Source of the DNA: a candidate division WWE3 bacterium | GTDB lineage: Bacteria; Patescibacteriota; WWE3; 2-01-FULL-39-13 | NCBI GenBank assembly: GCA_943354835.1 | Contig: CALRDH010000001.1 | Coordinates: forward strand, 191,298-255,297 | Direction of reading: 5' to 3' | DNA length: 64,000 nucleotides | Shown: positions 1 through 64,000 of the stretch, one piece after another | How the letters are laid out: the number at the start of each line of letters is the position of its first letter | Position numbering within the stretch: the first letter of the stretch is position 1 | Notes under the pieces: model-generated | The model's database searches: none | Told to the model about the DNA's origin: nothing | Seen by the model: the letters and a program-made list of their open reading frames with translations, nothing else | Made by a program: the position numbers and the translations under genes

Positions 1-392
1 GCAATTGCTTTTATGATATCTTTTGATGCTTTTTCTAAGCCTCTTCGTATAAACATTGGGTTTGCTCCGGCGGCAACATTTCTAAGTCCTGCGTCTACGA
101 GCGCTTGAGCCAATACTGTTGCTGTTGTTGTTCCGTCGCCTGCGGCGTCATTAGTTTTTGTTGCCGCCTCTAAAACTAGCTTTGCTCCCATATTTTCAAA
201 TTTATCTTTTAAATCAACTTCTTTTGCGACGGTTACTCCATCATGTGTAACATTTGGAGCCCCCCATTCTTTGCTAATTCCGACATTTCGTCCGAGTGGT
301 CCCATTGTTGCGCCAACTGCATTTGCAAGTGCGTCAACTCCGGCTTTTAGTTTATTTCGTGCTTCTTGGTTGTATATTATTTTTTTTGCCAT
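1..392 (-). CDS. groL: Chaperonin GroEL, N-terminal ~130 aa (gene continues past window start)
   Basis: Reverse-strand translation from ATG at 390-392 gives [73 protein letters not shown]..., which is a canonical GroEL N-terminus. It lies directly downstream of groES. Confidence 0.9.
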
Positions 393-409
393 TTTTATTT
401 TTTAACTAA

Positions 410-700
410 TTACTCGATAACTGCAAGTATGTCGCTATCGTTAACTATTTTATATTCGATTCCATCAACAGTTACATTTTCTCCTGCCCATTTGCCTTTT
501 ATTAAAACCGTTTGTCCTTTTTTAACACCTGGCTTAATTAATTGTCCCGATTCTGAAAATCTTCCTTCGCCTACTGCAATGACTTCTGCCATGTGTGTCT
601 CTTCTTGTGCTTCGTCTGGTAAAAAGATTCCACCAGAAGTTTTTTCTTTTGCTTCAAGTAACTTAAGTACTACTTTGTCTGAAAGTGGTTTTATGGTCAT
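410..700 (-). CDS. groS: Co-chaperonin GroES
   Basis: 96 aa protein MTIKPLSDKVVLKLLEAKEKTSGGIFLPDEAQEE...TVDGIEYKIV matches the GroES family and sits immediately upstream of groEL on the same strand. Confidence 0.9.
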   Translation of the reverse strand: MTIKPLSDKVVLKLLEAKEKTSGGIFLPDEAQEETHMAEVIAVGEGRFSESGQLIKPGVKKGQTVLIKGKWAGENVTVDGIEYKIVNDSDILAVIE

Positions 701-751
701 ATGATTTTTATTACTATTTAAACTAATTTACACGTTTCGGGATAAAATATA

Positions 752-1216
752 TCAGACTAAGCTCGAGAGTGTCAATGAAAAATATCTAAGCCACGGAGAT
801 GTGGATTTATAAAAATATAAATAAGTGAATATGTCTATTATAAAGTTAACCAGAAACCCTAGAAATAAGTAAAACATTAAACCTCCGAATAAATAAGAAA
901 GTGTTAAAAGAATAAAAAGAACCTCAAAATTATGAAATATGTAAAAGTGTGGATTATGGTTTTTGAATTCTTGTTTAAAAAATTGCAATGCTGATTTAAT
1001 ATTTTTTGGATGCTTGGAAAAGAAATAATAAAAAAGATGATCGATGTCGATTAGAATTGATCCAATGATAAGAAGTATGGTTTGTGCCGAATTAAAACCG
1101 AGTAGCAATGAAATAACAATCGGAATCAATAAATTCGCAGAAATTTCTGAGACGAGTTGTTTTTTTAAGTTCATAGATATAGATAAAGTGTTTAGTATGT
1201 GTCGAACACAGTACAA
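752..1216 (-). CDS. Hypothetical small polytopic membrane protein
   Basis: 154 aa ORF with several hydrophobic segments and no recognisable motif. Confidence 0.4.
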   Translation of the reverse strand: MYCVRHILNTLSISMNLKKQLVSEISANLLIPIVISLLLGFNSAQTILLIIGSILIDIDHLFYYFFSKHPKNIKSALQFFKQEFKNHNPHFYIFHNFEVLFILLTLSYLFGGLMFYLFLGFLVNFIIDIFTYLYFYKSTSPWLRYFSLTLSSLV

Positions 1217-1301
1217 AGTATAGCAAAATATATTAGAATTTCGTGATTCGTGTTAACCTTTCTGTAAAGTAATTAGTTAAATAAATGTTTTATAAATTTT
1301 T

Positions 1302-2045
1302 ATGGATGAAAATCAAGAACCAGTACGTAATCAGCAAGGTCTAGACGGAATCACTAGGCGTAGCTTTTTACGAGCAGCTGCAGTAACTGGAGTGACATCA
1401 ATTCTAGGCAGCTCGTCTGCTTCTCCTATACCAGTAGCGCAAGGTGAAGGAGTTTTTAGAGCACGCGCAGGTGGTGGTGAAACACTCTACAGCACACTTG
1501 AGATTTCGTCACTGCAAGTACCTTTAGGCAATGAAAATCCTGAAATTGAAGGTGGACAGGAGGTTACACTACCTGTAGTTGAGATATCGCTTGATGAACT
1601 TGGTATTACTGGTGTCATCAATCCGGTAGTTTATGGACAAATTACAACTAATAATGGCCAAGATGTAATTGCAGAATCAACATTTGGTACTCAAGCTATA
1701 TTTGAAGGCCTTCAACGAACTGAAGGTGATGGTGAATATCCTGGTCGATTAGTAATAGTTCTTTCGGGAAGTGAAAAAATATCAAGCACTAGTCCAATTG
1801 GGAGGCATTTACGGGCAATGAGAGGACTTAATTTTCTGTCTCTAGAAGAAGGGGTTGATTTGCCTGATGATGCAGTTGTTGAGATAGCCGTAGGGTCAGC
1901 TGGTGTTTCTAGTATAGTTAGTTCTGAATTAGGAATTCTATCTATGGCTTACACTGAGCCCCCATCAATCAAAAAAGTATTTCAATGTTTTGGAGCTGGG
2001 GGTGATATAAATAGAATAGAATCAGAAGCGGTTGGTGTTGGTTAA
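1302..2045 (+). CDS. Secreted hypothetical protein with twin-arginine (Tat-type) signal peptide
   Basis: N-terminus ...GITRRSFLRAAAVTGVTSILGSSSASP fits the S/T-R-R-x-F-L Tat consensus. GC content and Ala/Gly/Val-rich composition are visibly higher than in neighbouring genes. Confidence 0.5.
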   Translation: MDENQEPVRNQQGLDGITRRSFLRAAAVTGVTSILGSSSASPIPVAQGEGVFRARAGGGETLYSTLEISSLQVPLGNENPEIEGGQEVTLPVVEISLDELGITGVINPVVYGQITTNNGQDVIAESTFGTQAIFEGLQRTEGDGEYPGRLVIVLSGSEKISSTSPIGRHLRAMRGLNFLSLEEGVDLPDDAVVEIAVGSAGVSSIVSSELGILSMAYTEPPSIKKVFQCFGAGGDINRIESEAVGVG

Positions 2046-2085
2046 CCATGTTTTTCAAGTTCATGGCGTAGAATGAGAGTTTTTC

Positions 2086-2124
2086 GAGGCCTGGGCCGGA
2101 ATCGAACTGGGGGTGAGAGTTTTC
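2086..2124 (-). repeat. tRNA 3'-half-like fragment (degenerate copy of tRNA-Cys anticodon-stem/T-arm/acceptor end); possible att-type direct repeat
   Basis: Minus-strand sense AAAACTCTCACCCCCAGTTCGATTCCGGCCCAGGCCTC aligns with the tRNA-Cys 3' half AAAACTCTCACCGTCGGTTCGATTCCGACTCGGGCCTC at about 30 of 38 positions. The T-stem is not self-complementary, so it is not a functional tRNA. Confidence 0.4.
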
Positions 2125-2134
2125 ATTTCAATAA

Positions 2135-2536
2135 TTATGGTTCTAGCCTCTTTGAGTCAAGTTTATCAAAGTCTTTGTCAAATGAATAAATTTGTTTGCA
2201 TTCATAGTTTTTTTCATCATTTAAACAGTCTACAAAATCAACATTTAGTTTTTCATATTTAACAAGAGCCTTCAGTATTAAGTTTATTTCCTCGACGTGT
2301 AACTTTGGGGTGTTGATTATTGATTTGATTACATCTGCAATATCGTTTTTCTTGAATTTATATAGAGATCTCAGTGTAAATTCTATTTCCATAATTACGA
2401 AAATTGTTGTATAGAAGGTTCCTTTTTCAGTATTGGCAATCTCGGTCAGAAATCTTTTTGATTTTGTAGATTGTATCTTGTGATCATCAAGTATGGCTCT
2501 TAAAAAAACATTCGTATCAATAAGGTAGCAGGTCAT
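2135..2536 (-). CDS. vapC: PIN-domain toxin (VapC-like)
   Basis: 133 aa protein MTCYLIDTNVFLRAIL... has the PIN N-terminal acidic motif. It overlaps the upstream antitoxin gene by 4 nt. Confidence 0.75.
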   Translation of the reverse strand: MTCYLIDTNVFLRAILDDHKIQSTKSKRFLTEIANTEKGTFYTTIFVIMEIEFTLRSLYKFKKNDIADVIKSIINTPKLHVEEINLILKALVKYEKLNVDFVDCLNDEKNYECKQIYSFDKDFDKLDSKRLEP

Positions 2537-2820
2537 TCAATTCCTTCGTGTACTATCGTTTTTGCATTAATTTCCATGGCTTTTCCAACGTCATCTTTTT
2601 TTGTGATATATTTTTTATCCTTCTTGAATTTATAACCAAAAAAGTCTTTTACTGTTTTGGTAATCGGTTTTATAATGATTTTATCATCTAGCAATTCAAA
2701 CACTACAATATCATTTGGGGAAATGGTCAACTCATTTCTGAACGCTATTGGTATTGTTATTTGTCCTTTTGTAGTTACGGTCGAAGTATTTCTATTCATG
2801 ATGTTGGAATTGTAACACAA
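2533..2820 (-). CDS. vapB: AbrB/MazE/SpoVT-type antitoxin (VapB-like)
   Basis: The segment TVTTKGQITIPIAFRNELTISPNDIVVFEL is a typical swapped-hairpin AbrB-fold motif. The true start may be the internal MNRNTST (ATG at about 2799). Confidence 0.7.
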   Translation of the reverse strand: MCYNSNIMNRNTSTVTTKGQITIPIAFRNELTISPNDIVVFELLDDKIIIKPITKTVKDFFGYKFKKDKKYITKKDDVGKAMEINAKTIVHEGIE

Positions 2821-2833
2821 GTAAGATTTTTGA

Positions 2834-2848
2834 AAAGGTAATACCTTT
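2834..2848. promoter_or_regulatory. 15-bp palindrome AAAGGTA-A-TACCTTT just upstream of the vapB start; putative TA operator
   Basis: Perfect inverted repeat located between tRNA-Cys and the antitoxin start codon. Type II antitoxins usually autoregulate via such sites. Confidence 0.3.
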
Positions 2849-2873
2849 AACCGTGGAGGGTTTTAAATTAATT

Positions 2874-2947
2874 TGGAGGCCCGAGTCGGAATCGAACCGA
2901 CGGTGAGAGTTTTGCAGACTCCTGCCTTACCACTTGGCTACCGGGCC
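2874..2947 (-). tRNA. tRNA-Cys (anticodon GCA), CCA encoded
   Basis: Minus-strand sequence GGCCCGGTAGCCAAGTGGTAAGGCAGGAGTCTGCAAAACTCTCACCGTCGGTTCGATTCCGACTCGGGCCTCCA folds as a cloverleaf with anticodon loop CTGCAAA and discriminator U73, the Cys identity element. Confidence 0.85.
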
Positions 2948-3031
2948 ATTTGGGTATATTTTAACATAAATATTAGCTTCTATTTCGTTGCAAATATAGT
3001 CTTTTAGTGTTAGTTTTTAGATAGATTAAAT

Positions 3032-4204
3032 ATGAAAAATTTCGATCCCTATCAAATTATCACCATCGTACTTTCTATAGCAATTATCGCGTCTATTGGA
3101 GTTTTTATTTATAACCTATCGTTTGGTGGTTTTGGCAAAGCCGCTTTAAGTGTTGATACACAAAATGGCAAAGCAACAGTAATTATTAATGGAAAAGATA
3201 AAGGGGAAACACCTGTTTATACGGAAGAACTTAACGCAAAAAATATAAATGTCCAAGTAAATGGTGAAGGTGCTTCGTATAGCACAATTGTTAAACCTGC
3301 AGGAGGAACTTTGGCCGTCATAAAAAGAGAACTTGGTGCAGGTGGAGCTTTTAGCTCTGGCTTAAATATTTGGTTTACTAAAGGTTCTGGGGCAGATTCA
3401 ATAATTTCTGTTATATCCCCAGATAGTGAAGGCGTTTCTGTTATTGTTGATGGCGTTGAAATGGGAAAAACACCAGTTAAGTTTTCAACTGGGGATTTGT
3501 TAAAGCAAAATGCTGAAGGCAAATATGTTCTTACTTTTAAAAAAGATAGATATCAAGATCAAGAAGTAGAAATAAAAGTTAAGCCTGGATATGAATTAAA
3601 TATTAGAACGGACATGTTTTTGAAACCCTTATCATCTGAAATTGTTTCATTAAGTGGATTTGCAGAAGGAATAAGATTTGTCGGATTTAAAGGAATGACA
3701 GATGCGGCTTTTGCCGACCGAAAGGTCTGGGCAAAAGCCGCATCCTACTGGCTTTCTTCTCGTGGTGCAATCACATTTGATGGAAATAAGATTGAAAAAT
3801 TTAATTACTTTTTATCCGATGACGGAAAGATTTTCAATTCAGAAGCAAATGAAATTTCAGCCGAAGACCTAAAGGTTGAATCAGGAAATGTTGTAATGTA
3901 TTTAGGTTCTGGAAATGATTCAAATATTTCAGATCCCGCAAAAACTATTATCGAAAAGGCAACTGGGAAAATTTCTCCTGCAGCTCCAAGCGCAGATGGA
4001 AAAGGAAGAATTAAAATTAAACCAACTGGCATTGGATATTTAAAGGTTCGAAGTTCCGCTTCAACTGGAAGCACCCAAGTAGGAAAAGTTGATGAAGGCA
4101 CTATTTTCAATGTTATTGAAGTTAAAAATGGATGGTATAAAATTTCTTACGAAACTGGTAAAGATGGTTGGGTTAGTGGAACGTATGTTGAAAGCGTCGA
4201 TTAA
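3032..4204 (+). CDS. Membrane-anchored protein with PEGA-like repeats and C-terminal bacterial SH3 (SH3b) domain
   Basis: N-terminal TM helix; VxVDGxxxGxTP PEGA-like segments; C-terminal GYLKVRSSASTGSTQVGKVDEGTIFNVIEVKNGWYKISYETGKDGWVSGTYV resembles SH3_3. Confidence 0.5.
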   Translation: MKNFDPYQIITIVLSIAIIASIGVFIYNLSFGGFGKAALSVDTQNGKATVIINGKDKGETPVYTEELNAKNINVQVNGEGASYSTIVKPAGGTLAVIKRELGAGGAFSSGLNIWFTKGSGADSIISVISPDSEGVSVIVDGVEMGKTPVKFSTGDLLKQNAEGKYVLTFKKDRYQDQEVEIKVKPGYELNIRTDMFLKPLSSEIVSLSGFAEGIRFVGFKGMTDAAFADRKVWAKAASYWLSSRGAITFDGNKIEKFNYFLSDDGKIFNSEANEISAEDLKVESGNVVMYLGSGNDSNISDPAKTIIEKATGKISPAAPSADGKGRIKIKPTGIGYLKVRSSASTGSTQVGKVDEGTIFNVIEVKNGWYKISYETGKDGWVSGTYVESVD

Positions 4205-4219
4205 TTTTCGTACCTGCCT

Positions 4220-4798
4220 ATGTACGCTAAAACTTTAGTAAAACTTATAGACTACGCAATATTTCCAGCTGTTTTAATTGCTTTTGCAAAAATTGGATCA
4301 GCCATTTTATTTTCTCGGTATTTTGATTTTTCATATAAATCCGATGGTGTGCGAATTGTTTTTGAAAGTGCGGAAGCTTTCATTGCAGTTAATTCATATT
4401 CGTCTTTAGTGATGTTTTTTTCTGTTCTTGCTGGACTTGGATGGGTAATTGTGAAGGCTCATTTATTTCACGATACACATATAAGCCCATCTTTTTCAGC
4501 AAAGCTTTTTAGTATGAATTTGCAAGAACTCATTCACACAACTGAAACTATATATTCTCAGGCTTTCATTTGGCTTTCATTTGCTTGGTTAACTACTATA
4601 GTTTTCGGGGTTTATAGCTATTTTGGTTTATCTTATGTTTGGATATTTTTTGTATCATTAGCATTTTCGATTATAGCAACGACTCTTTTAATTATTGATA
4701 TTGAAAAAGAAATTAAATCCGACAAAGAAATGTTTGATATTCCTTTTGAGCCGACTAATCGAGTCGTAAAATTTTCCGAGGAAATATTCGTAGCATGA
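4220..4798 (+). CDS. Hypothetical polytopic membrane protein
   Basis: 192 aa hydrophobic ORF, same strand and translationally coupled (ATGA overlap) to the next ORF. Confidence 0.4.
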   Translation: MYAKTLVKLIDYAIFPAVLIAFAKIGSAILFSRYFDFSYKSDGVRIVFESAEAFIAVNSYSSLVMFFSVLAGLGWVIVKAHLFHDTHISPSFSAKLFSMNLQELIHTTETIYSQAFIWLSFAWLTTIVFGVYSYFGLSYVWIFFVSLAFSIIATTLLIIDIEKEIKSDKEMFDIPFEPTNRVVKFSEEIFVA

Positions 4799-5223
4799 AA
4801 ACAATTCTAAAAAATTCCTTATTAGTTTCTATAGTTGCAGGACTTTTAGTTCTTCCTTTGTCTGGATTCGGACTTTTTGATTACACAAAGAGTGAAATAT
4901 CTCCTGCTGCGACTGTTTTAGGTGTACAAACTGCCATCTCATCTCAGCCAAAGATAAAAGTAATTGATCAGATTAGTTTGAAATTATCTATTTCTGATGA
5001 GAATGTTCAAAAATTTTATAATGTTGTTCCAGAAGAATACCTTTTTCCCGAATTCACTTCTTATGCTATTGGACCAAAAGATTTAGTTGATGCCGGATAT
5101 GTTTTTGAAATCGTTGAGAATGGATTATCAAAAGACCTTATAGTTACCGCGCCTAAATCTTTATCTAAATTAAAATCGCAAATTATTGAATTACCAATAA
5201 TCATAATAAAAGCAGAAAATTAA
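4795..5223 (+). CDS. Hypothetical secreted protein
   Basis: 142 aa ORF with an N-terminal signal-like hydrophobic segment. Confidence 0.4.
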   Translation: MKTILKNSLLVSIVAGLLVLPLSGFGLFDYTKSEISPAATVLGVQTAISSQPKIKVIDQISLKLSISDENVQKFYNVVPEEYLFPEFTSYAIGPKDLVDAGYVFEIVENGLSKDLIVTAPKSLSKLKSQIIELPIIIIKAEN

Positions 5224-5246
5224 TACATGATATAATCGTTGGAACG

Positions 5247-6167
5247 ATGATGATTTATCATTTTGTAAGGGCACTAAGACCAAGACAGTGGATAAAAAAT
5301 GCGGTTGTGTTTGCACCTCTTGTATTTCATGGAGTTTTATTTAACCCGTCATATTTTTTCAAAGCATTTTTAGCATTCTTATATTTTTGTGGGGTCGCCT
5401 CTGCATCATATTTAATCAATGACATTTGGGATGCACAAAGAGACAGACTGCATCCAGTAAAAAAGAACCGGCCTATAGCTTCGGGAGATTTACCTGTCAA
5501 AGTAGCTTGGGTCGCTGTTTTTATTTTATTTACTATTTTATTACCAAGTGCTTTTTTTGTAGTAGGAAAATATTTTGGAATTGTTTTATTACTTTATGTG
5601 TTTTTACAGATTGCATATAATTTCAAATTAAAAAACGTAATAATCGTTGATGCATTAACAATTTCGATCGGCTTTATTTTAAGAGCCTTCGCAGGAGCTC
5701 TAGCGATTCCTTTATCAATTTCATCTTGGTTAATTCTTGCAATTACAGGGGTTTCCCTACTATTAGCTTTTGGAAAACGTCGTGCTGAAAGAACTTTGCT
5801 TGAAGCGCAAGGAATTTCAAAAGCCAGTACAAGGTCAATATTAAGACATTATCCAGATAATTTGCTTGATTCTATGATTTCCATGTCTGCATCATTTTCG
5901 ATCATTACATATTCCTTATTTGCTTTTCAGGTTTCGCCAGAAAACTCTGTAGTCAGGGACCTTAGTTCTTATATACCTTCTACATTGTTAAGTGCGAAAT
6001 TGTTAATGTTAACAATTCCTTTGGTTATATATGGAGTAGGTAGATATTTATATGTGATTTATGAAAAAAGAGAGGGAGAAAGTCCTGAACGCGTTTTGTT
6101 AGACGATAAGCCTCTTTTTTATACTGCAATTATTTGGATTATTTCTGTAATCCTTATCACAAATTAA
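5247..6167 (+). CDS. UbiA-family prenyltransferase resembling decaprenyl-phosphate phosphoribosyltransferase (DPPR synthase)
   Basis: RPRQWIKNAVVFAPLVF, NDIWDAQRDRLHPVKKNRPIASG and multiple TM helices are the hallmark motifs of the DPPR-synthase subgroup of UbiA (Rv3806c-like). Confidence 0.7.
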   Translation: MMIYHFVRALRPRQWIKNAVVFAPLVFHGVLFNPSYFFKAFLAFLYFCGVASASYLINDIWDAQRDRLHPVKKNRPIASGDLPVKVAWVAVFILFTILLPSAFFVVGKYFGIVLLLYVFLQIAYNFKLKNVIIVDALTISIGFILRAFAGALAIPLSISSWLILAITGVSLLLAFGKRRAERTLLEAQGISKASTRSILRHYPDNLLDSMISMSASFSIITYSLFAFQVSPENSVVRDLSSYIPSTLLSAKLLMLTIPLVIYGVGRYLYVIYEKREGESPERVLLDDKPLFYTAIIWIISVILITN

Positions 6168-6170
6168 GTC

Positions 6171-7601
6171 TTATTTTGTTGGTTTTTTTACAAAATTTAG
6201 AAGTGCGATTCCTGCAATGATTACTGTTGCAAGAGTTGCAAGTGATAGAGCTCTTAATTGTCCTGAAGTCAAAATTCCTATAGCTCCAAGTAATAATGTT
6301 GTTGACCAATAAAAGATTGCAACTTTTTGTTTACTCCAGCCTAATCCTTCTAATAATTTATGGTGCAAATGCTCCCTATCGCCCCAAAATGGCATTTGAC
6401 CGCGTCTTAATCTTCTTACAATTGCGAAAAGTCCATCTAAAAATGGAATCATTAAAACAATCAATGTCGTCGCGACTTTTGTACTTCCAAGAATTGATAA
6501 CGCTGCGATAATAAGGCCTGCTGAAGTTGCACCAAACCCCCACAATAATTTTTGAGGTGGCCATGTAAAAAGTGCCATTCCAAGTCCTGCTCCAGATGTA
6601 AGTGCGGCTAGTTTTATAAATATGCCAACGCCTGGATCTTCATCTAATGTTTGAAGCATTAATATAGAAATTACAAAAGACGCAATTGTTACAAGTCCTG
6701 CATAAACTCCATCGGTTCCATTTGCCCATGACATAAAATTCATTGTCCAACCAATCCATAGTGCTGATGCAAGAGCTCCTAAATAATAAATTTTATGTTC
6801 TCCCATGAAATCTATTACATATTTGTAGGAGTCTAGTTTTATTGCTTCGCCAAATGGATTTGAAATATAGATTAGAATTATTCCAGATAAAACAGCAATC
6901 GCAATTGATAGTCCTTGAACCAAAAGTCTCTTGTATGGGCTTACATCCTTTTTATCATCTATAAGACCAACAACAACGCAAATGATAGAGCCTAATATTA
7001 TTCCAACTATTTTTTGACTTGAAAGAATAGGTAGAAGAAAAATCCCTGGTATTAAAATTCCAAGTAAAAAAGCTAATCCACCAGCTCTTGGTACGGGTTT
7101 TTTCAAAAGCATTGCTGGATGTTTATGTCTGAATGGGTCATCCATAAAGTTATACTTTTTGGCTAACTTAATTACCATTGGTGTGACTACTATTGTTGTT
7201 AGAAATGACAAAATCATTGGAACAAGCAATAGCCTTGTCCAAATAGGAAATATGATTTCTTTTGAAACTGATATATTTGCAATTCTAATTGTGTATAAAC
7301 TTAAGACAGAAACACAAAGAAGTGTCACGACGGAATAAAACCTTGAAATATAGAAATTGGATTTAGTATTTTCGACTATAGAGAAGGTTGCGTTTGTGAT
7401 TATTATAATCGCCGAAAGTGCAAGTAATATCCAAATGTTTGATTTATCTGCTAATTGTAAATTTCCCCAAGGTAAGGTATAGAGAAACGGAATTTTTGGG
7501 GGCAAGAAACTGTATGCAATTTTAATGTAATAACTTGTTAATAAAAATATTATTGTGCTTGCAATGTATATCCAGGTTAAAGAATTTAGTGTAAGTTTCA
7601 T
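6171..7601 (-). CDS. Polyprenyl-phosphate sugar-1-phosphate transferase (MraY/WecA, GT4 family) with ~150 aa N-terminal membrane extension
   Basis: HKHPAMLLKKPVPRAGGLAFLLG, DDKKDVSPYKRL and NFMSWANGTDGVYAGL are conserved MraY/WecA cytoplasmic-loop motifs; 10+ TM segments. Confidence 0.65.
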   Translation of the reverse strand: MKLTLNSLTWIYIASTIIFLLTSYYIKIAYSFLPPKIPFLYTLPWGNLQLADKSNIWILLALSAIIIITNATFSIVENTKSNFYISRFYSVVTLLCVSVLSLYTIRIANISVSKEIIFPIWTRLLLVPMILSFLTTIVVTPMVIKLAKKYNFMDDPFRHKHPAMLLKKPVPRAGGLAFLLGILIPGIFLLPILSSQKIVGIILGSIICVVVGLIDDKKDVSPYKRLLVQGLSIAIAVLSGIILIYISNPFGEAIKLDSYKYVIDFMGEHKIYYLGALASALWIGWTMNFMSWANGTDGVYAGLVTIASFVISILMLQTLDEDPGVGIFIKLAALTSGAGLGMALFTWPPQKLLWGFGATSAGLIIAALSILGSTKVATTLIVLMIPFLDGLFAIVRRLRRGQMPFWGDREHLHHKLLEGLGWSKQKVAIFYWSTTLLLGAIGILTSGQLRALSLATLATVIIAGIALLNFVKKPTK

Positions 7602-9145
7602 CTTGTTTTGGGTGTATAAAATGTAGTTTTAGGAAGTTCTCCAAACATCATTCTAGTTTCTGCATACAAAAATGGAACGAATGAAAATGTTAGCAAATTC
7701 AGCATTAACGCCGGACCTTCGATTATTGCGATAATTCTTCGCCAAAGCGGCCATTCTTTTGGAAGGCTACCCTTATATAGCATCATACGAACATATGTTG
7801 CTGGTATAAAAATAAAAAGCCCTCCTGTTAGTATTATGCTTAAAACTTGAGGAAGTCCGTAAACCGTTGAGGAATTTTTAAAAGCTGTATTAACAAATGT
7901 AATCAAAGAAAATCCGACTGTAATTAAAAAAGCGCTAGTTCTCATTAATAAATGTCGTTCAATTTTTGAATAACCCCACAATATTTTTTGTTCTAACGTA
8001 GCTTTTTTATTGTTTGCTTGTTTTAAGATTGCTTTTAATGCTATTACTGTTGTAACGCTTCCCCATCCCCATCTGACAAGTTGTTTATACAAATTCTGAT
8101 TTGCATTTATAAAATTTTTGCCGCCTGTTGCATCTCCATAAATTGGAATATAAAAATGCTTCTCGGAAAAATCTCCTTCTCTTGCGCCAAATGCTCTCCA
8201 GTAAAATACAGTATCGTCAATCAATGTTGTATCCCAAAAATCAGCTGCGATTAGTGTATCAAGTGCGCACGAATAACACGAAAACGACTCTTTTGGCATG
8301 CTGAAAAGATGACCCGAGGTCCAATTTGAAAGCATTCCTAAAGTTACATTGTTTGCTTCGATTCTCGAAGTTAAAGGAACTGTCCAGATATTATTGCTAA
8401 AAAGATGTACAACGGTTTCATAAAATCTATTAAATCTTTTTGCATCAATCAAATATTCGTATGCAATTCTTGAAAGAAATTCTTTGTGGATTTTCCAGTC
8501 AGAATCGTATGTTGTGAATATATAATTCTTAATATTTTTACTTTGTTTTAAAAGCTCTTTGACTGCATGCTTTGCTGCCCATGCTCTATTTGGTGAAGCT
8601 ACTCCAACAATTTCTCCGGGGATTCCTTTTGGATGTGCAAAAAACATTAATTCTGGAAAATTATTTTTATCATAATTTCCACGGATTTTTTCTAAAGTAC
8701 TTTTAACTTTTTCTTCGCCGAACTCTTCAACTCCAACAACCAATAAAATATTTTTAACTGGGAATGAAGATTTTATTATTGTTTCGATAGTTTCACTTAA
8801 AATTTCATAACCTTCGCTTACTGTAGGGATTAATATTAAATGCTTGAGTTTGTCTAGGCTTTCGGGTAAGGTTTCATTATTTGGAAGGTCTTTAAAATTT
8901 AATTCTTTGCATTTTTCGTACCAATCTATTGAAATTTCCTTTTCGTAAATTTTGTAACCTTTAATTAGCCCGATTCCATGAGTTATTGCCATATATACCC
9001 AATAAACTGCTAGATACGTTAGTATAAATGCAGCGATTTTTGGAGCTATAAGACCAAGCCAAATTGGCATAAGAAGCATTGTCCAAGTTAATACACCCGG
9101 AACTGCCATTAAAAATCTGTCTAATTTATTTTTCGTATCGATCAT
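7598..9145 (-). CDS. Membrane glycosyltransferase, GT2-like processive synthase (QxxRW motif)
   Basis: 515 aa with TM helices flanking a cytoplasmic domain carrying DSDW and QLVRWGWG (QxxRW), reminiscent of cellulose/chitin-synthase-like GT2. It overlaps the neighbours by 4 nt, so is likely operonic. Confidence 0.4.
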   Translation of the reverse strand: MIDTKNKLDRFLMAVPGVLTWTMLLMPIWLGLIAPKIAAFILTYLAVYWVYMAITHGIGLIKGYKIYEKEISIDWYEKCKELNFKDLPNNETLPESLDKLKHLILIPTVSEGYEILSETIETIIKSSFPVKNILLVVGVEEFGEEKVKSTLEKIRGNYDKNNFPELMFFAHPKGIPGEIVGVASPNRAWAAKHAVKELLKQSKNIKNYIFTTYDSDWKIHKEFLSRIAYEYLIDAKRFNRFYETVVHLFSNNIWTVPLTSRIEANNVTLGMLSNWTSGHLFSMPKESFSCYSCALDTLIAADFWDTTLIDDTVFYWRAFGAREGDFSEKHFYIPIYGDATGGKNFINANQNLYKQLVRWGWGSVTTVIALKAILKQANNKKATLEQKILWGYSKIERHLLMRTSAFLITVGFSLITFVNTAFKNSSTVYGLPQVLSIILTGGLFIFIPATYVRMMLYKGSLPKEWPLWRRIIAIIEGPALMLNLLTFSFVPFLYAETRMMFGELPKTTFYTPKTR

Positions 9146-9912
9146 TTTAATTTAAAAAATGCAAAGGCATTTTTCGTGGTTCTATCTTCTACCTCTTTTG
9201 TGGAAATCCCTTTGATTTCAGCAATTTCTTGTGCTACAAGTTTAACATATTTCGATGAATTTACTTTTACTCCAGCCTTTTTGGCGCTTATCGGAATTAG
9301 GTATGGAGAATCTGTTTCTAACATTATTTTTTCTAGTGGAATTCTTTTTATGGCGTCTCTTAAATCACCCGCGTTTGGGTATGTAACGATGCCTGTTATA
9401 GATAACATAAGTCCAAGATCTAAGGCTTTTTTTGCGGTTTCGTAATTTTCGCAAAAACAGTGCCAGACGGCGGGAAATGGGGCGCGCCCCATTTCCCGCC
9501 CTAATATATCTAATAAATCTTCTGTCCCTTGTCTTGAATGTATTATTATTGGCAAATTCAATTCTCTTGATATTTCAATTTGAGAAATAAACAAGGATGC
9601 TTGAGCATCCTTGCTTCTCTTTATTTCTGGTAAGTGTGGATTTGTATAATCAAGTCCACATTCTCCAATTGCGACAACTTTTTTGCTTCTTGCTAATTCT
9701 TTTATCAATTTCAATTTTTCCCCGTCTGGGATTTCATTTTCGGGAATTACATCATGAGGATAAAGTCCGCATGTTGCAAAAACGTGATCATTTGAATTTG
9801 CTTTTTCTACTGCGTTTTTAGCTTCAGACAATGTGTGTCCGATGAGTATCTCTATGTCTGCTCTTTCTTCGTTGTTTTCGGATATTGAGTGAGTGTGCGT
9901 ATCAACAATCAT
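9142..9912 (-). CDS. tatD: TatD-family metal-dependent hydrolase/DNase
   Basis: MIVDTHTHS... (HxH), ...IGECGLDY..., ...WHCF... and ...ETDSPYL... are the four TatD metal-binding motifs in order. Confidence 0.85.
   Translation of the reverse strand: MIVDTHTHSISENNEERADIEILIGHTLSEAKNAVEKANSNDHVFATCGLYPHDVIPENEIPDGEKLKLIKELARSKKVVAIGECGLDYTNPHLPEIKRSKDAQASLFISQIEISRELNLPIIIHSRQGTEDLLDILGREMGRAPFPAVWHCFCENYETAKKALDLGLMLSITGIVTYPNAGDLRDAIKRIPLEKIMLETDSPYLIPISAKKAGVKVNSSKYVKLVAQEIAEIKGISTKEVEDRTTKNAFAFFKLK
9469..9500. repeat. 32-bp perfect GC-rich palindrome GGCGGGAAATGGGGCGC|GCCCCATTTCCCGCC embedded in the tatD coding sequence
   Basis: Read directly; it encodes the GREMGRAPFPA loop of TatD. GC-rich in an AT-rich genome. 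Confidence 0.7.
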
Positions 9913-9916
9913 TTTA

Positions 9917-10447
9917 CTAGATGAAAAATGGGAATATTCTGATTATTGCGTATGATCCAATTATCGCGACAAGAATTCCCAAAAAAGCTCCGCCAATGAC
10001 GTCTGCAAGATAGTGCTTTCCAAGAAATATTCTTGTTATGGCGACGAGGCCTGCTATACCAAATACAAACATTGTTTCAACAATATTGTATTTATAATAT
10101 ATGGTCATGAGTGTTGCTAATGTAAAGATATTTGATGTGTGTCCTGACGGGAATGCTCCACTTGATAATTTCATCCCCCATAAATTATTTTTGAACGTGG
10201 TTTTTGGGCGTGGAATTTTGAATAAAAATTTTATTCCTTCAGCTATTATTAATTGCGTTAGATAAATAGGAACGAATGCGAAAAGTGCTTGATAACCGCT
10301 TATTACCGCAATTATTATAAGGATTATGCCAGCTCCGAATGAACTTCCGAGTTCTGTGAATATAAATATAAACTTTTTAATTCGAGAATCTTTTATATCA
10401 TTTTCGAAGTCAAAAGATGTTTTGAGCAAGGAATTTATTAGCTTCAT
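9917..10447 (-). CDS. PAP2-family lipid phosphatase (undecaprenyl/decaprenyl-diphosphate or phospho-sugar-lipid phosphatase-like)
   Basis: KFLFKIPRP...PSGHTS...HYLADVIGG matches the PAP2 signature KxxxxxxRP / PSGH / SRxxxxxHxxxD, with multiple TM helices. Confidence 0.7.
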   Translation of the reverse strand: MKLINSLLKTSFDFENDIKDSRIKKFIFIFTELGSSFGAGIILIIIAVISGYQALFAFVPIYLTQLIIAEGIKFLFKIPRPKTTFKNNLWGMKLSSGAFPSGHTSNIFTLATLMTIYYKYNIVETMFVFGIAGLVAITRIFLGKHYLADVIGGAFLGILVAIIGSYAIIRIFPFFI

Positions 10448-10508
10448 TTTGAGCTATTCTATCATTTAGCCTTTTGACTGCAAGCAATTTCTTTGATATC
10501 GTAGTCGC

Positions 10509-11474
10509 ATGGCTATAACAGAGTTTATGTCTGCACTCAACCAAGTTGCGAGCGAAAGAAATATTACTCCAAAAGATGTTTTGGATACATTGAAAGTTGC
10601 TTTGGTTGCTGCATATGTAAAAGATAATCCAGATATTGAAGAAGGTTCTGATCATAAAGTTGAAGCAGAAATCGATTCAGAAACTGGAGAAGTTAAAATT
10701 TTAAGAAATAAAAAAGACGTAACCCCTGCAGGTTTTGGCCGTATTGCTTCTCAAACAGCAAAGCAAGTAATTTTGCAAAAGATTAGAGAAGCAGAAAAAG
10801 AATCAATCGCTGATGAATATCGTGATTTAATTGGAACTATTGTTCAGGGTTATATTTTTAGGATTGATAAAGACACGGTTATTATGGATGTCGGTAAAAC
10901 TCAAGGAATATTACCTGTTTTTGAGCAAATTCCATCGGAAAGATATATGGTTAATCAAAAATATAAAGTTTTGATTAAAGATGTTTCTGACACCGAGGAT
11001 AGTTCAGGTTCAAATATTATACTTTCAAGAAAAGATGCAGGTTTTATAGAAGAACTTTTTAGACAAGAAGTGCCAGAAATTTCACAAGGTATCGTAAAAA
11101 TTGAAAGCATTGCACGTGAAGCTGGTCAAAGAACTAAAATCGCAGTTTCTTCAAAGGAAGAAAAAATTGATCCATCTGGAGCATGTATTGGCCAGCGTGG
11201 TGTACGCGTTCAGGCCGTTACCGACGAATTAAACGGCGAAAAAATCGATATTATAAACTATAGCCATGATGCTGATAAATTTATTGCAGCTTCTTTGGCC
11301 CCAGCTCATGTTTTAGATGTTGTTTTAAATGAATCCGATAAATCCGCAAAGATAATCGTCGCAGAAGATCAGCTTTCTTTAGCAATTGGAAACAAGGGTC
11401 AAAACGCAAGGCTTGCAGCAAAACTTACAGGATGGAAAATAAATATTGATGGCAACGAACCAGAGAAAGAATAA
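10509..11474 (+). CDS. nusA: Transcription termination/antitermination factor NusA
   Basis: N-terminus MAITEFMSALNQVASERNITPKDVLDTLKVALVAAY, S1-like segment, then KH segments GACIGQRGVRVQAV and NKGQNARLAAKLTGWKINI. Confidence 0.85.
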   Translation: MAITEFMSALNQVASERNITPKDVLDTLKVALVAAYVKDNPDIEEGSDHKVEAEIDSETGEVKILRNKKDVTPAGFGRIASQTAKQVILQKIREAEKESIADEYRDLIGTIVQGYIFRIDKDTVIMDVGKTQGILPVFEQIPSERYMVNQKYKVLIKDVSDTEDSSGSNIILSRKDAGFIEELFRQEVPEISQGIVKIESIAREAGQRTKIAVSSKEEKIDPSGACIGQRGVRVQAVTDELNGEKIDIINYSHDADKFIAASLAPAHVLDVVLNESDKSAKIIVAEDQLSLAIGNKGQNARLAAKLTGWKINIDGNEPEKE

Positions 11475-11488
11475 ATAGTAAAGTTCCA

Positions 11489-12991
11489 ATGAAAATAGAC
11501 CAGAATAAAAAAGCTAAAAATGAAAAAACCACATATGTAAGGCCTCCAATAGTGACTTTAATGGGACATGTTGACCATGGAAAAACCTCTATTTTGGATG
11601 CAATTCGCGAATCACATTTAACAAAAAAAGAATCTGGTGGAATAACTCAACACATTGGAGCATATACAGTTGAAAAGTCGGGTAAAAAGATTACTTTTAT
11701 AGACACACCAGGACACGAAGCTTTTACTAAAATGAGAGCTAGAGGTGGTGCTGCGGCCGATATTGTAATATTGGTCGTTGCCGCAGATGACGGTGTTATG
11801 CCTCAAACCGAAGAAGCTATCATGCATGCAAAGGCGGCCGCAGCGCCAATTATTGTTGCAATAAATAAGGTCGATCTTCCAGGTGTTGATATTATGCGAG
11901 TCAAAAAAGGGTTAGCAGATAACGGCATAATGGTTGAAGGTTTTGGTGGTGATATAGTCGCAGTTTTGGTTTCCGCAACTAAAAAGACTGGTATAAATGA
12001 GCTTTTAGACGTAATTAATTTGGTTGCCGAAATGCATCCGGATGAATTTCAGTCACAAGTATCTGATCCATTAGAGGTTTTAGCAATTGAATCCAGACAC
12101 GATCCACGAAGTGGTATAACGGTTTCTGCAATTGTTAAAAAGGGAATTTTAAAATTACGAGATGAAATTTGTACAAAAGATTCTGTTGCGAAAGTTAAAG
12201 CAATTATTGATTCAAGTGGAAAGCGTGTTTTACTTGCCATGCCTGGCGATGCTATTGAAATACTTGGATTTACGAATGTTCCGCAATCTGGAGACATTAT
12301 TACAACGATCGATAGATTGGAAACATTAAAAGCTGGTAATATTTTGGAATCTCCGTTGCCTGTGGCTGATGCATCAGAAGTTCAATCGAAATCTGCAAAG
12401 TCTTTGAATTTGGTTTTGCGCGCAGACACACTTGGCACTTTGGAAGCGATTATTTCTTCGATTAGCAAAATAAAAGTTGAAGATGCTATAGCAAATATAA
12501 TGTTTTCTGGAACTGGAGAGGTTAAAGAATCTGATATCCTTCTCGCTTCTACAGGTAAAGCTATTATTATTGCGTTTAAAGTTGGAGTTCCTCCATCAAT
12601 TTCAAAGGCGGCTGAAGCTCAAAAAGTTATTATTCGCGAACACGAAATAATTTATAAATTACTCGAAGAAATTGAAGGCGCTTTACAAGGAGTAATAGAA
12701 ATTGAAGAAGCTAAAGTTAAAGGAAAGGGTTTTGTAATAGAAAAGTTTGTATTGCCAAAATCAAATACAGTTGTTGCCGGAATTTTGATAGAGGCTGGAA
12801 AACTAAAATCAAATAGCAGGATCGGAGTTTTTAGAGGTGAAGCAGATACTCCTTTATATGTTGCACGTATTAAAAGTATGCACATTGGTCCAAACGAAGT
12901 TCAGGTTGCAAATAAGGGTGACGAAGTGGGTGTAATATTTAAACCAGAAACTACAGATATAAACCTCGATGACAGAATTGTAGCCTTATAA
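11489..12991 (+). CDS. infB: Translation initiation factor IF-2 (short form lacking N-terminal extension)
   Basis: G-domain motifs [18 protein letters not shown]; 500 aa; directly follows nusA as in the canonical nusA-infB operon. Confidence 0.9.
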
Positions 12992-13066
12992 TTTTTACAA
13001 ATAAACTTGATCGAAACCTCAATCTATAGTATGATTATCCATTCGGCCTATAGCCGTACTTAACGT

Positions 13067-13702
13067 ATGTCAAAAAAAGATTCTAGAATAACAAACTTAA
13101 TAGAAAAGGCTCACAATATAGCTGTTATGTGCGGTCCTTCTGGCGAAGCAACTGTTCCTGGTGGAATAGCAATCGCGTCCTATATAGAAGATGTCTATGG
13201 TCGAAAAGCCGATATTTATTATGGTGGGGATTTTTCGATCGTTAATACTGATCTTTTTTCTCAAGCTGATATTAAATCGAAATTCACGCAAAAATCATTG
13301 AAGATTTCGATTGATTTTTCAAATACTGATATAAAGACTGTCGATTATTATAAAGATGGCGACTCAAAGTTAGTTTTGGAAGTTAGTCCGATAATTGATA
13401 AGTTTGAGAATGATCGTGTGAGCTTTGAGGTAGTCGGAACTCATCATGATTTAATAGTTACCGTTGGTGTTTCAGATTTAATCGAACTCGGAGATTTGTA
13501 TTCGAAAAATCAAAGTTTGTTCGAAAAAACTGAAATTATAAATATTGATAATTCACCTAAAAATAAAAACTACGGAGCATTGAATTTAGTTGATTTCTCG
13601 GCACAATCTTTATCTTCGCTTATTTTTGCAAAATTTTTAGAATGGGGCTATATGCCTAGTAAAAAAGCGAGTAAAAGTTTGTTAGTTGGTTTAAGTAATT
13701 AG
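13067..13702 (+). CDS. Hypothetical protein, degenerate DHH/NrnA-like phosphoesterase fold (probably inactive)
   Basis: Weak similarity to the NrnA N-terminus ([23 protein letters not shown]) and a THHD motif in place of DHH. It occupies the slot where rbfA/truB usually sit. Confidence 0.3.
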
Positions 13703-13757
13703 TTATAATTTGGCGGATTGCCTTATTTTGCCGATATTGCTAGAATATAAACACATT

Positions 13758-14027
13758 ATGGCATTAACAAAACAGAAAAAAGAAAAAGTTATAAAAGGGT
13801 TTCAGAGAGTAGAAACCGATACTGGTTCAACAGAAGTTCAAGTAGCACTTCTTTCTGAAAGCATAGTTGCATTAACTGATCATTTAAAGATACATAAAAA
13901 AGACAGCCATTCTAGACGTGGTCTTTTGCAAATGGTTGGAAAAAGAAGAAAACTCCTTCATTACCTCAAGTCTAAAAAAGCAATAATCTATCAAGAATTA
14001 GTTAAAAAGTTAAAATTGAAGGCTTGA
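13758..14027 (+). CDS. rpsO: 30S ribosomal protein S15
   Basis: [70 protein letters not shown] is full-length S15. The track ORF begins 16 codons upstream at a less likely start. Confidence 0.85.
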
Positions 14028-14148
14028 TCTGATTGGATACCTCCGAACTTGTTGTTCTCGTAGTTGATTACCTGGTGATTGTTTCGGTCTTCAGATATTC
14101 GATTACGAACTACTTCTTCGTCGGTCGTCCCTTTAGTATCAATCAAAA

Positions 14149-16368
14149 ATGATCGTCACTTCCGAAACCGTGTTTAACGGGGAAAAATTAGTGTTTGAAT
14201 GTGGAAAGATCGCTGGTAGCGCGACTATTGCTGTTACTGCGACTCTTGGAGAAACTGTTGTTTTAGTAACTGTTGTTTGTACTCCTGGTCTTTTAGAAGG
14301 CGACTATTTTCCATTAAGAGTTGAATATGAAGAAAGATTTTATGCAGGTGGACAAATCGGTGGATCAAGATTCACAAGAAGAGAAGGTCGTCCAACTGAT
14401 GAAGCTTCTGTAAGTGCAAGATTAATGGATCACGCAATAAGACCTCTTTTTCCAAAAGATTTCATGGATGAAACTCAAATTATTACTACGGTTTTATCTT
14501 ACGATGGTAAAAATAGCCCAGTATTATTAGGCTTTTTAGCTGCTTCTGCAGCGCTTTTTGCAAGTGGAATGCCTTTTAAGGGGCCACTCGTTCCTTTGAG
14601 AATTCAAAAAAGTAATGGCGAGATTAGTTTCGGATTTTCCGAACCAGAAGAAAATTGTGATATGGATTTAATTGTGACTTATTTAGAGAATGGATCAAAG
14701 GTCCAAGCTATTGAAGCACATGCAAATATAATCCCAGAAGCAGAAGTTGTTGCTGCAATCAATGCAGGAGCTGAATTTACTAAACCATTATTCGAATTCC
14801 AAAATGAATTTGTAAAAAAGATGGGGCTTCCGGTCCGTGAATATACAAGAGCTTGGTTAAACAAGGATGCTATTGATGAATTCAAAGATGATGTTTTGCC
14901 TGTTGTCTCAAATATGTATGATAAGGGTTTTATATTTGAAGGAACTGAATGGCATCAAGGAGTTTCTGAAATCGAATCGGTTCTTATATCAAAATTTAAG
15001 GAAAAATATTCTTTTATGCAGGTCAAAGCTTTGATTTCTGAAGTCGAAAAAGAATTTATTCGAGATTTAGTCCTTAATAAAGGAAAAAGAATTGATGGAA
15101 GAGGTATTTCCGAAATCAGACCTTTGTCGGCAGAAGTCGGACTTTTACCAAGAGTTCATGGATCAGCTTTATTCAATCGAGGTAAAACTCAATCTTTATC
15201 AATTTCGACATTGGCTTCAGGATCACAAAAGCAATTAGTCCAAAATATGGATAGCGAAGAAGAGAAAAGATATATGCATCATTATAATTTCCCTCCATAT
15301 TCAACAGGTGAAGCAAAAGGATTAAAAGGTCCAGGAAGAAGAGAAATTGGTCATGGAATGTTAGCTGAAAAAGCTTTGGTTCCAGTTTTACCAAAAGAAG
15401 AAGATTTTGGTTATGCAATAAGAGTTGTTTCAGAAATTACTTCTTCAAATGGTTCAACTTCAATGGCAGCAACTTGCGCATCTTCGCTTTCTTTAATGGA
15501 TGCAGGAGTTCCAATTTCCGAGCACGTTGGAGGAATTGGTGTTGGCCTTTTTGTTGATTCTGAAAAGAGCGGTCTAAAAGTAAGCGATTACAAACTTTTG
15601 ACAGATATTATTGGGTATGAAGATTATGCTGGATATATGGATTTTAAAATGACTGGTACTAAAAACGGCATGACTGCTATTCAAATGGAATTAAAGGTTC
15701 AAGGTGTTCCAATCGAACTTATTTCTGATATTTTTGAGAAATCAAAAGCCGCACGTCTTAAAGTTTTGGATGTTATGAACGGCGTAATCAGTTCTCCAAG
15801 AGATTCTGTTAGCAAATATGCTCCGAAACTTGTGACTATAAAGATAGAAAAAAGCACGATTGGTCAGGTTATTGGTTCTGGTGGAGCTGTAATTAAAGGA
15901 ATAATGGAAGATTATGATTGTGAAGTTGATGTAAGTGAAAAAGAAGATCATGCTTTGGTTTCAATTGCCGGAATCGATATTGAAAAAATAAATGCAGCAA
16001 GAGATTTTATTTTGTCGATTGTTACTCCAGTTGAAGTTGGTGATGTTTTTGAAGGAAAAGTTACAAGGGTGGAAAACTATGGAGCTTTTGTAGAAATCGC
16101 ACCAAAGAAAGAAGGTTTACTTCATGTTTCAGAATATTCTTATGAATATGTTGAAGATATAACTAAACTAGTTTCACTCGGAGATGTTTTAAAAGTAAAA
16201 GTAAACGGAGTAGAAAACGGAAAAATATCTTTGTCTAAAAAGGCTTTGGAAGAAAGACCAGAAGGTTATGTTGAGCCTGAAAGAAAACCAAGGCCAGAAC
16301 GAAGTGGTGGCGGTGGATTTAGAAGTACTGGTCGTAGAGATGACAGAAGAGGCGGAAACCGTTATTGA
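14149..16368 (+). CDS. pnp: Polyribonucleotide nucleotidyltransferase (PNPase)
   Basis: Two RNase PH domains (GQIGGSRFTRREGRPTDEASVSARLMDHAIRPLFP..., GHGMLAEKAL), KH and S1 domains, and a basic RGG-like tail; canonical rpsO-pnp linkage. Confidence 0.9.
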   Translation: MIVTSETVFNGEKLVFECGKIAGSATIAVTATLGETVVLVTVVCTPGLLEGDYFPLRVEYEERFYAGGQIGGSRFTRREGRPTDEASVSARLMDHAIRPLFPKDFMDETQIITTVLSYDGKNSPVLLGFLAASAALFASGMPFKGPLVPLRIQKSNGEISFGFSEPEENCDMDLIVTYLENGSKVQAIEAHANIIPEAEVVAAINAGAEFTKPLFEFQNEFVKKMGLPVREYTRAWLNKDAIDEFKDDVLPVVSNMYDKGFIFEGTEWHQGVSEIESVLISKFKEKYSFMQVKALISEVEKEFIRDLVLNKGKRIDGRGISEIRPLSAEVGLLPRVHGSALFNRGKTQSLSISTLASGSQKQLVQNMDSEEEKRYMHHYNFPPYSTGEAKGLKGPGRREIGHGMLAEKALVPVLPKEEDFGYAIRVVSEITSSNGSTSMAATCASSLSLMDAGVPISEHVGGIGVGLFVDSEKSGLKVSDYKLLTDIIGYEDYAGYMDFKMTGTKNGMTAIQMELKVQGVPIELISDIFEKSKAARLKVLDVMNGVISSPRDSVSKYAPKLVTIKIEKSTIGQVIGSGGAVIKGIMEDYDCEVDVSEKEDHALVSIAGIDIEKINAARDFILSIVTPVEVGDVFEGKVTRVENYGAFVEIAPKKEGLLHVSEYSYEYVEDITKLVSLGDVLKVKVNGVENGKISLSKKALEERPEGYVEPERKPRPERSGGGGFRSTGRRDDRRGGNRY

Positions 16369-16403
16369 TAAGCGGCTAGCATTATTTCTGTTAGAATTGT
16401 TTT

Positions 16404-17498
16404 ATGTCTTCTGCTTATAAGATTTGTGAAAAGTGTGATAGTGCATATACAGGAAGTGTTTGCTTAAAATGCGGGCATTTTGAAGATGCATCACATAATG
16501 ATAATCGGCTTGATGACACTGCGCAGAAGTCAGAAGACTTTGGTTTTCTGACTTCTGCGATTAATGAGAATCGTTCCAAACTTTCAGCAGATTTAAAAAG
16601 TGTTAAAAAGAAATCCCGTGGGTTTTTCTTTCCTTTGTTTCTTGGCATGGTTCTTTTAGGTATTGGAGGATATGCATATTTTCGTTTTATCTATTTTACC
16701 CCTGAATATATTAGTCCTGCTGTGCTTTCCGCACAGATAACAAAAAAGCCTGGTGAGATAGTTAACGAAGTTGTGGAAATCTTCGATTCTAAAGAAAAAT
16801 CTATTCCTTTAGATATTGGGCATGAAGAGGGTAATTTCGATCAGTATGATTTTGCACAGTTTGCTTCTCCCGATACATCTTTGCTTATTACTGCATTTAA
16901 TATCAGAGACGTTCTTTCAAAATATTATGAAGATAAGGGAATTTTAAAAAATTTAAAGTCCGAATTTGATTTATCTGATAATGATATTGATGTGTTTTTC
17001 TCAAAAGGGTTTGCAGTTTATTTCCCTGATAGCGATTTTTCCAAGTGGGGATTTGCAATTTATGTTGAAGACCAGAATTTTGTTGATTCACGTGTTAGTA
17101 AGTTGAAAGATAAAAAAGAGAAGAAGGGATTCGCTTTTAAAGATTATTTTGCTGACGTTGTAGAAATAAAATCGGATGATGAGAAGTCGATGCATTTTCT
17201 TTTAGTATCGAATTCAAAAGAATATCTTGATCAGATGAAAGAATCTTCAGAGGGAAACCTTACGAATTTAGCTGTGGATATAAAATATACTAGAGTTAAA
17301 ACTGATTTGCCAAAACTTGGACAAATTTCCTTTTACAGAAAAACTGATTCCTCTATTTGGAATTTAATGGTCGAGTGGATCGCTTCAAAATATGATTATG
17401 TTGGTTTAGACAAGATCTTATCTGCAATAGATGCTCCTGGCATAGTCTTTTTTTCAAACAGCCAAAAACTAAAAATAACAACAGCCGATGTGATGTGA
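16404..17498 (+). CDS. Hypothetical membrane protein with N-terminal zinc-ribbon
   Basis: CEKCDSAYTGSVCLKCGHF CxxC...CxxC ribbon, one TM helix, then a large extracytoplasmic domain. Confidence 0.4.
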   Translation: MSSAYKICEKCDSAYTGSVCLKCGHFEDASHNDNRLDDTAQKSEDFGFLTSAINENRSKLSADLKSVKKKSRGFFFPLFLGMVLLGIGGYAYFRFIYFTPEYISPAVLSAQITKKPGEIVNEVVEIFDSKEKSIPLDIGHEEGNFDQYDFAQFASPDTSLLITAFNIRDVLSKYYEDKGILKNLKSEFDLSDNDIDVFFSKGFAVYFPDSDFSKWGFAIYVEDQNFVDSRVSKLKDKKEKKGFAFKDYFADVVEIKSDDEKSMHFLLVSNSKEYLDQMKESSEGNLTNLAVDIKYTRVKTDLPKLGQISFYRKTDSSIWNLMVEWIASKYDYVGLDKILSAIDAPGIVFFSNSQKLKITTADVM

Positions 17499-17543
17499 GT
17501 GTAGTAGTTGACGCGTGTACGCCTGGCGTGTTAATGTGTACGC

Positions 17544-17843
17544 ATGAAGAAAACTCAAAGAGAAATAAATATTCGTGAAGCAAGACCTCTCCTTAATAAG
17601 TTATCTGAAGAAGTCGCGTTAACTGATGGTTATTACATAATTACTGTTCGAGATAAACCAAGGTCCATATTAACAAATTACAATGAAGAATTGGTTAGCA
17701 TGCTTGACAAGAAAATGTCTAAAAAATCTGTTACTGCAGGCTCTGTTTTTGCAGATGGAATGGGTAAATGGTTTAAAAACAATCCCCCTATAATTTCTAA
17801 AAAAGATATCACAAGAGAGATTGATAAAATCGCATATGTTTGA
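17544..17843 (+). CDS. Phd/YefM-type antitoxin
   Basis: INIREARPLLNKLSEEVALTDGYYIITVRDKPRSILT fits the Phd/YefM N-terminal fold; overlaps the downstream PIN gene by 23 nt. Confidence 0.6.
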   Translation: MKKTQREINIREARPLLNKLSEEVALTDGYYIITVRDKPRSILTNYNEELVSMLDKKMSKKSVTAGSVFADGMGKWFKNNPPIISKKDITREIDKIAYV

Positions 17844-18264
17844 CGAAGTCTCTTCCTTACTTTTAGATACAAGTTTTATTGTCGGACTTTTTTATGGAGA
17901 TAAATCGACTATTGATAAAGTTTATGATGTTTTGCCTGCGCTCATCACTGTAGACCATCTGTATATTAATAATTACATTATGTCTGAAACACTTACTGTG
18001 CTTTCTCAAAGGATTGGAAAGAAAAAGGCAAGGGAAAGCCTTGAATTTATTTCTGGGCAACGCGTAGATTTAATAGATATCTTAAGAAAAACCGAAGATT
18101 TGGCATTCGATGAATTCTTTAAAATTGAAAGAAAGGATATTAGTTTTGTTGACGTGATGTCTGTTTTGCAAGCTAAAGAAAAATCAATAGGTGGTGTGCT
18201 TACTTTGGACAAGCATTTTGGGTATCTAGGTAAGAAATATGGTGTAAAGATATTTGCGCTGTAA
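17821..18264 (+). CDS. PIN-domain toxin (VapC-like)
   Basis: LLLDTSFIVGLFY... is a PIN acidic N-terminal motif; 147 aa, overlapping the upstream antitoxin. Confidence 0.65.
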   Translation: MIKSHMFDEVSSLLLDTSFIVGLFYGDKSTIDKVYDVLPALITVDHLYINNYIMSETLTVLSQRIGKKKARESLEFISGQRVDLIDILRKTEDLAFDEFFKIERKDISFVDVMSVLQAKEKSIGGVLTLDKHFGYLGKKYGVKIFAL

Positions 18265-18355
18265 TAAGGGTAGCCCTTTTATGCTAAAATATCCTCGCTT
18301 GGTGAAGTTGAGCAAGAGATAACCTTCAAGCCAAATTTCCGAAATTCCCGAATGC

Positions 18356-18432
18356 GGGCGGATAGCTCAACTGGTTAGAGCATCAAGCTTATACCTTGAA
18401 GGTTCATGGTTCGAGTCCATGTCCGCCCACCA
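18356..18432 (+). tRNA. tRNA-Ile with UAU anticodon (TAT), CCA encoded
   Basis: GGGCGGATAGCTCAACTGGTTAGAGCATCAAGCTTATACCTTGAAGGTTCATGGTTCGAGTCCATGTCCGCCCACCA has a perfect 5-bp anticodon stem TCAAG/CTTGA, loop CTTATAC (U33, A37) and discriminator A73. Confidence 0.8.
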
Positions 18433-18589
18433 GAAAACTATAGGTTGTGTCTTCTTGGTTTTGTGATAATATATCAGCGTACATTAAATATGAAAGGCTA
18501 AGACGAAGAGAATTAGTAGCGCTTTTTTGGTGACACTAGAGACTATGCGGATGCTGAAAGCATAGCGTACAAATTTTGCGTGAATTACC

Positions 18590-18806
18590 TCTTCTGAGCT
18601 GGTTATCTGAAACTTCCATTCGGAAATAAAGATAATCCGGGCGCTCCCGTTATAGAGATTAAGGTATGTCACATACGAAACAGAGTACTTTATAAGGTCA
18701 ACACGGTAACGTGTTGATAAAGCAAGGTGGTACAGCCAAATTTAAGGCCCTTGCATTAACAGTTGTAATTAATTTACAGATGTTTTTGCAAGGGCTTTTT
18801 TGTTCT
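18590..18806 (+). ncRNA. Candidate structured ncRNA (motifs colinear with bacterial RNase P RNA; unconfirmed) ending in a hairpin plus U-run
   Basis: About 400 nt downstream of tRNA-Ile has no sense ORF. The + strand carries, in RNase P order, GGAAA..UCCGGGCGCUCC, AACAGAG, a CAACACGGUAACGUGUUG hairpin, AGCAAGG, CCAAAU and UAAGGCCC. The region ends with GCCCTTGCA...TGCAAGGGCTTTTTTG. No P4 3' strand (CCGG...) was found, so the assignment is weak. Confidence 0.2.
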
Positions 18807-18834
18807 TTGCTCAAATATCTCAATAAACATAAAA

Positions 18835-19722
18835 ATGTCAGTTAATGTAATAGAAGACCATTCTTTGTCGACATCATCCTTGGAAGATGTTTTTGGCATT
18901 GGCCATGTCGAAGTAACATGTAACCCAATCGCGGTAAATCAAAGGTGGGAACATCAGCTAAATGAGCGACATTTAAAGCTAGTTACGGTTTTATGTGTCC
19001 CATGTAATTCAAGTGGGTGGTTTTGTCGCTTAGACGACCCTAATCATAAAGCTACACAACAACTTGAGATCATTAATGAAGCCGTAAGGAACATCCAGAG
19101 GTTGGGTTTTGCAGTTGACTGGACTGTAATACTGGGTGATATTTCTAATTTTGTTGGGCTGTGTTTGGATGGACGTGAGATAGGTGAAGCGGTTAATTTA
19201 TCTACTTCCTTTTTGACGTCGCACGGAAATGCGCCGTTTGATGGTGCTGGCTTTTTAATTGGTGAATATGAGGAACGCCTTAAGAAGAATTTTTTTAGCG
19301 GTAATGTATCAGTGGCTTCAGCTTTAGAAAAAACATCAGAGTTGGATGCCGTTATACTTAGAGAAAGATTTGAAATGGCCAATTCATTAATACGAGATTT
19401 AGGTTGTAGCCAAGAGTGGCGCTTGCAAGTCGAAAGTCTGGCACGGGCGAAAGGGGCGAAAACAAAGAGTTTTCCAGATAGTTTGCAAATGCTGTTAAGC
19501 TTAAATAAGGTTGAGTCGAATATTTGGTCGGAGGCATTATTTGAGTTGATAGGTTCTGCACGTGTAAGGACCTTGGTTTCAGCATGCTTTCCGGAAAATA
19601 GTATCTTGGTTTCTATGCAGTCACCGGAAATCGATGATTTTTTTCATTTATTAGGAAATGGCGAAAGTTTTCCAACAATTAGAGCTTTTCCTAGAGAATT
19701 ACTTAGTAGTTTAGATGATTAG
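18835..19722 (+). CDS. Hypothetical protein (no recognisable domain), moderately GC-shifted
   Basis: 295 aa ORF; its composition (W, R, C, H more frequent) differs from core genes. Confidence 0.4.
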   Translation: MSVNVIEDHSLSTSSLEDVFGIGHVEVTCNPIAVNQRWEHQLNERHLKLVTVLCVPCNSSGWFCRLDDPNHKATQQLEIINEAVRNIQRLGFAVDWTVILGDISNFVGLCLDGREIGEAVNLSTSFLTSHGNAPFDGAGFLIGEYEERLKKNFFSGNVSVASALEKTSELDAVILRERFEMANSLIRDLGCSQEWRLQVESLARAKGAKTKSFPDSLQMLLSLNKVESNIWSEALFELIGSARVRTLVSACFPENSILVSMQSPEIDDFFHLLGNGESFPTIRAFPRELLSSLDD

Positions 19723-19854
19723 GAATGGAAATAATAATATGAAAATTAACGAATTGAATTTATCAAGCCCTATTGGTATAGATCAAGTTGATTGGTCGAA
19801 AACCGTGAACATATATACGATTTTATGTCCGTTTATAAAGGTTACAAAAAATGA

Positions 19855-20610
19855 ATGTTTTTTTCTTCTGATTTAAGGTTTTATTCAAAGGTTGAAGGAG
19901 ATCATTTTATTGATGTGGCCGATGCCGTACAAGTGAATCCAAAATTTATATTATTAACTTTTGAATTGCCAATTATTTTAGAGAAGTTAAACTCGATGGG
20001 GATTAATTATAAATACACGATTTATATTGCGGACGAACTTAATACGTTGATGAGGCGATATATTAGTGATTGTGGCAAAGAAGCAATAGAAAAAATTGAA
20101 AAAAGTCGTTGGTTAATGTTGTCTAGTGTTAAGGAAGCCCTTGATATTGCATTGAATGGCAAGAATATTCAAGTCGACGTTCTTTTGACTTCTCGAGTAG
20201 AAAAAATGGAAAAGAGTATTGATGATTTGTTTTTGAAACTTTTGAACGAAAGTTTCCGAAAGGAGTTTTTGAGTAAGTCGCAAAAAGAGTATGCTGAACT
20301 TGTTGAATATTGGAAGAATCTTTCTGGGTATGAAGGTAAGGAATTTGAAAAGATGATTTTAAGGGATCAAGTTGCTTATCGCGCGGTTATGGGCGAGGTA
20401 ATCAGGAAAAGTGGTAATCCATTGATTTTTTCAGGTCAGCCACCAGAGCCAGGTGATTATTTCCATGGAATTATAAAGAAAAAGGTCTTACCAACAATGC
20501 ATGTTTTCAGAAATGTAGAAGGGATTGATGTTATAAGCGATATTGTGAATGAAGCCGATTTAAATATTCATATGAAGAAATTCGACAAGATTAGTTTTGT
20601 AGATTTGTAA
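19855..20610 (+). CDS. Hypothetical protein
   Basis: 251 aa ORF with no recognisable motif. Confidence 0.4.
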   Translation: MFFSSDLRFYSKVEGDHFIDVADAVQVNPKFILLTFELPIILEKLNSMGINYKYTIYIADELNTLMRRYISDCGKEAIEKIEKSRWLMLSSVKEALDIALNGKNIQVDVLLTSRVEKMEKSIDDLFLKLLNESFRKEFLSKSQKEYAELVEYWKNLSGYEGKEFEKMILRDQVAYRAVMGEVIRKSGNPLIFSGQPPEPGDYFHGIIKKKVLPTMHVFRNVEGIDVISDIVNEADLNIHMKKFDKISFVDL

Positions 20611-20630
20611 TAATGTTATATCTTTGATGT

Positions 20631-21191
20631 ATGCAAGACCACACGAATTCAGATTCAAAAAATCAGGCTGTCCCAACTATTCTGGAAGTTGCGCGTGATG
20701 CAATGAATTCTACTGAGGTTGATTTGTATCAATCCGGCAATATTTCTATAATTGGGGAAACCCATATTGTTGCTGGAGCTAACGATAAAATTATTTCTGT
20801 TGTTAAAGAAAAAATAGCAGGTTCACATACTGTATTTTTAGAATTTGATCCTGATAGTATATTGTCAGCAACATATAAGGAGTCTTCTGTGTCTCCTAGT
20901 GCTGGATCTATAGCAAAGGAATTAGCCATAGAAGCCGGAAAGCCGGTTGTTATATTAGATGATAGAGTCTCTTCTCCTATGCGTAAATTTGAGCAGGTTG
21001 GTTTTACCGGCGAAGAAGCGGTAAAAGCTTATGGATGTCAGCTTGGAATACTTTATTTTATTGAACGTCCTAACGAATCGCCGACTTTTGTTATAGGTGA
21101 CTTTTTAACAAAATTAGGCGCATCGGAGAGTACAACGCTTGAGGTTTGTAATCGCGTTCATGGTGGAATTATGGGCTTTCTTAGAAATTAA
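20631..21191 (+). CDS. TIKI/TraB/PrgY-family protein, N-terminal part (first GxxH repeat)
   Basis: IIGETHIVAGANDKIISVVKEKIAGSHTVFLEFDPD resembles the first GxxH...E half of the TraB/GumN/TIKI fold. It terminates at TAA in the same frame as the next ORF. Confidence 0.4.
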   Translation: MQDHTNSDSKNQAVPTILEVARDAMNSTEVDLYQSGNISIIGETHIVAGANDKIISVVKEKIAGSHTVFLEFDPDSILSATYKESSVSPSAGSIAKELAIEAGKPVVILDDRVSSPMRKFEQVGFTGEEAVKAYGCQLGILYFIERPNESPTFVIGDFLTKLGASESTTLEVCNRVHGGIMGFLRN

Positions 21192-21203
21192 GAAGGATAC
21201 GGG

Positions 21204-21431
21204 ATGTTTGATTTTTTAAGAGATTACAGTTTAGGAGATTCTGTAATAAGAGACCATGAATATGCCGGAGCTATAAAAAGGGCTCTTGGTGATGATCCGA
21301 ATCAAACCGCGACTGTGGTTGTTGGTAAGTCGCATGCAAAACCAATAGCAGATATTCTAAACAACGAATATCAGCCCCCAGAAAATATAAAAGGTGTTAT
21401 TAAAAACGTTCGTGATTATATTAATCGATAA
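21204..21431 (+). CDS. TIKI/TraB-family C-terminal fragment (second GxxH repeat), in frame with the preceding ORF
   Basis: VVVGKSHAKPIADIL is the second GxxH motif. Both ORFs share a frame and are separated only by TAA plus 12 nt, suggesting a nonsense-interrupted gene. Confidence 0.35.
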   Translation: MFDFLRDYSLGDSVIRDHEYAGAIKRALGDDPNQTATVVVGKSHAKPIADILNNEYQPPENIKGVIKNVRDYINR

Positions 21432-21492
21432 GAGGAGTTATCCATTTTGTTAGTCTGTAGCCGATTTCTATATTTTTATGGTCCAGTCATCT

Positions 21493-21508
21493 TGACATAT
21501 ATATGTCA
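21493..21508. promoter_or_regulatory. 16-bp perfect palindrome TGACATATATATGTCA containing a TTGACA -35 hexamer; putative TA operator/promoter
   Basis: Located about 20 nt upstream of the ribbon-helix-helix antitoxin start. Confidence 0.35.
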
Positions 21509-21529
21509 GGGTATTAGTCTATATGTTAT

Positions 21530-21754
21530 ATGAAAACAATTCGTACAACTTTCAGAATTGAAGAACAACTAAAAATAGAGGCAGATAAAAAAGCTTTTGA
21601 TTTGAATATTACGTTACAAAAGTTGTTCAACGATGCTTTGCGCATGTTATTGAAAGATTTGAGTAGACAAAAAGCTTCTAGAGTAGTTCTTTTTAGTAAG
21701 CCAGTCGACAAAAGGATCGATAATTTAACAAGAGACGAAATTTATGAAGATTAA
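21530..21754 (+). CDS. Ribbon-helix-helix (CopG/VapB-like) antitoxin
   Basis: 74 aa; RTTFRIEEQLKIEADKKAFDLNITLQKLFNDALRMLL is RHH-like; overlaps the downstream PIN gene by 11 nt. Confidence 0.5.
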   Translation: MKTIRTTFRIEEQLKIEADKKAFDLNITLQKLFNDALRMLLKDLSRQKASRVVLFSKPVDKRIDNLTRDEIYED

Positions 21755-22196
21755 TGGAAAAAAGTTGCTTATAGATAGCAATATATTAATCTACTCTGTA
21801 GATAGTCTTTCTCCGAAATATGATGTTTCTGTAAGCTTTATGAAAGCTTCCGCAGATAAGCTTTGCTTTCCAGTAATAGCTCATCAAAATATTCTAGAAA
21901 CTGTAAGGGTGTTAACTCACAAGAAGTATAATAATCCACTAACAAAAGATGAAGTTTTTATTTTTACTAAAAGTCTGGAGAAGTTTTGTGAGGTTATCTC
22001 TCCTAACCGTGAAACATGGGAAATTATGAAGGCCTTATTAGGCAAGTATAAAGTTATTTCGAATCGGATATTTGATTGTTATCTGGTTGCGACAATGCTT
22101 TCAAATGATATAAAAATTATCGCAACTGATAACGTTAAAGATTTAGAAATTTTTGAAGAAATAAAAGTTTACAATCCTTATAATTTAAGTTCATGA
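21744..22196 (+). CDS. PIN-domain toxin (VapC-like)
   Basis: KKLLIDSNILIYSVD... is the PIN N-terminal motif; 150 aa. Confidence 0.65.
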   Translation: MKINGKKLLIDSNILIYSVDSLSPKYDVSVSFMKASADKLCFPVIAHQNILETVRVLTHKKYNNPLTKDEVFIFTKSLEKFCEVISPNRETWEIMKALLGKYKVISNRIFDCYLVATMLSNDIKIIATDNVKDLEIFEEIKVYNPYNLSS

Positions 22197-22504
22197 GTTT
22201 TCCATCTATATTTTTCGATTTCAACTTCGTGTTCTTTTTTAAATTTTACGCCTTCTTTTTCTAAAAGCGATTGTTGGTCATCGCGATTAAATATCGACCC
22301 ACGGATTGTTAGTTTGCCTTCATTGTTTATGACTCTCCACCATGGGACCTCTGTGTCGGCAGGAAGCTTGTTTAAAATCATACCGACAGCTCTTGCTGCA
22401 CGTGGTGAACCTGCATAAACCGCGATTTGGCCGTAAGAGGCAACCTTGCCGAAAGGGATTGCCTTGATGTGGTTTATAGCTTTTTGCTTAAAATTCTCCA
22501 TCAA
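22178..22504 (-). CDS. Alkyltransferase-like (ATL) DNA-binding protein (MGMT fold lacking catalytic Cys)
   Basis: AIPFGKVASYGQIAVYAGSPRAARAVGMIL...VPWWRVIN has the MGMT helix-turn-helix plus PWxRV in place of PCHRV, which is the ATL signature. Confidence 0.6.
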   Translation of the reverse strand: MMENFKQKAINHIKAIPFGKVASYGQIAVYAGSPRAARAVGMILNKLPADTEVPWWRVINNEGKLTIRGSIFNRDDQQSLLEKEGVKFKKEHEVEIEKYRWKTHELKL

Positions 22505-23240
22505 TTATTTTTTCTGCAAATTTTAATTGTTCAGGTGTATTTATCCCGATTCCTTCTTTTGGGTTTATTGATATTGTTTCTATTTTTGCATTTGATTTTA
22601 TTGCGAGAGCTAAAAGATCTGTTAGGTAATATTCTTTTTGAGCGTTATCAGCTTTAATTTTTGCTATGTTTTCCCAGAGCCAATTTGAATTAAAGCAGAA
22701 ATATGATGGATTAACTTCCTTAATCGCGAGTTCTTCTGGTGTAGCATCTTTCTTTTCTACTATTTTTATCGGACGATTACTGTCGTCTCGAACAATTCTT
22801 CCGAAATCATAAAAGCATGACTGCCATGAATCAAAATTATCAACGGAAATTGTTGCCATTGTAAGATCGGCCATTTTTTCTGAATGTTTATTTATAATGT
22901 CATTTATTGTTTGAATTGAGATAAATGGCATGTCACCATATAAAACAAGAACATTATCAAATTTATTTGAAATTGCGTCTTTAGCGCACATTACTGCGTG
23001 TCCAGTTCCTAATTGTTCCGTTTGTTCTACATAATTGTAATCTTGGCCGACTACATTTTTTACTAAATCTTTTTCATACCCGACAACAATATAGATATCA
23101 GACTTCGAAAATTTTGAATCTAGTGACTCAAGTAAATATTTAATAAGTGGCTTTCCATTTAAGCTTACAAGAACTTTTGGCTCAAGCGTTCCCATTCTTG
23201 TGCCTTTGCCAGCTGCCAAAATTAAAATAGCGGTTTTCAT
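22488..23240 (-). CDS. Sugar-1-phosphate nucleotidyltransferase (GlmU N-terminal-domain-like, e.g. UDP-GlcNAc pyrophosphorylase)
   Basis: MKTAILILAAGKGTRMGTLEPKVLVSLNGKPLI is the GxGTRx motif of the nucleotidyltransferase family; 250 aa with no acetyltransferase hexapeptide domain. Confidence 0.7.
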   Translation of the reverse strand: MKTAILILAAGKGTRMGTLEPKVLVSLNGKPLIKYLLESLDSKFSKSDIYIVVGYEKDLVKNVVGQDYNYVEQTEQLGTGHAVMCAKDAISNKFDNVLVLYGDMPFISIQTINDIINKHSEKMADLTMATISVDNFDSWQSCFYDFGRIVRDDSNRPIKIVEKKDATPEELAIKEVNPSYFCFNSNWLWENIAKIKADNAQKEYYLTDLLALAIKSNAKIETISINPKEGIGINTPEQLKFAEKIIDGEF

Positions 23241-23271
23241 GAAGTTGATTCTACTATGATAGTATTTTGAT

Positions 23272-24129
23272 GTGAAGACAAATAATCGAAATATAATAAT
23301 TGTAGTTGCTTTGGGCGTTTTTATCTCTGTATCAGCGGCAGTTTTTTATTATTTTGTTTTTTGGAATAAAAAAGTAGAACCGGTTATCGATACTACTCCA
23401 GTTGTTGCTGAAACTCCTAAAAAGATAGAGCCGGATTTTGAAGGAATTAATCCTGAAATGCCAAAAGTCGTTGTTGAAAAACCTCCTGCCGTTATAGAAA
23501 AGGATATAAAAAAGACAGAAAAATCTGTAGCTGAAGCTCCAGCGGCTCAGCCTACCGCCCCTTCTAATAACAAAAAGCCGAAAGTAAATATACTTTCTTA
23601 TGGTTTATCCGATAGGACTCATGATAACGATAAAGGAATAAGCATTTCTGCTCGCGCTGAAGATTCTGATGGTTATATTTCAAAAGTAGAAATTTATATT
23701 GACGATGAAAAGCAGGCTACGGTTTTGCCGCGAAATATTGGCGGAAAGTCAAAAACATTACTTGATGATCCAGAAGATATTTTTGATATTACAGAAGACG
23801 TTGGTAATGCTATACAAGAAGATGTTGATGATGGTGATATTAGTTATGTTTATAGAGACAGCAAAGAGTGGACGAAGGCTTCTGAAAGTTGTGGAGTTTC
23901 AAAAGGTTTTGTACATATATTTGTTGGTGAATCAAAATATTATGATGTTAGAAGTACTGAAGATTTAGATGAAAATGTTATTTGTTATGAATCTGAAACT
24001 ATTAGTGTTGATAATTTATATTACTTTATGTGGCAACCAGAAAACGGCTCGCATGATGTATATGCAATTGCATATGATCAATATGGCGCAAAAACGACAT
24101 CAGAAACCATTGAGATAGAGGTCGATTAG
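23272..24129 (+). CDS. Membrane-anchored extracellular protein with Pro-rich linker and Ig-like domain
   Basis: N-terminal TM, PxP-rich linker, and a C-terminal beta-rich region (ISISARAEDSDGYISKVEIYIDD..., HDVYAIAYDQYGAKTTSETIEIEV) typical of bacterial Ig-like folds. Confidence 0.4.
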   Translation: MKTNNRNIIIVVALGVFISVSAAVFYYFVFWNKKVEPVIDTTPVVAETPKKIEPDFEGINPEMPKVVVEKPPAVIEKDIKKTEKSVAEAPAAQPTAPSNNKKPKVNILSYGLSDRTHDNDKGISISARAEDSDGYISKVEIYIDDEKQATVLPRNIGGKSKTLLDDPEDIFDITEDVGNAIQEDVDDGDISYVYRDSKEWTKASESCGVSKGFVHIFVGESKYYDVRSTEDLDENVICYESETISVDNLYYFMWQPENGSHDVYAIAYDQYGAKTTSETIEIEVD

Positions 24130-24521
24130 AGAGGGTTTGATAAATTTATTTCTTTGAGAAGTTCTTCCTTTGTCATTTTATTCGAGGCCAAGATAAATCT
24201 TATATTAAGATCTTTAGTTGCTTTTTGTATTTTTTTTGAATTGTCGATGATTATTATGTCTGAATTTTTATCAATAATACTCTGGAGTAAGCCCACTTTA
24301 TTATGAGAAATAAAGATCAAATTTTTAGAGAAATAACTATATAGATTTGTTAATCTAAGTTTTAGAGTCTGGATATTGTAGAATCCTTGAGAAAATATGC
24401 CGAGTTCATAATTGTTAGACAGTTGACTTATCGCATCGGCAATGGCGGTTTTTCGTAGAAAGCTTAGGCCAGTTTTTACTAGAGTGCCATCGATATCGAA
24501 AAGCAATATGTTTTTTTCCAT
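24126..24521 (-). CDS. Small HAD-like hydrolase-fold protein
   Basis: MEKNILLFDIDGTLVKTG carries the HAD motif I DxDGT. Confidence 0.45.
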   Translation of the reverse strand: MEKNILLFDIDGTLVKTGLSFLRKTAIADAISQLSNNYELGIFSQGFYNIQTLKLRLTNLYSYFSKNLIFISHNKVGLLQSIIDKNSDIIIIDNSKKIQKATKDLNIRFILASNKMTKEELLKEINLSNPL

Positions 24522-24545
24522 CGAATATATTTTATACTAAATGCG

Positions 24546-25277
24546 ATGCTACAAAAATATTTGATTCAGTATTTCCGGATGGCTAGATTATATAAAACCT
24601 TTAATTTTCTTTTTGTAGTTTTGGGATACGGTATTGCTTCAATGACTATTTCTGTAGTAATGTTTGGCCGATTGGTTTTATTTTATTTTCTATTTGCTGT
24701 TTTTATTTATGGAGCGCTTTATGTTTTCAATTCAATTGAAGATAATTTAGATATTGAGGCAAAGATTTATAACTTACAATTTCGTTTCGTTATTATTAGT
24801 ATCTCTTTTGGGATTATCGGCTTATATTTACTTTCTCCTGAAACTTTGCCGGTAGTTGGAACACTTATATTATTAAATATAATTTACTCAAAATTCTTGA
24901 AGAAGATGTCTGTACCACTAGCAATAATTATTATTGCTTCAACTGGATCATTGAAAATACTTTTAGGCGTTATTCTTGCTGGTGGTAGCTTTGCTTTATT
25001 TGTTCCATTATTAGTTTGTAATTATCTTTCTTCTGTATGTTTTCATTCACTAAGAAATCATTTTAAAGGAGCCTTATCGATTGCTGTTCTCAAAGTACTT
25101 TATGTATGCAGTATTACTGCATTGATGTTTTTAACTTTTTATTATTCTACAACTGGATCATTGATTGATATGTATATTTGCATCTTTTATATGTTGTTTT
25201 GTGTTATTTCACTATCCGTATTTGTAAAAAATAATATTATTGGTAGCGCAATTATTAACTTTATGCACTTGCGATAG
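24546..25277 (+). CDS. Hypothetical polytopic membrane protein (weak UbiA-like N..D..D motif)
   Basis: 243 aa, about 7 TM helices, NSIEDNLDIE segment. Confidence 0.35.
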   Translation: MLQKYLIQYFRMARLYKTFNFLFVVLGYGIASMTISVVMFGRLVLFYFLFAVFIYGALYVFNSIEDNLDIEAKIYNLQFRFVIISISFGIIGLYLLSPETLPVVGTLILLNIIYSKFLKKMSVPLAIIIIASTGSLKILLGVILAGGSFALFVPLLVCNYLSSVCFHSLRNHFKGALSIAVLKVLYVCSITALMFLTFYYSTTGSLIDMYICIFYMLFCVISLSVFVKNNIIGSAIINFMHLR

Positions 25278-25280
25278 CTC

Positions 25281-26360
25281 CTATGTCAGTAGCGGTTTTA
25301 TATATTTTTCTATTGATGATTTGGATAATCTTGGAAGATAGTCACCTAAAAAATAAACGCCATTTGCGAGTTTTATATTTTTTTGAAAATCCATAATGGA
25401 TTTTTCTGTTAGGCCAAAGGCTTTATCGCAGACGAATATATCTGGATCAATAAGCCAAATCTTTTTGGTATTAAGTCGAGCTTTCAAATTGTTCGACAAG
25501 TGATTTAGTCTTCTTTCGTGCATGAATTTATTTATTGGGAAAATATTTTTTAGTTCGGGAATTATAATGTCTTCGCTAATTCTAATTGCGTTTACTTTGC
25601 CAGCTGCAGGCGAAAGTGGACATCCACATCCAATTATTTTAACGTTCTTATTTATTTTTCTTATATCTGAGAGAAGTTTTGATAGCATTTTGTCGGGTTT
25701 ATCTGAAGATGTATATTTTGTGTTGTAATGCCCAGCATATAAAAAGTCTAATTTAATCAACTCATATCCCCAGACTTTTATTATGCTTTCCAAGCATTTA
25801 ATTATATAGTCATAAGCTTCTTTTATTTCGAGATCTAAGATGTACTTTTTCCTAGGTATTAATTTATCGAAGAAAAAATTTTTTAATCCATTTATTGGTT
25901 GTCTTGTTTTATTTCTTACTATCCATTCAGGATGCTTCTTATAAACTGATGATTTTGGTCCTATTAAAAATGGTGAAACCCATATTCCTGGTTTTATATT
26001 TTTGCTTTTAATATATTTGGCGACCTCTTGCATCATTTGTGGAAACTTATTTGTATCGCATGAATCCCAGTCTCCCCATTGTGTCCACCCGTCATCTATA
26101 ACTAGATAATCGAGTTTTAATGTATTTGTGTTTTCATACATCCAATCAGCGATTTCAAATATATCTGATTGTGAAACGTTTCTTCCAAAATATGGCCAAG
26201 ATGACCATCCACGAATTGGTTTTTGATTTTGTGGTTTGTCAATCGTGCATTCACTGTTATCCATTCCGAACGGAGAAAAATATCTAATCCTCGATAATAG
26301 CGTTTTTTCTTTTCCGCAAGCCGTCCAAGATTGCCAGCCTGTTAAATTAACTTTTTCCAT
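25281..26360 (-). CDS. Glycoside hydrolase, alpha-galactosidase/melibiase-like (GH27/GH36-type TIM barrel)
   Basis: IRGWSSWPYFGRNVSQSDIFEIADWM...LDYLVIDDGWTQWGDW...FPQMMQEVAKYIKSKNIKPGIWVSPF matches the GWxSW ... IDDGW ... FP.G...KPGIY motif series of clan GH-D. Confidence 0.55.
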   Translation of the reverse strand: MEKVNLTGWQSWTACGKEKTLLSRIRYFSPFGMDNSECTIDKPQNQKPIRGWSSWPYFGRNVSQSDIFEIADWMYENTNTLKLDYLVIDDGWTQWGDWDSCDTNKFPQMMQEVAKYIKSKNIKPGIWVSPFLIGPKSSVYKKHPEWIVRNKTRQPINGLKNFFFDKLIPRKKYILDLEIKEAYDYIIKCLESIIKVWGYELIKLDFLYAGHYNTKYTSSDKPDKMLSKLLSDIRKINKNVKIIGCGCPLSPAAGKVNAIRISEDIIIPELKNIFPINKFMHERRLNHLSNNLKARLNTKKIWLIDPDIFVCDKAFGLTEKSIMDFQKNIKLANGVYFLGDYLPRLSKSSIEKYIKPLLT

Positions 26361-26374
26361 ATTTATATTTTATA

Positions 26375-27706
26375 TTAAACGGGATATGGCGAGTTTGCTA
26401 ATCCCAGTTTAAATAGAATTCTTTCTATTGCGAAAACCATTTGGCTGTTTTTGATGCTCCAAAGCCATCCAGGTTTTCCGTCGTATAGTGTGTGCCAGTT
26501 TCCATCAAACATTAAAATCCCAAGTAGTTGTGTAAAAATGCTAAAAACAAAAAATGTCCAGAAAATTATATTAAACGGTTTCTTAACAAAATATTTCGAA
26601 GTAATGAACGGAATTAAAAGCAAAACCATATATGGAATCATTTCAGTCATCATTCTGTATCCCCAACAGTAACCGCCGTACCAGGCATACCATTTTCCAA
26701 GAGCTACCGTGTGAAAAAAAATAATCAAAATCATAGCGATTTCAAATGGGCGTTCTTTCCAATTTCTAACATATTTATTAATTCCGTAGAAAATAAATAT
26801 TAAAATAGGGGAAACAATTAAAACGCCTTTACTTGGAGAAATCCAAAGTCCTGATGCTCCTACAATTAATTTCTCATAAAAATCACCGAATCTATCGCCG
26901 TATTCAATGTTTAAAAGCGAACCAAATAAATATCTATTTAATGCGGCATCTAAAATAAATGGAATTACTGCCATTAAAGCGTATTTTATGCAGTTCATTA
27001 AAAGTTCATTAAAACTTTTGCGGTGAATCCATAATATATACAAGCCGAAAATTCCAATCGATATAATATTTGTTGGTCTTGCCATATATGAAAATCCGAA
27101 AATTAAACCAGCCCACCCATACTTTTTATAATCCAAAAGCAAAATTCCTGCCGTAAATAAAAGTTGGCTTGAAGTTTGTTGCCATAAACCTTGGCTACTC
27201 GTGCTAAAAGTATTTGTTGCGAAGGCGTAAATTATTGTCAAAAGTAAAACCTGTTTACTTGATTTTAAGCGTTTTTGAAGAAGCAAAAAGAAAAGTCCAA
27301 CCGAAAGTGCTGTCATTGCAGAAGCCGAAAGCCTGCTCATCACACGAATAGATTCAATCGAAACGTCCAAGTTTAATAATGATGGGACGATGTAAAACGG
27401 CGTTGCCAAAAAGCCTGCAAACATTGGATAACTTGAATAATACTTTTCACCGACTTGTTTTAGGTAATACGGAGTTTGTGTTTTATCGTCCGGCTGCGGG
27501 TAAGAGTCGGAAAGTACTTCGTAATATTCATTTAAATCTAAATTGCCTTCTTTAATAATAGAAAACGGAACTGTTGCGATAGCAAGAAAATCCTCGCTTT
27601 GAAGAGTTAAATTATTTAACTGTGTAAGATAGACGGACAAGAACGATGAGACAAAAATTAAGAAAGACAGAACTGTTATTGTAGTGAACGAAAAACGGAA
27701 TTGCAT
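26375..27706 (-). CDS. GT-C-fold polytopic membrane protein (glycosyltransferase family 39/83-like), paralog 1 of 6
   Basis: 443 aa with 10+ TM helices and architecture like the other paralogs in the window. Confidence 0.4.
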   Translation of the reverse strand: MQFRFSFTTITVLSFLIFVSSFLSVYLTQLNNLTLQSEDFLAIATVPFSIIKEGNLDLNEYYEVLSDSYPQPDDKTQTPYYLKQVGEKYYSSYPMFAGFLATPFYIVPSLLNLDVSIESIRVMSRLSASAMTALSVGLFFLLLQKRLKSSKQVLLLTIIYAFATNTFSTSSQGLWQQTSSQLLFTAGILLLDYKKYGWAGLIFGFSYMARPTNIISIGIFGLYILWIHRKSFNELLMNCIKYALMAVIPFILDAALNRYLFGSLLNIEYGDRFGDFYEKLIVGASGLWISPSKGVLIVSPILIFIFYGINKYVRNWKERPFEIAMILIIFFHTVALGKWYAWYGGYCWGYRMMTEMIPYMVLLLIPFITSKYFVKKPFNIIFWTFFVFSIFTQLLGILMFDGNWHTLYDGKPGWLWSIKNSQMVFAIERILFKLGLANSPYPV

Positions 27707-27752
27707 ATTACAAGCTTATCACTTAGCTTTCCTTTGATATACTGTATCTACT

Positions 27753-29282
27753 TTGAAATTATTATTAATCTTTCTCGCGATTTATTTCTGCTTTTCATTT
27801 TTTACGTATAAAGACTATGGTGCAACTGGCGATGAGTCGACTGAAAGACGTGCGGCTCAGGACTTGTCGCGATATTTAAGCTCTCCGACCTCTTATGATT
27901 CGATAATTAATTATAATTACAACGATAAAATTAACGTTACTTTTGGCCATCATCCACTTGTAACAAAGTATCAACGTTCATATCAATTAATTCAAAACTA
28001 TTTCAATTTTAAAGGCTATTATGAATGGGGTCATTTATTTAATTTAATCTTCGGATCTATACTTTTTGTTTTAACTTATTGTGTATTTTTTATTGAATAC
28101 AAATCGTCAAAAAAAGCCATAATCCCTGTGATTTTTTTAGCCACGTGTGCAAGGTTGTCTGGCGATATTCCGACGAATAATAAGGATGTCCCATTTGCCA
28201 CGATGTATCTGGCTTCCGTTTTGCTCATATATTTATTTTCAAAACTGGAACCAAATAAATACTTGAAGATTCTTTTACTTGGAATTGTTTTTGGTATAAC
28301 TCAAACGTTTCGGGCTGTTGGGTTTTCGATTTATTTTGTATACATAATTTATTATTTTTACAATGAATTTATAGAAGGCCGAAAATTCACAGTTTCCAAA
28401 ATCGCCAATTTCTTTCTAGAGTTGTCCATAATTGTTGGATTCTCACTTTTTATCTCGATGTCAATTTTTCCGTGGCTAGGTTCAAACTTTTTCGCTAATT
28501 TTTTTAATCTACTTTTAGATGCAAAAAGTTTCCAAAACTGGGATGACACGATATTTTTCGCTGGTAAATTTTTATATAAAGCAGATCGTCCATGGTATTA
28601 CTTATTCACATGGATTTTCATTACAACTCCTGTTTATATTTTAGCTTTAATGGGATCGTCAGTTTTTTTCGTAAAAAAGCTTTTTAGAAATAAGCTTTTT
28701 GTAATCTCAACAATTTCGATGTTTGTAAACATATGCCTTTACTTAGCCATGCATCCAGTTATTTACAATGGTATTAGACATTTTTTGTTTATCTTGCCAA
28801 TGATCGTAATTTTTTCGGGAGTCGTATTTGTCTATTTATTGGAACACGTAAACAAAAAAATATTCAGATATATCGGGATTTTAATAATTTTGAATATATC
28901 GCTTGTTGTGTATGACTTATATCGACTTCATCCATATGAATATATCTACTTTAATGAATTAATTGGAGGAATACGTGGAGCTTCGGGCAAATATGAATTG
29001 GATTATTGGGGCGCAAGCTATAAAGAGGCTACTGAATGGATTGTTAAAAGTACTGATTTAACACAAAAAGATTTTATATATGCGTGTAATGTTGATTATG
29101 CTGTTGATTATTATTCAGGTAAAAAATTCTTTATGACTTATGGATACCCAGAGTACGCAAACTACACGATTTGCGATAGCGAAAATGAAATGAAGCGAAA
29201 CTACACTGGAAAAATCTTATACGAGGTAAAGCGTGATGGAGTTATTTTAAATACTGTAAGAGAACATGAAAAAACTAAGTAA
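27753..29282 (+). CDS. GT-C-fold glycosyltransferase (PMT_2/ArnT-like), paralog 2
   Basis: First extracytoplasmic loop YKDYGATGDESTERRAAQDL (DE motif) after TM1, then 11+ TM helices and a C-terminal soluble domain. Confidence 0.5.
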   Translation: MKLLLIFLAIYFCFSFFTYKDYGATGDESTERRAAQDLSRYLSSPTSYDSIINYNYNDKINVTFGHHPLVTKYQRSYQLIQNYFNFKGYYEWGHLFNLIFGSILFVLTYCVFFIEYKSSKKAIIPVIFLATCARLSGDIPTNNKDVPFATMYLASVLLIYLFSKLEPNKYLKILLLGIVFGITQTFRAVGFSIYFVYIIYYFYNEFIEGRKFTVSKIANFFLELSIIVGFSLFISMSIFPWLGSNFFANFFNLLLDAKSFQNWDDTIFFAGKFLYKADRPWYYLFTWIFITTPVYILALMGSSVFFVKKLFRNKLFVISTISMFVNICLYLAMHPVIYNGIRHFLFILPMIVIFSGVVFVYLLEHVNKKIFRYIGILIILNISLVVYDLYRLHPYEYIYFNELIGGIRGASGKYELDYWGASYKEATEWIVKSTDLTQKDFIYACNVDYAVDYYSGKKFFMTYGYPEYANYTICDSENEMKRNYTGKILYEVKRDGVILNTVREHEKTK

Positions 29283-30618
29283 TAAATTGCACGTTTTCGT
29301 AATGTTTTTTTCCTTTTTTATTTCGATTTTATTTACATATAGCTACATAGATTTTAGTTCTAATATGTCTGTTGGAGTAGGGCATGTATATACCGCGAAA
29401 AGCCTTGCTCTGTCTGGGGATTTTAATGTGGATGAATATTGGGGAAATTCTGGCGTTGATGTGATTACCGCGTTTGACGGACACAAGTATGTTGCGTATG
29501 CACCGTTAAACGCTGTCTTAATGGCTATTCCGTATTATGGTTTGCAGTTTTTTTATTTTTTCTATTCGAAACTTGTTGGCCCAATAAATGGTGATATATC
29601 AATTATTCTAGAAAGTTTAGCTTTTAGTTTACCATCCAGCATTTTTTATTCGTTAGCTGGATTTTTGCTTTTTAGGTTTTTGATGGAATCAGGTATCAAA
29701 AAAATGATAGCCATTTTGACCGTAATCGGATTTTTGTTTGGAACGATATTCTTAAATTATAGTGTTAGTTTTTTTAATCATGTTCCTGCCGCATTTTTTA
29801 TTTTCTATTCATATTGTTTGATATCAAAGCCAAAAACAGATAAAGCGTTTTTATTTGCTGGGATTCTTACTGGGCTTGCTTTTCTAACTGAATTTCCGAC
29901 TATTTTGTTTTCCGTTGCTGTAGGTTTATTTCTTCTTTACGAACTAAAATATGAAAAACTTAATGTTGATATATTTTTAAAGCGATTATCTTATTTCTCT
30001 ATACCAATCGTTTTTTCAATTTTTCTTCTTGGGCTTTATAACTATGTCCATTTCGGATCTCCTTTTTTGATGGCGGAACAGATTTTGTATCAACAAAAAT
30101 TGGCATTGGGTGTTGGAGTCGAGCATGGTTTTAGTCAAAATCCAGTATACGGGATTTGGGGATTATACTTTTCACCTCTAAAAGGATTGTTTTTGATATC
30201 GCCGTTTTTATTATTTTCTTTTTTGGGATTTCGAAATTATTTAAAACAAAACAAGAAGTTAGCTATTTTGGGATTATCATACATCGTGTTTGTGTCGCTT
30301 TTATACTCGCTTTGGCCTGATTGCTTTGGAGCAACGCCATTTGGTCCAAGGTATTTAATTTCAGTAATTCCTTTTTTAGCTTTTTACTCTGGTTTTGCGT
30401 TAAAAAGTAAGTTAAATATTTGCATATATTCGATTTTAATTACTTTTGGAGTTTTTATTTGTGTGATGAATCTATTAGACGGATTGCCCTCGGGTAGGTG
30501 GTTTTCACCGACTAATTGTAATTCTATGCAATACGGGTCCTTTTTTAAAGCAAATAGTTATCTTATGAATTTGATAAAAGGAGATTTTAGGTTTGCGTCA
30601 ATTCTACTAAAAGGGTAG
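29266..30618 (+). CDS. GT-C-fold membrane protein, paralog 3
   Basis: 450 aa polytopic protein overlapping the upstream paralog by 17 nt (operonic). Confidence 0.4.
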   Translation: MKKLSNKLHVFVMFFSFFISILFTYSYIDFSSNMSVGVGHVYTAKSLALSGDFNVDEYWGNSGVDVITAFDGHKYVAYAPLNAVLMAIPYYGLQFFYFFYSKLVGPINGDISIILESLAFSLPSSIFYSLAGFLLFRFLMESGIKKMIAILTVIGFLFGTIFLNYSVSFFNHVPAAFFIFYSYCLISKPKTDKAFLFAGILTGLAFLTEFPTILFSVAVGLFLLYELKYEKLNVDIFLKRLSYFSIPIVFSIFLLGLYNYVHFGSPFLMAEQILYQQKLALGVGVEHGFSQNPVYGIWGLYFSPLKGLFLISPFLLFSFLGFRNYLKQNKKLAILGLSYIVFVSLLYSLWPDCFGATPFGPRYLISVIPFLAFYSGFALKSKLNICIYSILITFGVFICVMNLLDGLPSGRWFSPTNCNSMQYGSFFKANSYLMNLIKGDFRFASILLKG

Positions 30619-30623
30619 CCCTT
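30611..30623. terminator. Recurring 13-nt hairpin motif AAGGGTAGCCCTT spanning the stop codons of two convergent genes
   Basis: The same motif (or its reverse complement) occurs at 18266, 32203 and 60000. Here the TAG stop of the + gene and TAA stop of the - gene both lie inside it. Confidence 0.3.
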
Positions 30624-31491
30624 ATAATTCCTCTAGCTCTCCGAGTCCAGATTCTTTTCTGTCTATATAGCGAAGGTAGTTTTCTGTTGTGGTTAGTCTT
30701 TTGTGTCCTGCGATTTTAGAGACGAGAAGAACGCTTGCTCCTCTTTTGAGGTGTTCTGCTACAAATGTGTGTCTTAAATCATTTACAGTGACGTCATCGA
30801 GCTGAATTTGTTTAAGATATCTTCCAATTGTCGCTCTTATGTTTCTAACTAGTAATGGATTTCCTGTTTTTGTTACGAATAAATGGTCGAGTTTTGAAGA
30901 AGGTCTTTCTTTTAGAAAGCCTTTTATTGCAGAAATTACTGCAGAATTAAGAGGAATTGTTCTGCCTGGGTTTTCTTTTGTTCCAGGTACTTCTAAAATT
31001 CCTTTTGCATCATGTTCTATTTTTATGTGATCGACTTTAATAAATGCTAATTCAGATATTCTAAGGCCTGTTTGAAGGAAGATTTCTATTATTGCACGTG
31101 TTCTTATATCGTCTTTTACTGTATCTCTTAACGCTCTGTACTCGATTTTAGTTAATATTCTTGGAGCATTTTGCTCAAGCCTTGGATGTTGAATAAATTG
31201 TGCAGGATCGTTTTCTATAATTCTTTCGTCAAGAAGAAATTTAAAAAATGTTTTGATTGCATTTATTTTTCTTGAGATAGTTTTTTTTGTGTAATTACTG
31301 TCCGATAGGTTTCTTAAGAAGTTCTCAATAATGGATTTACTAAGCTCGTGGGCACTTGATATATTTTGCCTTACTGCGAAGTCTGCTAATTGCTCAATAT
31401 CCTTTGCATAGGCCACAACAGTCGCTGTCGCTCTGCCTTTTGATATCAAACTCTGTACAAATTTTTCCCTCGCTGATGACAATAGTGTCAT
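30622..31491 (-). CDS. Tyrosine site-specific recombinase, XerC/XerD family
   Basis: 289 aa with catalytic R...HxxR...Y spacing (ARG, HDLRHTF, TENYLRY) and an N-terminal SAM-like core-binding domain. Confidence 0.8.
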   Translation of the reverse strand: MTLLSSAREKFVQSLISKGRATATVVAYAKDIEQLADFAVRQNISSAHELSKSIIENFLRNLSDSNYTKKTISRKINAIKTFFKFLLDERIIENDPAQFIQHPRLEQNAPRILTKIEYRALRDTVKDDIRTRAIIEIFLQTGLRISELAFIKVDHIKIEHDAKGILEVPGTKENPGRTIPLNSAVISAIKGFLKERPSSKLDHLFVTKTGNPLLVRNIRATIGRYLKQIQLDDVTVNDLRHTFVAEHLKRGASVLLVSKIAGHKRLTTTENYLRYIDRKESGLGELEEL

Positions 31492-31581
31492 ATTATAAGT
31501 TATATTATCTTGGGCAGATCAAACAACTATAAGTTTAGTCTATACACACAAAAAAAAGTGTCAATACTTTTAGACACTTTT

Positions 31582-31656
31582 TGGTTGCGGGGCCAGGATT
31601 TGCACCTGGGTCTCGAGATTATGAGCCTCGCGTGGTTGCTACTCCACTACCCCGCG
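31582..31656 (-). tRNA. tRNA-Met (anticodon CAT), initiator-like (C1xA72 mismatch)
   Basis: Minus-strand sequence CGCGGGGTAGTGGAGTAGCAACCACGCGAGGCTCATAATCTCGAGACCCAGGTGCAAATCCTGGCCCCGCAACCA has anticodon loop CTCATAA. The 5' C opposite A72 is the bacterial initiator hallmark, though the anticodon stem lacks three G-C pairs. Confidence 0.7.
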
Positions 31657-31710
31657 CCGATATTCATGTGACATATTTTACAACCTTTGACGCGAAAAAG
31701 CTAGGTTTTA

Positions 31711-32091
31711 TCAGTAAAATTTAAATTCGCTAAGCCAGAGACGCCAATTCTCGTTTTTTGTAGGCAACTTTTCCGATTGGTTTTCTTTTTCTTCATATGT
31801 AGCGCTAGAATCGCCCATTATTATGATTTTTTCACCTGGACGAGTTAAATTTAAGCGTTCTGTGGCCTCTTTTTCTATAAACTCTGGGGTATTTGCAAAT
31901 TCGATCTTTTCTGCCAATTCCTTATTAGAATTTTCAATTTCAACAACTTGTTCTTTTGCTTGATCTAACTTATTTATGCTTGTATTTAACCTGATAATAG
32001 ATCTGATTATATTAGCGAATATAAAAATTAATACGATTGTAATAATAATTGGAAATTTGCTATTACTGTTACTGACTTTTCTGTCTTGCAT
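31711..32091 (-). CDS. Septum formation initiator family protein (FtsB/DivIC-like)
   Basis: 126 aa with N-terminal TM, coiled-coil (LDQAKEQVVEIENSNKELAEKIE) and C-terminal ...ATERLNLTRPGEKII motif. Confidence 0.5.
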   Translation of the reverse strand: MQDRKVSNSNSKFPIIITIVLIFIFANIIRSIIRLNTSINKLDQAKEQVVEIENSNKELAEKIEFANTPEFIEKEATERLNLTRPGEKIIIMGDSSATYEEKENQSEKLPTKNENWRLWLSEFKFY

Positions 32092-32116
32092 ATGTCTAGT
32101 ATACTATTCCCATGAT

Positions 32117-32192
32117 CTGGCGGCGTAGCTCAACGGTTAGAGCACAGCCCTCATAAAGCTGGGGTTGGTAGTTCGATTCTACCCGCCGCCAC
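32117..32192 (+). tRNA. tRNA-Met (anticodon CAT), elongator-type (G1-C72 paired); could alternatively be a lysidine tRNA-Ile2
   Basis: GGCGGCGTAGCTCAACGGTTAGAGCACAGCCCTCATAAAGCTGGGGTTGGTAGTTCGATTCTACCCGCCGCCACCA with anticodon loop CTCATAA. Confidence 0.75.
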
Positions 32193-32202
32193 CATTGCAG
32201 AT

Positions 32203-32215
32203 ATAAGGGCTACCC
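32203..32215. terminator. 13-nt hairpin motif AAGGGCTACCCTT followed by TTTTTG, downstream of tRNA-Met
   Basis: Reverse-complement form of the recurring motif, followed by a T-run; plausible tRNA terminator. Confidence 0.35.
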
Positions 32216-32247
32216 TTTTTGTGTATTTGTCATGATAAACTGTTTCC

Positions 32248-33246
32248 ATGAAAAGAATTCTTACAGGTGATCGTCCTACAGGTCCTTTGCATTTAGGCCA
32301 TTATGTTGGCTCTTTAGAAAACCGTGTAAAACTTCAAAATGATTATGATTCTTATATATTAATTGCTGATGTTCAAGCTTTAACTGATAATTTTGACAGT
32401 CCAGAAAAGGTAAGGTTAAACACTTTGCAAGTTTTGCTTGATAATATTTCAGTCGGACTTGATCCAGAAAAAGTTACATTTCATTTGCAGTCCGCAATTT
32501 CACAAACTGCAGAACTCACAATTTTTTATGCAAATCTTGTTTCTATCGCAAGACTTGAAAGAAATCCAACAGTAAAAGACGAGATTTTGCAAAAAGCTGA
32601 CAAATTTAAAGAATCCGCAACTTTGGGCTTTTTGATGTATCCAGTTTCGCAAGCTGCTGATATTACGATAGTTAAGGGTGAAGTTGTTCCTGTTGGAGAG
32701 GATCAAGTTCCACATATTGAACAAGCACGCGAAATTGTACGAAAATTCAATTCTATTTATGGAGATGTTTTTACAGAGCCAGAAGTTTTGTTAAGTGAAA
32801 ATAAAAGATTAATTGGAACGGATGGAAACGCAAAAATGAGCAAGTCGATCGGGAATTGTATTTATTTATCTGATACCGCCGAATCTGTAAATGAAAAAGT
32901 TAAAAATATGTTTACAGATCCAAATCGAATAAGGGCGACAGATCCAGGAAAAGTAGAAGGAAATCCGGTTTTTATTTATCATGATATTTTTAATACAAAT
33001 AAGCCCGAAGTCGAGGACTTAAAATCTAGATATTTAAAAGGTACGGTTGGAGATGTTGAAGTAAAACAAAAACTCGCAGTCGCGATAAATACATTTTTGG
33101 AGCCAATAAGAGAAAGAAACGCAAAATTTTCTGATCAAAAACTTCTTATGGAAATTTTAGACGCAGGCACAAAAAAAGCACAAAAAATCGCACAAGAGAC
33201 AATGAGAGAAGTAAAAGATGCGATGGGGCTATATCAAATCAGATAA
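32248..33246 (+). CDS. trpS: Tryptophan--tRNA ligase
   Basis: TGDRPTGPLHLGHYVG (HIGH) and KMSKSIGN (KMSKS) motifs; 332 aa. Confidence 0.9.
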   Translation: MKRILTGDRPTGPLHLGHYVGSLENRVKLQNDYDSYILIADVQALTDNFDSPEKVRLNTLQVLLDNISVGLDPEKVTFHLQSAISQTAELTIFYANLVSIARLERNPTVKDEILQKADKFKESATLGFLMYPVSQAADITIVKGEVVPVGEDQVPHIEQAREIVRKFNSIYGDVFTEPEVLLSENKRLIGTDGNAKMSKSIGNCIYLSDTAESVNEKVKNMFTDPNRIRATDPGKVEGNPVFIYHDIFNTNKPEVEDLKSRYLKGTVGDVEVKQKLAVAINTFLEPIRERNAKFSDQKLLMEILDAGTKKAQKIAQETMREVKDAMGLYQIR

Positions 33247-33250
33247 TCCG

Positions 33251-34585
<1,335 letters not shown>

Positions 34586-34604
34586 CTAGAAAAAATGGCT
34601 TTTT

Positions 34605-34681
34605 TGGTCGGGGTGAGAGGACTTGAACCTCTGGCCTCCGCGTCCCAAACGCGGCGCGCTAGCCAACTGCGCCACACCCCG
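34605..34681 (-). tRNA. tRNA-Pro (anticodon TGG)
   Basis: Minus-strand sequence CGGGGTGTGGCGCAGTTGGCTAGCGCGCCGCGTTTGGGACGCGGAGGCCAGAGGTTCAAGTCCTCTCACCCCGACCA has anticodon loop TTTGGGA. Confidence 0.85.
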
Positions 34682-34689
34682 ATATTTTC

Positions 34690-34779
34690 TGGCGGAGGGG
34701 ACAGGATTTGAACCTGCGCGGAACTTTTGGTCCCAACGATTTAGCAAACCGTCGCCTTAAACCGCTCGGCCACCCCTCC
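34690..34779 (-). tRNA. tRNA-Ser (anticodon GCT), long variable arm
   Basis: Minus-strand sequence GGAGGGGTGGCCGAGCGGTTTAAGGCGACGGTTTGCTAAATCGTTGGGACCAAAAGTTCCGCGCAGGTTCAAATCCTGTCCCCTCCGCCA is a type II tRNA with anticodon loop TTGCTAA. Confidence 0.85.
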
Positions 34780-34843
34780 ATCTTTCCAGTATTTTAGCAT
34801 TTTAATGCTTCCTATTGGTATCGGATATTATATACTTTTTAGT

Positions 34844-35407
34844 ATGACTAGATTATATCTAATGCGACATGCTGATGCATACGATGAAAACGGCGTACAG
34901 CTTCACGATTATCATTTAAACAATTTCGGCAAAGTTCAAGCACTTCAACTTGCAAGAAGACTTTCTGGAAATAAATTCGACGTTATGTATTGTAGCAAAA
35001 TTAGAAGGGCAATCGAAACTTGTGAAACTGTTAATGAGTATCACCATAATGAAGTTATGTTTTCTGCGAAATTTAATGAAGTTGGTACGGAAGATTGGCC
35101 ACACCCTGGAGTAGTTACAAAACCACAGGTGCTTGGTGATTATAAAGTTACATCAGAACGAATTTATACAATCTTTAAACAAGTCGTAGATGAAAATAAA
35201 GATAAAGAAGTTGCAATATTCACACATGGAAACTGGATTCGTGTTTTACTTGCCGAAATTCTTGCAGATGGAGATCCAAAAACTTTCGCTCATTTTGTAA
35301 TAAGTAATTCTTCTTTAACAATTATTGACGTTAACGAAGAAGGCTTCGAACATATTATTACAGTTTCTGATGGCGCTCATACGCATCTATACGAGACAAA
35401 GATCTAA
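34844..35407 (+). CDS. Histidine phosphatase superfamily protein (phosphoglycerate-mutase-like)
   Basis: MTRLYLMRHADA carries the RHG/A catalytic motif at the N-terminus, with a later H in ...FTHGNWIRV. The track ORF begins 13 codons upstream. Confidence 0.6.
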   Translation: MTRLYLMRHADAYDENGVQLHDYHLNNFGKVQALQLARRLSGNKFDVMYCSKIRRAIETCETVNEYHHNEVMFSAKFNEVGTEDWPHPGVVTKPQVLGDYKVTSERIYTIFKQVVDENKDKEVAIFTHGNWIRVLLAEILADGDPKTFAHFVISNSSLTIIDVNEEGFEHIITVSDGAHTHLYETKI

Positions 35408-35433
35408 GTTCTTATTGTGGTAGAATTCGACTA

Positions 35434-35949
35434 ATGGAGATGCAAGACAAAAGCAACATCATAAAGCCTTCGCAAGTACTTATAGAATGGGACGCTCCAG
35501 AAAGAGTTTTCAAAACTAAACCTCGAGAATTTTATAGAAAAACCGGCGTAATAATAATATTCTTTGCAATCCTCCTTTTAATAATTAAAGAATTTTTAAT
35601 AATCGGAGTTTTAGGAATCGTGTTTTTTGTTGTATATGTTTTTCATACGGTTCCGCCAAAAGTTGTACATCATAAAATAACTACAAATGGGCTTGATTAC
35701 GCTTCCGAACATTTATACACATGGGCAGAATTACAATCATTTTATATAGAGAAAAAAGACGATACAGACTTTTTGGTATTAAACACAAAAAACCCAATCC
35801 CAGGAAGAATACTGCTTTTGCTTGACGCCAAAACAAATCATCAAAAACTATCAGAAATAATAAACGACTATATCTCAATAATAGAAAAACCAGAAATAAC
35901 CATGATGGAAAAATTCATGAACCAAGTATCGAAAAAAATAAATTTCTGA
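35434..35949 (+). CDS. Hypothetical membrane protein
   Basis: 171 aa with two adjacent TM helices (IIIFFAILLLIIKEFLIIGVLGIVFFVVYVF). Confidence 0.4.
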   Translation: MEMQDKSNIIKPSQVLIEWDAPERVFKTKPREFYRKTGVIIIFFAILLLIIKEFLIIGVLGIVFFVVYVFHTVPPKVVHHKITTNGLDYASEHLYTWAELQSFYIEKKDDTDFLVLNTKNPIPGRILLLLDAKTNHQKLSEIINDYISIIEKPEITMMEKFMNQVSKKINF

Positions 35950-35994
35950 TAACATTCACCATTAACAAATAAGTCTCCTGCAAAAAAATAAAAA

Positions 35995-36963
35995 TATGAA
36001 TTTGCCTATAGTGGAAGTAGAAGCTGTTTTTTTTCCCAAGATGTTTTAGAAGCTTATGAATCTGCCCCCAGGCCTAAATATCTAGTAGCAGGGTTAAGTG
36101 TTGAATTTAAAAGTGACAGAAAACCTAAATCTGTTCCAACTCCAGCGTGTCAACTTTTCGCAGTAAATAATACTGAAAGTCATGATGTTTACTTTTTTGT
36201 ACAAGATAATGGTTGTGATTTTGAAGCCGACTTAACAAGTCTTGATGCATGTGAGTCTATTGTACTAAGTTATATTTTGCTTGGTTATGATGATAAATTC
36301 AGTATATCGGAGGATACAAAAGTTTATTTAATTAAACGATGTTTACAACTCGGTCAAGACTTCGATAAAACTGTTTCTTATATTTATGCAAAAACGGGGG
36401 TTGATATTAAAGATGTTACTGTTATGGCTATCTCTACAGAAGATTTAAATGCAGATTTAGGTATGCGTGCAAAAAATATTCAAAGTCTGTGTACTAGACG
36501 GTGTAGCGATTCTGAAGTTGAAAGATTGCTCCCCGAAATATTGAAGGCATTACCTAATAAAAAAATTGTTAAAGGCGATGAATTAAAAGAAATTAAGCCG
36601 ATTCAGTGGGATGTTGACGAAAAAGGACGTTCTTATCTAAAAATTTTCAATCGTTATGGTCATTCGTTTTTTTTATATGAGCCAAATGGAAAGCCTAAGT
36701 ATGTTGTTGAATCCTGTGCGACTGAAATTTCAAAAGTACATGGAGGTGGTAGTTTTCCGTTTTTAGCAATTCAACTTGCAATTAGTAATGGAGGTGAAGT
36801 TTCTGAAGAAGTGCTATTAGGCTTAGCAAAGGGACAAGGTCATAAAGCTGGTTTAGCGCAATTGCTTAAAGGATGTGGAATTTTTTGTTTTGATAAAAAA
36901 AGTCGCATGTATTATTTAGATACTCTTGGCGGAGGGGGGGGGATTCGAACCCCCGTGCCATAA
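35995..36963 (+). CDS. Hypothetical protein (ORF extended upstream of the track call to ATG at 35995)
   Basis: The reading frame is open from the TAA at 35962 through an ATG at 35995 into the track ORF 36277..36963 (its first codon is TTG). The 3' 37 nt overlap tRNA-Ser(CGA) on the opposite strand. Confidence 0.4.
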   Translation, partial: YEFAYSGSRSCFFSQDVLEAYESAPRPKYLVAGLSVEFKSDRKPKSVPTPACQLFAVNNTESHDVYFFVQDNGCDFEADLTSLDACESIVLSYILLGYDDKFSISEDTKVYLIKRCLQLGQDFDKTVSYIYAKTGVDIKDVTVMAISTEDLNADLGMRAKNIQSLCTRRCSDSEVERLLPEILKALPNKKIVKGDELKEIKPIQWDVDEKGRSYLKIFNRYGHSFFLYEPNGKPKYVVESCATEISKVHGGGSFPFLAIQLAISNGGEVSEEVLLGLAKGQGHKAGLAQLLKGCGIFCFDKKSRMYYLDTLGGGGGIRTPVP

Positions 36964-37014
36964 ATGACGCAAGCTTTTCGAGAGCTGCCAATTAAACCGC
37001 TCTTGCACCCCTCC
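36927..37014 (-). tRNA. tRNA-Ser (anticodon CGA), long variable arm
   Basis: Minus-strand sequence GGAGGGGTGCAAGAGCGGTTTAATTGGCAGCTCTCGAAAAGCTTGCGTCATTTATGGCACGGGGGTTCGAATCCCCCCCCCTCCGCCA has anticodon loop CTCGAAA and the same acceptor stem as the GCT isoacceptor. Confidence 0.75.
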
Positions 37015-37075
37015 GCGAATGTCTTTTAGTGTACGTGCTTATTTTATCGTATAATTAGTGACGAAGCCATATTGT

Positions 37076-37152
37076 GCACTCGTAGCTCAGCTGGATAGAG
37101 CGCAACTTTGCGGAAGTTGAGGTCACAGGTTCAAATCCTGTCGGGTGCACCA
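37076..37152 (+). tRNA. tRNA-Arg (anticodon GCG as folded; unusual)
   Basis: GCACTCGTAGCTCAGCTGGATAGAGCGCAACTTTGCGGAAGTTGAGGTCACAGGTTCAAATCCTGTCGGGTGCACCA has a perfect anticodon stem CAACT/AGTTG and loop TTGCGGA. Confidence 0.7.
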
Positions 37153-37182
37153 CAGTTATTTTTTATATGCGGTTTTGAAAAA

Positions 37183-37836
37183 ATGAAAAACGGTGAAAAT
37201 GAAATTGATACGATTATTTTTGATGTAGATGGTACATTGTCTGAGGAAGTCTCATGGTTAAAACTCACCGATGGATTGGGCGCCTCATCTGAAACTCATG
37301 CCCAGATATTTGCTAAATTCAAAAACGGAGAATTAAAATATCCGGAAGCCAAACAAAAGCTTATTTCATTATGGCAAGAAACCGGAAATGCGAATAAAGG
37401 ATATATGGAAGATATGTTTAGATCGTGGAATCTAAAAGGTGATGCTGTTGAAACTATGGAGTATCTTAAGGCGTCGTATCGAATTTGTTTAATGTCAGGT
37501 GCTGTCGATCTGTATGTCAAAGTGGTTGCTGAAAAGTTGGGAATAGATCATTGGTATGCTAATACAGAACTTGTTTGGGATGAAGTCGGAAACCTTATTG
37601 ATTTTCATTATTTTGCGGATCAATCAGAAAAGAAACTAGAGCATTTTTACGAATATATCGCTAAATTCGGTTTGCTTACATGTCAATGTGCCGTGGTCGG
37701 TGATGGGGATAGTGATATTGCATTATTTAGAGAATTACCTTTTGGGGTTGCAGTAAACAAGCAACCGAATTCTGAATTAGAAGCTTTGGCAACAAGAACT
37801 ATATCTGATTTAAGTGAGTTACAAGGAATTTTCTAG
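37183..37836 (+). CDS. HAD-superfamily hydrolase (subfamily IB, phosphoserine-phosphatase-like)
   Basis: MKNGENEIDTIIFDVDGTL (motif I DxDGT) ... VVGDGDSD (motif IV). The track ORF starts inside tRNA-Arg; this start is the first ATG after the tRNA. Confidence 0.6.
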   Translation: MKNGENEIDTIIFDVDGTLSEEVSWLKLTDGLGASSETHAQIFAKFKNGELKYPEAKQKLISLWQETGNANKGYMEDMFRSWNLKGDAVETMEYLKASYRICLMSGAVDLYVKVVAEKLGIDHWYANTELVWDEVGNLIDFHYFADQSEKKLEHFYEYIAKFGLLTCQCAVVGDGDSDIALFRELPFGVAVNKQPNSELEALATRTISDLSELQGIF

Positions 37837-37846
37837 CGGATATCTT

Positions 37847-39238
37847 TTATATCTTTTCATAAATCACTCCCTGCGCGTCTCTTTGAACTTCGGTGTAGTT
37901 GTATTTTGCGGGATTTTCACGAAGTAGTAAATCAAGAAATGTTCCGTTTGCGATTAGCAAATAATTTGTTTCATATTTGTTTAAAATCTGTTCCCAATCT
38001 GGTTGGGTTTGTGTTATTTTTAGCCATGTTGTGTATGGGCTTTCTCCGTTTTCACCTATCCATGCTGGCATTCTTCCGTCTATAAAAAATTTCATATTTG
38101 GTAATTTCCATACTAAAAAACCTCCCCATTCGTATGTGTTATATACATTTCCTGACTTATCCTTAAAGAATTCAACTTGATTGTTAAGAAATTGATCTTG
38201 GCCTTTATTATATTTATTTATCGAAACTACATTCGTAAATCCGAAATAAAGTATTAGGCCAAAAAGACATAAAAAGGAAAAATCATGAATAAATGAGGTC
38301 CATTTTTTTGGCATTTTAAATTTCCTGAATTCATAGCTTGCGAATATTACAGCTGAAAAATAATAAATCGGAAGATTTCTGCGGGCCGAAATTGCAAGGT
38401 ATGTCGATAATAAAAGAAGAACCAAAAAGAATATATTGAAATTTTTATAATTGGTTTTTGACAAATGTATGTAAAACAAAACTCCAGTTAGTGAAAGTAT
38501 CAAAAGAACATAATTTTGTGGAGGCGGAACCCATTCAGCAATTAATGTGTTCATTGGAATTTGCATGTGGTGATAAATTTCTAGGTAAATTCGGTAGCCA
38601 AATGGATTTATTAGAGTTGCGAGTATTCCTGTTATTGTGAGAAATATAAAACTTCTAAATTCACGGAAATCAACTTTTTTGAAAATCCATCTGTAAAAAA
38701 CATTTGCTGTGTAAATTCCCAAAACAATTGGCCCTAAGAAAAATCCTGCATGTGTGTTTGCCCAAATTAAAAATAGTAAGGGAAGAAGATATACAAGCTT
38801 TTTTCGTGATAAAAGGTAGATCTCTAGAAATAAAAATAAAAGCGTCATGAATTGAGACCTGAATCCAAGTGAAATCGTCGACCATGAAAAAGCCGTCGCA
38901 ATTAAAATAAGAGACATCTTTACTAGGAAATCTCCACGCATGGTTTTGTAAATCACAAAGATTATAAGCGATGAAACTATGGTTCCGATTATGCTAATTG
39001 CTACAAATCCACCAACATCGAAGGTTAGTGAAATTAGTGCGTCGTATATAAAACTTGGATATGCCCATTTGTAATCTTTTAAGAAATAGGTAAATGTATT
39101 GTCAATGCATGGTTTTTGAAGCTTGAGAAGTTCGCTTCCGCATCTGTAATGCCAGCCGAAATCCGGGTCTGTGTTTGGAATGAGGAATAGAAAAAAGATG
39201 AATGCAAAGAAGGATATGAAAAGTGTGTGCTTTCGCAT
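37847..39238 (-). CDS. GT-C-fold polytopic membrane protein, paralog 4
   Basis: 463 aa with 12+ TM helices. Confidence 0.4.
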   Translation of the reverse strand: MRKHTLFISFFAFIFFLFLIPNTDPDFGWHYRCGSELLKLQKPCIDNTFTYFLKDYKWAYPSFIYDALISLTFDVGGFVAISIIGTIVSSLIIFVIYKTMRGDFLVKMSLILIATAFSWSTISLGFRSQFMTLLFLFLEIYLLSRKKLVYLLPLLFLIWANTHAGFFLGPIVLGIYTANVFYRWIFKKVDFREFRSFIFLTITGILATLINPFGYRIYLEIYHHMQIPMNTLIAEWVPPPQNYVLLILSLTGVLFYIHLSKTNYKNFNIFFLVLLLLSTYLAISARRNLPIYYFSAVIFASYEFRKFKMPKKWTSFIHDFSFLCLFGLILYFGFTNVVSINKYNKGQDQFLNNQVEFFKDKSGNVYNTYEWGGFLVWKLPNMKFFIDGRMPAWIGENGESPYTTWLKITQTQPDWEQILNKYETNYLLIANGTFLDLLLRENPAKYNYTEVQRDAQGVIYEKI

Positions 39239-39251
39239 CTTTCTATTATAC

Positions 39252-39293
39252 GGGCCAGGCCCGAAAGGGCCTAGGCCCTTTCGGGCCTGGCCC
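39252..39293. repeat. 42-bp perfect GC-rich palindrome GGGCCAGGCCCGAAAGGGCC-TA-GGCCCTTTCGGGCCTGGCCC forming the core of a divergent promoter pair
   Basis: Read directly. Each half contains a GGCCC-GAAA/TTTC-GGGCC hairpin. A TATAAT lies 1 nt beyond the left end on the minus strand, and TAGAAT lies 10 nt beyond the right end on the plus strand (ATG at 39317). Confidence 0.7.
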
Positions 39294-39316
39294 CCATAGA
39301 ATGCTAGAATATCCGC

Positions 39317-41092
39317 ATGGACAGTATTTCCGAAATAAAATCAAAGTTAAATATCATCGACCTTATAGGAACTTATACTCCTTTAAAGCAGTCTGGCAAA
39401 AATCACAAAGGTTTGTGTCCGTTTCACTCTGAAAAAACACCGTCATTTATGGTTTCCGAAGATCTCCAAAGATATAGATGTTTTGGCTGCGGAAAAAGTG
39501 GCGATGTCTTCAACTTTATTATGGATGTTGAAGGTGTAGATTTTCCTGAAGCCTTAAAAGTCCTTGCTGAAAAAACTGGAGTAAAACTTGATTTAAAGTC
39601 TGATGCTTTTAACAAAAAAGATAAAGATGCGACATCAAAAATATATGAGATCAATGAAATCGCTTCGAAGTTTTATCAGCATTTATTGAATAAACACGAA
39701 TTTGGCGAAGTCGGCCGTGCTTATATAAAAAAACGCCAGGTTTCCGCAAAAATTGTTAAGGATTTTGGTATCGGATACGCGCCAAATTCGTGGGATAGCC
39801 TTTCAAGATATTTGATTTCAAAAAAATTTACAGCAGAAGAAATTATTAATTCAGGCCTTGGTAAATATAGGAAATCTTCTAAAAACACTTACGATATTTT
39901 TCGCGGACGTCTGATGTTTCCATTAAGAGACAACATGGGCCGAATAACAGGCTTTTCCGGGAGAGCACTTTTTGAAGATCAAGATCCAAAATATATAAAT
40001 ACAGCTGAAACAGAAGTTTTTCATAAAGAAAGATTTCTTTTCGGTCTTGATTTGGCGAAAAACGCAATTCGAAAGGCTAATTTGGCGATTATTGTCGAAG
40101 GTGAATTCGATATGATTTCGCCTTATCAAGCTGGTTACGAAAATATTGTTGCTTCTAAAGGAACGGCTTTAACAATGGGACAAGTGAATTTATTAAAAAG
40201 ATATGCTCAAACAATTGTTTTGATTTTCGATAATGATGTCGCCGGAGCCGATGCCTCAGTACGTGGAATCGACATTATTAAAGATTGCGGACTCGATATA
40301 AAAATCGCAGTTTTGCCGGAAGGTTCAAAAGATCCTGACGAACTTATTAAAAAAGATACAAATTTATTTGGTGAGGTTGTTAGAAATGCATTGCCTTTGT
40401 GGGATTATTATTTTTCGTATGCTTCAAGCAAATATAATTTGTCTAATATCTTTGAAAAGAAAAAGGCTTCGCAGTTTTTGATAAATATTATTAATGAAAT
40501 CGAGGATGAGGTTGTCAGGTCAACATATATTAAAAAGTTCTCTGTGCTTTTTGATGTTGATGAATCAGTTGTAAAAAATCAAATTGATAAAAGTGTTCCT
40601 TCAACAAGAAGTAGATTTACGACTGATGTTCCAGAAAAAATAGTTATGGAAAGTGGTTTTGAAGATTATCCAGGTTCTGAAGTTTATGTTTTAACTCTTT
40701 TGATGGATGCAAATAATTTAGAATTCGAAGCTTTTTCAAATGTAATTAATCCAGATTTTTTTACAAATCAGTTTATTAAGGATTTATTTATAGAACTTAC
40801 GGATAGTAGAAAAGATTCAAAAAGCTTTGATGTAAAGGCCTTTTATGCTAAACTTCAGCACAGTCACCCTAATGTATATAGTTTGTTTGAAAAAGTTTAT
40901 TTACGTGGCAGATTTGAAGATACGCAGTCTCTTTCTGATGAGATCGCATTTGCTATTTTGCGCTTAAAACAAGCCTTCCAAAAAAGAAGGCGTAAAGAAT
41001 TGGCGGTTGCCATTGCAAAAGCTGAAGCGGTTTCTGATTTTACTCTTGTTGCAAGTTTGCAAAAAGAGGTTAAAGAGGTTTCGAATCTTTGA
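39317..41092 (+). CDS. dnaG: DNA primase
   Basis: Zinc ribbon [13 protein letters not shown]...CFGCGKSGD, then TOPRIM ([15 protein letters not shown]); 591 aa. Confidence 0.9.
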
Positions 41093-41114
41093 TAGATCTG
41101 TCTTTTTCAAATTT

Positions 41115-42389
41115 ATGGCTTCTTCAATTAAGAACAATCCAAAGATTAAAAATCTTATAAATAAAGGACGAAGTAAAGGTCACGTTACGTATCAAGAGAT
41201 TTTGAGCGCAATTCCACAGGTAGAAGAAGATCTAGAAGTTTTGGATGAACTTTATGGAATTTTGCTTGAAGATAAGATTGAAGTTCTTGAAGATACGGTT
41301 GATTTAGAGGAAGAAGCTTCTAAGGGAGTTTTAGATCTTCAGAAAGAATTGAAAGAGACAAGTCTTCAGTCGACTTTGGATCGTGCGATTACAGGAGATC
41401 CTGTTCGTATGTATTTAAGAGAAATTGGTCGAGAAGGTCTTTTAACAGCAGCCGAAGAGGTTGAGCTTGCTCAAATGGTCGAAGCTGTTGCTTATCAAGA
41501 TGCAATCGCTGAACTTACAAAAAAAGGCGTTAAAAAACCAAATTACAAACAAATCGCAGAGCTTATGCTTCAAGGAGAGTTTGATGATGTTGGTAAAAAA
41601 CTTCGTGTTGATCAATCAAAAAAACAACTCGAAGATTTTACTTCCAATAAAAGAACTTTTAAGATGAAGAAGGCTAGGTATAGATTGATTAATTCAAACC
41701 TTCGACTTGTTGTTTCCATCGCAAAGAGATATATGAATCGTGGTCTTACTTTTTCGGATCTTATTCAAGAAGGAAATATAGGACTTATGAGGGCTGTTGA
41801 TAAATTTGATTGGCGACGTGGATTTAAATTTTCAACATATGCAACATGGTGGATAAGACAGGCAATTACAAGAGCTATTGCTGATCAAGCAAGAACTATA
41901 AGAATTCCTGTTCACATGATTGAAACTATTAATAAGCTTAAAAGGATTCAAAGAGAACTTGAACAAAAGTATGAAAGAGAAGCAACGGCAAAAGAAATCG
42001 GAAAAGTCATGGGAATTGAGCCTGAAAAAGTCGAAGAGATTTTAAAGATTTCTCAAGAGCCAAGTAGTCTTCAAGCAAAAGTTGGAAAAGAAGGCGATAC
42101 GGAACTTTCAGAATTTATTGAAGATTTAGATACTGAAACTCCAGAAGATATGGCTTCATACGAACTCTTGAAGGGTCATATTGTTGAGGTTTTGGATACT
42201 TTAAGCGAAAGAGAACAGAAAGTTTTGGAGTTGCGCTTTGGCCTCAAAGACCATAAGCCACGAACGCTTGAAGAAGTCGGAAAAGTTTTTGGTGTTACAC
42301 GTGAGCGTATTAGGCAGATCGAGGCCAAAGCGCTTAGAAAGTTAAGACATCCAAGCAGAAGCAGAAAATTAAGAGATTATCTTGATTAA
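41115..42389 (+). CDS. rpoD: RNA polymerase primary sigma factor (sigma-70)
   Basis: Regions 1.2 to 4 are present: [79 protein letters not shown]. Start chosen at the [11 protein letters not shown] after the dnaG stop rather than the overlapping TTG in the track. Confidence 0.9.
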
Positions 42390-42907
42390 ATAGGTACACC
42401 TTTTAGGAGCACGCCGACTGCGAATGCGACAGCAGCGGCGATGCCTCCTATTACAAGCGATCTCGCTCCTGTGTATATTGGGTTTTTGCTTGTAAAAAAT
42501 CCTTCAGCTATTCCAATAGATATTAATGATGTTGTCATTATGGCTACTGCTATTTCAAATTGATTCGGGATTTTGAAAAAGTATGGAAAAACCGGTAAAA
42601 CTCCTGCAATTATAAATGCAATAAATGTGACAATTCCATTTGCGATGGCTGGTGTTTTTTTGAATTTTTGATGCTGTGCTGATTCATATTCCTCTTCGCC
42701 TTTTGCTCCTAAATAATTTCCAGAAGCCATTGAAAATCCATCAGCAAATAAATTCGCGACTCCTAAAATTACAATAACCTTTGGATCCAAATTTGCCCCC
42801 AAAGAGCCTGCAATAACTGCAAACGTTGTAACAAGACCGTCATTAGAAGCAAGAATTGATGCATGCAAAAACGAAGCCTTATCGGAAATAGATGGTTTAA
42901 ATTTCAT
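42386..42907 (-). CDS. VIT1/CCC1-family membrane protein (iron/manganese transporter-like)
   Basis: [23 protein letters not shown] and [21 protein letters not shown] are VIT-family motifs. Start taken at MKFKPS. Confidence 0.55.
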
Positions 42908-43053
42908 ATAAAAACATTCTAGCATTATGTAGAAACTGGATTAACTAGAAGTTGGGAAAAGACTAGGAAAGAATTAGATAAATGCGTTATAATATGCTCC
43001 AACTGCCATCGTGAATTGCATGGTGGTTTGATTGAGTTAGAAAAATTTAACAA

Positions 43054-43128
43054 TCCGCGGTAGCTCAATGGTGGAGCAGATTCCTGTTAAGAATAAGGTT
43101 GTTGGTTCGAGCCCAACCCGCGGAGCCA
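43054..43128 (+). tRNA. tRNA-Asn (anticodon GTT)
   Basis: TCCGCGGTAGCTCAATGGTGGAGCAGATTCCTGTTAAGAATAAGGTTGTTGGTTCGAGCCCAACCCGCGGAGCCA has anticodon loop CTGTTAA and discriminator G73. Confidence 0.8.
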
Positions 43129-43188
43129 GTTAGTACTAGTCAACCTGGATTAAACCTGCCTACGTTTATGTATGAAAGGTAGGTTTGT

Positions 43189-43788
43189 ATGGAGAATATA
43201 GCAGACAACCCAAGCAATATTACTTTAATCTTCATTGGTGCAATTATAGCCTTTATAAGTACCAACATTGTTGAATATATTAAAAATTGGAGCGAACTAA
43301 GAGGCAAAACAAAGAATTTTAAACTGTTTATAAAACTGGAATTGGAAGTTATTGCTAAGACTCTTGAAAAGCTTCAAACAGGATTATCTTATGGCCGTTA
43401 CTATGATTATCTATTGTTAGATAGGATAAAGGAGAGCATTGATAATCTTGAAAAAGTCAGGATTGACGTAATTTACCTTTCTGATCCAGAATTAAAAGAA
43501 AAATTTATCGAAACAACCTCTGATATCTCCACCTATATTGCTACTGTCAGAATGGTGCAACAACTTTTTTATGATGATAGGGGCAAATCGTTAGGACAGG
43601 CAGAAGTAAATAAACCAGTAGCAATTAGTAATAAATCTAAAAAACTTATAAAAAAGGAAAACAAAAGTGAAGAACTAGTTTCCGAGGAAGCATGGAAAGC
43701 GTTTAATGAGAGACGTATCGAAAAAACAATTGAATACGTTGAAATAAAGCGAAAACTTGAAGAATTAATTAAAGGCCTGGCTAGCTAA
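43189..43788 (+). CDS. Hypothetical protein, N-terminal TM plus coiled-coil
   Basis: 199 aa; first gene after tRNA-Asn; no recognisable domain. Confidence 0.35.
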   Translation: MENIADNPSNITLIFIGAIIAFISTNIVEYIKNWSELRGKTKNFKLFIKLELEVIAKTLEKLQTGLSYGRYYDYLLLDRIKESIDNLEKVRIDVIYLSDPELKEKFIETTSDISTYIATVRMVQQLFYDDRGKSLGQAEVNKPVAISNKSKKLIKKENKSEELVSEEAWKAFNERRIEKTIEYVEIKRKLEELIKGLAS

Positions 43789-43842
43789 TTTTTTCGCTTG
43801 TTTTTTTGATTTCGTCTAGTTTTTCAAATCAATATTCTATAT

Positions 43843-44433
43843 ATGATTGAAAATTTAACTCCAAATAATGAATTGAATGAGCAACAGATAAAATTACTCA
43901 ATGGGGATAAGGAGGAACAGTTTTTGCTTAAAAGAGAAATTCATAGAGATATTTTTCCAATTATGGTCGAAGGTTTTAGGCAAATTAGGGAGCTAACACA
44001 AAATATAGCAATTATTTCTGGGGCTATAGCGGCTTTTACAATTCCTATTTTAAATACTGATCTAGTGCAAACCAAGGTATTGGCTTATATTGCTTTATTG
44101 TTGCTTTTTATCTCTATAGTCTACGCGATTCATCATTTGTCTGAAGTTATTTCGAAGGAAGTGAACGATCTATCAAAACAACATTCAACATACAATGATA
44201 TCCTCGATGATGCTATTGATAGAGTAAATACTGTGTTGTTAACTGGTAATATTGATAAGCTAAATGTTGATGAGAAGAAAGTTTTAAAAAAACTTTCCAC
44301 TATAAAAATACTGCCTAAAATTGATAGAAGCTTAAATATTCTTAAGACAATTATATTTGCTGCTTTAGTTTATTTGTTTTTATCATTCATTCCACTTAAC
44401 GAAATAATTCGGTTTCTTCATTTGGAATCATAG
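43843..44433 (+). CDS. Hypothetical membrane protein (central and C-terminal TM helices)
   Basis: 196 aa with no recognisable domain. Confidence 0.35.
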   Translation: MIENLTPNNELNEQQIKLLNGDKEEQFLLKREIHRDIFPIMVEGFRQIRELTQNIAIISGAIAAFTIPILNTDLVQTKVLAYIALLLLFISIVYAIHHLSEVISKEVNDLSKQHSTYNDILDDAIDRVNTVLLTGNIDKLNVDEKKVLKKLSTIKILPKIDRSLNILKTIIFAALVYLFLSFIPLNEIIRFLHLES

Positions 44434-44444
44434 AGCATCCTCCG

Positions 44445-44831
44445 TTGTATAATTCCTTTATGAATTCAGTATCTGTAGAACTCATGGTTGATGATATACA
44501 AAAAACTGTAGAGTTCTATAAAACAGTTTTAGGTTTTGAAGTAATACTTGAAACTCCAGATGATAAGCCGACTTTTGCTATTATAAAAAGCAATAACGTG
44601 AAGCTTATGTTGTATATCAGGGAAGAGTTTGCAAACGAAATCCCAAAATTCAAAAACGAGAAACTAGGCGGCTCAATCGCGTTATATATAGGCGTAGATA
44701 ACATTAAGAATTGGCACAAAAGACTAGAGAGCAAAGTGAAGGTTGTACAAAAATTACACGCTACAGAATACGGTACAGAAGAATTCTCCTTTGAAGATAT
44801 CAATGGATATGTGTTAATGTTCCACGAATAA
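44445..44831 (+). CDS. VOC/glyoxalase-family protein
   Basis: SVELMVDDIQKTVEFYKTVLGFEV is the beta-alpha-beta-beta-beta module signature of glyoxalase/bleomycin-resistance folds. Confidence 0.5.
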   Translation: MYNSFMNSVSVELMVDDIQKTVEFYKTVLGFEVILETPDDKPTFAIIKSNNVKLMLYIREEFANEIPKFKNEKLGGSIALYIGVDNIKNWHKRLESKVKVVQKLHATEYGTEEFSFEDINGYVLMFHE

Positions 44832-44948
44832 ACCCAATGATTCGTGTCTTATAGATAGTTTATAGTTGTGGGTGGTGCTTGTGGATAGTATTTGATATCA
44901 AAAACTTTCTATTGTGGAAAGTAATTATGTCGGATATTTGCGAAAAAA

Positions 44949-45548
44949 CTACTTAATTAATGCTTCTAGATATGCCTTGTTCGGAATTGCAATTATTTGT
45001 TGAATACTATTTGCACCATAAAGCTTGATGAGTTTGTGCAGGTTTTTGCACGTGTCTATAAGAAGTTTTTTGTCCATAGACTCGCTATTTTGGTCAGTTG
45101 CAAATTGAAGCAAAGCAATTGACCCAAATGCGATTTCTTGTTCAGTTATAGTTTGTGGCAAGTCAGTTGTTACCGATCTACTACCATCCCTATCGAAATA
45201 AGTTCCGCTTATTATTTTTACTGTATTATCTGTAGTTTTTACTTTTCTGTATTCAATTATTTCTTTCAGCCCAGACAATTCAAATAAGTCAATTCCATTT
45301 TCGATTCCATAATTAGCTGCTCTATCAATAGAATTCATTATTAAAGTGATTGGTTCTGAAGGCAGTAAGCCATATCCGCCAAAGTTATATATCATTTTAA
45401 CTGTGTAGCAGGCATATAGTCTAATGTATTCGGGGTTGGGGGTGGTGTGTACAGGATTGATAGAAATACTGACTTTCTTATTACCATCAAAACAGATCCC
45501 GTATTTTAATATATCAGTTTTACCGGATAGATAATCTAACAATCCCAT
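44949..45548 (-). CDS. Hypothetical protein
   Basis: 199 aa with no recognisable motif. Confidence 0.35.
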   Translation of the reverse strand: MGLLDYLSGKTDILKYGICFDGNKKVSISINPVHTTPNPEYIRLYACYTVKMIYNFGGYGLLPSEPITLIMNSIDRAANYGIENGIDLFELSGLKEIIEYRKVKTTDNTVKIISGTYFDRDGSRSVTTDLPQTITEQEIAFGSIALLQFATDQNSESMDKKLLIDTCKNLHKLIKLYGANSIQQIIAIPNKAYLEALIK

Positions 45549-45816
45549 ATATGGTATTTATACCACTTGTTGGAACTTAATCAATCAGAACGGAGTGCTT
45601 AATCATGACATAATCGCTAGTTCTGAGATGTGAACATGCTTACCTTGATATTAAGTTTTTCGATAAAATTTTTTATAAGTTAGTTTCCGTATTTGCAGTG
45701 TCGATAATCTCCTCTAGTTGCGGATTTTGCATACCTTTAAAATCAATTAAAAGAATTGGCTTCTGATTGTAGTAAGCTCAATTCGTATCGCATTCTCGAA
45801 GCGGTATAATATTGCC

Positions 45817-46176
45817 ATGAAATTTATTTTTTTATTTTTAATTTTAGCTTGTCTCATGGGTGGTTGGTTTTACTGGTATGAAGTAAGACCGGCAAAAATT
45901 CGACACGATTGTTCATGGGTTAAACATACTTCAGGGTTTGTTGATGCAATTCCTGCTATGACAGAAGATGAATTATGGCAGAAGGGTTTACTTAGGGATT
46001 GTAGTACCGCATATGAATCAGTTTTTTATGAATCTGTAACCACTCTCTGTGAATCTTCGAATAGCAGGATAATCGAAAAGTATAAAAACGCAATTGATGC
46101 AGTGCCAGCAAAAGAATGGTGGGAACCTGCCAACCCTAAGGAATATGCGTTTTGTTTGCACGATCAAGGGCTTTGA
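45817..46176 (+). CDS. Hypothetical small protein with N-terminal TM/signal
   Basis: 119 aa, Cys-containing (4 Cys). Confidence 0.35.
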   Translation: MKFIFLFLILACLMGGWFYWYEVRPAKIRHDCSWVKHTSGFVDAIPAMTEDELWQKGLLRDCSTAYESVFYESVTTLCESSNSRIIEKYKNAIDAVPAKEWWEPANPKEYAFCLHDQGL

Positions 46177-46337
46177 TTCTTAAAAAGATATTCTATTCGG
46201 AGTATTTGGATTACATTTGAAAGATTAAAATTCTCATTGGTCTATTCGAATATCAGTATCTCTGTTTTCAAATACTCCTTCACCATGAAATCAATTCTTG
46301 TAACATCCTCGACGCGGAGCCAAAATACCCCATAGTC

Positions 46338-46365
46338 TTGAAGTTCTCGCTTTTTCTGCTATAAT
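46338..46365 (+). promoter_or_regulatory. Near-consensus sigma-70 promoter (TTGAAG -16 nt- TATAAT) for lipoprotein gene A, paralogous to the promoter at 52227
   Basis: -35 at 46338-46343 and -10 at 46360-46365, followed by CCCATTCTCC, which is shared with promoter B. Confidence 0.5.
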
Positions 46366-46541
46366 TTCGCCCATTCTCCAAGGAATATAAACATATTGCT
46401 AATTCAGCATTCATTAAATCCTAGGGAGATAGTACATTAAAATGGCGGGTTAGCTCTTGTGTCTGCTTCCTAAAAATTACTCTTGTAAATTCAACGTGAA
46501 AATATAAGTGTGACCTTTAGGAGGTAGGCGTAGGAGCAAAA

Positions 46542-47114
46542 ATGCTTTGGAAAATCTTGATTAAATCTTTGTGGGAAAATTGGCCGGCCCTATTGGGTTT
46601 GGCTGCAATGGTATTACCTTTGGCTGCATGTCCACCAGAAGGTGCGACCTCAACCCCGATCCCGGCTGTAACGGCACAAGCGACATACGTCGCGCCGACT
46701 GCGGTGCCTTCGCAAGGAGAGATACTCGAAATCAATATGAGGATTAGCTCCGACGTCGAAGGAGGGAAATGCCTTTCAAGTGGAGACAAGTTTTACTTAA
46801 GTCTTCAAATGGAAGGAATCCCCGAAGATTGGGAAGGGCCTAGATCGGCTAACGTGATTTTTCAAGTCGGTCTTCTGGAAGATGGCCAAATTTGGGTTTT
46901 GAACGAAACCCAGGCCATTAAATTCCAGCTTGACACGGGCGAGACGGCCCAAGGGTCCATAAGGGTAGTTTTTTCACTACCCGACGGATCCGCTGTGAGA
47001 TTCGAAAATCCGGAGTTTCCATACTTCAGATATACGGGTCAAAACCAGGAGGGCAAGTTTTGTTTTGATTTGCCTTTTGGAACGTCTCCAGGAGCGCCTT
47101 TGCGAAAGGCCTAG
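46542..47114 (+). CDS. GC-rich secreted lipoprotein-like protein A (lipobox LAAC)
   Basis: MLWKILIKSLWENWPALLGLAAMVLPLAAC|PPEG...; markedly higher GC than surroundings; two Cys in the mature part. Confidence 0.5.
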   Translation: MLWKILIKSLWENWPALLGLAAMVLPLAACPPEGATSTPIPAVTAQATYVAPTAVPSQGEILEINMRISSDVEGGKCLSSGDKFYLSLQMEGIPEDWEGPRSANVIFQVGLLEDGQIWVLNETQAIKFQLDTGETAQGSIRVVFSLPDGSAVRFENPEFPYFRYTGQNQEGKFCFDLPFGTSPGAPLRKA

Positions 47115-47142
47115 CTAGCGCGAATTAACCCGCCATCGCACC

Positions 47143-47208
47143 GGACTACGGATCAGTCATGATGTGTGCCCATAAAGCCACCTCCCCATCAATGACAATC
47201 CGTAGTCC
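47143..47208. repeat. Imperfect ~21-bp inverted repeat (GGACTACGGATCAGTCATGAT / ATCAATGACAATCCGTAGTCC) flanking a 22-nt core, immediately 3' of lipoprotein gene A
   Basis: Read directly; the 11 outer bases form a perfect IR and no T-run follows. Confidence 0.4.
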
Positions 47209-47249
47209 AAGTTCCAAATATTCTTTTCCCAAGCTGATATAATTGTCAC

Positions 47250-47735
47250 GTGTCTAAAATCCTTATTAGTTCATGTCTTCTTGGTTTAAATACTAGGTAT
47301 GATGGTAAGAATAAATTAAATGAAAAGCTTGTGGAGCTGGCAAGAAATAAACAAATTGTTTTTGTTTGTCCAGAACAGTTGAGTGGTTTGTCTACGCCAA
47401 GAGAGCCTGCAGAAATTGAAGCAGGAAAATCGTCTAAAGATGTACTTGAAGGTAATGCCCGCGTTATAACAATTTCAGGAAATACCCAAACAAAAGAATT
47501 TCTTATCGGCGCACAAAAGACATTGGATTTATGTAAAAGTCTTGATATAAAAGTCGCGATTTTGAAAGAGAATAGTCCTTCGTGTGCCTCAAATAATGTA
47601 TATGATGGAACCTTTAAAGGCGGGAAAATTCCAGGCACCGGCGTTGTCGCAGAGCTTTTAAAACAAAACGGCATTACCGTATACAACGAAGACAACTATC
47701 CATTGAGTTTGTTTGATAGCACTAAGCAAATCTAA
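47250..47735 (+). CDS. DUF523-family protein
   Basis: MSKILISSCLLGLNTRYDGKNK...VFVCPEQLSGLSTPREPAEI resembles DUF523 (YbbK-like) proteins. Confidence 0.5.
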   Translation: MSKILISSCLLGLNTRYDGKNKLNEKLVELARNKQIVFVCPEQLSGLSTPREPAEIEAGKSSKDVLEGNARVITISGNTQTKEFLIGAQKTLDLCKSLDIKVAILKENSPSCASNNVYDGTFKGGKIPGTGVVAELLKQNGITVYNEDNYPLSLFDSTKQI

Positions 47736-47775
47736 ATATACACACAATTTGTGTGGCTTTAGGAAAGTATGATTT

Positions 47776-48930
47776 TTAGTATATGAATCCTGACAGGTTT
47801 TCTTTGTTTATTAATCCAAATTCGCCATTTTCGTATTCGAGCCATTTAGATGGTGTTTTCTTTTTGGTGTCGGAGTATTTTATTTCATATCCAAATAATT
47901 TGCCTTCTCTATCTTCTACAAGATCTATTTCACTTCCGTCATACGTTCGCCAAAAATGTTGTGTTGCGTATATTCTGTGGTATTCCCTAAATTTCATTCG
48001 TTCCGATATCACGAAATTTTCCCATACATGGCCAAGGTCAGTTCTTTTATCGAATGTATTGAAATTATCCAAAATAGCGTTTCTTATACCAACATCGTAG
48101 AAGAATATTTTTTTGCTTGTAGATATTTCCCGACGTTTATTTTTTGAATATGATGGAAGTCTATATATAACAAAGCTTTTCTCAAGCAAGTCCACATATC
48201 TTTCAACAGTTTTTGAATCAATTTTTAGTAAATTAGACAATTCTGTATACGATACTTGTGAGCCGATTTGTAATGCTAATGCTTTTAAGAGGTCATTTAA
48301 AACCTGCGGATTTTTAATCTCCTGAAATTCGAGTATATCTTTAAATAAATAGCTTGACGTAATTTCTTTCAATAACCGTATCTTTTCGTCATCGGAGTCA
48401 GTTTTAATAATTTCTGGATACATTCCAAATCGTAAAAAAGAAGGAATGCTTTTTATAGCGGCAAGCTTGCCTTTGTCTGCAATGTATTCTTCAAAGCTTA
48501 TCGGATAAAGTTGATATGTAAACTTTCTTCCTGTTAAAGGCTCTGATGTGGATTGCAGTAAGTTTATGCTTGAAGATCCTGTCAAAATTATTTGTTTAGT
48601 TTTTTTGTAGTTATCTACAAGAAGTTTTATTGTGATGCCAATGTTAGGCACTCTTTGAGCCTCGTCAATTAGTACTATTTCGTTGTCACCAATAATTCCG
48701 TCGAGTTGTGTGAAATCTTTATTTCTTAGTACGTCTATGTCGGTGGAGTCATCTGCATTAAGCCTTAGAATTTTTTTGTTTTTGTATGTTGTGTTGAGTT
48801 GATCAAGTAATGTTGTTTTCCCGACTTGCCTTGCTCCGACTATAATAATCACCTTGCCTTTAAAGAAATCTTTAATTATAAGTGGTTCTTGAAGCCTTTT
48901 TATGTCAGCCATAATAAATTTATACCACAA
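47776..48930 (-). CDS. AAA+ ATPase with C-terminal DUF4143 (COG1373-type)
   Basis: Walker A GARQVGKTT, Walker B VLIDEAQ, and a C-terminal DUF4143-like region; 384 aa. Confidence 0.75.
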   Translation of the reverse strand: MWYKFIMADIKRLQEPLIIKDFFKGKVIIIVGARQVGKTTLLDQLNTTYKNKKILRLNADDSTDIDVLRNKDFTQLDGIIGDNEIVLIDEAQRVPNIGITIKLLVDNYKKTKQIILTGSSSINLLQSTSEPLTGRKFTYQLYPISFEEYIADKGKLAAIKSIPSFLRFGMYPEIIKTDSDDEKIRLLKEITSSYLFKDILEFQEIKNPQVLNDLLKALALQIGSQVSYTELSNLLKIDSKTVERYVDLLEKSFVIYRLPSYSKNKRREISTSKKIFFYDVGIRNAILDNFNTFDKRTDLGHVWENFVISERMKFREYHRIYATQHFWRTYDGSEIDLVEDREGKLFGYEIKYSDTKKKTPSKWLEYENGEFGLINKENLSGFIY

Positions 48931-48935
48931 ATTAC

Positions 48936-48969
48936 GCGTAAATCAAGGATTACGATCCTTGGTTTACGC
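48936..48969. promoter_or_regulatory. Inverted repeat with 14-bp arms GCGTAAATCAAGGA/TCCTTGGTTTACGC (6-bp spacer) abutting the -10 region of the DUF4143 ATPase gene; putative operator
   Basis: Perfect complement with one G-T position; a TATAAAT lies between the IR and the ATG on the minus strand. Confidence 0.4.
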
Positions 48970-49261
48970 ATAGTATAAAACATTATTTTGCGGTTAAGAA
49001 ACAATAGTGAGTAGTGTGGTGGGGTAAGTTACATTTCGTCTTGTGAGACTAAGTTCGGAATGTAAATAAATTCATTCTGCTTCTCAAAAAAAGTTCTAAC
49101 GTCGTACACAGTGCGGAGCCAAAATATCCATAACGTTTCTTGTTTCTGCCCTGAATAAAATTTTTGATACTACTTGGCTGGGAAGGCTCCTTTTCTTCAA
49201 TATTTTGAATTATTCCGTTGTATATATCTTCTTCACTTCCTGTAGTCTTTTCACTAACCTT

Positions 49262-49443
49262 ACGTAAGCAAGGAAAATGCAAATAGTCGTGAATATACTA
49301 ATACTGTTGTTTTTGATATATCCGGAAGTCACAAAGACATTGCGGATCAAATTGCTCAAATACTTGGTGGTTCAGTTGTAAGTCAAATGCCATCTGGAGA
49401 AAATAAACCAGATGCAGATATTTTGATTATTGCTGGTAAGTAA
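49262..49443 (+). pseudogene. Possible frameshifted small LytR_C-domain gene: a TM-like ORF from the ATG at 49277 in one frame and a LytR_C-like ORF in the +2 frame
   Basis: One frame reads MQIVVNILILLFLIYPEV... from 49277; the +2 frame reads ...NTVVFDISGSHKDIADQIAQILGGSVVSQMPSGENKPDADILIIAGK* with no start codon. The latter resembles the LytR_C domain seen at 60423..61646. Confidence 0.25.
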
Positions 49444-50116
49444 ATTCTCCGTAGATTATAACTTTTGTTCCTTTGTCTTCATCTGATGCTTTTACTGTTC
49501 GTTTGTCTCCCATTTCTGGCGTTGTCCATGCGAATAACTTTTCTGCATCTTCATTTCTCATGTTAAGGCATCCGTGGCTTTGTGGTGTTCCAAATTTGTC
49601 GTGCCAGTATGTTCCGTGAAAGCTAAAGCCTTTTGACCAAGGGATTTCATCATTTCCGAAAAATTGTACAAATTGAACATTGGGAAGATAGTAGTAAGTG
49701 TGAAGCGCTTTACTTCCGCCAGACATTTTTTGTGAAGTTGTTTTATATGCAATAGTGAATTCTCCAGTTGGAGTTTTGCCCCATTTCCCAGACGAAATTA
49801 AAAATTCCATAACTTTTTCATCGCCCTCAAATGCGTATACCATTTGTTTTGATAAATCTACTTCGATGTGTTTTTCAACGGTTGAATCTGATTCACTGTC
49901 TCCTAATACCTGACTTTCAGATGATGCAAAATCGGATGATATAACTTTTTTCCCAAGAAACTCTCCAACTTGATTTTTAGTATCGTAAGTGCCCAAGGAG
50001 TTTAAATTATCTGATGTTGGTTCCCATTGATTTGTAAAGTAATAGGGTAAAACATTTATATAAAGATAGGAGGCGATGGCCAAAGTCAAAAATCCTAACA
50101 GCTTCTTACTGGGCAT
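49427..50116 (-). CDS. L,D-transpeptidase (YkuD-domain) with N-terminal signal/anchor
   Basis: Catalytic motif ...PQSHGCLNMRNEDAEKLFAW (H-G-C) within a YkuD-like domain. Confidence 0.7.
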   Translation of the reverse strand: MPSKKLLGFLTLAIASYLYINVLPYYFTNQWEPTSDNLNSLGTYDTKNQVGEFLGKKVISSDFASSESQVLGDSESDSTVEKHIEVDLSKQMVYAFEGDEKVMEFLISSGKWGKTPTGEFTIAYKTTSQKMSGGSKALHTYYYLPNVQFVQFFGNDEIPWSKGFSFHGTYWHDKFGTPQSHGCLNMRNEDAEKLFAWTTPEMGDKRTVKASDEDKGTKVIIYGEFTYQQ

Positions 50117-50178
50117 AAATCTATCTTAGTTAGAATTAGTAATTTGCACAAGTTCCTTTATTAAAGTAAGGTTAGTTT

Positions 50179-51102
50179 ATGAAATTGTTAAAACTGCTCA
50201 CTTCATTTTTGTTTATTCTTTTGTTAACTTTATACGCCTTTGCTCCAAACAAGGTTTACGCTTTTAATTTTTTTGGTGCTGTTTTAGGTGATGAGGATCA
50301 AAGTGACGGCAAAGATGAGGACGAGAATGAGAATGAGGATGAAAAAGATGATGAGGACCAAGAAGATGAAGACGACGAGGAAAAAGAAGAAGAGGAGAAG
50401 GAAGAAGAAGAGAATAAAGAAACTAGAACAACGACGGTGAATTCTGATGGCACAAGAACGGTTGTTAAAAGAAAGGTTGAGGATAATGGAAAGATCGAGA
50501 TCGAATCAAAGACGTATAGCATTAGTGGAAAGGTTATCGAGGAACAAAAAATAAAAAGTGGCGATAATGAAATTGAAGCTGAATTTAAAGGGATTTCTGA
50601 AGTAAAGTTTAAATCGAAAAATGGCGATGATTTTAAGTTGATGATTAAAGATGAGAATAAGATTCTTACGAAGGTTGTATATGATTCTGTTGAAAACAAC
50701 ATGCGTGTTGTAGGAAAGCCTGAAGATGAAAGTGATGATGTTTTAATTCGCGAAGAAAAAGACGGCACATATGAAATTGAAAAAGATGGCGAAAAGATGC
50801 AGGTTTTGTTGCCACTAACTGTTGATGATTCTGATGGAACTATTTCTGTTTTAACGGATTCTGGCGAGAAAACTTTGACGAATTTTCCAGATGAGCTTTT
50901 GAAAAAGGCTAAATCAACGGTCAAAGTAAAAGAAAAAGACGGCAAAGTTATATATGAACTTAGCGAAGAAAAAGCAGAAAAATTATTAGGGCTTTTTCAA
51001 ACAAATATCGCAAGCCTTGTTACATACGACGCTGAAACCGGAAACGAAATCGAAAGCCAACAAGACTTTTGGAACAAAATGATCGATGCGATTAGCTTCT
51101 GA
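50179..51102 (+). CDS. Secreted protein with long acidic (D/E-rich) low-complexity region
   Basis: Signal peptide, then DEDQSDGKDEDENENEDEKDDEDQEDEDDEEKEEEEKEEEENKE, then a beta-rich domain. Confidence 0.4.
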   Translation: MKLLKLLTSFLFILLLTLYAFAPNKVYAFNFFGAVLGDEDQSDGKDEDENENEDEKDDEDQEDEDDEEKEEEEKEEEENKETRTTTVNSDGTRTVVKRKVEDNGKIEIESKTYSISGKVIEEQKIKSGDNEIEAEFKGISEVKFKSKNGDDFKLMIKDENKILTKVVYDSVENNMRVVGKPEDESDDVLIREEKDGTYEIEKDGEKMQVLLPLTVDDSDGTISVLTDSGEKTLTNFPDELLKKAKSTVKVKEKDGKVIYELSEEKAEKLLGLFQTNIASLVTYDAETGNEIESQQDFWNKMIDAISF

Positions 51103-51113
51103 TACAATAGGTA

Positions 51114-52004
51114 TTGATGAAACTCGAAAAAAGACTTATTTCAACTAATTTTGTTAAGACTCCGACTAAAAAGTATGGGATTTGTATTCACACTATGGTG
51201 GGAACTCTTTCTGGTACCGATTCTTTTTTTAGAAATCCAGCAGCTAAGGTTAGTTCACATTATGGTGTAGATTTAACGACAGATTCTGTTTATCAATGGG
51301 TAGAGGAGGGAAATATTGCGTGGGCGCAAGGGCGTATTAGCGGTCCGACAAATAAGCTTGTTTTAGATAAGGGTGGAGATCCAAACGAGTATTTTATTTC
51401 TATCGAATGTGCTGATAGTAGAAATCCTGCTGGGGCTGATAGATCATTGCAAACAAAAACAGTTGCAGAGCTTGTTGCTGATATTGTAACTCGAAATAAT
51501 ATTCCTTTAGATCGTGATCATGTTTGTGGACATAGGGAAATTTATGATAAGAAGAGTTGTCCAGGAAATTTAAATATCGATCAGATTGTAGAAATGGCTC
51601 GTGATATAATTTCTGGAATGGCAGATAATTTACTTGATCCAACAAAAGATTTACCAGCATGGTTAGAGGATATGTATGGTCTTAAAGATAAGGCTTGGTA
51701 TGATAAGCGCGGTAATTTCGGAGATGTTGTTAAAAAAGCTGATAGTTTGTATTCCAATGAACAGATTTTAAATAAGAGGATTGAAACTCTTGATAAAAAG
51801 GTTCTTGAATTGAATGCAAAGGTTTTGGAATTGAATAAGAAGTTGAGTGAATCAAGCCCATTACAAGGTGAAGTTGATGCTTTAAAAAGTAAACTTTCAA
51901 AAGCCGAAGCCGAAATTGTAGCTTTAAATAAAAAAATCGCAAATCAAACAAATCCATTTGAGGACTTTATAAAATACCTCGTTAACCTAGTAAAAAGATC
52001 GTAA
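51114..52004 (+). CDS. N-acetylmuramoyl-L-alanine amidase (Amidase_2/PGRP fold) with C-terminal coiled-coil
   Basis: GICIHTMVG...SSHYGVD...ISIECAD...CGHREIYDKKSCPGN carries the zinc ligands (H, H, C) typical of Amidase_2; the C-terminal 80 aa are heptad-rich. Confidence 0.65.
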   Translation: MMKLEKRLISTNFVKTPTKKYGICIHTMVGTLSGTDSFFRNPAAKVSSHYGVDLTTDSVYQWVEEGNIAWAQGRISGPTNKLVLDKGGDPNEYFISIECADSRNPAGADRSLQTKTVAELVADIVTRNNIPLDRDHVCGHREIYDKKSCPGNLNIDQIVEMARDIISGMADNLLDPTKDLPAWLEDMYGLKDKAWYDKRGNFGDVVKKADSLYSNEQILNKRIETLDKKVLELNAKVLELNKKLSESSPLQGEVDALKSKLSKAEAEIVALNKKIANQTNPFEDFIKYLVNLVKRS

Positions 52005-52226
52005 AAGTCTGAGATTTAATTCCAGGAGTTTCTTTCTTTTTGTAAATAGCTTTTATTTTTTTTATATAAATTTTTGGATAAACCTTTTAGTGATTTTAGT
52101 TTGGTTTTAAGTTTTACGTTAAACTTTCCTGTATTCATATTAAATTTAATAGTACAAAAATATTTCTCTTTTGTCTGCGTAGTAATCTGCGCGATTATCG
52201 CGTGGTACAGATTGAAAAATACCCGC

Positions 52227-52254
52227 TTGCAAATATCCTATAGTTATGTATAAT
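52227..52254 (+). promoter_or_regulatory. Near-consensus sigma-70 promoter (TTGCAA -16 nt- TATAAT) for lipoprotein-like gene B, paralogous to the promoter at 46338
   Basis: -35 at 52227-52232 and -10 at 52249-52254, followed by CCCATTCTGC. A 13-bp palindrome CGCGAT-T-ATCGCG lies about 30 nt upstream. Confidence 0.5.
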
Positions 52255-52421
52255 CATCCCCATTCTGCTCAGGCACATTAAAAAAGTGCCTACTTACTGA
52301 AAGCCACGCTCAAAACCGAAAACTTGTCCCATTACCAAACAGGTGTAGTGAGAGTGACTCTCAGGAGGTAGGCAAAAAAACGTCGAAGTTCAAAAAACAA
52401 ACCCGCAGCTAGGAGCTAACA

Positions 52422-52868
52422 ATGTTAGTTTTCGTTTTGTTGAAGAACATTAAAAAAATCGTAGTTCCGGTTGGTCTTGTAATCATGATGTTGCTACTCG
52501 CAGCATTTGAGTGCACTCCTGAGGAGCCACGGGGGAAAGCCCTCCAGCCGGTCTACGGAACATCGTCGGAACAAGCAGTCGTGCAAAGATTTGTACAAAT
52601 ACGGTCAGCAAAAAGCTGCGAGCCATATTTTGAGGTCGAGATGACATCCCAAGGGGCAAGACACACTTACACAATTGTGAAGAGCCCGGCAGGGTTAGGG
52701 GTTGGTCTTGTCGACGACCCGAATAATTTCAATCTAGTGCGGCTTGATGACGAAGTCGAGATGGAATTCGAAGAAGGTTTCAAAGCCACCTTTGACCCTA
52801 CTCCGGCGTTCAATCCAGAAACCGGCTGTTTTGAGTCACAAGATTTTGCCGTGATTTTTAGACGTTAG
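52422..52868 (+). CDS. GC-rich secreted protein B (signal peptide ending LLAAFEC, lipobox-like)
   Basis: MLVFVLLKNIKKIVVPVGLVIMMLLLAAFEC|TPEEP...; high GC; two Cys in the mature part, including a C-terminal GCFES comparable to KFCFD in protein A. Confidence 0.45.
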   Translation: MLVFVLLKNIKKIVVPVGLVIMMLLLAAFECTPEEPRGKALQPVYGTSSEQAVVQRFVQIRSAKSCEPYFEVEMTSQGARHTYTIVKSPAGLGVGLVDDPNNFNLVRLDDEVEMEFEEGFKATFDPTPAFNPETGCFESQDFAVIFRR

Positions 52869-52871
52869 CCC

Positions 52872-52908
52872 TCCCTCCGCCGTACCGCGGTACTTTTCAA
52901 TTTTTTGT
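52872..52908 (+). terminator. Putative intrinsic terminator (GTACCGCGGTAC palindrome plus T-rich tract) after gene B
   Basis: CCGCCGTACCGCGGTACTTTTCAATTTTTTG begins 3 nt after the stop. Confidence 0.3.
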
Positions 52909-52953
52909 TTTGTGTTTTAGGCTTTTTAACCTATAATATTTCTTGTTTTTATT

Positions 52954-53754
52954 ATGCCCGATAGTACCGAATTGCTAGAATTTAATACTGCTTTGTATGT
53001 TAACCCTAAAGGGTCTGTTTTGGATATTCCTGAATTAAATGACTCAATTGATCGTGTTGCTCCATTTATTGGTAGATGGTACGGAGCTGGCACGAAGGAG
53101 ACTCCAGCGCAGTCGATGGAGCTTGATTTTGGCGGTAGTAATATGGCAGCGGTTACTTTCAAAGATAATGAAGTTGTCGGATATTTAAGTGGCCAACTAT
53201 TTGAGACGGATGGTCTTTTTGGCAATGATCTTACTCAGGTTTTTCGAACATATGGTTTTGTAGTGAATCCAGATTATAGAGGTATGGGAATTGGAGGTGT
53301 TTTATTCGAAAATATTTTAGGACAATGCGATGCATTTTATGGAGATACAAGAAATTTTTCTGTTGTTCGAATTGCAGCAAAATTAGCACAAGAACGTGGT
53401 GATTACCTGCAATTTGGATTTCAAAGATATATCCCTGATTGGGCGGTTCAACACAAACATGAATTTCAACAGCTTATAAGGTCTCTTTGGTACGAAAATT
53501 TAAAATCTGTTGCCGGTTCGGATGGATATCAAATCCCAGAAAAACATTCAAAGAGGCTTTGTTATTCAGCTGAATATGCATATGGACTTTGGCCACAGTA
53601 CACATATGCTCCTGAATGGATAACAACAGGAGAGCAACCAATAAAAGAAGGTGAACTTTTTAATGAAATGTTTGAGTTTTTAAACCAATATCCAGATCTT
53701 TATTCTCCAATGCTCTACGTAAAACGCCCTTGTTTACCGATATTTTTATTCTAA
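52954..53754 (+). CDS. GNAT-family N-acetyltransferase-like protein
   Basis: GFVVNPDYRGMGIGGVLFENILGQ is the GNAT motif A (R/Q-x-x-G-x-G/A). Confidence 0.5.
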   Translation: MPDSTELLEFNTALYVNPKGSVLDIPELNDSIDRVAPFIGRWYGAGTKETPAQSMELDFGGSNMAAVTFKDNEVVGYLSGQLFETDGLFGNDLTQVFRTYGFVVNPDYRGMGIGGVLFENILGQCDAFYGDTRNFSVVRIAAKLAQERGDYLQFGFQRYIPDWAVQHKHEFQQLIRSLWYENLKSVAGSDGYQIPEKHSKRLCYSAEYAYGLWPQYTYAPEWITTGEQPIKEGELFNEMFEFLNQYPDLYSPMLYVKRPCLPIFLF

Positions 53755-54502
53755 GTGCTAGAAGTCCTAGTACAGCTACTGCTGATGATGCGTAGATTGC
53801 TATCATCCATGGTTCTTTTGTGTCTGTTCCGGCTGATATTCCATGTATTAGAAATAGTATGTAAAAGAGAAAGCTTGAGTAGTGAATTTTTCTCCATATT
53901 TTTGTGTTTAGTATTTTTCCACGCAAATGAGATGTTGTTATAAGAATTAAAGCCAAGTATAAAGCGATTACTCCAATTGCAATCGGAAGGCTTATATTTA
54001 CTCCTATAGACGATGTTAAATCCCTTTGTAAAAGGAACGGTACAAATATTTCTGCTGGTTGTAAAACAATATACATATCAAACATCAAAGAAATTATGTG
54101 AAACACTAAAAATCCAAATGCTAAATAAGTTGCTGTAAATGAATGAGATTCAAGCGCACTTGCTGGCATAACAAACCTCATAAATTTCAAGCTTAACTTT
54201 GTCGACATAAAAAGTCCCATGCAAATAACAAGCGTAAAAAGCACAAACGAAGTAATCCCGGAAATTCTTGCAAGATACCAAGCGACTGGAATATTAGTTT
54301 CAATTTTATTTGGCCAAATAATCTCCTTTGAATCAGCAACAAGCGGATTAGTTTTATAAATTGTTGTTTCTGCGGAATCTGAAATACCATCTAAATCAGA
54401 ATCCTTTTGATCTATCGCAAACGCATTAGAAGATGCAAAAAGGAAAGAGGCAAATGCAAATAAAATCGTGGTCAGCAAAATCTTAATTTTCTTTCCAAAC
54501 AT
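53660..54502 (-). CDS. Ferric-reductase-like transmembrane protein (MsrQ/YedZ-type, haem-binding His pairs) with N-terminal Ca-binding-like DSDLDGISD motif
   Basis: Signal peptide, DQKDSDLDGISDSAE, then 6 TM helices with conserved His (…VFHIISLMFDMY…, …IHYSSFLFYILFLIHG…) typical of the ferric reductase domain. Confidence 0.4.
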   Translation of the reverse strand: MFGKKIKILLTTILFAFASFLFASSNAFAIDQKDSDLDGISDSAETTIYKTNPLVADSKEIIWPNKIETNIPVAWYLARISGITSFVLFTLVICMGLFMSTKLSLKFMRFVMPASALESHSFTATYLAFGFLVFHIISLMFDMYIVLQPAEIFVPFLLQRDLTSSIGVNISLPIAIGVIALYLALILITTSHLRGKILNTKIWRKIHYSSFLFYILFLIHGISAGTDTKEPWMIAIYASSAVAVLGLLALRIKISVNKGVLRRALENKDLDIGLKTQTFH

Positions 54503-55439
54503 ATTTTTTTGCTTTCGAACTAATGAAAACCTCTTCGCCTTTAGTCATTATAACCGATGCAATATTTTTATCTTTACTAAAATCCTGTGCATTTTTTAAA
54601 CCCATTAACACAAGACATTTCGCATAAACATCAGCTTCAACAACATCACTAGAAACTACAGTTGCTGTAACTATCTCATTTTGAACACTATCCATTTTAA
54701 ACGGATCAATCAAATGATTCTTAGCTTGGCCATTTAAAACCCACTTTCTGCGATTTATTCCAGAAGTACAAATACCCTTATTCCTTACAATTAAAGTTGG
54801 CGTTTCTAAATCTTCAATCCGAATCGCCCAATATGGATAATTATTCAAAGTGTCTTTACCCGACAAGTACATATCACCACCAGCATTCACGCAATAATTA
54901 TCATATTTAATGCTTAAAAATTCAGATACTCTTTTTACAATAAAACTTTTTCCGATGCCTCCTAAATCAATATTTAAATCAATTGGCTTTGAAATTTGTT
55001 TAGATTTTTCATCGACGAGTATTTCATCCATAGAAAAAATCTTGTCGTTTAACATTTGGACATTTTTAGAATAACCAGAATTAATTAACGTGTTAATTAT
55101 CGTTGGATTGAAAAAACCATTTGTTTTTTTATAAAATTTTTTGCATAAAACTAGCATTTCAAAAAGGTCACCGGAGGTTGTAAGATTTGCGGAATTGTTA
55201 AAAACAAAAAGTTCATTATTTTCAATAAACCTACTAAATCTCTTTTCAAAAGATCTAAACATTTCAATACCTTGTTCTAAGTCTTTTTTAATTTCTTTTT
55301 TTGAGAATTTTTCAGACGATGCAAAAAGATAAACATCAGTCGACATTATTTCATTGTGGATTTCGATTTCAGAGTAGTTCAATCGCGTCGTTAATGCCAT
55401 TTTTATTGATATCTTCAAATGGGATATATGAAAAATCAT
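54483..55439 (-). CDS. apbE: FAD:protein FMN transferase (ApbE/Ftp family)
   Basis: IDLGGIGKSFIVKRVSEFL, VNAGGDMYLSG, ICTSGINRRKW...NHLIDPF and ...VVEADVYAKCLVLMG follow the ApbE motif order (DLGGIAKG, GGDI, TSG-Y-R, HIIDP, ADALAT). Confidence 0.65.
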   Translation of the reverse strand: MIFHISHLKISIKMALTTRLNYSEIEIHNEIMSTDVYLFASSEKFSKKEIKKDLEQGIEMFRSFEKRFSRFIENNELFVFNNSANLTTSGDLFEMLVLCKKFYKKTNGFFNPTIINTLINSGYSKNVQMLNDKIFSMDEILVDEKSKQISKPIDLNIDLGGIGKSFIVKRVSEFLSIKYDNYCVNAGGDMYLSGKDTLNNYPYWAIRIEDLETPTLIVRNKGICTSGINRRKWVLNGQAKNHLIDPFKMDSVQNEIVTATVVSSDVVEADVYAKCLVLMGLKNAQDFSKDKNIASVIMTKGEEVFISSKAKKYVWKEN

Positions 55440-55800
55440 CTTCGCCTGGATATCTATCTAAGGCATTTGGAACAGAATCTAAATCATCGTCTGTAAAAAA
55501 ATCCCATTCTGGAGTATTTGGATTTGGGTCAATTGCATCAACCAATTTATCGCCATCAGAATCATTAACAAATTCGAGTGGGAGTACGTCTACGACTTTT
55601 GTAACAATAGGAAGCAAAACCTCTTCATAGACTTCTGGTCTACGTTCATCATCGTCATCTTCTTCCTCCTCCTCGTTTTCTTCTTCGTCATCATCTTCCG
55701 CAAAAATGCTTGTCGGGTTAATAATATTTTGCTTTTCATACGAAAAAAGCATCAGCCCGAGAATTAAAAATATAATTGATAATAACGTTAATTTTTTCAT
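55369..55800 (-). CDS. Secreted acidic protein with DSDGD Ca-binding-like motif
   Basis: Signal peptide; EDDDEEENEEEEEDDDDE tract; DSDGDKLVDAIDPNPN resembles Tsp3/dockerin-type Ca-binding loops. Confidence 0.35.
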   Translation of the reverse strand: MKKLTLLSIIFLILGLMLFSYEKQNIINPTSIFAEDDDEEENEEEEEDDDDERRPEVYEEVLLPIVTKVVDVLPLEFVNDSDGDKLVDAIDPNPNTPEWDFFTDDDLDSVPNALDRYPGEDDFSYIPFEDINKNGINDAIELL

Positions 55801-56168
55801 GATGTTTTTGTAACTGGTTTTGATTGTGGTTTCATAAATTTTTGTGTTTGCTGTGGAAGCGTTACCGTTGTTTTTATAGGAACTGCTCTTTGTGCGATTA
55901 AATCAGGTTGTCTTGCCAAAAGCTGATTATATTGGGTCTGGATTTCAGCCATCTTATCTCGGTTTTGTTTTTGTATCGCTTGAATATTTTCCAAATTCGA
56001 CTTTTGATACAGTGTCCAATTATTAAATGCACCTTCTTTAGCTTGTCTTGAAAGTGCAAGCTTTTCGATTTTTTTAGATCTCTCTGTAAAAAGAACCGCA
56101 AAACTAGAAGATGCGAAAAATACAATTGTAATTACAACCAAAGCGAGTCTTAAAAAAATCTTATTCAT
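55797..56168 (-). CDS. Secreted coiled-coil Q-rich hypothetical protein
   Basis: 123 aa with signal peptide and Q/K-rich helical region; translationally coupled to neighbours. Confidence 0.35.
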   Translation of the reverse strand: MNKIFLRLALVVITIVFFASSSFAVLFTERSKKIEKLALSRQAKEGAFNNWTLYQKSNLENIQAIQKQNRDKMAEIQTQYNQLLARQPDLIAQRAVPIKTTVTLPQQTQKFMKPQSKPVTKTS

Positions 56169-57421
56169 AACAAAAATATTCTAGCATTTTGGGTTTTAAT
56201 CGCACAAATTAGAGGGAAGTATTTTGAATAGCCATTTATTTCACAATCATAATTGTTCCATGGATTTTGATATCCAATTATTGATATTAAAATTGTTATC
56301 GCATAAATAAAACCAATCAAGGCGATTAATATTTTCGAATTTTTAAATTTGGATAATAGATTATTAATATTTTCGACGCTTAGTATATAAAGTAGTGGAA
56401 TTAGTGGCAGAAATCTTCGTGGGCCAAAGGAAGATCCTCCGTAGTTTTTTTGCATAAATGTATTGAGTAATATATAGCCCAAAGTTATTGCAATTATTAA
56501 TATCCATTTTTTATCAAATCGTTTAACAAAAAGTGAAAATAGAAGTATCGGTTGATATAAAAATAAACCGTATGTTCCGAACGTGTAGTTGAAAAAGCGT
56601 ATTAGTATTGGATCGTCTAGAAGTTCGAATCCAGTTTTATTATAAAGCCATTTTGAATTCTCGTATGATAAATAGATGCTTGGAAACAATTGTGGCGGAA
56701 GTAGCGTTTTAAATTGAATGTAATTCAAAACAAAATGGAAGATCGTTATTGGTAAGCTCGATAATAATATTATTAGTAGATTTTTTATTTTTAAATTATT
56801 TTTGTGTGTAAATATGTACCAACATAAAGTCACAGGTATAACAATCGCACCGCTTGTAATATCAATCGCAAGAATCAGCGAAAGTAAAACACCAATTGCT
56901 AAAGATGTTGTGACGTTTTGTTTTTTTTGAATTAAAAAATAAAAAAGAAGAAGATGGACCGCAGTTTCAAGTATGTGATTAGTTAAAAATTGAGAGTATG
57001 AAAATATCAATGTTCCGAAAATTAAAAATAATGAATGTTTTAAATTAAGGATTTTCCTTGAAGTTATAAAAATTATTAAGATCGGAATTATATTAGTTAG
57101 AAATGTGGAAAGTTTGTATATAGCAACTTGGTTTTGTATAAGTGCCGGTTTTATTTGGAAAACGAATTTAATAAAGTTTCCTGTTACGAAATTTAAAAAC
57201 GGGGGCTTTGATGAATAACTTTTTCCTTCATATACTACTCTATCGCCGATCTTACTGTAAGGTGTATCGTCTATATTAAGTTTTGAACTTTGCACGATCG
57301 ACATTATTCCTGCAAGTCTTGATGCGTCATTGTCTGATATTGGATGTGAAGGAATTCTTATGAAAAAAAATATTAGGATAAAGATTGAAAAAAATAGTGT
57401 TGTCAAATTTATTTTTAGCAT
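56165..57421 (-). CDS. GT-C-fold polytopic membrane protein, paralog 5
   Basis: 418 aa with 11+ TM helices; first gene of the minus-strand operon that ends with ApbE and the ferric-reductase-like protein. Confidence 0.4.
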   Translation of the reverse strand: MLKINLTTLFFSIFILIFFFIRIPSHPISDNDASRLAGIMSIVQSSKLNIDDTPYSKIGDRVVYEGKSYSSKPPFLNFVTGNFIKFVFQIKPALIQNQVAIYKLSTFLTNIIPILIIFITSRKILNLKHSLFLIFGTLIFSYSQFLTNHILETAVHLLLFYFLIQKKQNVTTSLAIGVLLSLILAIDITSGAIVIPVTLCWYIFTHKNNLKIKNLLIILLSSLPITIFHFVLNYIQFKTLLPPQLFPSIYLSYENSKWLYNKTGFELLDDPILIRFFNYTFGTYGLFLYQPILLFSLFVKRFDKKWILIIAITLGYILLNTFMQKNYGGSSFGPRRFLPLIPLLYILSVENINNLLSKFKNSKILIALIGFIYAITILISIIGYQNPWNNYDCEINGYSKYFPLICAIKTQNARIFLL

Positions 57422-57440
57422 GTTACATGTTACATTGTAG

Positions 57441-59063
57441 TTGATATTTCTTATGTATAAAACATTTAAATCTGGACGGTTTCATTACTTTATTCTTATT
57501 TCTTTTTTATTAATCGCTCTTTTTTTTAGGTTTTATAATCTTGGATATTCTGATTTTCAAGGGGATGAAGCGAAAATTTTTTTATATAGAACATTAGATC
57601 AGGATTTTATTTCAACTTTATTTACAAATTCCAAGGGTCCGGGGCAATATATCGTTGTTTATCTGATGGATAAAATATATGGGATTATCGGCGGAGGTTT
57701 TGACCAAGAACCTTTTTTTAGAATTCCATTTGCTTTAGTCGGGGGAGGTTCCGTCTGGCTTTTTTATAGACTTGGAAAATTATTTGGCGGCAAGAATGCA
57801 GGCTTGTATGCCTGCATTCTTGCCAGTTTAAATGGATTTTTCATTGCTTTTTCTCGGATTGTTCAATACCAATCTTTCAATATCCTTTTGTCCTTAATAT
57901 CATCTATATTTTTTATAATTTATCTGAAAAATAAATCTAAAAAACACTTGTTTGTATCCGGGTTTGTGTCAGCAATTGGTTTCCTTTTCCATTATGACGC
58001 GATTTTTTACATCGTTCCTCAATGCATAATCCTACTTCTTTCTCTAAATCGAGAAACTTTAATTAGAAATATTTCAGCTTATATTTTTGGTTTATCATTT
58101 GTTCTAGTTTTCTTTTTGCCTTATATATTTAGTAGTTCATTTTATTCAACTATAAATTACATTTTGAACGAAAGGTCAATTGGCTTTTTTAGTTACGATT
58201 CCATTTATTATGGTTTTAAATTGATATCAATATATTTCCCTAAGGAATTTGTAATTTCAATTGGTCTAGTTTTATGTTTATCGTTTATTTTTTGGTATAA
58301 AACACACCGAGACAAATTGGTTTTGATATTACTTTTTTTAATCACAGCTTTAATTATTGCCAGATATATTAATGTTGAGCCACGGAGAATTCTAATTTTC
58401 CCATCAACATTTTTAGCAGTATTTGCAATTATTATTTTTCTAATGAAAAAATTAAAAGTTTCATTAATAGATAGCTACTTGTTTCTATGGGTCAGTATTT
58501 CTTTCGTAGTTTTCTTCTTATTTTTAAACAAACCGTTAACTCATATCTACAATGTTTTTATTCCATTAACTTTTGTTGTTGCAATTAATTTTGATAGATT
58601 AAAGTATCATTTAACAAAAATTATTGGGCTGTCGTTGGTAACTCTTGCATTAATATCATTCAATTATCAAGCTTATATTGAAAACGGCTCGGAATATCCA
58701 TGGAGTAAAAAAACATACCTATTTGGCGATATGTATAGTGGGATTTCAGAAGGTGAGATAGTTCGAGGGATCTTTGGTTTTCCATATTATAGGAATTTAA
58801 ATAATCTAGGCATGTCAGTTTCATCAATTATTCAAAAAAATGAAAAGCCTATTTTATACTCAAACATTAAGGACTCAAGGCTTAAGTTTTATGTTGACGC
58901 GAAATATCCTGCTAATGGAAGTAATGAAATTCCTGTGTATGTAGAAATTAAAAACTCTATTGACTATGAAGGCAATTATCCACCAAAGGATTTGATTTTA
59001 GAAAAAGTTTTGGAGACGACATGGTATTCTGTTTATAGAGGAAAGTTTTATGTCTTTTATTAA
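57441..59063 (+). CDS. GT-C-fold glycosyltransferase (PMT_2/ArnT-like), paralog 6
   Basis: YNLGYSDFQGDEAKIFLY (DE motif in the first periplasmic loop), 12+ TM helices, C-terminal soluble domain. Confidence 0.5.
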   Translation: MIFLMYKTFKSGRFHYFILISFLLIALFFRFYNLGYSDFQGDEAKIFLYRTLDQDFISTLFTNSKGPGQYIVVYLMDKIYGIIGGGFDQEPFFRIPFALVGGGSVWLFYRLGKLFGGKNAGLYACILASLNGFFIAFSRIVQYQSFNILLSLISSIFFIIYLKNKSKKHLFVSGFVSAIGFLFHYDAIFYIVPQCIILLLSLNRETLIRNISAYIFGLSFVLVFFLPYIFSSSFYSTINYILNERSIGFFSYDSIYYGFKLISIYFPKEFVISIGLVLCLSFIFWYKTHRDKLVLILLFLITALIIARYINVEPRRILIFPSTFLAVFAIIIFLMKKLKVSLIDSYLFLWVSISFVVFFLFLNKPLTHIYNVFIPLTFVVAINFDRLKYHLTKIIGLSLVTLALISFNYQAYIENGSEYPWSKKTYLFGDMYSGISEGEIVRGIFGFPYYRNLNNLGMSVSSIIQKNEKPILYSNIKDSRLKFYVDAKYPANGSNEIPVYVEIKNSIDYEGNYPPKDLILEKVLETTWYSVYRGKFYVFY

Positions 59064-59244
59064 GAATTTTATTTTAGGACCGATGAAGTGTCCGACATGT
59101 AAAGGTAAGGGTGTTGTTAAGTGTAAGAAGTGTGGTGGTAAAGGTGCTTTGGGTTGGCCAGCAAAATTAGATTGTAAACAATGTAAAACTTCTGGTGATG
59201 TTAAGTGTGTGAACTGCAAAGGCAAGGGCTACGTTAATAGATAG
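59050..59244 (+). CDS. Small DnaJ-CR-type zinc-finger protein (4x CxxCxGxG)
   Basis: CPTCKGKG, CKKCGGKG, CKQCKTSG and CVNCKGKG in 64 aa; overlaps the upstream gene end by 14 nt. Confidence 0.5.
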   Translation: MSFIKNFILGPMKCPTCKGKGVVKCKKCGGKGALGWPAKLDCKQCKTSGDVKCVNCKGKGYVNR

Positions 59245-59269
59245 TTTTTTATTATGCTAAGATTCTGAC

Positions 59270-59977
59270 ATGGAATTTATAGAGGCTGACTACGAAAATA
59301 TTCATTTTAGAATTGAAGAAGCTAGGTATAAGTTTTCTCCCGAAGAGTTAGCAGAAGCTAAATTAATTTGGGATAAAAAGGTTTCAGAAAATCCTAGAAT
59401 TTTTAACGGACAAGCATTTGCTGGATACGGATATGACTTAATAGATGGAAAACATATAATAACTGTTACTGATGTCCTTTATGATAAATTTATTTGGAAC
59501 AGGGAAACAGGTAGAAGTCTTCCCGGATTTTCGTCTTTGGTAGTTGGTGTTGTTCTTCATAAAGACGGGAAAGTATATTTACCAATTCGTGGAGGAACTA
59601 CATATTTTTCAGGTAGATTACATCCAGTTCTAGGTGGCGTCGACTATGATGAAAGCATTAGCGGTCAAGATCTTGGTTACTACATTAAAAGCATAGGTTT
59701 TAAAGAGTTGGAAGAGGAGGTTGGATTAGATAATTCAATTTCCTTGGATGATTTGCAATTTTGGGGATTTTTGTACGATGCAAAACTAGAACGTTTCGAT
59801 ATGATTTTTTTATGTGAATGCGAAATTAAATCGCTTACAAACTGGGAGAATTCAGGGGTTGGTGTTTTTACACGCGCTGAGTTTGAGGAAAAACTAAAAG
59901 CTGAACCAGACGCATTTTTGCCAACTCAACAAGCTCTATTTCCTGCGATTCTAAAAGAAGACAAAATTTGGGAATAA
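59270..59977 (+). CDS. Hypothetical protein, degenerate Nudix-like
   Basis: GGVDYDESISGQDLGYYIKSIGFKELEEEVGL loosely resembles the Nudix box (Gx5Ex7REUxEExGU) but with K for R and altered spacing. Confidence 0.3.
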   Translation: MEFIEADYENIHFRIEEARYKFSPEELAEAKLIWDKKVSENPRIFNGQAFAGYGYDLIDGKHIITVTDVLYDKFIWNRETGRSLPGFSSLVVGVVLHKDGKVYLPIRGGTTYFSGRLHPVLGGVDYDESISGQDLGYYIKSIGFKELEEEVGLDNSISLDDLQFWGFLYDAKLERFDMIFLCECEIKSLTNWENSGVGVFTRAEFEEKLKAEPDAFLPTQQALFPAILKEDKIWE

Positions 59978-59999
59978 AAATCTATGTCAAATCTCCAAA

Positions 60000-60012
60000 A
60001 AGGGCTACCCTT
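60000..60012. terminator. 13-nt hairpin motif AAGGGCTACCCTT between a gene 3' end and the tRNA-Trp 3' end (T-run on the minus strand)
   Basis: On the minus strand the tRNA-Trp CCA is followed by TAAATAAGGGTAGCCCTTTTTGG. Confidence 0.35.
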
Positions 60013-60017
60013 ATTTA

Positions 60018-60092
60018 TGGCAGGCGGGGTGGGGCTCGAACCCACAGTCCGGGTTTTGGAGACCCGTGGTTTGCCAATTAACCGACCCGCCT
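60018..60092 (-). tRNA. tRNA-Trp (anticodon CCA)
   Basis: Minus-strand sequence AGGCGGGTCGGTTAATTGGCAAACCACGGGTCTCCAAAACCCGGACTGTGGGTTCGAGCCCCACCCCGCCTGCCA has anticodon loop CTCCAAA and discriminator G73. Confidence 0.85.
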
Positions 60093-60164
60093 ATGGTGCC
60101 TTCTAATATGCTACATTTATTATAGCAAGAAAAGAATTTTAAAACCTTTAGGAGGTGATTCTGA

Positions 60165-60401
60165 ATGAAAGAAATACATATGTTGACCTTTACAATGGTC
60201 ATTGTCGGTGCCTTGAACTGGGGATTGGTTGGAGCTTTGGATATTAACTTGGTAAATATGCTATTTGGAGGATTTGCCTCACTAGAAACTGTAATTTACC
60301 TACTTGTTGGAGTTTCAGCAATCGCTGAAGTAATAATGCACGCGAATTGTTGCAAATGGTGTGCAGTGGAGCATTCCAAGTCCAAGAAGAGTAAGAAGTG
60401 A
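60165..60401 (+). CDS. DUF378-family small membrane protein
   Basis: MLTFTMVIVGALNWGLVGALDINLVNMLFGGFASLETVIYLLVGVSA matches the DUF378 (GGLNWGLVG) signature; RBS GGAGGTG 7 nt upstream. Confidence 0.6.
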   Translation: MKEIHMLTFTMVIVGALNWGLVGALDINLVNMLFGGFASLETVIYLLVGVSAIAEVIMHANCCKWCAVEHSKSKKSKK

Positions 60402-60422
60402 TAAGGCTTGTGTTAATAAAAT

Positions 60423-61646
60423 ATGTTTTCTCTGCCATTTTCTAAAAAATCAGGTCTTCTGTATATAAGAAGAGACAAAGCGCAACTTTATATAGTTGGA
60501 TCATCTTCCTCAATTGAGGTTGTTTTTGATCCTGCCGTATTTCAAAACCTTGAAGTAAAAGATAAAGACGCTTTTGGATCTTCCATAAAAGAAATTATCC
60601 AAAAAAAAATTTCAAAAAATATTTCGATTTTGATCGTGCTTTCAAGTGACATTGTTTTCAGAAAGGATATGCCAAAAATTTCAGGTGGAGAGCTAGATCA
60701 AGAAATAAATAAATTTATAGATGCAATTCCTATGGATAACGAGAGCCTTGATTATAGGATTATGCCAGTAGAAACTGGCGTCGCGGTAGTTGCGACAAAT
60801 TCTGTAATCTATAACATCGCCCGCGACGCCGTAGAATCTTTAGGTTGTAGTGTAATTGCTATTGTTCCATCAGCTTTTTTTGGGGTTACGACAAGCGATA
60901 TCACGCTTAACGTATTTGCTCAAATTGCAAAAGCTAACGTTTCATTTGGTGAAACAGATTTTATGCGAAAAGGTCCACACGGTAAGATTGTAACTAATCC
61001 AATTTCTATTATGAATAAAGACCGCCCAACACCTACTGTTTCATCTATTTCAAGTTTGTCTCAAGCTTCTACGACTGCAGGTTCCGCTTTTGGTAGCCCA
61101 TCTGGAGTTGTTGAAGTTAAGTCGACTATTAGTAAGAAATCAGTTTTTCTTGTGATTTTAGCGATAGCTTTATTTGGAACTTCAGGTTTTTTGATTAAGA
61201 AATATTATCTGGATGACAAAAATTCAAAAGTAACTGATCAGCCAAAGTTAGAAATGGAAGTTTTGTCAGCTCCCGTTGCTGAAACTTCAGTAGAAGCTCC
61301 GGTTGTAGTCGAGGAAGAAATTACCGAAACTCCTGTTGCCTCAAAAGTTGAAAAATCAGATTTACGATTTAATATTTTAAATTCCACAAAAGTTTCTGGA
61401 CTTGCATCAAAAGCAAAAGACGCAATTTCAAAACTTGGATATTCCAAGTTCGAAGTTGGAAATTCCACGGAAGTTTTGACAAATGTTCAGATAATTTTGT
61501 ATAAAGAAATTCCAGAGGAATATTTGACGGAAATTTCGGAATCAATTAAAGAAACTTTTAAAGTAGATGAAGTTGATGTTAAGGAAGATTTTAAAGAGAC
61601 CTTCGATTTTGACATACAAATAACTCTTGCCGGTATTGCAAAATAA
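60423..61646 (+). CDS. Membrane protein with C-terminal LytR_C domain
   Basis: Central TM helix (SVFLVILAIALFGTSGFLI), then the C-terminal LRFNILNSTKVSGLASKAKDAISKLGYSKFEVGNSTEVLTNVQIILYKE typical of LytR_C. Confidence 0.45.
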   Translation: MFSLPFSKKSGLLYIRRDKAQLYIVGSSSSIEVVFDPAVFQNLEVKDKDAFGSSIKEIIQKKISKNISILIVLSSDIVFRKDMPKISGGELDQEINKFIDAIPMDNESLDYRIMPVETGVAVVATNSVIYNIARDAVESLGCSVIAIVPSAFFGVTTSDITLNVFAQIAKANVSFGETDFMRKGPHGKIVTNPISIMNKDRPTPTVSSISSLSQASTTAGSAFGSPSGVVEVKSTISKKSVFLVILAIALFGTSGFLIKKYYLDDKNSKVTDQPKLEMEVLSAPVAETSVEAPVVVEEEITETPVASKVEKSDLRFNILNSTKVSGLASKAKDAISKLGYSKFEVGNSTEVLTNVQIILYKEIPEEYLTEISESIKETFKVDEVDVKEDFKETFDFDIQITLAGIAK

Positions 61647-61775
61647 TGCATACCGTTGTGTTTTTATTTAGATTGATATATAATCAGCGCAGTTTAGTTG
61701 AGATTCCTTTAAGAGCCTCGTATGGAACTTCGAAGTGAATTCTTTAGATATAGAACTTTCAGGGGGTGAATTTAA

Positions 61776-62045
61776 TTGAATAGATTGTACGTAGGCAATT
61801 TAGCCTATTCAGTAACCGGAGACGTATTAGCTCAGCTTTTCGCTGCAGCTGGTACAGTTTTAAACGCTGATGTTATATTCGACAGACAAACCAACCGATC
61901 AAAAGGATTTGGATTTGTTGAAATGAGTACTGACGACGAAGCCAAAAAAGCCATTGAAATGTTTAATGGAAAAGAGCAAGACGGAAGATCATTAGTCGTA
62001 AACGAAGCAAGACCAAAAGCCCCAGCTACCAACAACAGGTACTAA
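61776..62045 (+). CDS. RRM-type RNA-binding protein
   Basis: RNP-2 LYVGNL and RNP-1 KGFGFVEM in 89 aa; RBS AGGGGGTG upstream. Confidence 0.75.
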   Translation: MNRLYVGNLAYSVTGDVLAQLFAAAGTVLNADVIFDRQTNRSKGFGFVEMSTDDEAKKAIEMFNGKEQDGRSLVVNEARPKAPATNNRY

Positions 62046-62084
62046 GCTTTAGGTTTCAGAACTTTTAAGTTTTGAAAAAGAATC

Positions 62085-62115
62085 GGCGGTCGCGAAAGCG
62101 ACCGCCTTTTTTTTT
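62085..62115 (+). terminator. Rho-independent terminator GGCGGTCGC-GAAA-GCGACCGCC plus T9
   Basis: 9-bp GC-rich stem, GNRA loop and 9 consecutive T, located 40 nt after the RRM gene stop. Confidence 0.65.
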
Positions 62116-62181
62116 GCCTTTTTTATCTTATATTTCAGAATGTGTAGTCATATAGTATACTTCCGTCAACGGAGGTTTATT

Positions 62182-63135
62182 ATGAAAGTATTAGTAACTG
62201 GTGCCGCAGGATTTATCGGCTCACACTTGTCTGAACGTTTATTATCGATGGGTCATGAAGTTGTCGGAATTGATTCATTTACAGATTATTATCCAAGGGT
62301 CTTAAAGGATCTAAATGCAAAAAGCATAAGGGTTGCTGGGGCCAAATTATTTGAAATGGATTTAGTCGGTACAGATCTTAGCGAGGCTGTTGATGGTGTA
62401 AATTATATTTATCATTTAGCCGCTCAACCTGGAATATCAAGTAAGGTCCCTTTTGAGAATTTCGTAAGAAATAACGTTTATGCTACGCAGAATATTTTAG
62501 AAGCCGCACTAACTTCAAATACCTTAAAATGTTTTGTTAACATAGGAACGTCATCAATATATGGAGCTCATGCTACTGACACTGAAGATGCAGCACCAAA
62601 ACCAACTTCATACTATGGTGTTACGAAGCTTGCATCCGAGCAACTCGTTTTAGCATATAACAGAGATAAAGGCCTTCCAGCCTGTTCTTTTAGACCATTT
62701 TCAGTATATGGAGAAAGGGAGCGTCCTGAAAAACTTTATCCAAAACTAATAAAAAGTATTCTTGAAGGAACAGATTTTACTTTATTTGAAGGTAGTGAAA
62801 AACATGTTCGAAGTTACACTTATGTAGGCGATATAATTGATGGATTAGTTTCAGTGATTGATAATATTGATGTGTGTAATGGGCAAATATTTAATCTTGG
62901 GACTGATAAGACTATAACAACTGGCGATGGAATTTCAATTATAGAAAAAGCTTTAGGAATGAAAGCCAAGATAGTTGTCGTTCCAAAACGCCCAGGAGAT
63001 CAACTTGAAACTAGTGCGAATATATTAAAAGCAAGAAAGTTGTTGAATTATAACCCGCAAACGTTAGTTCAAGACGGTTTAACTCGTGAGGCGAACTGGT
63101 ATAAGCAAGAAATATTTGGAAAAATTATCTTATAA
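62182..63135 (+). CDS. NAD-dependent sugar epimerase/dehydratase (SDR family, UDP-glucose 4-epimerase-like)
   Basis: MKVLVTGAAGFIGSHL (GxxGxxG Rossmann) and YxxxK (YGVTKLASE); the track ORF starts 14 codons upstream. Confidence 0.8.
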   Translation: MKVLVTGAAGFIGSHLSERLLSMGHEVVGIDSFTDYYPRVLKDLNAKSIRVAGAKLFEMDLVGTDLSEAVDGVNYIYHLAAQPGISSKVPFENFVRNNVYATQNILEAALTSNTLKCFVNIGTSSIYGAHATDTEDAAPKPTSYYGVTKLASEQLVLAYNRDKGLPACSFRPFSVYGERERPEKLYPKLIKSILEGTDFTLFEGSEKHVRSYTYVGDIIDGLVSVIDNIDVCNGQIFNLGTDKTITTGDGISIIEKALGMKAKIVVVPKRPGDQLETSANILKARKLLNYNPQTLVQDGLTREANWYKQEIFGKIIL

Positions 63136-64000
63136 ATGAATAACAAAGAAATAAAAACGGAAAACTGGGATCCACTTGATCAAGTCACATCAAATGTTAA
63201 GGATGTTTCACGCCTTATTAAGAGGAAGTCTGATAATGGCAAGGTTTCAATTGTTATACCTTGTTATAACGAGTCAGGAAATATTGGTAAAACAATAGAT
63301 GCTTTGTTGGAAGAAGAAAAGAAGTCTGGCTATAAATTTGAAATAATTCCCGTTGACGATGGAAGCAAGGATGACACTTGGAATATTATTGCAGATTATT
63401 CAAAAAAACACTCACAGGTTATTGGTATTCAACAGTTAGGTAATTTTGGTCAATCACAGGCTTACCAAGCTGGTTTTGATATAGCAACTGGAGATTATGT
63501 TTTGATTTGTTCTGCCGACCTTGAAACTCCACTTGAAAATATAAATAGAATTATTGATTATTTAGATTCTGGTTATGATTTTGTTAATACAAATCGAGTT
63601 GGTAGATGGGGCGGAGATCGCGCTGTTAAAAGTGGTTATGCAAATAGAATAATAAAGAAAATTTCAGGAATGGATATTCAAGACAGAGGCAGTGGAATGA
63701 AAGGCATGATTGCACCTTTAGCTCAAAATCTAAAATTTTATGGTGATATGCATCGATTTATTCCTGATTATGTTAGCGTTTACGGCGCACGAATTGTTGA
63801 ATTTTCAACAAAATTTCAAGATAGAGAGTTTGGAGTATCCGCATATAAAGGTCATAAAAGAACTGTAAAAGTTCTTCTTGATTTAACAACTTTGATGTTC
63901 ATGCTTTATTTTGCCAAAAAGCCACACACGATGATGCCTGGAAGACTTTTTGGTTTTACGGGAGCCATCATGGCCGTTTTAGGTGGATTAATTTCATTCC
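63136..64000 (+). CDS. GT2 glycosyltransferase, polyprenyl-phosphate sugar synthase-like (DPM1/ArnC-like); C-terminus beyond window
   Basis: VSIVIPCYNESGNIGKTIDAL...IIPVDDGSKDDTW...LICSADLETP are GT2 DxD-type motifs, and the C-terminal hydrophobic segment is typical of DPM1/GtrB-like enzymes. The ATG follows the upstream stop directly. Confidence 0.75.
   Translation, partial: MNNKEIKTENWDPLDQVTSNVKDVSRLIKRKSDNGKVSIVIPCYNESGNIGKTIDALLEEEKKSGYKFEIIPVDDGSKDDTWNIIADYSKKHSQVIGIQQLGNFGQSQAYQAGFDIATGDYVLICSADLETPLENINRIIDYLDSGYDFVNTNRVGRWGGDRAVKSGYANRIIKKISGMDIQDRGSGMKGMIAPLAQNLKFYGDMHRFIPDYVSVYGARIVEFSTKFQDREFGVSAYKGHKRTVKVLLDLTTLMFMLYFAKKPHTMMPGRLFGFTGAIMAVLGGLISF

Follow-up and report, generated by a model that had tools for sequence, protein, structure and literature searches.

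A vapBC module between tRNA-Cys and a decayed tRNA-Cys fragment in a WWE3 bacterium: a possible scar of integration inside a gene-turnover hotspot

Background

When a toxin-antitoxin (TA) pair lies between an intact tRNA gene and a broken copy of the 3' half of the same tRNA, does the arrangement record a past site-specific integration into that gene, or could it have arisen in some other way? Islands integrated into tRNA genes, with a displaced tDNA fragment, are said to have been described by Reiter in 1989 and by Williams in 2002, and to our knowledge mobile elements are poorly documented in WWE3 bacteria (Katanobacteria) and in the candidate phyla radiation (CPR) to which they belong. The question is raised here by a locus of a candidate division WWE3 bacterium (assembly GCA_943354835.1, contig CALRDH010000001.1), for which the whole stretch of DNA analysed, hereafter the window, comprises 64,000 nt at positions 191,298-255,297 of the forward strand. 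A preliminary description of this DNA had read the locus as a vapBC pair bounded by the attL and attR of an integration into tRNA-Cys.

Results

Read along the minus strand, the order of the locus is tRNA-Cys, a 13-nt trailer, a palindrome, vapB, vapC and finally a tRNA fragment. The preliminary description had the coordinates right, and the tRNA-Cys, palindrome, AbrB-type antitoxin, PIN toxin and tRNA 3'-half direct repeat that it listed were recovered in the same order by ARAGORN, Rfam, Pfam and alignments; its orientation had to be corrected, all parts lying on the minus strand with the tRNA at the high-coordinate end. The interval bounded by the repeats measures 790 bp from start to start, and it holds vapB and vapC and no other gene.

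The tRNA-Cys(GCA) gene (2874..2947, minus strand) is intact with its CCA encoded, is detected by ARAGORN and by Rfam (RF00005, 62 bits), and folds as a cloverleaf with an MFE of -28.3 kcal/mol (z -2.0). Within it the 10-mer AAAACTCTCA (2904..2913, minus strand) covers the 3' side of the anticodon loop and the 3' strand of the anticodon stem; it is the start of the direct repeat and the candidate crossover core. Among the tRNA-Cys genes of the six closest lineages, positions 1-44 are identical and every difference falls in the 3' part. Downstream, at 2854..2873 on the same strand, follow the 13-nt AT-rich trailer and then TGGAGG(G), in which the terminal TGGAGG of the tRNA is repeated. As seen by comparison of junctions, this stretch corresponds to the unoccupied insertion point of a different TA cassette, HTH_17+PIN_3, which is present in the related loci L001 and L010.

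The putative operator of the vapBC pair is a perfect 7+1+7 palindrome of 15 bp, AAAGGTAATACCTTT (2834..2848), made of AAAGGTA and TACCTTT around a single A; the window has no other exact copy. A -35-like TTTTCA (2836->2831) lies partly within it, followed after 16 nt by TGtTACAAT (2814->2809), and this placement suggests that VapB(C) probably represses its own promoter through the palindrome; the promoter scan itself was not enriched over shuffles, with 5 sites found and 6.8 expected. The vapB gene (2799->2533, minus strand) encodes an antitoxin of 88 aa with an AbrB/SpoVT/MazE-type DNA-binding domain (Pfam PF04014 MazE_antitoxin/AbrB, 1.2e-10, 41.6 bits; TIGR01439 AbrB, 6.4e-12, 45 bits), and its ATG stands 9 nt past the -10 element, so that the predicted mRNA is nearly leaderless. 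The vapC gene (2536->2135, minus strand), which shares the 4 nt ATGA with the end of vapB, is intact and encodes a PIN-domain toxin of 133 aa (Pfam PF01850, 1.8e-7, 32.2 bits against a cut-off of 23.6 bits), in which the catalytic acidic residues D7, E50, D103 and D120/D122 are invariant in an alignment of 12 sequences; no NCBIfam model and no PDB sequence gave a significant match to VapC. The same vapBC arrangement recurs on independent contigs of three other samples, and vapB is called as 88 aa on independent contigs too.

By these features the pair is an ordinary, apparently functional type II VapBC module with a PIN RNase toxin. The order from antitoxin to toxin, the 4-nt overlap, the acidic residues of the PIN domain, the palindrome at the promoter and the sizes of 88 and 133 aa are all those of type II modules, and nothing about it is unusual. 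Among 34 VapC homologues, the closest outside its own species is 56% identical. This homologue (L008) lies on a 964-bp contig with neither a tRNA nor a fragment nearby and another, 37% identical, lies in an unrelated bacterial context, and both contexts are uninformative about mobility.

The tRNA fragment (2082..2123, minus strand) begins 11 nt past the vapC stop and comprises tRNA positions 35-74 plus 2 nt. It is a decayed direct copy, downstream of the tRNA and in the same orientation, that starts at position 35, in the anticodon loop, and stops no more than 2 nt from the 3' end of the tRNA. Repeat search of the window gave 35/42 identities between 2082-2123 and 2872-2913, which is 33/40 over tRNA positions 35-74, and the span for which about 30 of 38 had been noted before aligns at 32/38. 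The identity begins at the AAA of the anticodon loop; of CTGCAAA only this AAA is common to both copies, so the 7-bp overlap region is not preserved. A resemblance by chance through the universally conserved T-loop can be dismissed, even though the TTCGATTCC core is common to most tRNAs: it is excluded because the match of 35/42 stands against a highest score of 26/42 in 200 shuffles and against 28/42 for the best other ungapped match of the 42-mer in the window, which is the T-arm of tRNA-Trp. Comparison with other tRNAs refutes it as well, since the fragment matches at 12/12 in the Cys-specific anticodon stem and variable region, which is missing from the nine other tRNAs of the window. Derivation from a different tRNA had been named beforehand as the outcome at which the integration reading would fail; compared with the 10 tRNAs of the window and with tRNA-Phe, only Cys fits. 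The local score is 52 for tRNA-Cys and at most 20 for the others in the window, and tRNA-Phe, which follows tRNA-Cys in more distant WWE3 genomes, was rejected with 18-24 against 52-60 for Cys.

Seven differences separate the fragment from tRNA-Cys. Four of the seven break pairs of the T-stem or acceptor stem, as expected of a displaced, unselected copy, and the T-stem and acceptor strand of the fragment can no longer pair. The other three (48C, 62G and 64C) are states present in the tRNA-Cys genes of other WWE3 lineages, and C48 predates T48, which is specific to the window and L009. Because of these three states the fragment is either old or from another lineage, and no recent copy of the resident tRNA-Cys. 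A role as structured RNA or as a terminator between the convergent genes was rejected on z values of -0.34 and -0.07 and on the lack of any terminator-like site in 1150-3050. Among the related loci the fragment is confined to the lineage of the window, and Smith-Waterman comparison against shuffles found no decayed copy of it in L001, L009 or L010.

Moreover, a third copy of AAAACTCTCA lies at 2074..2083 on the minus strand, head-to-tail straight after the fragment and followed by unrelated DNA. Three copies in the window compare with 0.38 expected (9 of 2000 shuffles), and in related loci outside the strain of the window the 10-mer has one copy each, within tRNA-Cys. A simple attL/attR model gives no account of this third copy.

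Comparison of related loci revealed that the interval between groES and tRNA-Cys is a hypervariable hotspot of gene turnover, with at least five gene-content states within a clade of 79-100% identity and further states in more distant WWE3. The vapBC pair is old at this site and not a recent arrival, because three lineages of about 80% identity have it at the same position. In L001 and L009 it is a pseudogene with two shared internal deletions and no fragment, the remnant in L009 having an additional deletion up to the tRNA end, and in L010 and L014 it is absent; the passage from intact module to shared-deletion pseudogene to absence looks like the decay series expected for an eroding vapBC. 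Between L001 and L010 the HTH_17+PIN_3 cassette has 97% identity over 762 nt, whereas just past the tRNA the two loci are 75-83% identical (flanks about 80%), which shows a recent transfer of the cassette between species into the tRNA flank, with no integrase seen. In L001 it sits between the tRNA and the old vapBC remnant. Since this second TA cassette moved without a long tRNA repeat, cassette turnover here needs no attL/attR mechanism. The tRNA 3' half of L010, the recipient, is its own and unchanged (T45, T48). For L009 and L010 the flanking proteins are 100% identical and the content of the interval is different. By an informal comparison the relatedness is discordant across the hotspot: on its groES side L001 is the nearer to the window (85% identity, against 81% for L009), and on its PEGA side L009 is the nearer (87%, against 80% for L001).

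The left junction of the variable interval, at the end of the conserved stretch upstream of groES, is identical to the base in the four loci that proved to contain GTGTCAATGAAAAAT (769..783 in the window), namely the window, L009, L010 and L014. The far side is formed by a small membrane ORF of 140 aa (752..1174, minus strand), which the window shares with L001 and L009 and which L010 and L014 lack. An empty tRNA-Cys site in relatives had been put forward as a check of the integration reading, and none of the related genomes differs by exactly the 790-bp segment. The only empty locus, L014, is also without the membrane ORF and the Tat-signal ORF, and to take it as the ancestral empty site is unsafe, as the flank tree is near a trichotomy (80/80/82% identity) and the last 32 nt of the membrane ORF are retained. 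In four other assemblies contigs break off within the tRNA-Cys anticodon loop (positions 34, 37 and 39).

Convergent with vapC and outside the repeat-bounded segment lies the Tat-signal ORF of 247 aa (1302..2045, plus strand), which is lineage-specific and, like the fragment, missing from all relatives. Its twin-arginine signal is borderline (Pfam TAT_signal 18.9 bits, cut-off 22.7; TIGR01409 19.6 bits, cut-off 16.7), no convincing homologue was found among 5.8 G clustered proteins, and 1.84 G representatives gave two weak repeat-like matches only. The preliminary description had correctly placed this gene outside the repeat and ascribed to it a shifted GC; its GC of 0.417 is an effect of amino-acid composition and not of foreign origin, which is ruled out by a GC3 of 0.19 as in host genes.

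No integrase was found in or adjoining the 790-bp interval, as had been stated in the preliminary description for a bounded segment of about 790 bp, nor adjoining tRNA-Cys in about 14 related loci, and the variable interval of the close clade showed no integrase or transposase. Scanning of 35 ORFs of 250-590 aa for tyrosine recombinases within the window gave only an Xer-like one (30622-31491), 27 kb away, which scores 62.8 bits against an integron-integrase model with a cut-off of 265 bits. The fragment region forms no stable hairpin (z about 0), and on these two results the interval would not qualify as an integron or CALIN cassette. A degenerate 40-mer query for phage or provirus attP sites with the tRNA-Cys 3' half gave no matches in IMG/VR.

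Discussion

How did the locus come about? The likeliest reading, to which we give an even chance, is that a site-specific integration into tRNA-Cys left its mark at 2082-2947, since eroded, inside the groES-tRNA-Cys hotspot. Beside the limits and orientation of the repeat, it draws on the old, displaced look of the copy, on the confinement of tRNA-Cys differences to the 3' part among the six closest lineages and on the decay series of vapBC in relatives. An element with a tyrosine integrase would have crossed over in the anticodon loop and given the tRNA a new 3' half, the old 3' half being displaced to the far end, where it would be the fragment at 2082-2123; the tRNA would thus hold the role of attL, as the regenerated target gene, and the fragment that of attR, as the displaced tDNA. 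The integrase and other cargo would have been deleted later, and vapBC would have been retained in the lineage of the window, plausibly since a cell pays for losing a pair whose toxin is stable and whose antitoxin is labile. What stands of the earlier attL/attR proposal is its geometry and the Cys origin of the repeat; an integrase and an exact empty site were not found, and vapBC is no recent arrival. Of the two origins it had offered, the deletion remnant of a larger island is the better fit, ahead of a TA module mobilised in trans, neither being proven. Against the scar there is also the fact that the fragment is missing from L001 and L009 despite their vapBC remnants, and since it co-occurs with the Tat-signal ORF it might belong to that side. 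The shortness of the interval, the 7-bp overlap region that is not preserved, the third 10-mer and the entry of HTH_17+PIN_3 into this flank with no long tRNA repeat left behind count against it too. Today, at any rate, the stretch is not a mobile element, but a VapBC module with a tRNA gene on one side and a dead fragment of the tRNA on the other.

It is also possible, though tentatively and with rather less likelihood, that the hotspot turns over without any integrase, by homologous recombination at the conserved flanks together with illegitimate or microhomology-mediated joins, the fragment being a by-product; DNA uptake is plausible in CPR bacteria. The fragment could for example be a templated patch from a tRNA-Cys gene, joined via the 10-bp microhomology TGAGAGTTTT, and this would account as well for the 10-mer on either side of a 30-bp tRNA piece. 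The at least five states between identical junctions, the 10-mer directly beside the fragment, the HTH_17+PIN_3 cassette that is so much more alike than the DNA just past the tRNA, the different content of L009 and L010 between identical flanking proteins and the discordance of the groES and PEGA sides all fit such turnover, which moreover agrees with the published pattern of hotspots without mobile elements (PMC5635113). However, a random or templated duplication is not expected to start at the anticodon loop and end at the tRNA 3' end, it needs a pre-existing 10-mer, which about 250 kb of related DNA contain only within tRNA-Cys, and a fragment with seven differences is not a recent copy of the resident tRNA.

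That the fragment is instead the element-borne tRNA 3' half of an older element, comprising the third 10-mer, the Tat-signal ORF and perhaps the membrane ORF, we regard as doubtful. The locus would then be a tandem array of tRNA, vapBC unit, fragment and older unit, with the final attR lost, and such arrays are known at tRNA genes (125 in Islander, PMC4383910). Both the fragment and the Tat-signal ORF are confined to the lineage of the window, the third 10-mer stands at the start of the putative older body, and G62 of the fragment is the perfectly paired T-stem state of the tRNA-Cys of the distant L026, so a once-functional 3' half is possible; but there is no second tRNA fragment between the Tat-signal and membrane ORFs (at 1175-1302 the tRNA 3' half scores at chance level by Smith-Waterman comparison against shuffles), nothing marks the Tat-signal ORF, with its host-like GC3 and without a convincing homologue, as mobile cargo, and two independent losses, in L001 and L009, are needed. 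Quite improbable, finally, is a live 790-bp vapBC unit, an integrase-less cassette that could be moved in trans, through the 10-bp core, by a tyrosine recombinase, be it the Xer-like enzyme of the genome, which is present in the window, or that of a co-resident element. The three copies of the core and the movement of TA cassettes into the tRNA-Cys flank agree with it, and the contig ends of the four other assemblies hint at a population heterogeneity starting in the anticodon loop, although such ends can also stem from tRNA sequence common to species. Set against this, repeats that are 17% diverged and have lost the overlap identity are a poor substrate for a tyrosine recombinase, vapBC is old at the site and decays in place in relatives, its closest counterpart elsewhere (L008) has no tRNA or fragment nearby, and the cassette that did move left the tRNA 3' half of L010 unchanged. 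We hold it just as improbable that AAAACTCTCA is an active WWE3 recombination site for the insertion or exchange in trans of integrase-less TA cassettes, for instance by the single Xer-like recombinase of the genome; if true, the triple core and the assemblies breaking in the anticodon loop would be footprints of activity, and this ultra-small CPR genome would possess a minimal system for exchanging cassettes at a tRNA gene.

Returning to the integration scar, the locus may be compared with the tRNA-integrated islands collected in Islander, where 3760 of 3919 islands have a 3' fragment and 2083 an anticodon-centred attP, class A denoting a crossover at the anticodon loop sublocation (PMC4383910). 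Alike are the intact tRNA, the co-oriented downstream fragment, its extent from the anticodon loop to the 3' end, which among tRNA-integrated islands is the commonest geometry for an attachment site, and the TA cargo; in the terms of that collection, a full tRNA and a cognate fragment lie on the same replicon, and the fragment is a terminal 3' piece with a class A start, downstream and in the same orientation. However, the Islander filters, which require a non-Xer, non-integron integrase within or overlapping the interval and a length of 2-200 kb, would reject the interval, as it has no qualifying integrase and is 790 bp long. Nor is there an exact pair of occupied and empty alleles. Typical islands measure 13-40 kb against 0.79 kb here, and the repeats here are 17% diverged, so 'remnant' or 'islet' suits the interval better than 'island'. 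Tandem arrays of islands at one tRNA resemble the related loci in having several units downstream with the newest nearest the tRNA (L001), but the units here have no integrases of their own, all but one are without a tRNA fragment, and the 10-mer triplet is not a regular array signature.

A further parallel is given by the hotspots of horizontal transfer that contain no mobile-element genes and owe their diversity to recombination in the core genes on either side (Oliveira et al. 2017, PMC5635113). Like these, the locus is variable between conserved neighbours (groESL on one side, tRNA-Cys and PEGA/SH3 on the other), has many states with no integrase or transposase in the close clade, and shares the discordant relatedness of the two sides and a cassette far more alike than its flanks. 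It differs in belonging to a CPR lineage with a very small genome, in a cargo of mostly tiny TA pairs, and in one allele that keeps an att-like tRNA fragment, pointing to at least one past integrase event.

Conclusions

Altogether the locus is of a familiar remnant type, in which an addiction module has survived between a tRNA gene and a dead fragment of the tRNA, and requires no new mechanism. Its value as a marker is that, with the even chance given to the scar, tRNA-targeted integration would have occurred in WWE3/CPR bacteria. In the interval between groES and tRNA-Cys small TA pairs are gained, swapped between species and eroded, and the locus is a handy natural series for the life cycle of a TA module, from intact through shared-deletion pseudogene to gone. 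It is useful, moreover, for studying gene acquisition in reduced genomes that show no obvious machinery of mobile elements.

Anatomy of the locus and origin of the repeat

The sequence comes from candidate division WWE3 (Katanobacteria, CPR), and the nearest named relative of the genes flanking the locus is the MAG PFSJ01000025. The tRNA-Cys(GCA) gene (2874-2947, minus strand) stands at the upstream end of a minus-strand array, where it is followed directly at its 3' side by a 13-nt trailer, by a promoter-like site TTTTCA-16-TACAAT whose -35-like hexamer is overlapped by a perfect 15-bp palindrome (2834-2848), and by vapB of the AbrB/MazE type (2799->2533) and vapC (2536->2135), which overlap by 4 nt; the PIN domain of vapC keeps all of its acidic residues. 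Starting 11 bases past the vapC stop, on the same strand, a tRNA-Cys fragment (2082-2123) directly repeats tRNA positions 35-74. A copy of the palindrome with one mismatch, AATGGTATTACCTTT, also occurs at 46607-46621 within the ORF 46542-47114, probably by chance (at least two matches in 15 of 100 shuffles).

The preliminary description of this layout of tRNA, palindrome, vapBC and repeat was correct. In fact, the fragment aligns to 2872-2913 with 35 of 42 positions identical, while the second-best match of the same 42-mer in the window reaches 28/42 and the best among 200 shuffles 26/42; moreover, tRNA-Cys alone among the window's ten tRNAs matches it, and the repeat is thus derived from tRNA-Cys as proposed and not from another tRNA. 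The tRNA-Phe of related genomes, also considered as a source, does not match. The identity opens at the final three anticodon-loop bases, continues along the 3' side of the anticodon stem, the variable region, the T arm and the acceptor's 3' strand, and ends at most 2 nt from the tRNA 3' end, and this is the geometry of the anticodon-centred attachment sites in the Islander collection, found in 2083 of 3919 mapped islands, with a 3' fragment in 3760 of the 3919 (PMC4383910). The feature is real, with the geometry of a tRNA integration scar.

The fragment differs from the resident tRNA-Cys at seven of 40 positions. Four of these differences are peculiar to the fragment and disrupt T-stem or acceptor pairs, and the other three (48C, 62G, 64C) are tRNA-Cys states in other WWE3 lineages. 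C48 is the state preceding the T48 common to the window and the related contig L009, so that the fragment is no recent copy of the resident gene. No stable RNA fold was found in this region on either strand, and among the ~14 other contigs with the orthologous locus the fragment is confined to those of the window's strain.

The interval between groES and tRNA-Cys in related genomes

The orthologous locus (groEL-groES ... tRNA-Cys - PEGA/SH3 gene) was recovered from these ~14 contigs, and its content varies greatly among them; percentages below give the identity of the PEGA/SH3 protein to that of the window. Contigs of the same strain (L005-L007, 100%) have the window's arrangement; L001, L011 and L012 (81%) carry a membrane ORF, a NUDIX gene, vapC and vapB remnants and an opposite-strand HTH_17+PIN_3 pair; L009 (88%) has the membrane ORF, 70 bp, and vapC and vapB remnants reaching into the tRNA end; L010 (88%), which is the same species as L009 with flanking proteins 100% identical, has the HTH_17+PIN_3 pair only; and L014 (79%) is empty, with 88 bp from groES to the tRNA. 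More distant WWE3 genomes (46-58%) hold unrelated genes and a tRNA-Phe adjoining tRNA-Cys, in either order (L018 4648-4839, L021 1228-1410, L026 6619-6885, L028 5426-5637), which is absent at the locus in the 79-100% clade and throughout the 64-kb window.

Only the window's strain has vapBC intact. L001 and L009 carry remnants with both internal deletions in common, in vapC (window ~2194/2199-2454/2456) and in vapB (~2668-2755), and the three versions are 78-82% identical to each other, which is the level of the genome background; vapBC therefore lay beside tRNA-Cys before these lineages split.

The left junction of the variable interval is base-identical in the window, L009, L010 and L014, falling after GTGTCAATGAAAAAT (window 769-783; L009 1080; L010 152; L014 5825), whether or not the genome carries the membrane ORF (752-1174, minus strand). 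The final 10 codons of this ORF fall in the conserved stretch upstream of groES, and are kept in L014 with an in-frame stop.

At the tRNA side, the HTH_17+PIN_3 cassette, HTH_17 being an excisionase-like DNA-binding domain, is inserted 13 nt from the tRNA-Cys end in both L001 (9089-9850) and L010 (205-966), and is 97% identical over 762 nt, as against 75-83% for the flanking DNA just beyond the tRNA. Its left end is discrete, GTGGA(C/G)TTCC, with different neighbours in the two contigs, and window 2854-2879 is the unoccupied version of the site, TGGAGG-G-TTTTAAATTAATT-TGGAGG(tRNA). As judged from these alignments, this TA cassette moved recently between species, into the same flank, without an integrase. 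The recipient L010 retains its own tRNA 3' half (T45, T48), so this transfer involved no exchange of the tRNA from its anticodon loop onwards. Moreover, the window is closer to L001 on the groES side (1-1180; 85% nt, and 81% to L009) and closer to L009 on the PEGA/SH3 side (2872-6167; 87% aa, and 80% to L001), a discordance which points to a recombination breakpoint at this hotspot.

A third core copy and the neighbouring Tat-signal ORF

The repeat begins with the 10-mer AAAACTCTCA, of which a third copy lies at 2074-2083 (minus strand), head-to-tail directly after the fragment and with unrelated DNA beyond, giving the order core - 3' half - core. Three copies occur in the window against 0.38 expected (local significance, 9 of 2000 shuffles), and ~250 kb of related loci, the window's strain excluded, hold one per locus, within tRNA-Cys. 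Four contigs from as many other assemblies (other samples and species) terminate in the anticodon loop where the direct repeat starts (L013 1-39, L015 1-37, L016 and L017 1-34; tRNA positions 39, 37, 34 and 34). This is suggestive of strain heterogeneity from that point, and may also be an assembly effect of a tRNA sequence common to several species. In a more distant WWE3 genome (L019 2150-2740, L020 1800-2280), three tRNA-Cys-like pseudo-copies surround the real gene, two of which are arranged in tandem with an 86-nt period; positions 17-36 and 54-74 are retained in them, the middle being swapped for a hairpin GTCGCC-TAC-GGCGAC, and an 82-aa GIY-YIG ORF lies between one of them and the real tRNA-Cys. 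A homing-endonuclease footprint is one possible explanation, a tRNA-derived repeat element another.

The Tat-signal ORF (1302-2045, plus strand; 247 aa) has borderline twin-arginine signal matches. A comparison with 5.8 billion clustered proteins gave no convincing homologue, and 1.84 billion representatives yielded only two weak, repeat-like matches. Its shifted GC (0.417), noted earlier, results from amino-acid composition, and its GC3 of 0.19 is inside the host range (0.18-0.24), so the shift does not speak for a foreign origin; it appears to be a genuine lineage-specific orphan gene.

Possible origins of the segment

That no integrase accompanies the segment was borne out: 35 ORFs of 250-590 aa throughout the window yielded one recombinase, Xer-like (30622-31491, minus strand), which scores ~160 bits with the XerC and XerD models, under their equivalog cut-offs, and lies directly downstream of a tRNA-Met gene (31582-31656); its class is left out by island finders; none was found in the ~14 orthologous loci, and a scan of IMG/VR with the tRNA-Cys 3' half gave no match. 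The integration reading holds for the scar geometry, but the segment lacks two defining traits of a tDNA island, the integrase and the size, and is therefore classed as a remnant. Mobilisation of a live cassette in trans is very improbable; the history of vapBC at this site favours an old insertion with slow erosion over a recently mobilised cassette.

The third core copy is not foreseen by a simple attL/attR model, and possible explanations for it are a core-type accessory site belonging to an older tandem element, templated-patch microhomology, or a second fragment reduced to its stump. That the tRNA fragment is part of an older unit in a tandem array, on the side of the Tat-signal ORF, is unlikely, if less so than a live cassette. 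A more substantial minority possibility is that the hotspot turns over independently of any integrase and the fragment is a by-product, as the interval fits a published class of hotspots without mobile-element genes, whose diversity comes from recombination in the core genes that flank them (PMC5635113). On the sequence evidence, we give roughly even odds that the locus is what erosion has left of an insertion made by an integrase, with a functional-looking VapBC as its sole surviving cargo, inside a recombination hotspot.

Follow-up and report, generated by a model that had tools for sequence, protein, structure and literature searches.

A predicted polyprenyl-phosphate phosphoribosyltransferase and its envelope gene neighbourhood in candidate division WWE3

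Does an uncultured bacterium of the candidate phyla radiation make lipid-linked pentose as Mycobacterium tuberculosis does, and does it use it to glycosylate its surface? The question is raised by a stretch of 64 kb (the window) of a 430-kb contig from candidate division WWE3 (Patescibacteria). A first-pass annotation had proposed mycobacterial-style pentose donor genes next to six GT-C paralogs, and all the open reading frames that it named are present where it had placed them. For comparison, we used 304 relatives of the UbiA-family gene at 5247..6167, confirmed by tblastn in species-representative genomes. Neighbourhood counts refer to the best 80 of these 304, which all belong to WWE3 or Patescibacteria, complete genomes among them.

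The UbiA-family enzyme

The gene at 5247..6167 (forward strand; start at 5250 in the public gene call) encodes a protein of 306 amino acids belonging to the UbiA superfamily (Pfam UbiA, 2.9e-19). It passes the cut-offs of both NCBIfam equivalogs for decaprenyl-phosphate phosphoribosyltransferase (DPPRS), NF008977 (241.1 bits; cut-off, 234) and NF008978 (225.7 bits; cut-off, 207), whereas the best complete UbiA-family model of any other kind reaches 45 bits. Its sole PDB match is Rv3806c (8j8j; E, 7.3e-36), and no other UbiA-family structure was found at E < 0.01. The PRPP- and Mg-binding residues of Rv3806c align with R11, K17, Y55, N58, D62, D66, K72, R75, Y124, K129 and F143, identical or accepted at all positions and, K129 excepted, invariant across 14 homologues. 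Among those kept are the positions of Rv3806c K28 and Y70, which are specific for phosphoribose and absent from prenyltransferases (PMC10994848). No HAD phosphatase domain is fused to the protein, and the HAD-UbiA fusion model NF006088 matches through its UbiA half only. By orthologue-grade sequence similarity, this is predicted to be a polyprenyl-phosphate 5-phosphoribosyltransferase (DPPRS/PPPRS), like Rv3806c of M. tuberculosis and ORF15 of Citrobacter.

Membership of the superfamily would also fit an ordinary prenyltransferase for aromatic substrates or haem (MenA, UbiA or CyoE type), or one of the archaeal-lipid type, and JGI pipelines do label homologues 4-hydroxybenzoate polyprenyltransferase. 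However, UbiA, CyoE, ChlG and GGGP-type models gave scores of 17 to 45 bits, below their cut-offs (180 to 353), and the PRPP-specific residues are kept. We consider such an identity extremely improbable; by profile scores and PDB match, the protein sides with DPPR synthases, as first suggested, and not with quinone or haem O enzymes. WWE3 homologues had already been named decaprenyl-phosphate phosphoribosyltransferase by NCBI.

Conserved neighbours and the opposite-strand operon

Of all neighbours of the UbiA gene, the most constant is that for a four-helix membrane protein (tm192; 4220..4798, forward strand): protein clustering placed it nearby in 59 of the 80 related genomes, and tblastn in 66 of 82 loci. 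Its FH..H..P motif, D160 and E164 are invariant, and it gave no match in Pfam or the PDB; a role as flippase or accessory subunit would be speculation. A 4-bp overlap joins it to the gene of a small protein whose N terminus forms a single membrane helix (4795..5223, forward strand), which ends 23 bp upstream of the UbiA gene and has homologues in eight close relatives, while other WWE3 genomes have short single-helix proteins (clusters 19 and 25) at this position. An envelope protein with PEGA and SH3 domains (3032..4204, forward strand; Pfam PEGA, 1.3e-15; SH3_3, 8.1e-14) recurs in 53 to 57 related loci. The local gene order takes three different forms (at least two local inversions), yet the UbiA gene, tm192 and the GT4 and GT2 genes described below remain neighbours. 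The envelope neighbourhood around the UbiA gene recurs throughout WWE3, with GroES/EL and alanyl-tRNA synthetase nearly as constant in it, and background synteny in WWE3 is high; adjacency is therefore weak evidence of shared function.

On the opposite strand, four genes are separated by one 4-bp gap and otherwise overlap by 4 bp, a spacing that fits a single operon. Their initial description (PAP2, TatD, QxxRW GT2, WecA/MraY-like GT4) was confirmed by Pfam for three and by motifs and a structural model for the GT2. The first gene (9917..10447, reverse strand) encodes a PAP2 lipid phosphate phosphatase (Pfam PAP2, 2.9e-21) with intact KX6RP, PSGH and RX5HX3D motifs. It is followed by a TatD-family metal-dependent hydrolase (9142..9912, reverse strand; Pfam TatD_DNase, 4.6e-62), co-directional with and overlapping the GT2 (7598..9145, reverse strand), and by a WecA/TagO-like polyprenyl-phosphate sugar-1-phosphate transferase of the GT4/PNPT superfamily (6171..7601, reverse strand; Pfam Glycos_transf_4, 2.5e-13). 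The latter is extended N-terminally by about 130 residues, matches the WecA model TIGR02380 under its cut-off (9.1e-18) and, distantly, MraY in the PDB (5jnq, 4.2e-8). In 59 to 61 related loci it accompanies the UbiA gene, and 42 to 46 loci keep TatD, GT2 and GT4 side by side in an unchanged order.

Sequence searches of Pfam, NCBIfam and the PDB gave no match for the GT2, a lineage-restricted, membrane-embedded protein. Its invariant motifs are D214/D216 (DxD), D310/D311 (DD) and Q355-R358-W359 (QxxRW), with Glu residues at the usual place of the first Asp motifs of GT2 enzymes. The AlphaFold model (pLDDT, 91.6; pTM, 0.90) has a processive-synthase fold, with Chlorella virus and Xenopus hyaluronan synthases and BcsA as best Foldseek matches (E about 1e-8; TM, 0.53 to 0.55), so that the synthase label was right, both by motifs and by resemblance to hyaluronan, cellulose and chitin synthases. 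Most simply, the operon would make a polymer of its own, primed by the WecA-like enzyme and dependent on the synthase, a reading to which the GT2 fold with its QxxRW motif, the WecA-like GT4 and the WbbF precedent point. WecA initiates the WbbF O-antigen pathway. Transport of the UndP-linked chain through the membrane also requires the synthase in this synthase-dependent pathway (PMC2841628).

The PAP2 gene had been likened to the partner of the UbiA gene in an Rv3806c/Rv3807c-style pair, but this pairing is not conserved. Here, 3.7 kb separate the two genes, which lie on opposite strands, and PAP2 is grouped with the WecA-like enzyme and the synthase. Of the 80 related genomes, 9, all of one sub-lineage, have a PAP2 gene no more than 10 kb from the UbiA gene, and the other 71 have none there. 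The closest solved relatives of this phosphatase are generic lipid phosphatases, LpxE (6ebu, 4.7e-10) and PgpB, and its top named matches include the undecaprenyl-diphosphatases SepP and YbjG. Either polyprenyl-P-ribose-5-P or undecaprenyl diphosphate is a candidate substrate.

GT-C candidates and their possible donors

GT-C status is supported for five of the six candidates. The protein at 57441..59063 (forward strand) exceeds the Pfam PMT_2 gathering score (2.3e-15). That at 27753..29282 (forward strand) is of the ArnT/PMT_2 type by its homologues (E, 1e-30 to 1e-74), which bear PMT_2 (PF13231) and are named GT39, and by its AlphaFold model (pLDDT, 93.6), for which Foldseek ranked ArnT first (5f15; TM, 0.54), followed by PglB, STT3, Pmt4, AftA and EmbA/B. 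Three more are probable GT-Cs by matches to NF047440, the LA_3751/LA_3752 putative glycosyltransferase model, all under its cut-off: the polytopic membrane protein at 26375..27706 (reverse strand; 1.1e-10), 56165..57421 (reverse strand; 3.2e-14) and 29266..30618 (forward strand; 1.9e-17, with PMT_2 at 8.6e-5, under the gathering score). The sixth, a polytopic membrane protein at 37847..39238 (reverse strand), was not confirmed and is a GT-C candidate only, by weak profile similarity. It belongs to a large uncharacterised family (9747 representative homologues at E <= 1e-3); together with 39 homologues it matched no consistent Pfam or NCBIfam family, giving merely two isolated single-member matches, and hhalign assigned 30% probability to a relationship with the 27753 family and 70% with the 26375 protein. 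Nor are the six close paralogues, with pairwise identities of at most 23% and most pairs invisible to BLAST (26375 and 29266 match at 3.7e-11). To place the pentose genes next to them was also loose, since 20 kb lie between the UbiA gene and the nearest GT-C, and in the 80 related genomes none was found within 10 kb. Elsewhere, GT-C homologues occupy unrelated gene contexts. The verified GT-Cs are of the ArnT/PMT_2 type, the kind that uses polyprenyl-phospho-monosaccharide donors (Pfam PMT_2, GT39 homologues, ArnT model match), rather than oligosaccharyltransferase- or O-antigen ligase-like.

At the end of the window, an extended SDR epimerase/dehydratase (62140..63135, forward strand; public gene call from 62182; Pfam Epimerase, 4.2e-51) with TGxxGxxG and YxxxK motifs abuts an ArnC/GtrB/DPM1-like GT2, a polyprenyl-phosphate glycosyltransferase by similarity (63136..64000, forward strand, running past the window end; Pfam Glycos_transf_2, 5.2e-30; top NCBIfam match ArnC, 4e-34, under cut-off). 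In one relative (L075), the SDR is followed by a GT2 of 326 aa whose C-terminal tail is hydrophobic and by a 299-aa polytopic membrane protein that we read as flippase-like. A sugar-1-phosphate nucleotidyltransferase resembling the GlmU N-terminal domain is encoded at 22488..23240 (reverse strand; Pfam NTP_transf_3, 3.1e-21; GlmU models, about 1e-66, covered in their N-terminal half only). These profile matches confirm the earlier identification of all three. The SDR and ArnC-like GT2 could be a second, independent lipid-sugar donor arm that feeds the GT-Cs instead, and the GT-Cs are not assignable to the pentose donor.

In its strongest form, the initial proposal amounts to a full mycobacterial arabinan donor pathway, in which the UbiA enzyme and PAP2 would make polyprenyl-phospho-ribose, DprE1/DprE2-type enzymes would convert it to polyprenyl-phospho-arabinofuranose and the GT-Cs would be arabinofuranosyltransferases. 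The DPPRS orthology is solid, a PAP2 gene is in the UbiA locus and the GT-C_A fold model of 27753 also matches AftA and EmbA/B, ranked under ArnT. However, neither the window nor the UbiA loci of the 80 relatives revealed a DprE1-like epimerase: the window has no FAD_binding_4/ALO-type protein, every ORF of at least 400 aa is otherwise assigned, and a DprE1 query had no match at E < 1 across the window and related loci (about 1.3 Mb). Recognisable flippases (MATE, SMR, GtrA or other) were likewise not detected in the window and those loci, the GT-C best matches are ArnT/PMT_2 and not Emb/Aft, and the UbiA-PAP2 link is confined to the one sub-lineage. An epimerase gene might lie in another part of the genome, the search having covered 64 kb of the 430-kb contig plus the related loci. 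The arabinose route is thus unsupported, and we judge it unlikely. Without a DprE1/DprE2-type epimerase in the window or next to the UbiA gene of the 80 relatives, ribofuranose is likelier than arabinofuranose, and the likeliest product is polyprenyl-phospho-ribofuranose.

The genes might also be housekeeping envelope genes with independent functions, kept together by the synteny of the lineage. PAP2 would then be an undecaprenyl-diphosphate phosphatase recycling the carrier for peptidoglycan and the WecA/synthase polymer, the GT-Cs would act on hexose or Ara4N-like donors of the SDR and ArnC-like GT2, and the ribose lipid would serve an unrelated acceptor. The best named matches of PAP2 and its absence from most UbiA neighbourhoods are consistent with this, as are the second arm with, in L075, its putatively flippase-like protein, the unrelated contexts of GT-C homologues and the synteny of GroES/EL and tRNA synthetase genes. 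However, a phosphoribosyl lipid needs a 5-phosphatase and a consumer, GT-Cs are the sole known consumers of donors derived from it (PMC11127046), and the UbiA gene, tm192, GT4 and GT2 have stayed adjacent despite the inversions. We give this explanation a limited chance of being right.

Proposed pathway and comparison with known systems

The explanation that we favour, with some confidence, combines a PPPRS ribose-lipid donor, a separate synthase polymer operon and GT-Cs working on one or both donors. Experiments have established PPPRS with a phosphatase, a flippase and a GT-C as a widespread route of pentofuranose addition, the sugar being ribofuranose where no epimerase takes part (PMC11127046). 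By orthology, the 5247..6167 enzyme would transfer ribose-5-phosphate from PRPP to polyprenyl phosphate at the cytoplasmic membrane face. By analogy with this route, the 5-phosphate would be removed by PAP2 (in this sub-lineage) or another enzyme, the polyprenyl-phospho-ribofuranose would be flipped across the membrane, and an ArnT/PMT-type GT-C would add the pentofuranose outside to a surface glycan or protein. The window GT-Cs may draw on the ribose donor, the SDR and ArnC-like GT2 donor, or both. As to the surface glycosylation system first envisaged, the DPPRS and the ArnT/PMT_2 GT-Cs are present, but their coupling to each other and to PAP2 did not hold across the related genomes. With a near homologue of the M. 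tuberculosis enzyme that attaches phosphoribose to a membrane lipid carrier, this uncultured bacterium of the candidate phyla radiation would extend the known pentofuranose-donor systems.

In M. tuberculosis, Rv3806c (UbiA, DPPR synthase) and Rv3807c (PAP2) feed DprE1/DprE2 and the Emb/Aft GT-C arabinosyltransferases. This WWE3 bacterium shares an orthologous first enzyme, with the NDxxDxxxD motif and all PRPP/Mg contacts kept, a PAP2-family phosphatase and a GT2 in the locus, and GT-C_A fold enzymes in the genome region. Unlike M. tuberculosis, it has no detected DprE1/DprE2 in the window and related loci, its PAP2 gene is not adjacent and is linked in one sub-lineage only, and no GT-C adjoins the UbiA gene, which in M. 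tuberculosis is abutted by aftB. The WWE3 GT2 is of the membrane-embedded synthase type and not of the GlfT2 type, which is a peripheral enzyme.

The three-component pentofuranose side-chain system of Citrobacter youngae O1/O2 consists of ORF15 (PPPRS-PRP), ORF14 (MATE flippase) and ORF12 (GT136 GT-C) (Kelly et al. 2024, PMC11127046). WWE3 resembles it in the predicted PRPP-dependent synthase of a polyprenyl-phosphate ribosyl donor, in the ribofuranose predicted without an epimerase and in the extracytoplasmic GT-C expected as consumer. In contrast to ORF15, the WWE3 protein lacks the fused HAD phosphatase, and in place of a cassette with MATE flippase and adjacent GT-C, the components are spread over more than 50 kb.

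The SDR, ArnC-like GT2 and ArnT-like GT-Cs of the window follow the logic of the ArnC/ArnT and GtrB/GtrA/Gtr-type periplasmic systems, although the matches to these all fall under curated cut-offs and donor and transferase genes lie apart. Finally, as in WbbF (Salmonella O:54) and the hyaluronan, cellulose and chitin synthases, there is a QxxRW GT2 with synthase-type transmembrane architecture, here translationally coupled to a WecA-like enzyme. Unlike those synthases, the WWE3 GT2 has no detectable sequence similarity to any Pfam model, carries Glu at the usual first Asp motifs and is conserved together with a TatD hydrolase.

Identity of the UbiA homologue

The window has a GC content of 30 to 40%, and all the ORFs named in the first-pass annotation were found at the coordinates it gave. 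The UbiA gene (5247..6167, plus strand, 306 aa) encodes the same product as a public protein except for a start codon one position later, and its nearest named homologues belong to candidate division WWE3 of the Patescibacteria. The polytopic membrane fold of the UbiA superfamily was recognized in it (Pfam UbiA, 2.9e-19). The gene had been read as a decaprenyl-phosphate phosphoribosyltransferase (DPPR synthase) of the mycobacterial Rv3806c type, the alternative being an enzyme of the quinone or haem O kind. Of three models, two curated NCBIfam equivalogs for decaprenyl-phosphate phosphoribosyltransferase were matched above their cut-offs, NF008977 over the full length (residues 2-304, 241.1 bits against 234) and NF008978 with 225.7 bits (cut-off 207); the third, NF008976, scored 151 and did not reach its cut-off of 474. 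The models for 4-hydroxybenzoate, haem O, chlorophyll and archaeal-lipid prenyltransferases gave 17 to 45 bits, and a PDB-wide sequence search returned two Rv3806c entries as the only matches (E 7e-36).

In Rv3806c, Mg is bound by N73 and D77, the pyrophosphate of PRPP by R22, K87, R90, K143 and Y138, and the ribose 5-phosphate by K28, Y70 and Y157, in a phosphoribose site that prenyltransferases lack (PMC10994848). The alignment places N58 and D62 of the WWE3 protein, part of an NDxxDxxxD Mg motif (N58, D59, D62 and D66), at the two Mg ligands, and R11, K72, R75, K129 and Y124, in the same order, at the pyrophosphate residues. The 5-phosphate residues correspond to K17, Y55 and F143, and Phe at this last position is seen in some mycobacteria too. 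Across 14 WWE3 homologues the PRPP/Mg residues are invariant, K129 excepted. These conserved residues, together with the equivalog scores, speak against a grouping with the quinone or haem enzymes, and the DPPR-synthase call therefore stands. Judged from its sequence, the protein is very probably an enzyme with the predicted activity of PRPP:polyprenyl-phosphate phosphoribosyl transfer. The name decaprenyl-phosphate phosphoribosyltransferase is already carried by WWE3 homologues in the NCBI automatic annotation; literature searches for DPPR synthase or decaprenyl combined with Patescibacteria, WWE3 or the candidate phyla radiation found no report.

Neighbourhood of the UbiA gene in related genomes

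The UbiA gene was examined in 80 related genomes together with 10 kb of sequence on each side, by searches with the window proteins and clustering of all ORFs. The usual order is TatD, a GT2 glycosyltransferase, a GT4 transferase, one or two variable genes (often a response regulator) and UbiA, all on one strand. Beyond UbiA follow a small membrane protein and tm192, a four-helix membrane protein, both on the opposite strand, then a Wzy_C-family gene (Pfam 1.4e-13) and a PEGA/SH3 protein (3032..4204, plus strand, in the window). The most frequent neighbour was the Wzy_C-family protein (60/80), followed by tm192 and GT4 (59 each), the PEGA/SH3 protein (53), the 515-aa GT2 (48) and TatD (42). 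Two further orders, produced by local inversions, were found in the sub-lineage of the window and in one related locus (L075); the same genes are still neighbours there, which gives modest support for linkage. The background synteny has to be considered here: GroES/EL, present in 38 to 40 genomes, and alanyl-tRNA synthetase, present in 31, are nearly as constant, so that lineage synteny accounts for much of the pattern.

In the genome RAAC2 (L038, 11846..13141) and 59 other loci, the Wzy_C gene, of the O-antigen ligase/polymerase family, lies just past tm192; it is missing from the matching position in the window. A block with a XerC/D-like recombinase, an FtsB-like protein and tryptophanyl-tRNA synthetase is found at 30622..33246, beside the trio of GT-C genes. 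Its counterpart in RAAC2 (222..2926 of the locus) is located just upstream of FtsH, TatD and GT2, and the window copy is 20 kb away. This displacement indicates a rearrangement, and the recombinase appears housekeeping-like, not a component of a mobile element. Upstream of the left end of the window, on the same contig (L001, 1..3493), TraC-like and PrgI-like genes lie beyond GroEL/ES and apparently belong to a type IV secretion or conjugation-type apparatus. PIN-domain toxin genes are found in two regions of the window, 2135..2820 and 17544..18264; in the first, the toxin (2135..2536) adjoins a MazE-type antitoxin (2533..2820), and in the second (toxin at 17821..18264) a small ORF lies upstream.

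In the window, the opposite-strand operon consists of PAP2 (9917..10447), TatD (9142..9912), GT2 (7598..9145) and GT4 (6171..7601), all on the minus strand, with neighbours that overlap by 4 bp or leave a gap of 4 bp. The PAP2 protein has intact KX6RP, PSGH and RX5HX3D motifs, and its closest named relatives (undecaprenyl-diphosphatases, LpxE and PgpB) are generic lipid phosphatases. It had been paired with the UbiA enzyme by analogy to the Rv3806c/Rv3807c neighbours of mycobacteria. The comparison lent this coupling little support: only 9 of the 80 genomes, which all belong to the sub-lineage of the window, have a PAP2 gene at 10 kb or less from UbiA, and iterated HMM searching across every ORF of the 80 loci added no others. 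The GT-C glycosyltransferases, proposed to form one system with the UbiA enzyme, fared no better. The nearest in the window is 20 kb from the UbiA gene, and none was detected within 10 kb of it in the 80 relatives, with HMMs of two GT-C families and phmmer searches using the six window proteins. The homologues of one of them (27753) are found in unrelated, variable gene contexts.

The GT4 protein is WecA-like (TIGR02380, 9e-18, under the model cut-off), with only distant similarity to MraY. The 515-aa protein encoded next to it gave no sequence match in Pfam, NCBIfam or PDB; its detectable homologues number roughly 150, nearly all from WWE3 or other Patescibacteria, and a few of them do have GT2 Pfam matches. 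In an alignment of 43 homologues, D214/D216, D310/D311 and Q355xxR358W359 are invariant. Its AlphaFold model (pLDDT 91.6, pTM 0.90) matched HAS, BcsA and Chs1 over the whole length in Foldseek (E about 1e-8, TM up to 0.55). The earlier label of QxxRW GT2 synthase was thus right, since the motif is invariant and the model folds like hyaluronan, cellulose and chitin synthases. The modelled protein fits the membrane-embedded GT2 synthases of the HAS/BcsA/Chs type, which are defined by a GT-A domain with DxD, a catalytic acidic motif and QxxRW between transmembrane helices bundled in a channel-like way, with processivity as a prediction only. The order TatD, GT2, WecA-like GT4 is kept in >40 genomes, and the GT2 is almost confined to WWE3. 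As for tm192 (4220..4798, plus strand; 11233..11790 in the RAAC2 locus), about 60 of the 80 WWE3 genomes have it next to UbiA. Its loop carries an invariant FH..H..P motif (FHxTHIxP), and a D.E.E motif lies at the C-terminal end. When 42 members of the family were scanned against Pfam, single-member, sub-threshold matches were all that came up, and a PDB profile search was empty.

GT-C candidates and sugar donors

Six GT-C paralogs had been claimed, which turned out to be remote relatives of each other at best. With the criterion being a match to a family profile or else a modelled GT-C_A fold whose first outer loop is acidic, the assignment was clear for two of them. The protein starting at 57441 has a PMT_2 match above threshold. 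The one at 27753 has no direct family match itself; it has homologues (E 1e-30 to 1e-74) with PMT_2 that are named GT39, and its model (pLDDT 93.6) has ArnT as best fold match, followed by PglB, STT3, Pmt4, AftA and EmbA/B. Those at 29266, 26375 and 56165 matched the LA_3751/LA_3752 putative glycosyltransferase model under its cut-off, and 29266 also had a weak, sub-threshold match to PMT_2. The sixth, a polytopic membrane protein at 37847..39238, was not confirmed, its profile similarity to other candidates being weak (30% and 70% probability). It belongs to a very large family (9747 representatives at E <= 1e-3) with invariant DxDxGW, WxNxH, EW and DGRM motifs; Pfam/NCBIfam scans of 40 members gave no common family and just two isolated hits, each in a single member, while searching PDB with the profile gave nothing below E = 0.1. 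The other possibility, that the GT-Cs are oligosaccharyltransferase or O-antigen ligase-like, does not apply to the verified ones, since their PMT_2 and ArnT matches are those of enzymes using single lipid-linked sugars.

Directly before the three clustered GT-C genes, at 24546..26360, there are a 243-aa polytopic protein and a melibiase-like glycoside hydrolase (Pfam 1.2e-17). The former (24546..25277) was considered as a second, degenerate UbiA enzyme and rejected (hhalign probability 0.4%). By the GT-C pair 56165/57441, the region 53660..56168 codes for four proteins: an ApbE flavin transferase, a membrane protein containing a bacterial TSP3 repeat, a very acidic small secreted protein and, at 55797..56168, another small protein with a single membrane helix at its N terminus.

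Characterized pentofuranose systems consist of the synthase, a 5-phosphatase, a flippase and a GT-C, to which DprE1/E2 are added for arabinose and an SDR epimerase for xylose (PMC11127046). No MATE, SMR or GtrA flippase was recognized among the window ORFs. There is no FAD-type oxidase in the window, where every ORF of at least 400 aa is otherwise assigned, and a DprE1 tblastn search with an unverified query sequence against the window and related loci (about 1.3 Mb) gave nothing below E = 1. The epimerase pair of the mycobacterial arabinose-donor pathway, DprE1 (FAD oxidase) and DprE2 (SDR reductase), was found neither in the window nor in the 80 loci. The only SDR (62140) abuts an ArnC-like GT2 (63136), and these two seem to make up a donor arm of their own, supplied by a nucleotide sugar. 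With these components missing and an apparent second donor arm, the GT-Cs cannot be tied to the pentose donor, and no evidence points to arabinose. Parsimony favours ribofuranose as the product unless an epimerase sits elsewhere in the genome. In L075 (94..2994), a compact donor cassette begins with an SDR epimerase/dehydratase and an ArnC/GtrB-like GT2 and ends with a polytopic membrane protein of 299 aa, read as a putative flippase-like protein. The segment 62140..64000 represents the first two genes of a cassette of this type, and the window ends inside the GT2.

Significance and comparison with known systems

The gene identifications of the first-pass annotation were largely right, and there is little genomic support for a coupling of the UbiA enzyme to PAP2 and the GT-Cs. 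The envelope glycans of Patescibacteria, ultrasmall cells for which the surface is the means of host attachment, have hardly been studied by experiment. From a core-conserved, orthologue-grade phosphoribosyl-lipid synthase one would expect the WWE3 surface to bear pentofuranose, probably in the form of ribofuranose; if this is true, the recently defined PRPP-based route to pentofuranose donors would reach into the candidate phyla radiation. The enzyme has already been named by NCBI and the pathway logic is published, so the gain is incremental; it would be larger only if a functional tie of the UbiA enzyme to the synthase-fold GT2 and to tm192 came to light. Both are unusual by-products of the analysis, the GT2 as a lineage-restricted protein, as is the large 37847 family without a Pfam model. 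It is conceivable, and in our estimate improbable, that WWE3 bacteria make a lineage-specific wall or surface polymer, primed by the WecA-like transferase, extended by the HAS-fold GT2 and decorated or branched with pentofuranose from the DPPR synthase, new proteins such as tm192 replacing the canonical flippase and phosphatase. Such a polymer would mean that the candidate phyla radiation had arrived anew at a logic like that of arabinogalactan.

In the three-component system of Kelly et al. 2024, the dedicated 5-phosphatase is either a fused HAD domain or an adjacent PAP2. The 306-aa protein has no fused domain, and the PAP2 of the window is located 3.7 kb from the UbiA gene on the other strand and linked to it in 9 of the 80 genomes. 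The flippase and GT-C are encoded with the synthase in that system, whereas neither was found with the UbiA gene here. The coupling of a WecA-like initiating enzyme with a synthase of this kind is reminiscent of the synthase-dependent O-antigen route of WbbF (PMC2841628). As a whole, the case fits an extension of the known PRPP-based pentofuranose donor paradigm into the candidate phyla radiation.

What the first reader, a model, noticed from the sequence alone, without database searches (positions are those of the whole stretch)
9469..9500. 32-bp perfect GC-rich palindrome inside the TatD coding sequence, length-neutral with respect to the protein
GGCGGGAAATGGGGCGC|GCCCCATTTCCCGCC sits in-frame in tatD and encodes GREMGRAPFPA. 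That stretch is the variable loop between the conserved ...DIL and HCF motifs and has about the same length as in other TatD proteins, so it is not a simple insertion. A 16+16 perfect palindrome cannot be chance. It could be a protein-binding or recombination site, an intragenic RNA hairpin affecting expression of the downstream GT2 and WecA-like genes in the same operon, or a domesticated palindromic repeat of the same family as the one at 39252. Both share short GC-rich arms around an A/T-containing core.
Basis: seen in the sequence. Interest (0 to 1): 0.6.

Follow-up and report, generated by a model that had tools for sequence, protein, structure and literature searches.

The report
Conserved coding palindrome in tatD
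A perfect 32-base GC-rich palindrome is written into the normal codons of a TatD hydrolase gene of a WWE3 (candidate phyla radiation) bacterium; relatives have kept it perfectly paired while its sequence changed, most likely because each half is copied from the other during DNA replication.

Summary
Bases 9469-9500 are a perfect 16+16 palindrome, 75% GC in a 34-36% GC window. It lies in frame in tatD (9142-9912, minus strand) and encodes G138-A148.

It is not an insertion, a dispersed repeat or an assembly artefact. Orthologous tatD genes from independent assemblies, down to 54% protein identity, carry the same hairpin. Six of seven distinct versions have perfect 14-18 bp arms.

Between lineages there are four base-pair swaps, all transversions, and some change amino acids. 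The 15-bp core shows no G.U pair. The 2-nt centre varies freely and includes reverse-complement pairs (AA/TT, TC/GA). Two related lineages lack the hairpin and use ordinary AT-rich codons there.

The window holds three more long perfect hairpins inside genes and one between genes. Relatives hold others, some old and some lineage-specific. In the young ones one arm is a new reverse-complement copy of a conserved neighbouring segment.

Best reading (about 0.55): a coding palindrome created and kept perfect by template switching, surviving at a permissive site in the protein. A selected mRNA hairpin (about 0.3) is not excluded.

The closest precedent is the coding palindromes of Nematomorpha mitochondria. 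I found no description of this in bacteria.

The parts
9469..9483 (-). Arm of the conserved 15-bp core. On the tatD sense strand this is the 3' arm, GCC CCA TTT CCC GCC, encoding A144-A148.
   Evidence: perfectly complementary to 9486-9500. Identical in the window, L001 and L002 despite 9-17% gene-wide nucleotide divergence.
9484..9485 (-). Central dinucleotide (GC here), which would be the tip of the hairpin loop. It forms positions 2-3 of codon R143.
   Evidence: the centre is GC, TC, AT, AA, TT or GA in different lineages, giving R, L, H, Q, L, R. AA/TT and TC/GA are reverse complements of each other.
9486..9500 (-). The other arm of the core. On the sense strand this is the 5' arm, GG CGG GAA ATG GGG C, encoding G138-G142 and the first base of R143.
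   Evidence: It is built from the rarest synonymous codons of this genome: CGG 3%, GGG 9%, CGC 7%.
9142..9912 (-). The tatD gene (256 aa) that carries the palindrome.
   Evidence: PF01026, E 4.6e-62. AlphaFold2 model with mean pLDDT 94.8.
9589..9616 (-). A second, weaker hairpin in tatD: 13 bp with one mismatch that is a G.U pair on the sense RNA. It is specific to the window lineage.
   Evidence: It is absent from all orthologues, including the 91%-identical L001.
3701..3744 (+). Same class: 15-bp perfect hairpin with a 14-nt loop inside the PEGA/SH3 gene (3032-4204).
   Evidence: The arms are 100% conserved at nucleotide level, third codon positions included, in L001, L003, L004, L006, L007 and L171-175, while the flanks and loop vary.
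16522..16559 (+). Same class, young: 14-bp perfect stem, or 17 bp counting one sense-strand G.U pair, in the 364-aa ORF 16404-17498.
   Evidence: The left arm is new and comes with a 4-codon insertion. The right arm encodes the conserved FLTSA. No hairpin exists in L003, L007, L174 or L175.
57789..57824 (+). Same class: 15-bp perfect hairpin with a 6-nt loop inside the PMT_2 glycosyltransferase gene (57441-59063).
   Evidence: Its conservation in relatives was not tested.
39252..39293 (.). Same class but intergenic: a 21+21 perfect palindrome upstream of dnaG.
   Evidence: The 87%-DnaG relative L176 has only the seed GGGGCCAGGCCC at this place, so the window's version is a lineage-specific expansion.
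6171..10447 (-). The co-oriented gene block PAP2, tatD, 515-aa membrane protein and GT4 (WecA-like). An RNA-level effect of the hairpin would act within this block.
   Evidence: The same gene order is found in all relatives.

Best explanation
The element is a coding palindrome. It is a 15-18 bp perfect inverted repeat laid over the native codons for the end of helix 5, the following loop and the start of strand 6 of TatD. It was inherited from an ancestor of this WWE3 subclade.

Shown: it adds no length. It is orthologous across lineages. Its arms stay perfectly Watson-Crick paired while their sequence changes. The 2-nt centre is unconstrained. It forces very rare GC-rich codons. It is one of several such hairpins in these genomes.

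Inferred mechanism: the arms are copied from one another by intra-strand template switching during replication or repair (quasi-palindrome correction). A change in one arm is then either erased or transferred to the other arm in a single step. Loops can be inverted, and new hairpins arise when a reverse-complement copy of a nearby conserved segment overwrites a tolerant segment. Protein-level selection then decides which palindromes survive. The site just before the H-C-F motif is the most permissive place in TatD.

Nucleotide conservation and GC-richness follow from the double constraint. Each arm must both code and pair, and third codon positions pair with second positions of the other arm. 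The arms also encode Ala, Pro, Arg and Gly, whose codons are GC-rich.

The mRNA must also contain a hairpin of about -30 kcal/mol. Whether the cell makes use of it has not been shown.
For: (1) Orthology and covariation. One search shows 15-18 bp perfect arms in the window, L001, L002/173-175, L003/L011, L172 and L008/9. One search gives 91.6% of cells paired against 44-53% when partners are slid. Four pairs changed on both sides (GC to CG three times, GC to UA once), and 0 of 500 shuffles reached the covariation score.
(2) All swaps are transversions, and two are adjacent (GG to TC paired with CC to GA). They change amino acids (M to I, G to R, P to E, P to R). No G.U pair occurs in the 15-bp core. 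This is the multi-base, intermediate-free pattern that PMC8794818 attributes to template switching.
(3) Loop inversion. L003 has AA and L172 has TT at the centre, although the two genes differ at only 5.8% of sites. TC in L001 and GA in L008 are also reverse complements.
(4) All-or-none distribution. The window has five perfect stems of 14-21 bp and none of 11-13 bp.
(5) New hairpins with one copied arm. This is seen in the 364-aa ORF, in the second L008 hairpin, where the nearly invariant W150 became C and lengthened the stem, at 9589-9616, and in the expansion of a seed at 39252.
(6) Gains and losses. There is no palindrome in L007 (3-aa deletion) or L010, and none in 21.8 kb of L177. L008, L176 and L171-175 each have extra ones.
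(7) Permissive site. In 175 tatD loci the only perfect stems of 14 or more in the H125-F153 segment are those of this WWE3 clade plus two unrelated sequences, L041 and L108. Parcubacterial TatDs carry insertions at the same point that make this segment up to 56 aa longer.
(8) Codon choice given the peptide has joint probability 5e-9.
(9) The same reasoning was applied to coding palindromes in Nematomorpha mitochondria (PMC6649704).
Against: Template switching explains how the pairing is kept, but it does not exclude that pairing is also selected. The arms are unchanged across 17.5% gene-wide divergence and persist to 54% protein identity. Palindromes arose independently at the same TatD position in three lineages. 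Both facts would also fit a function.
GC-richness of 50-76% in a 35% GC genome may reflect selection for stability.
The loop-inversion evidence rests on one close pair, and adjacent double differences are not rare in that comparison (5 among 45).
Only seven distinct sequences were available.
One variant (L171) carries four arm substitutions that shift the register. It could be real decay or an assembly error.
No replication or repair gene inventory of these genomes was examined.
Confidence: 0.55

Rival explanations
1. It is a selected mRNA structural element. A very stable hairpin in the middle of tatD would slow ribosomes, block 3'-5' exonucleases or provide a double-strand RNase site. It would thereby tune expression or decay of the PAP2-tatD-515aa-GT4 transcript. 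Template switching would only supply the compensatory changes.
For: The stem is deeply conserved with covariation. The arms are invariant over 17.5% divergence. Rare codons are tolerated. The RNA fold z-score is -4.06 with a 14-bp stem and 4-nt loop. Imperfect members of the class have their wobble as G.U on the sense strand (9589-9616 and 16522-16559). Related genomes have a 21-bp hairpin pairing the stop codon of the upstream gene with the Shine-Dalgarno sequence and ATG of ubiA, which looks like translational coupling. Long hairpins arose independently at the same TatD site in L041 and L108.
Against: The hairpin is dispensable. The sister clade P0004-6/L007 and P0008/9/L010 lack it, with no replacement hairpin in tatD. 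The core has no G.U pairs at all and all swaps are transversions, which is unusual for RNA-level compensation. Class members sit at no consistent position within genes or operons. There is no Rfam match. No U tract follows the stem, so it is not an intrinsic terminator.
Confidence: 0.3
2. It is a DNA site for a dimeric protein or a recombinase, such as an operator, a parS- or dif-like site, or an attachment site.
For: It has perfect dyad symmetry. The window and L002 versions are palindromic through the centre. Intragenic parS sites exist in other bacteria (own knowledge; PMC4368675 was only listed and not read).
Against: The arms change by paired swaps and do not keep a recognition sequence. 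The centre is not symmetric in most lineages. 15-bp half-sites are far longer than known half-sites. There is no resemblance to parS or dif consensus sequences (own knowledge, not tested with a tool). There are no promoter-like sites nearby. Other class members have unrelated sequences and loops of up to 14 nt.
Confidence: 0.05
3. It is a domesticated copy of a mobile palindromic repeat (RPE-, REP- or MITE-like) of the same family as the element at 39252, inserted in frame in an ancestor.
For: It is GC-rich against an AT-rich background. Parcubacterial TatDs do carry hairpin-forming GC-rich in-frame insertions in this very loop. The loop is 3 aa longer than in P0004-6.
Against: There is no second copy of the arm motif anywhere in the window or in 177 loci. 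The sequence is unrelated to 39252. The encoded peptide aligns residue for residue with palindrome-free orthologues of equal length, and the E-M...P-F motif is ancestral. No target-site duplication is visible in the flanking sequence.
Confidence: 0.05
4. It is an assembly or sequencing artefact, such as a fold-back chimera or a collapsed hairpin.
For: One database member (P0129) is frameshifted exactly at the palindrome, and one contig (L171) has a cluster of four changes there. This suggests the site is error-prone.
Against: The reading frame is intact. Both flanks are continuous tatD sequence. The hairpin recurs, with lineage-specific variants, in independent assemblies made by different pipelines.
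Confidence: 0.01

Closest known systems
[quoted passage not shown] 2019, PMC6649704)
   Same: Perfect inverted repeats embedded in protein-coding genes with both arms translated. Gene length is unchanged. Repeats are either perfect or absent. Gains and losses differ between species. Active arm-to-arm conversion by template switching was proposed, and the function is unknown.
   Different: Here the genes are bacterial chromosomal genes of a CPR lineage. The arms are only 14-21 bp, against up to 284 bp. They are GC-rich in an AT-rich genome. At least one is demonstrably orthologous, with covariation, across deep divergence (54% protein identity).
Template-switch mutations that create and maintain RNA hairpins (Monttinen and Loytynoja 2022, PMC8794818); quasi-palindrome correction in bacteria
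   Same: Multi-base compensatory changes without intermediates, inversion of the loop, and new perfect stems made from reverse-complement copies. Searches show all of these here.
   Different: That work concerned rRNA and other RNA genes, where the stem has a known function. Here the stems lie inside protein-coding sequence and no RNA function is known.
Rickettsia palindromic elements (RPE) and other in-frame MITE-like insertions
   Same: A palindromic sequence is translated as part of a functional protein at a permissive surface site.
   Different: RPEs are about 100-150 bp long, multi-copy, dispersed, clearly inserted, and lose repeat identity with time (PMC6649704 discussion; the size is own knowledge). 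This element is single-copy, length-neutral and stays perfect.
Rho-independent terminators and REP-type mRNA-stabilising hairpins
   Same: A GC-rich perfect stem with a short loop. A canonical terminator of this genome is at 62076-62115.
   Different: There is no T tract after the stem on either strand. It is located in the middle of a gene, and there is no repeat family.
Palindromic GC clusters and 'byp' elements in yeast mitochondrial genes
   Same: GC-rich palindromes inside genes of AT-rich genomes (PMC6649704 discussion).
   Different: Those are insertions that are mobile or bypassed in translation. This one is translated and aligns with the native residues.

Membership tests
Coding palindrome (Nematomorpha type) | A perfect inverted repeat lies inside a CDS, and both arms encode residues that align with homologues | tested here: met
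   the 16+16 perfect repeat encodes G138-A148, which aligns with palindrome-free orthologues of equal length.
Coding palindrome (Nematomorpha type) | Repeats are either perfect or absent, with no excess of imperfect ones | tested here: met
   five perfect stems of 14-21 bp and none of 11-13 bp; six of seven distinct tatD versions are perfect. The exception is L171.
Coding palindrome (Nematomorpha type) | Gains and losses differ between related genomes | tested here: met
   the tatD hairpin is lost in L007 and L010. New hairpins occur in the window (16522, 9589, 39252), in L008 (two) and in L176 (one).
Coding palindrome (Nematomorpha type) | Long arms (tens to hundreds of bp), present in most genes of the genome | tested here: not met
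   Arms are 14-21 bp, and there are about four intragenic cases in 64 kb.
Template-switch-maintained stem | Multi-nucleotide compensatory changes without wobble intermediates | tested here: met
   four pairs changed on both sides, all by transversion, two of them adjacent. There are no G.U pairs in the core.
Template-switch-maintained stem | Inversion of the loop between close relatives | tested here: inconclusive
   AA in L003 against TT in L172 at 5.8% divergence. This is a single case, and other adjacent double differences exist in that comparison.
Template-switch-maintained stem | A statistical excess of template-switch events on a reconstructed phylogeny (four-point alignment test) | not testable with these tools
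   It needs whole genomes of several close WWE3 relatives and dedicated software.
Dispersed palindromic repeat (REP, RPE, MITE) | Several similar copies in the genome | tested here: not met
   there is no other copy in the window at 3 mismatches or fewer; in 177 loci the arm motif occurs only at this tatD site. The rest of the source genome was not available.
Dispersed palindromic repeat (REP, RPE, MITE) | Present as an insertion relative to orthologues that lack it | tested here: not met
   L010/P0008/P0009 have the same loop length without a palindrome.
Intrinsic terminator | A GC-rich stem-loop immediately followed by a U tract | tested here: not met
   One search reports no terminator-like site at 9469-9500. 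One search shows GTCTGGCAC (sense strand) and CTAATATAT (antisense strand) after the stem.
Known structured RNA family (Rfam 15) | A match at or above the gathering score | tested here: not met
   One search found only tRNAs in the window. In one search the best permissive hit scored 25 bits against a gathering score of 100.
Protein-binding dyad (operator, parS, dif) | A recognition sequence conserved across orthologous sites | tested here: not met
   the arms change by paired swaps, and the centre is asymmetric in four of six versions. Binding itself cannot be tested with these tools.

The most novel reading that the evidence does not exclude
WWE3 bacteria, and more widely CPR bacteria including the Parcubacteria-type lineages, may carry a previously undescribed genome-wide class of actively maintained GC-rich coding palindromes. 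Examples are the same TatD site in three unrelated lineages, a conserved covarying palindrome in MetRS, and others in LeuRS, DivIC, GT4 and PMT_2 genes. This would reflect either a peculiarity of replication or repair in these reduced genomes, such as loss of the exonucleases that suppress quasi-palindrome template switching, or an RNA-level layer of control acting inside coding sequences.
Probability: 0.3. Interest if true: 0.75.

Novelty: new variant of a known kind. Interest (0 to 1): 0.6.

Why it matters
If correct, this is a bacterial counterpart of the coding palindromes known from hairworm mitochondria. It has an advantage that case lacked: an orthologous series in which the same stem can be followed through paired base swaps, changes of the centre and loss.

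It shows that covariation, normally taken as proof of a functional RNA helix, can arise inside a protein-coding gene. There a copying mechanism is at least as good an explanation. This matters for covariation-based RNA discovery in metagenomes.

It also gives a testable handle on DNA replication and repair in CPR bacteria. The question is which missing nuclease or helicase allows such palindromes to arise and persist.

Finally, it shows how far protein sequence can be overwritten by a mutational process. One example is the nearly invariant W150 becoming C in one lineage.

Tried and rejected
It gave no new close orthologues, though the loci served as controls.
- The genome-contig scan found only one close genome (L011). 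It did identify the lineage as candidate division WWE3.
- Rfam searches at gathering and permissive thresholds found nothing relevant.
- The promoter and terminator scan found no site at the palindrome.
- The dispersed-repeat idea was rejected.
- The idea of the same family as 39252 was rejected on sequence.
- The insertion idea was rejected by alignment.
- An internal start at the ATG inside the arm was considered and dropped, because L003 has ATT there.
- Strand asymmetry of folding energy was not informative. The plus strand folds better everywhere, with a mean of -5.6 against -4.7 kcal/mol, probably because of its G and T excess.
- P0006 could not be fetched as DNA.

Full report
**Observation.** Window 9469-9500 reads GGCGGGAAATGGGGCG|CGCCCCATTTCCCGCC. 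It is a perfect 16+16 palindrome with no spacer. It is 75% GC, while the window averages 30-40% GC. The 16-mer with up to three mismatches occurs only as these two arms; 100 shuffles gave a mean of 0.05 matches. A scan for perfect stems with loops of 20 nt or less found five of 14-21 bp and none of 11-13 bp. Thirty composition-preserving shuffles produced none of 14 bp or more. The palindrome lies in frame in ORF 9142-9912 on the minus strand, a TatD_DNase protein (Pfam E 4.6e-62). The codons are G|GG CGG GAA ATG GGG CGC GCC CCA TTT CCC GCC|, encoding G138-A148.

**Context.** The closest named genome is a candidate division WWE3 bacterium, 74% identical in TatD. The exact protein is on record from a 429,718-bp NCBI/ENA contig. 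The gene order PAP2, tatD, 515-aa membrane protein, GT4 (WecA-like), next to nusA-infB, is the same in all relatives. A confident AlphaFold2 model (pLDDT 94.8) places G138-R143 at the C-terminal end of helix 130-143, A144-P147 in the loop, and A148 at the start of strand 148-150. That strand leads into the catalytic H151-C-F.

**It is not an insertion.** Relatives with and without the palindrome have the same loop length. The residues E-M..(A/S)-P-F-x-A-V-W-H-C-F are shared with palindrome-free orthologues such as P0008/P0009 (EEMSDSPFRAV). The protein segment is therefore native, and the palindrome is written over it.

**It is inherited and it covaries.** I fetched the DNA of orthologues and compared it codon by codon.
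- L001 (91% protein identity): ACGGCGGGAAATGGGGC-tc-GCCCCATTTCCCGCCGT.
- L002 and L173-175 (82%): an 18+18 perfect palindrome with centre GCATGC.
- L003, L011 and L172 (74%): GGCGGGAAATTCGGC-aa or tt-GCCGAATTTCCCGCC.
- L008 and L009 (54%): GCGCGAAATGGCGC-ga-GCGCCATTTCGCGC.

On an alignment of the seven distinct sequences, the 17-pair helix is 91.6% paired, against 44-53% when partners are slid by 1-3 columns. Four pairs changed on both sides, and 0 of 500 shuffles reached the covariation score. All four swaps are transversions: GC to CG three times and GC to UA once. Two of them are adjacent. They change amino acids (M to I, G to R, P to E, P to R). No G.U pair occurs in the 15-bp core.

The arms are identical between L001 and L002, although those genes differ at 17.5% of sites. 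The central dinucleotide is free: GC, TC, AT, AA, TT and GA, giving R, L, H, Q, L and R. L003 (AA) and L172 (TT) differ at only 5.8% of sites, and their centres are reverse complements. So are TC (L001) and GA (L008).

L007 (70% identity, with a 3-aa deletion at this site) and L010 (52%) have no palindrome. They use ordinary AT-rich codons there (CCA GCT GTG; AGC CCT TTT AGA GCT). In a neighbour-joining tree, the palindrome-bearing P0007 branches outside both the window clade and its palindrome-free sister clade P0004-6. The simplest history is one ancient gain followed by a loss. In the window the palindrome uses the rarest synonymous codons: CGG 3%, CCC 6%, CGC 7%, GGG 9% and GCC 12% of their families. 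The joint probability of this codon choice given the peptide is 5e-9.

**It is one of a class.**
- The 15-bp hairpin at 3701-3744 in the PEGA/SH3 gene has arms that are 100% conserved at nucleotide level in every relative that covers it, while its loop and flanks vary.
- The hairpin at 16522-16559 is specific to the window lineage. Its right arm encodes the conserved FLTSA. Its left arm is new and comes with a 4-codon insertion.
- The weaker hairpin at 9589-9616 in tatD is also window-specific.
- L008 and L009 have two more. One lies 5 nt after the first; its left arm is the H-C-F motif, its right arm overwrites a variable segment, and the nearly invariant W150 has become C, which lengthens the stem. 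The other is an 18+18 perfect palindrome in the GT4 gene with no change of length.
- L176 has its own 16-bp hairpin in a DivIC gene.
- L171 and L173-175 have a 21-bp hairpin pairing the stop codon of the upstream gene with the ribosome-binding site and ATG of ubiA.
- L177, a more distant WWE3 genome, has none in 21.8 kb.
- The intergenic 21+21 palindrome at 39252 is unrelated in sequence to the tatD one. L176 has only the seed GGGGCCAGGCCC at the same place upstream of dnaG, so the window's version is a lineage-specific expansion.
- The tatD arm motif occurs nowhere else in the window or in 177 loci.

**Controls.** In 1.85 Mb of loci from other organisms, most perfect stems of 14 bp or more are intergenic and flanked by A/T runs, as expected for terminators. 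GC-rich stems inside ORFs were found almost only in Parcubacteria- or Moranbacteria-type CPR loci: three in 249 kb of named CPR loci and three in 95 kb of unnamed loci with Moranbacteria-like TatD. There were none in 900 kb of named non-CPR loci. The untitled metagenome loci held two more, L108 (see the next paragraph) and L144.

Three of the CPR cases are one orthologous palindrome in a 473-475-aa gene upstream of tatD. From its sequence motifs I read it as methionyl-tRNA synthetase (MetRS); this was not checked with a family search. The palindrome sits at the same codons (about 371-387) in L041, L055 and L051, and its arms differ between the three loci while remaining perfect in each.

Across 175 tatD loci the H125-F153 segment normally contains perfect stems of 3-8 bp. 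The exceptions of 14 bp or more are this WWE3 clade and two unrelated sequences at the same position: L041 (16 bp, in a 12-aa insertion) and L108 (15+15, length-neutral). Several Parcubacteria TatDs carry hairpin-forming insertions at this point, which make the segment up to 56 aa longer.

**Interpretation.** The data rule out chance, an artefact, a mobile repeat and an insertion. They show a nucleotide-level constraint that keeps two coding segments complementary. Two explanations remain.

The first is that the pairing is kept by copying. The supporting observations are the perfect Watson-Crick arms in six of seven versions, the absence of wobble intermediates, the transversion and dinucleotide swaps, the reverse-complement centres, the all-or-none length distribution, and the new hairpins in which one arm is a reverse-complement copy of a conserved neighbour, even at the cost of a conserved tryptophan. 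These are the footprints described for template-switch mutations (PMC8794818). The same argument was made for the coding palindromes of Nematomorpha mitochondria (PMC6649704). Under this view the rare GC-rich codons and the slow evolution of the arms follow from a double constraint. The pairing phase is codon position 1 with 1, 2 with 3, and 3 with 2, so every synonymous site pairs with a second codon position of the other arm. The arms also encode Ala, Pro, Arg and Gly. Recurrence at one TatD site would reflect survival at the most permissive place in the protein.

The second is that the hairpin is selected in the mRNA, where it would be about -30 kcal/mol, with template switching merely supplying the compensating changes. 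In its favour are the long persistence, the independent origins at the same site, the sense-strand G.U pairs in imperfect class members, and the ubiA coupling-like hairpin. Against it are its dispensability in sister lineages, the scattered positions of class members, and the lack of any terminator tail or Rfam match.

I put the first explanation at about 0.55 and the second at about 0.30. A DNA-binding or recombination site and a domesticated repeat are each at about 0.05.

**Novelty.** Coding palindromes and template-switch maintenance are both known, but I found no description of them in bacterial chromosomal genes or in CPR bacteria in the searchable literature. I therefore file this as a new variant of a known kind.

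Noticed in passing
L041:3839-3879, L055:9036-9078, L051:5571-5607: A perfect palindrome with 16-21 bp arms that are themselves small hairpins (for example CCGAAGGTTGAACCTTCGGA-a-TCCGAAGGTTCAACCTTCGG). It sits at the same codons (about 371-387, peptide PKVEPSESEGSTFG) of a 473-475-aa gene upstream of tatD, which I read from its sequence motifs as methionyl-tRNA synthetase (not checked with a family search). It occurs in three different Parcubacteria/Moranbacteria-type genomes, with arm differences between them that keep each one perfect.
   Followed up: partly
L108:714-744 and L041:4650-4686: Two unrelated perfect palindromes (15+15 and 16-5-16) lie at exactly the same TatD position as the window's, just before the H-C/S/F-F motif. 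They occur in lineages only 35-38% identical to the window protein, which points to independent origins at one site.
   Followed up: partly
L043:10001-10966, L055:10001-10885, L079:10001-10870: Parcubacterial TatD genes carry GC-rich, hairpin-forming in-frame insertions in the same loop. They make the H..HSF segment up to 56 aa longer than in the window. They include a repeated ...PEYRGGGE... unit containing CCTCCCCTG-nnnn-CAGGGGAGG.
   Followed up: partly
window 39247-39298 and L176:~9960-9990: The 42-52 bp intergenic palindrome between ORF 37847-39238(-) and dnaG (39317-41092) is a lineage-specific expansion. The 87%-DnaG relative has only GGGGCCAGGCCC there. The window's version can fold as one 21-bp stem or as two tandem hairpins, one with a GAAA loop and one with a TTTC loop.
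   Followed up: partly
L171:10393-10437, also L173-175; L003:14698-14742: A 21-bp perfect hairpin pairs the stop codon of the upstream gene with the Shine-Dalgarno-like AAAGGGG and the ATG of ubiA, which looks like a translational-coupling structure. L003 keeps only the outer 13 bp. The window and L001 have lost it.
   Followed up: no
L171:6097-6156 (protein P0127) and protein P0129: One contig has four substitutions confined to the tatD palindrome (RRE to GGK), which shift its register. Another database entry is frameshifted exactly at the palindrome. The site is either mutationally unstable or prone to sequencing errors.
   Followed up: partly
window 7598-9145 (-): The 515-aa multi-pass membrane ORF between tatD and the GT4 gene has no Pfam match at E 0.001 or better. 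It is nevertheless conserved in position in all relatives.
   Followed up: partly
window 57789-57824: A 15-bp perfect hairpin with a 6-nt loop lies inside a PMT_2 (ArnT/PMT-like) glycosyltransferase gene. It encodes GKNAGLYACILA in a transmembrane region. Its conservation in relatives was not examined.
   Followed up: no
L056 (Gracilibacteria), TatD segment: In-frame stop codons appear in the standard-table translation of the Gracilibacteria tatD (HNRNA*MKIFDFLEK*DKF...). This would fit the alternative genetic code 25 used by that lineage (own knowledge); which stop codon is involved was not checked.
   Followed up: no
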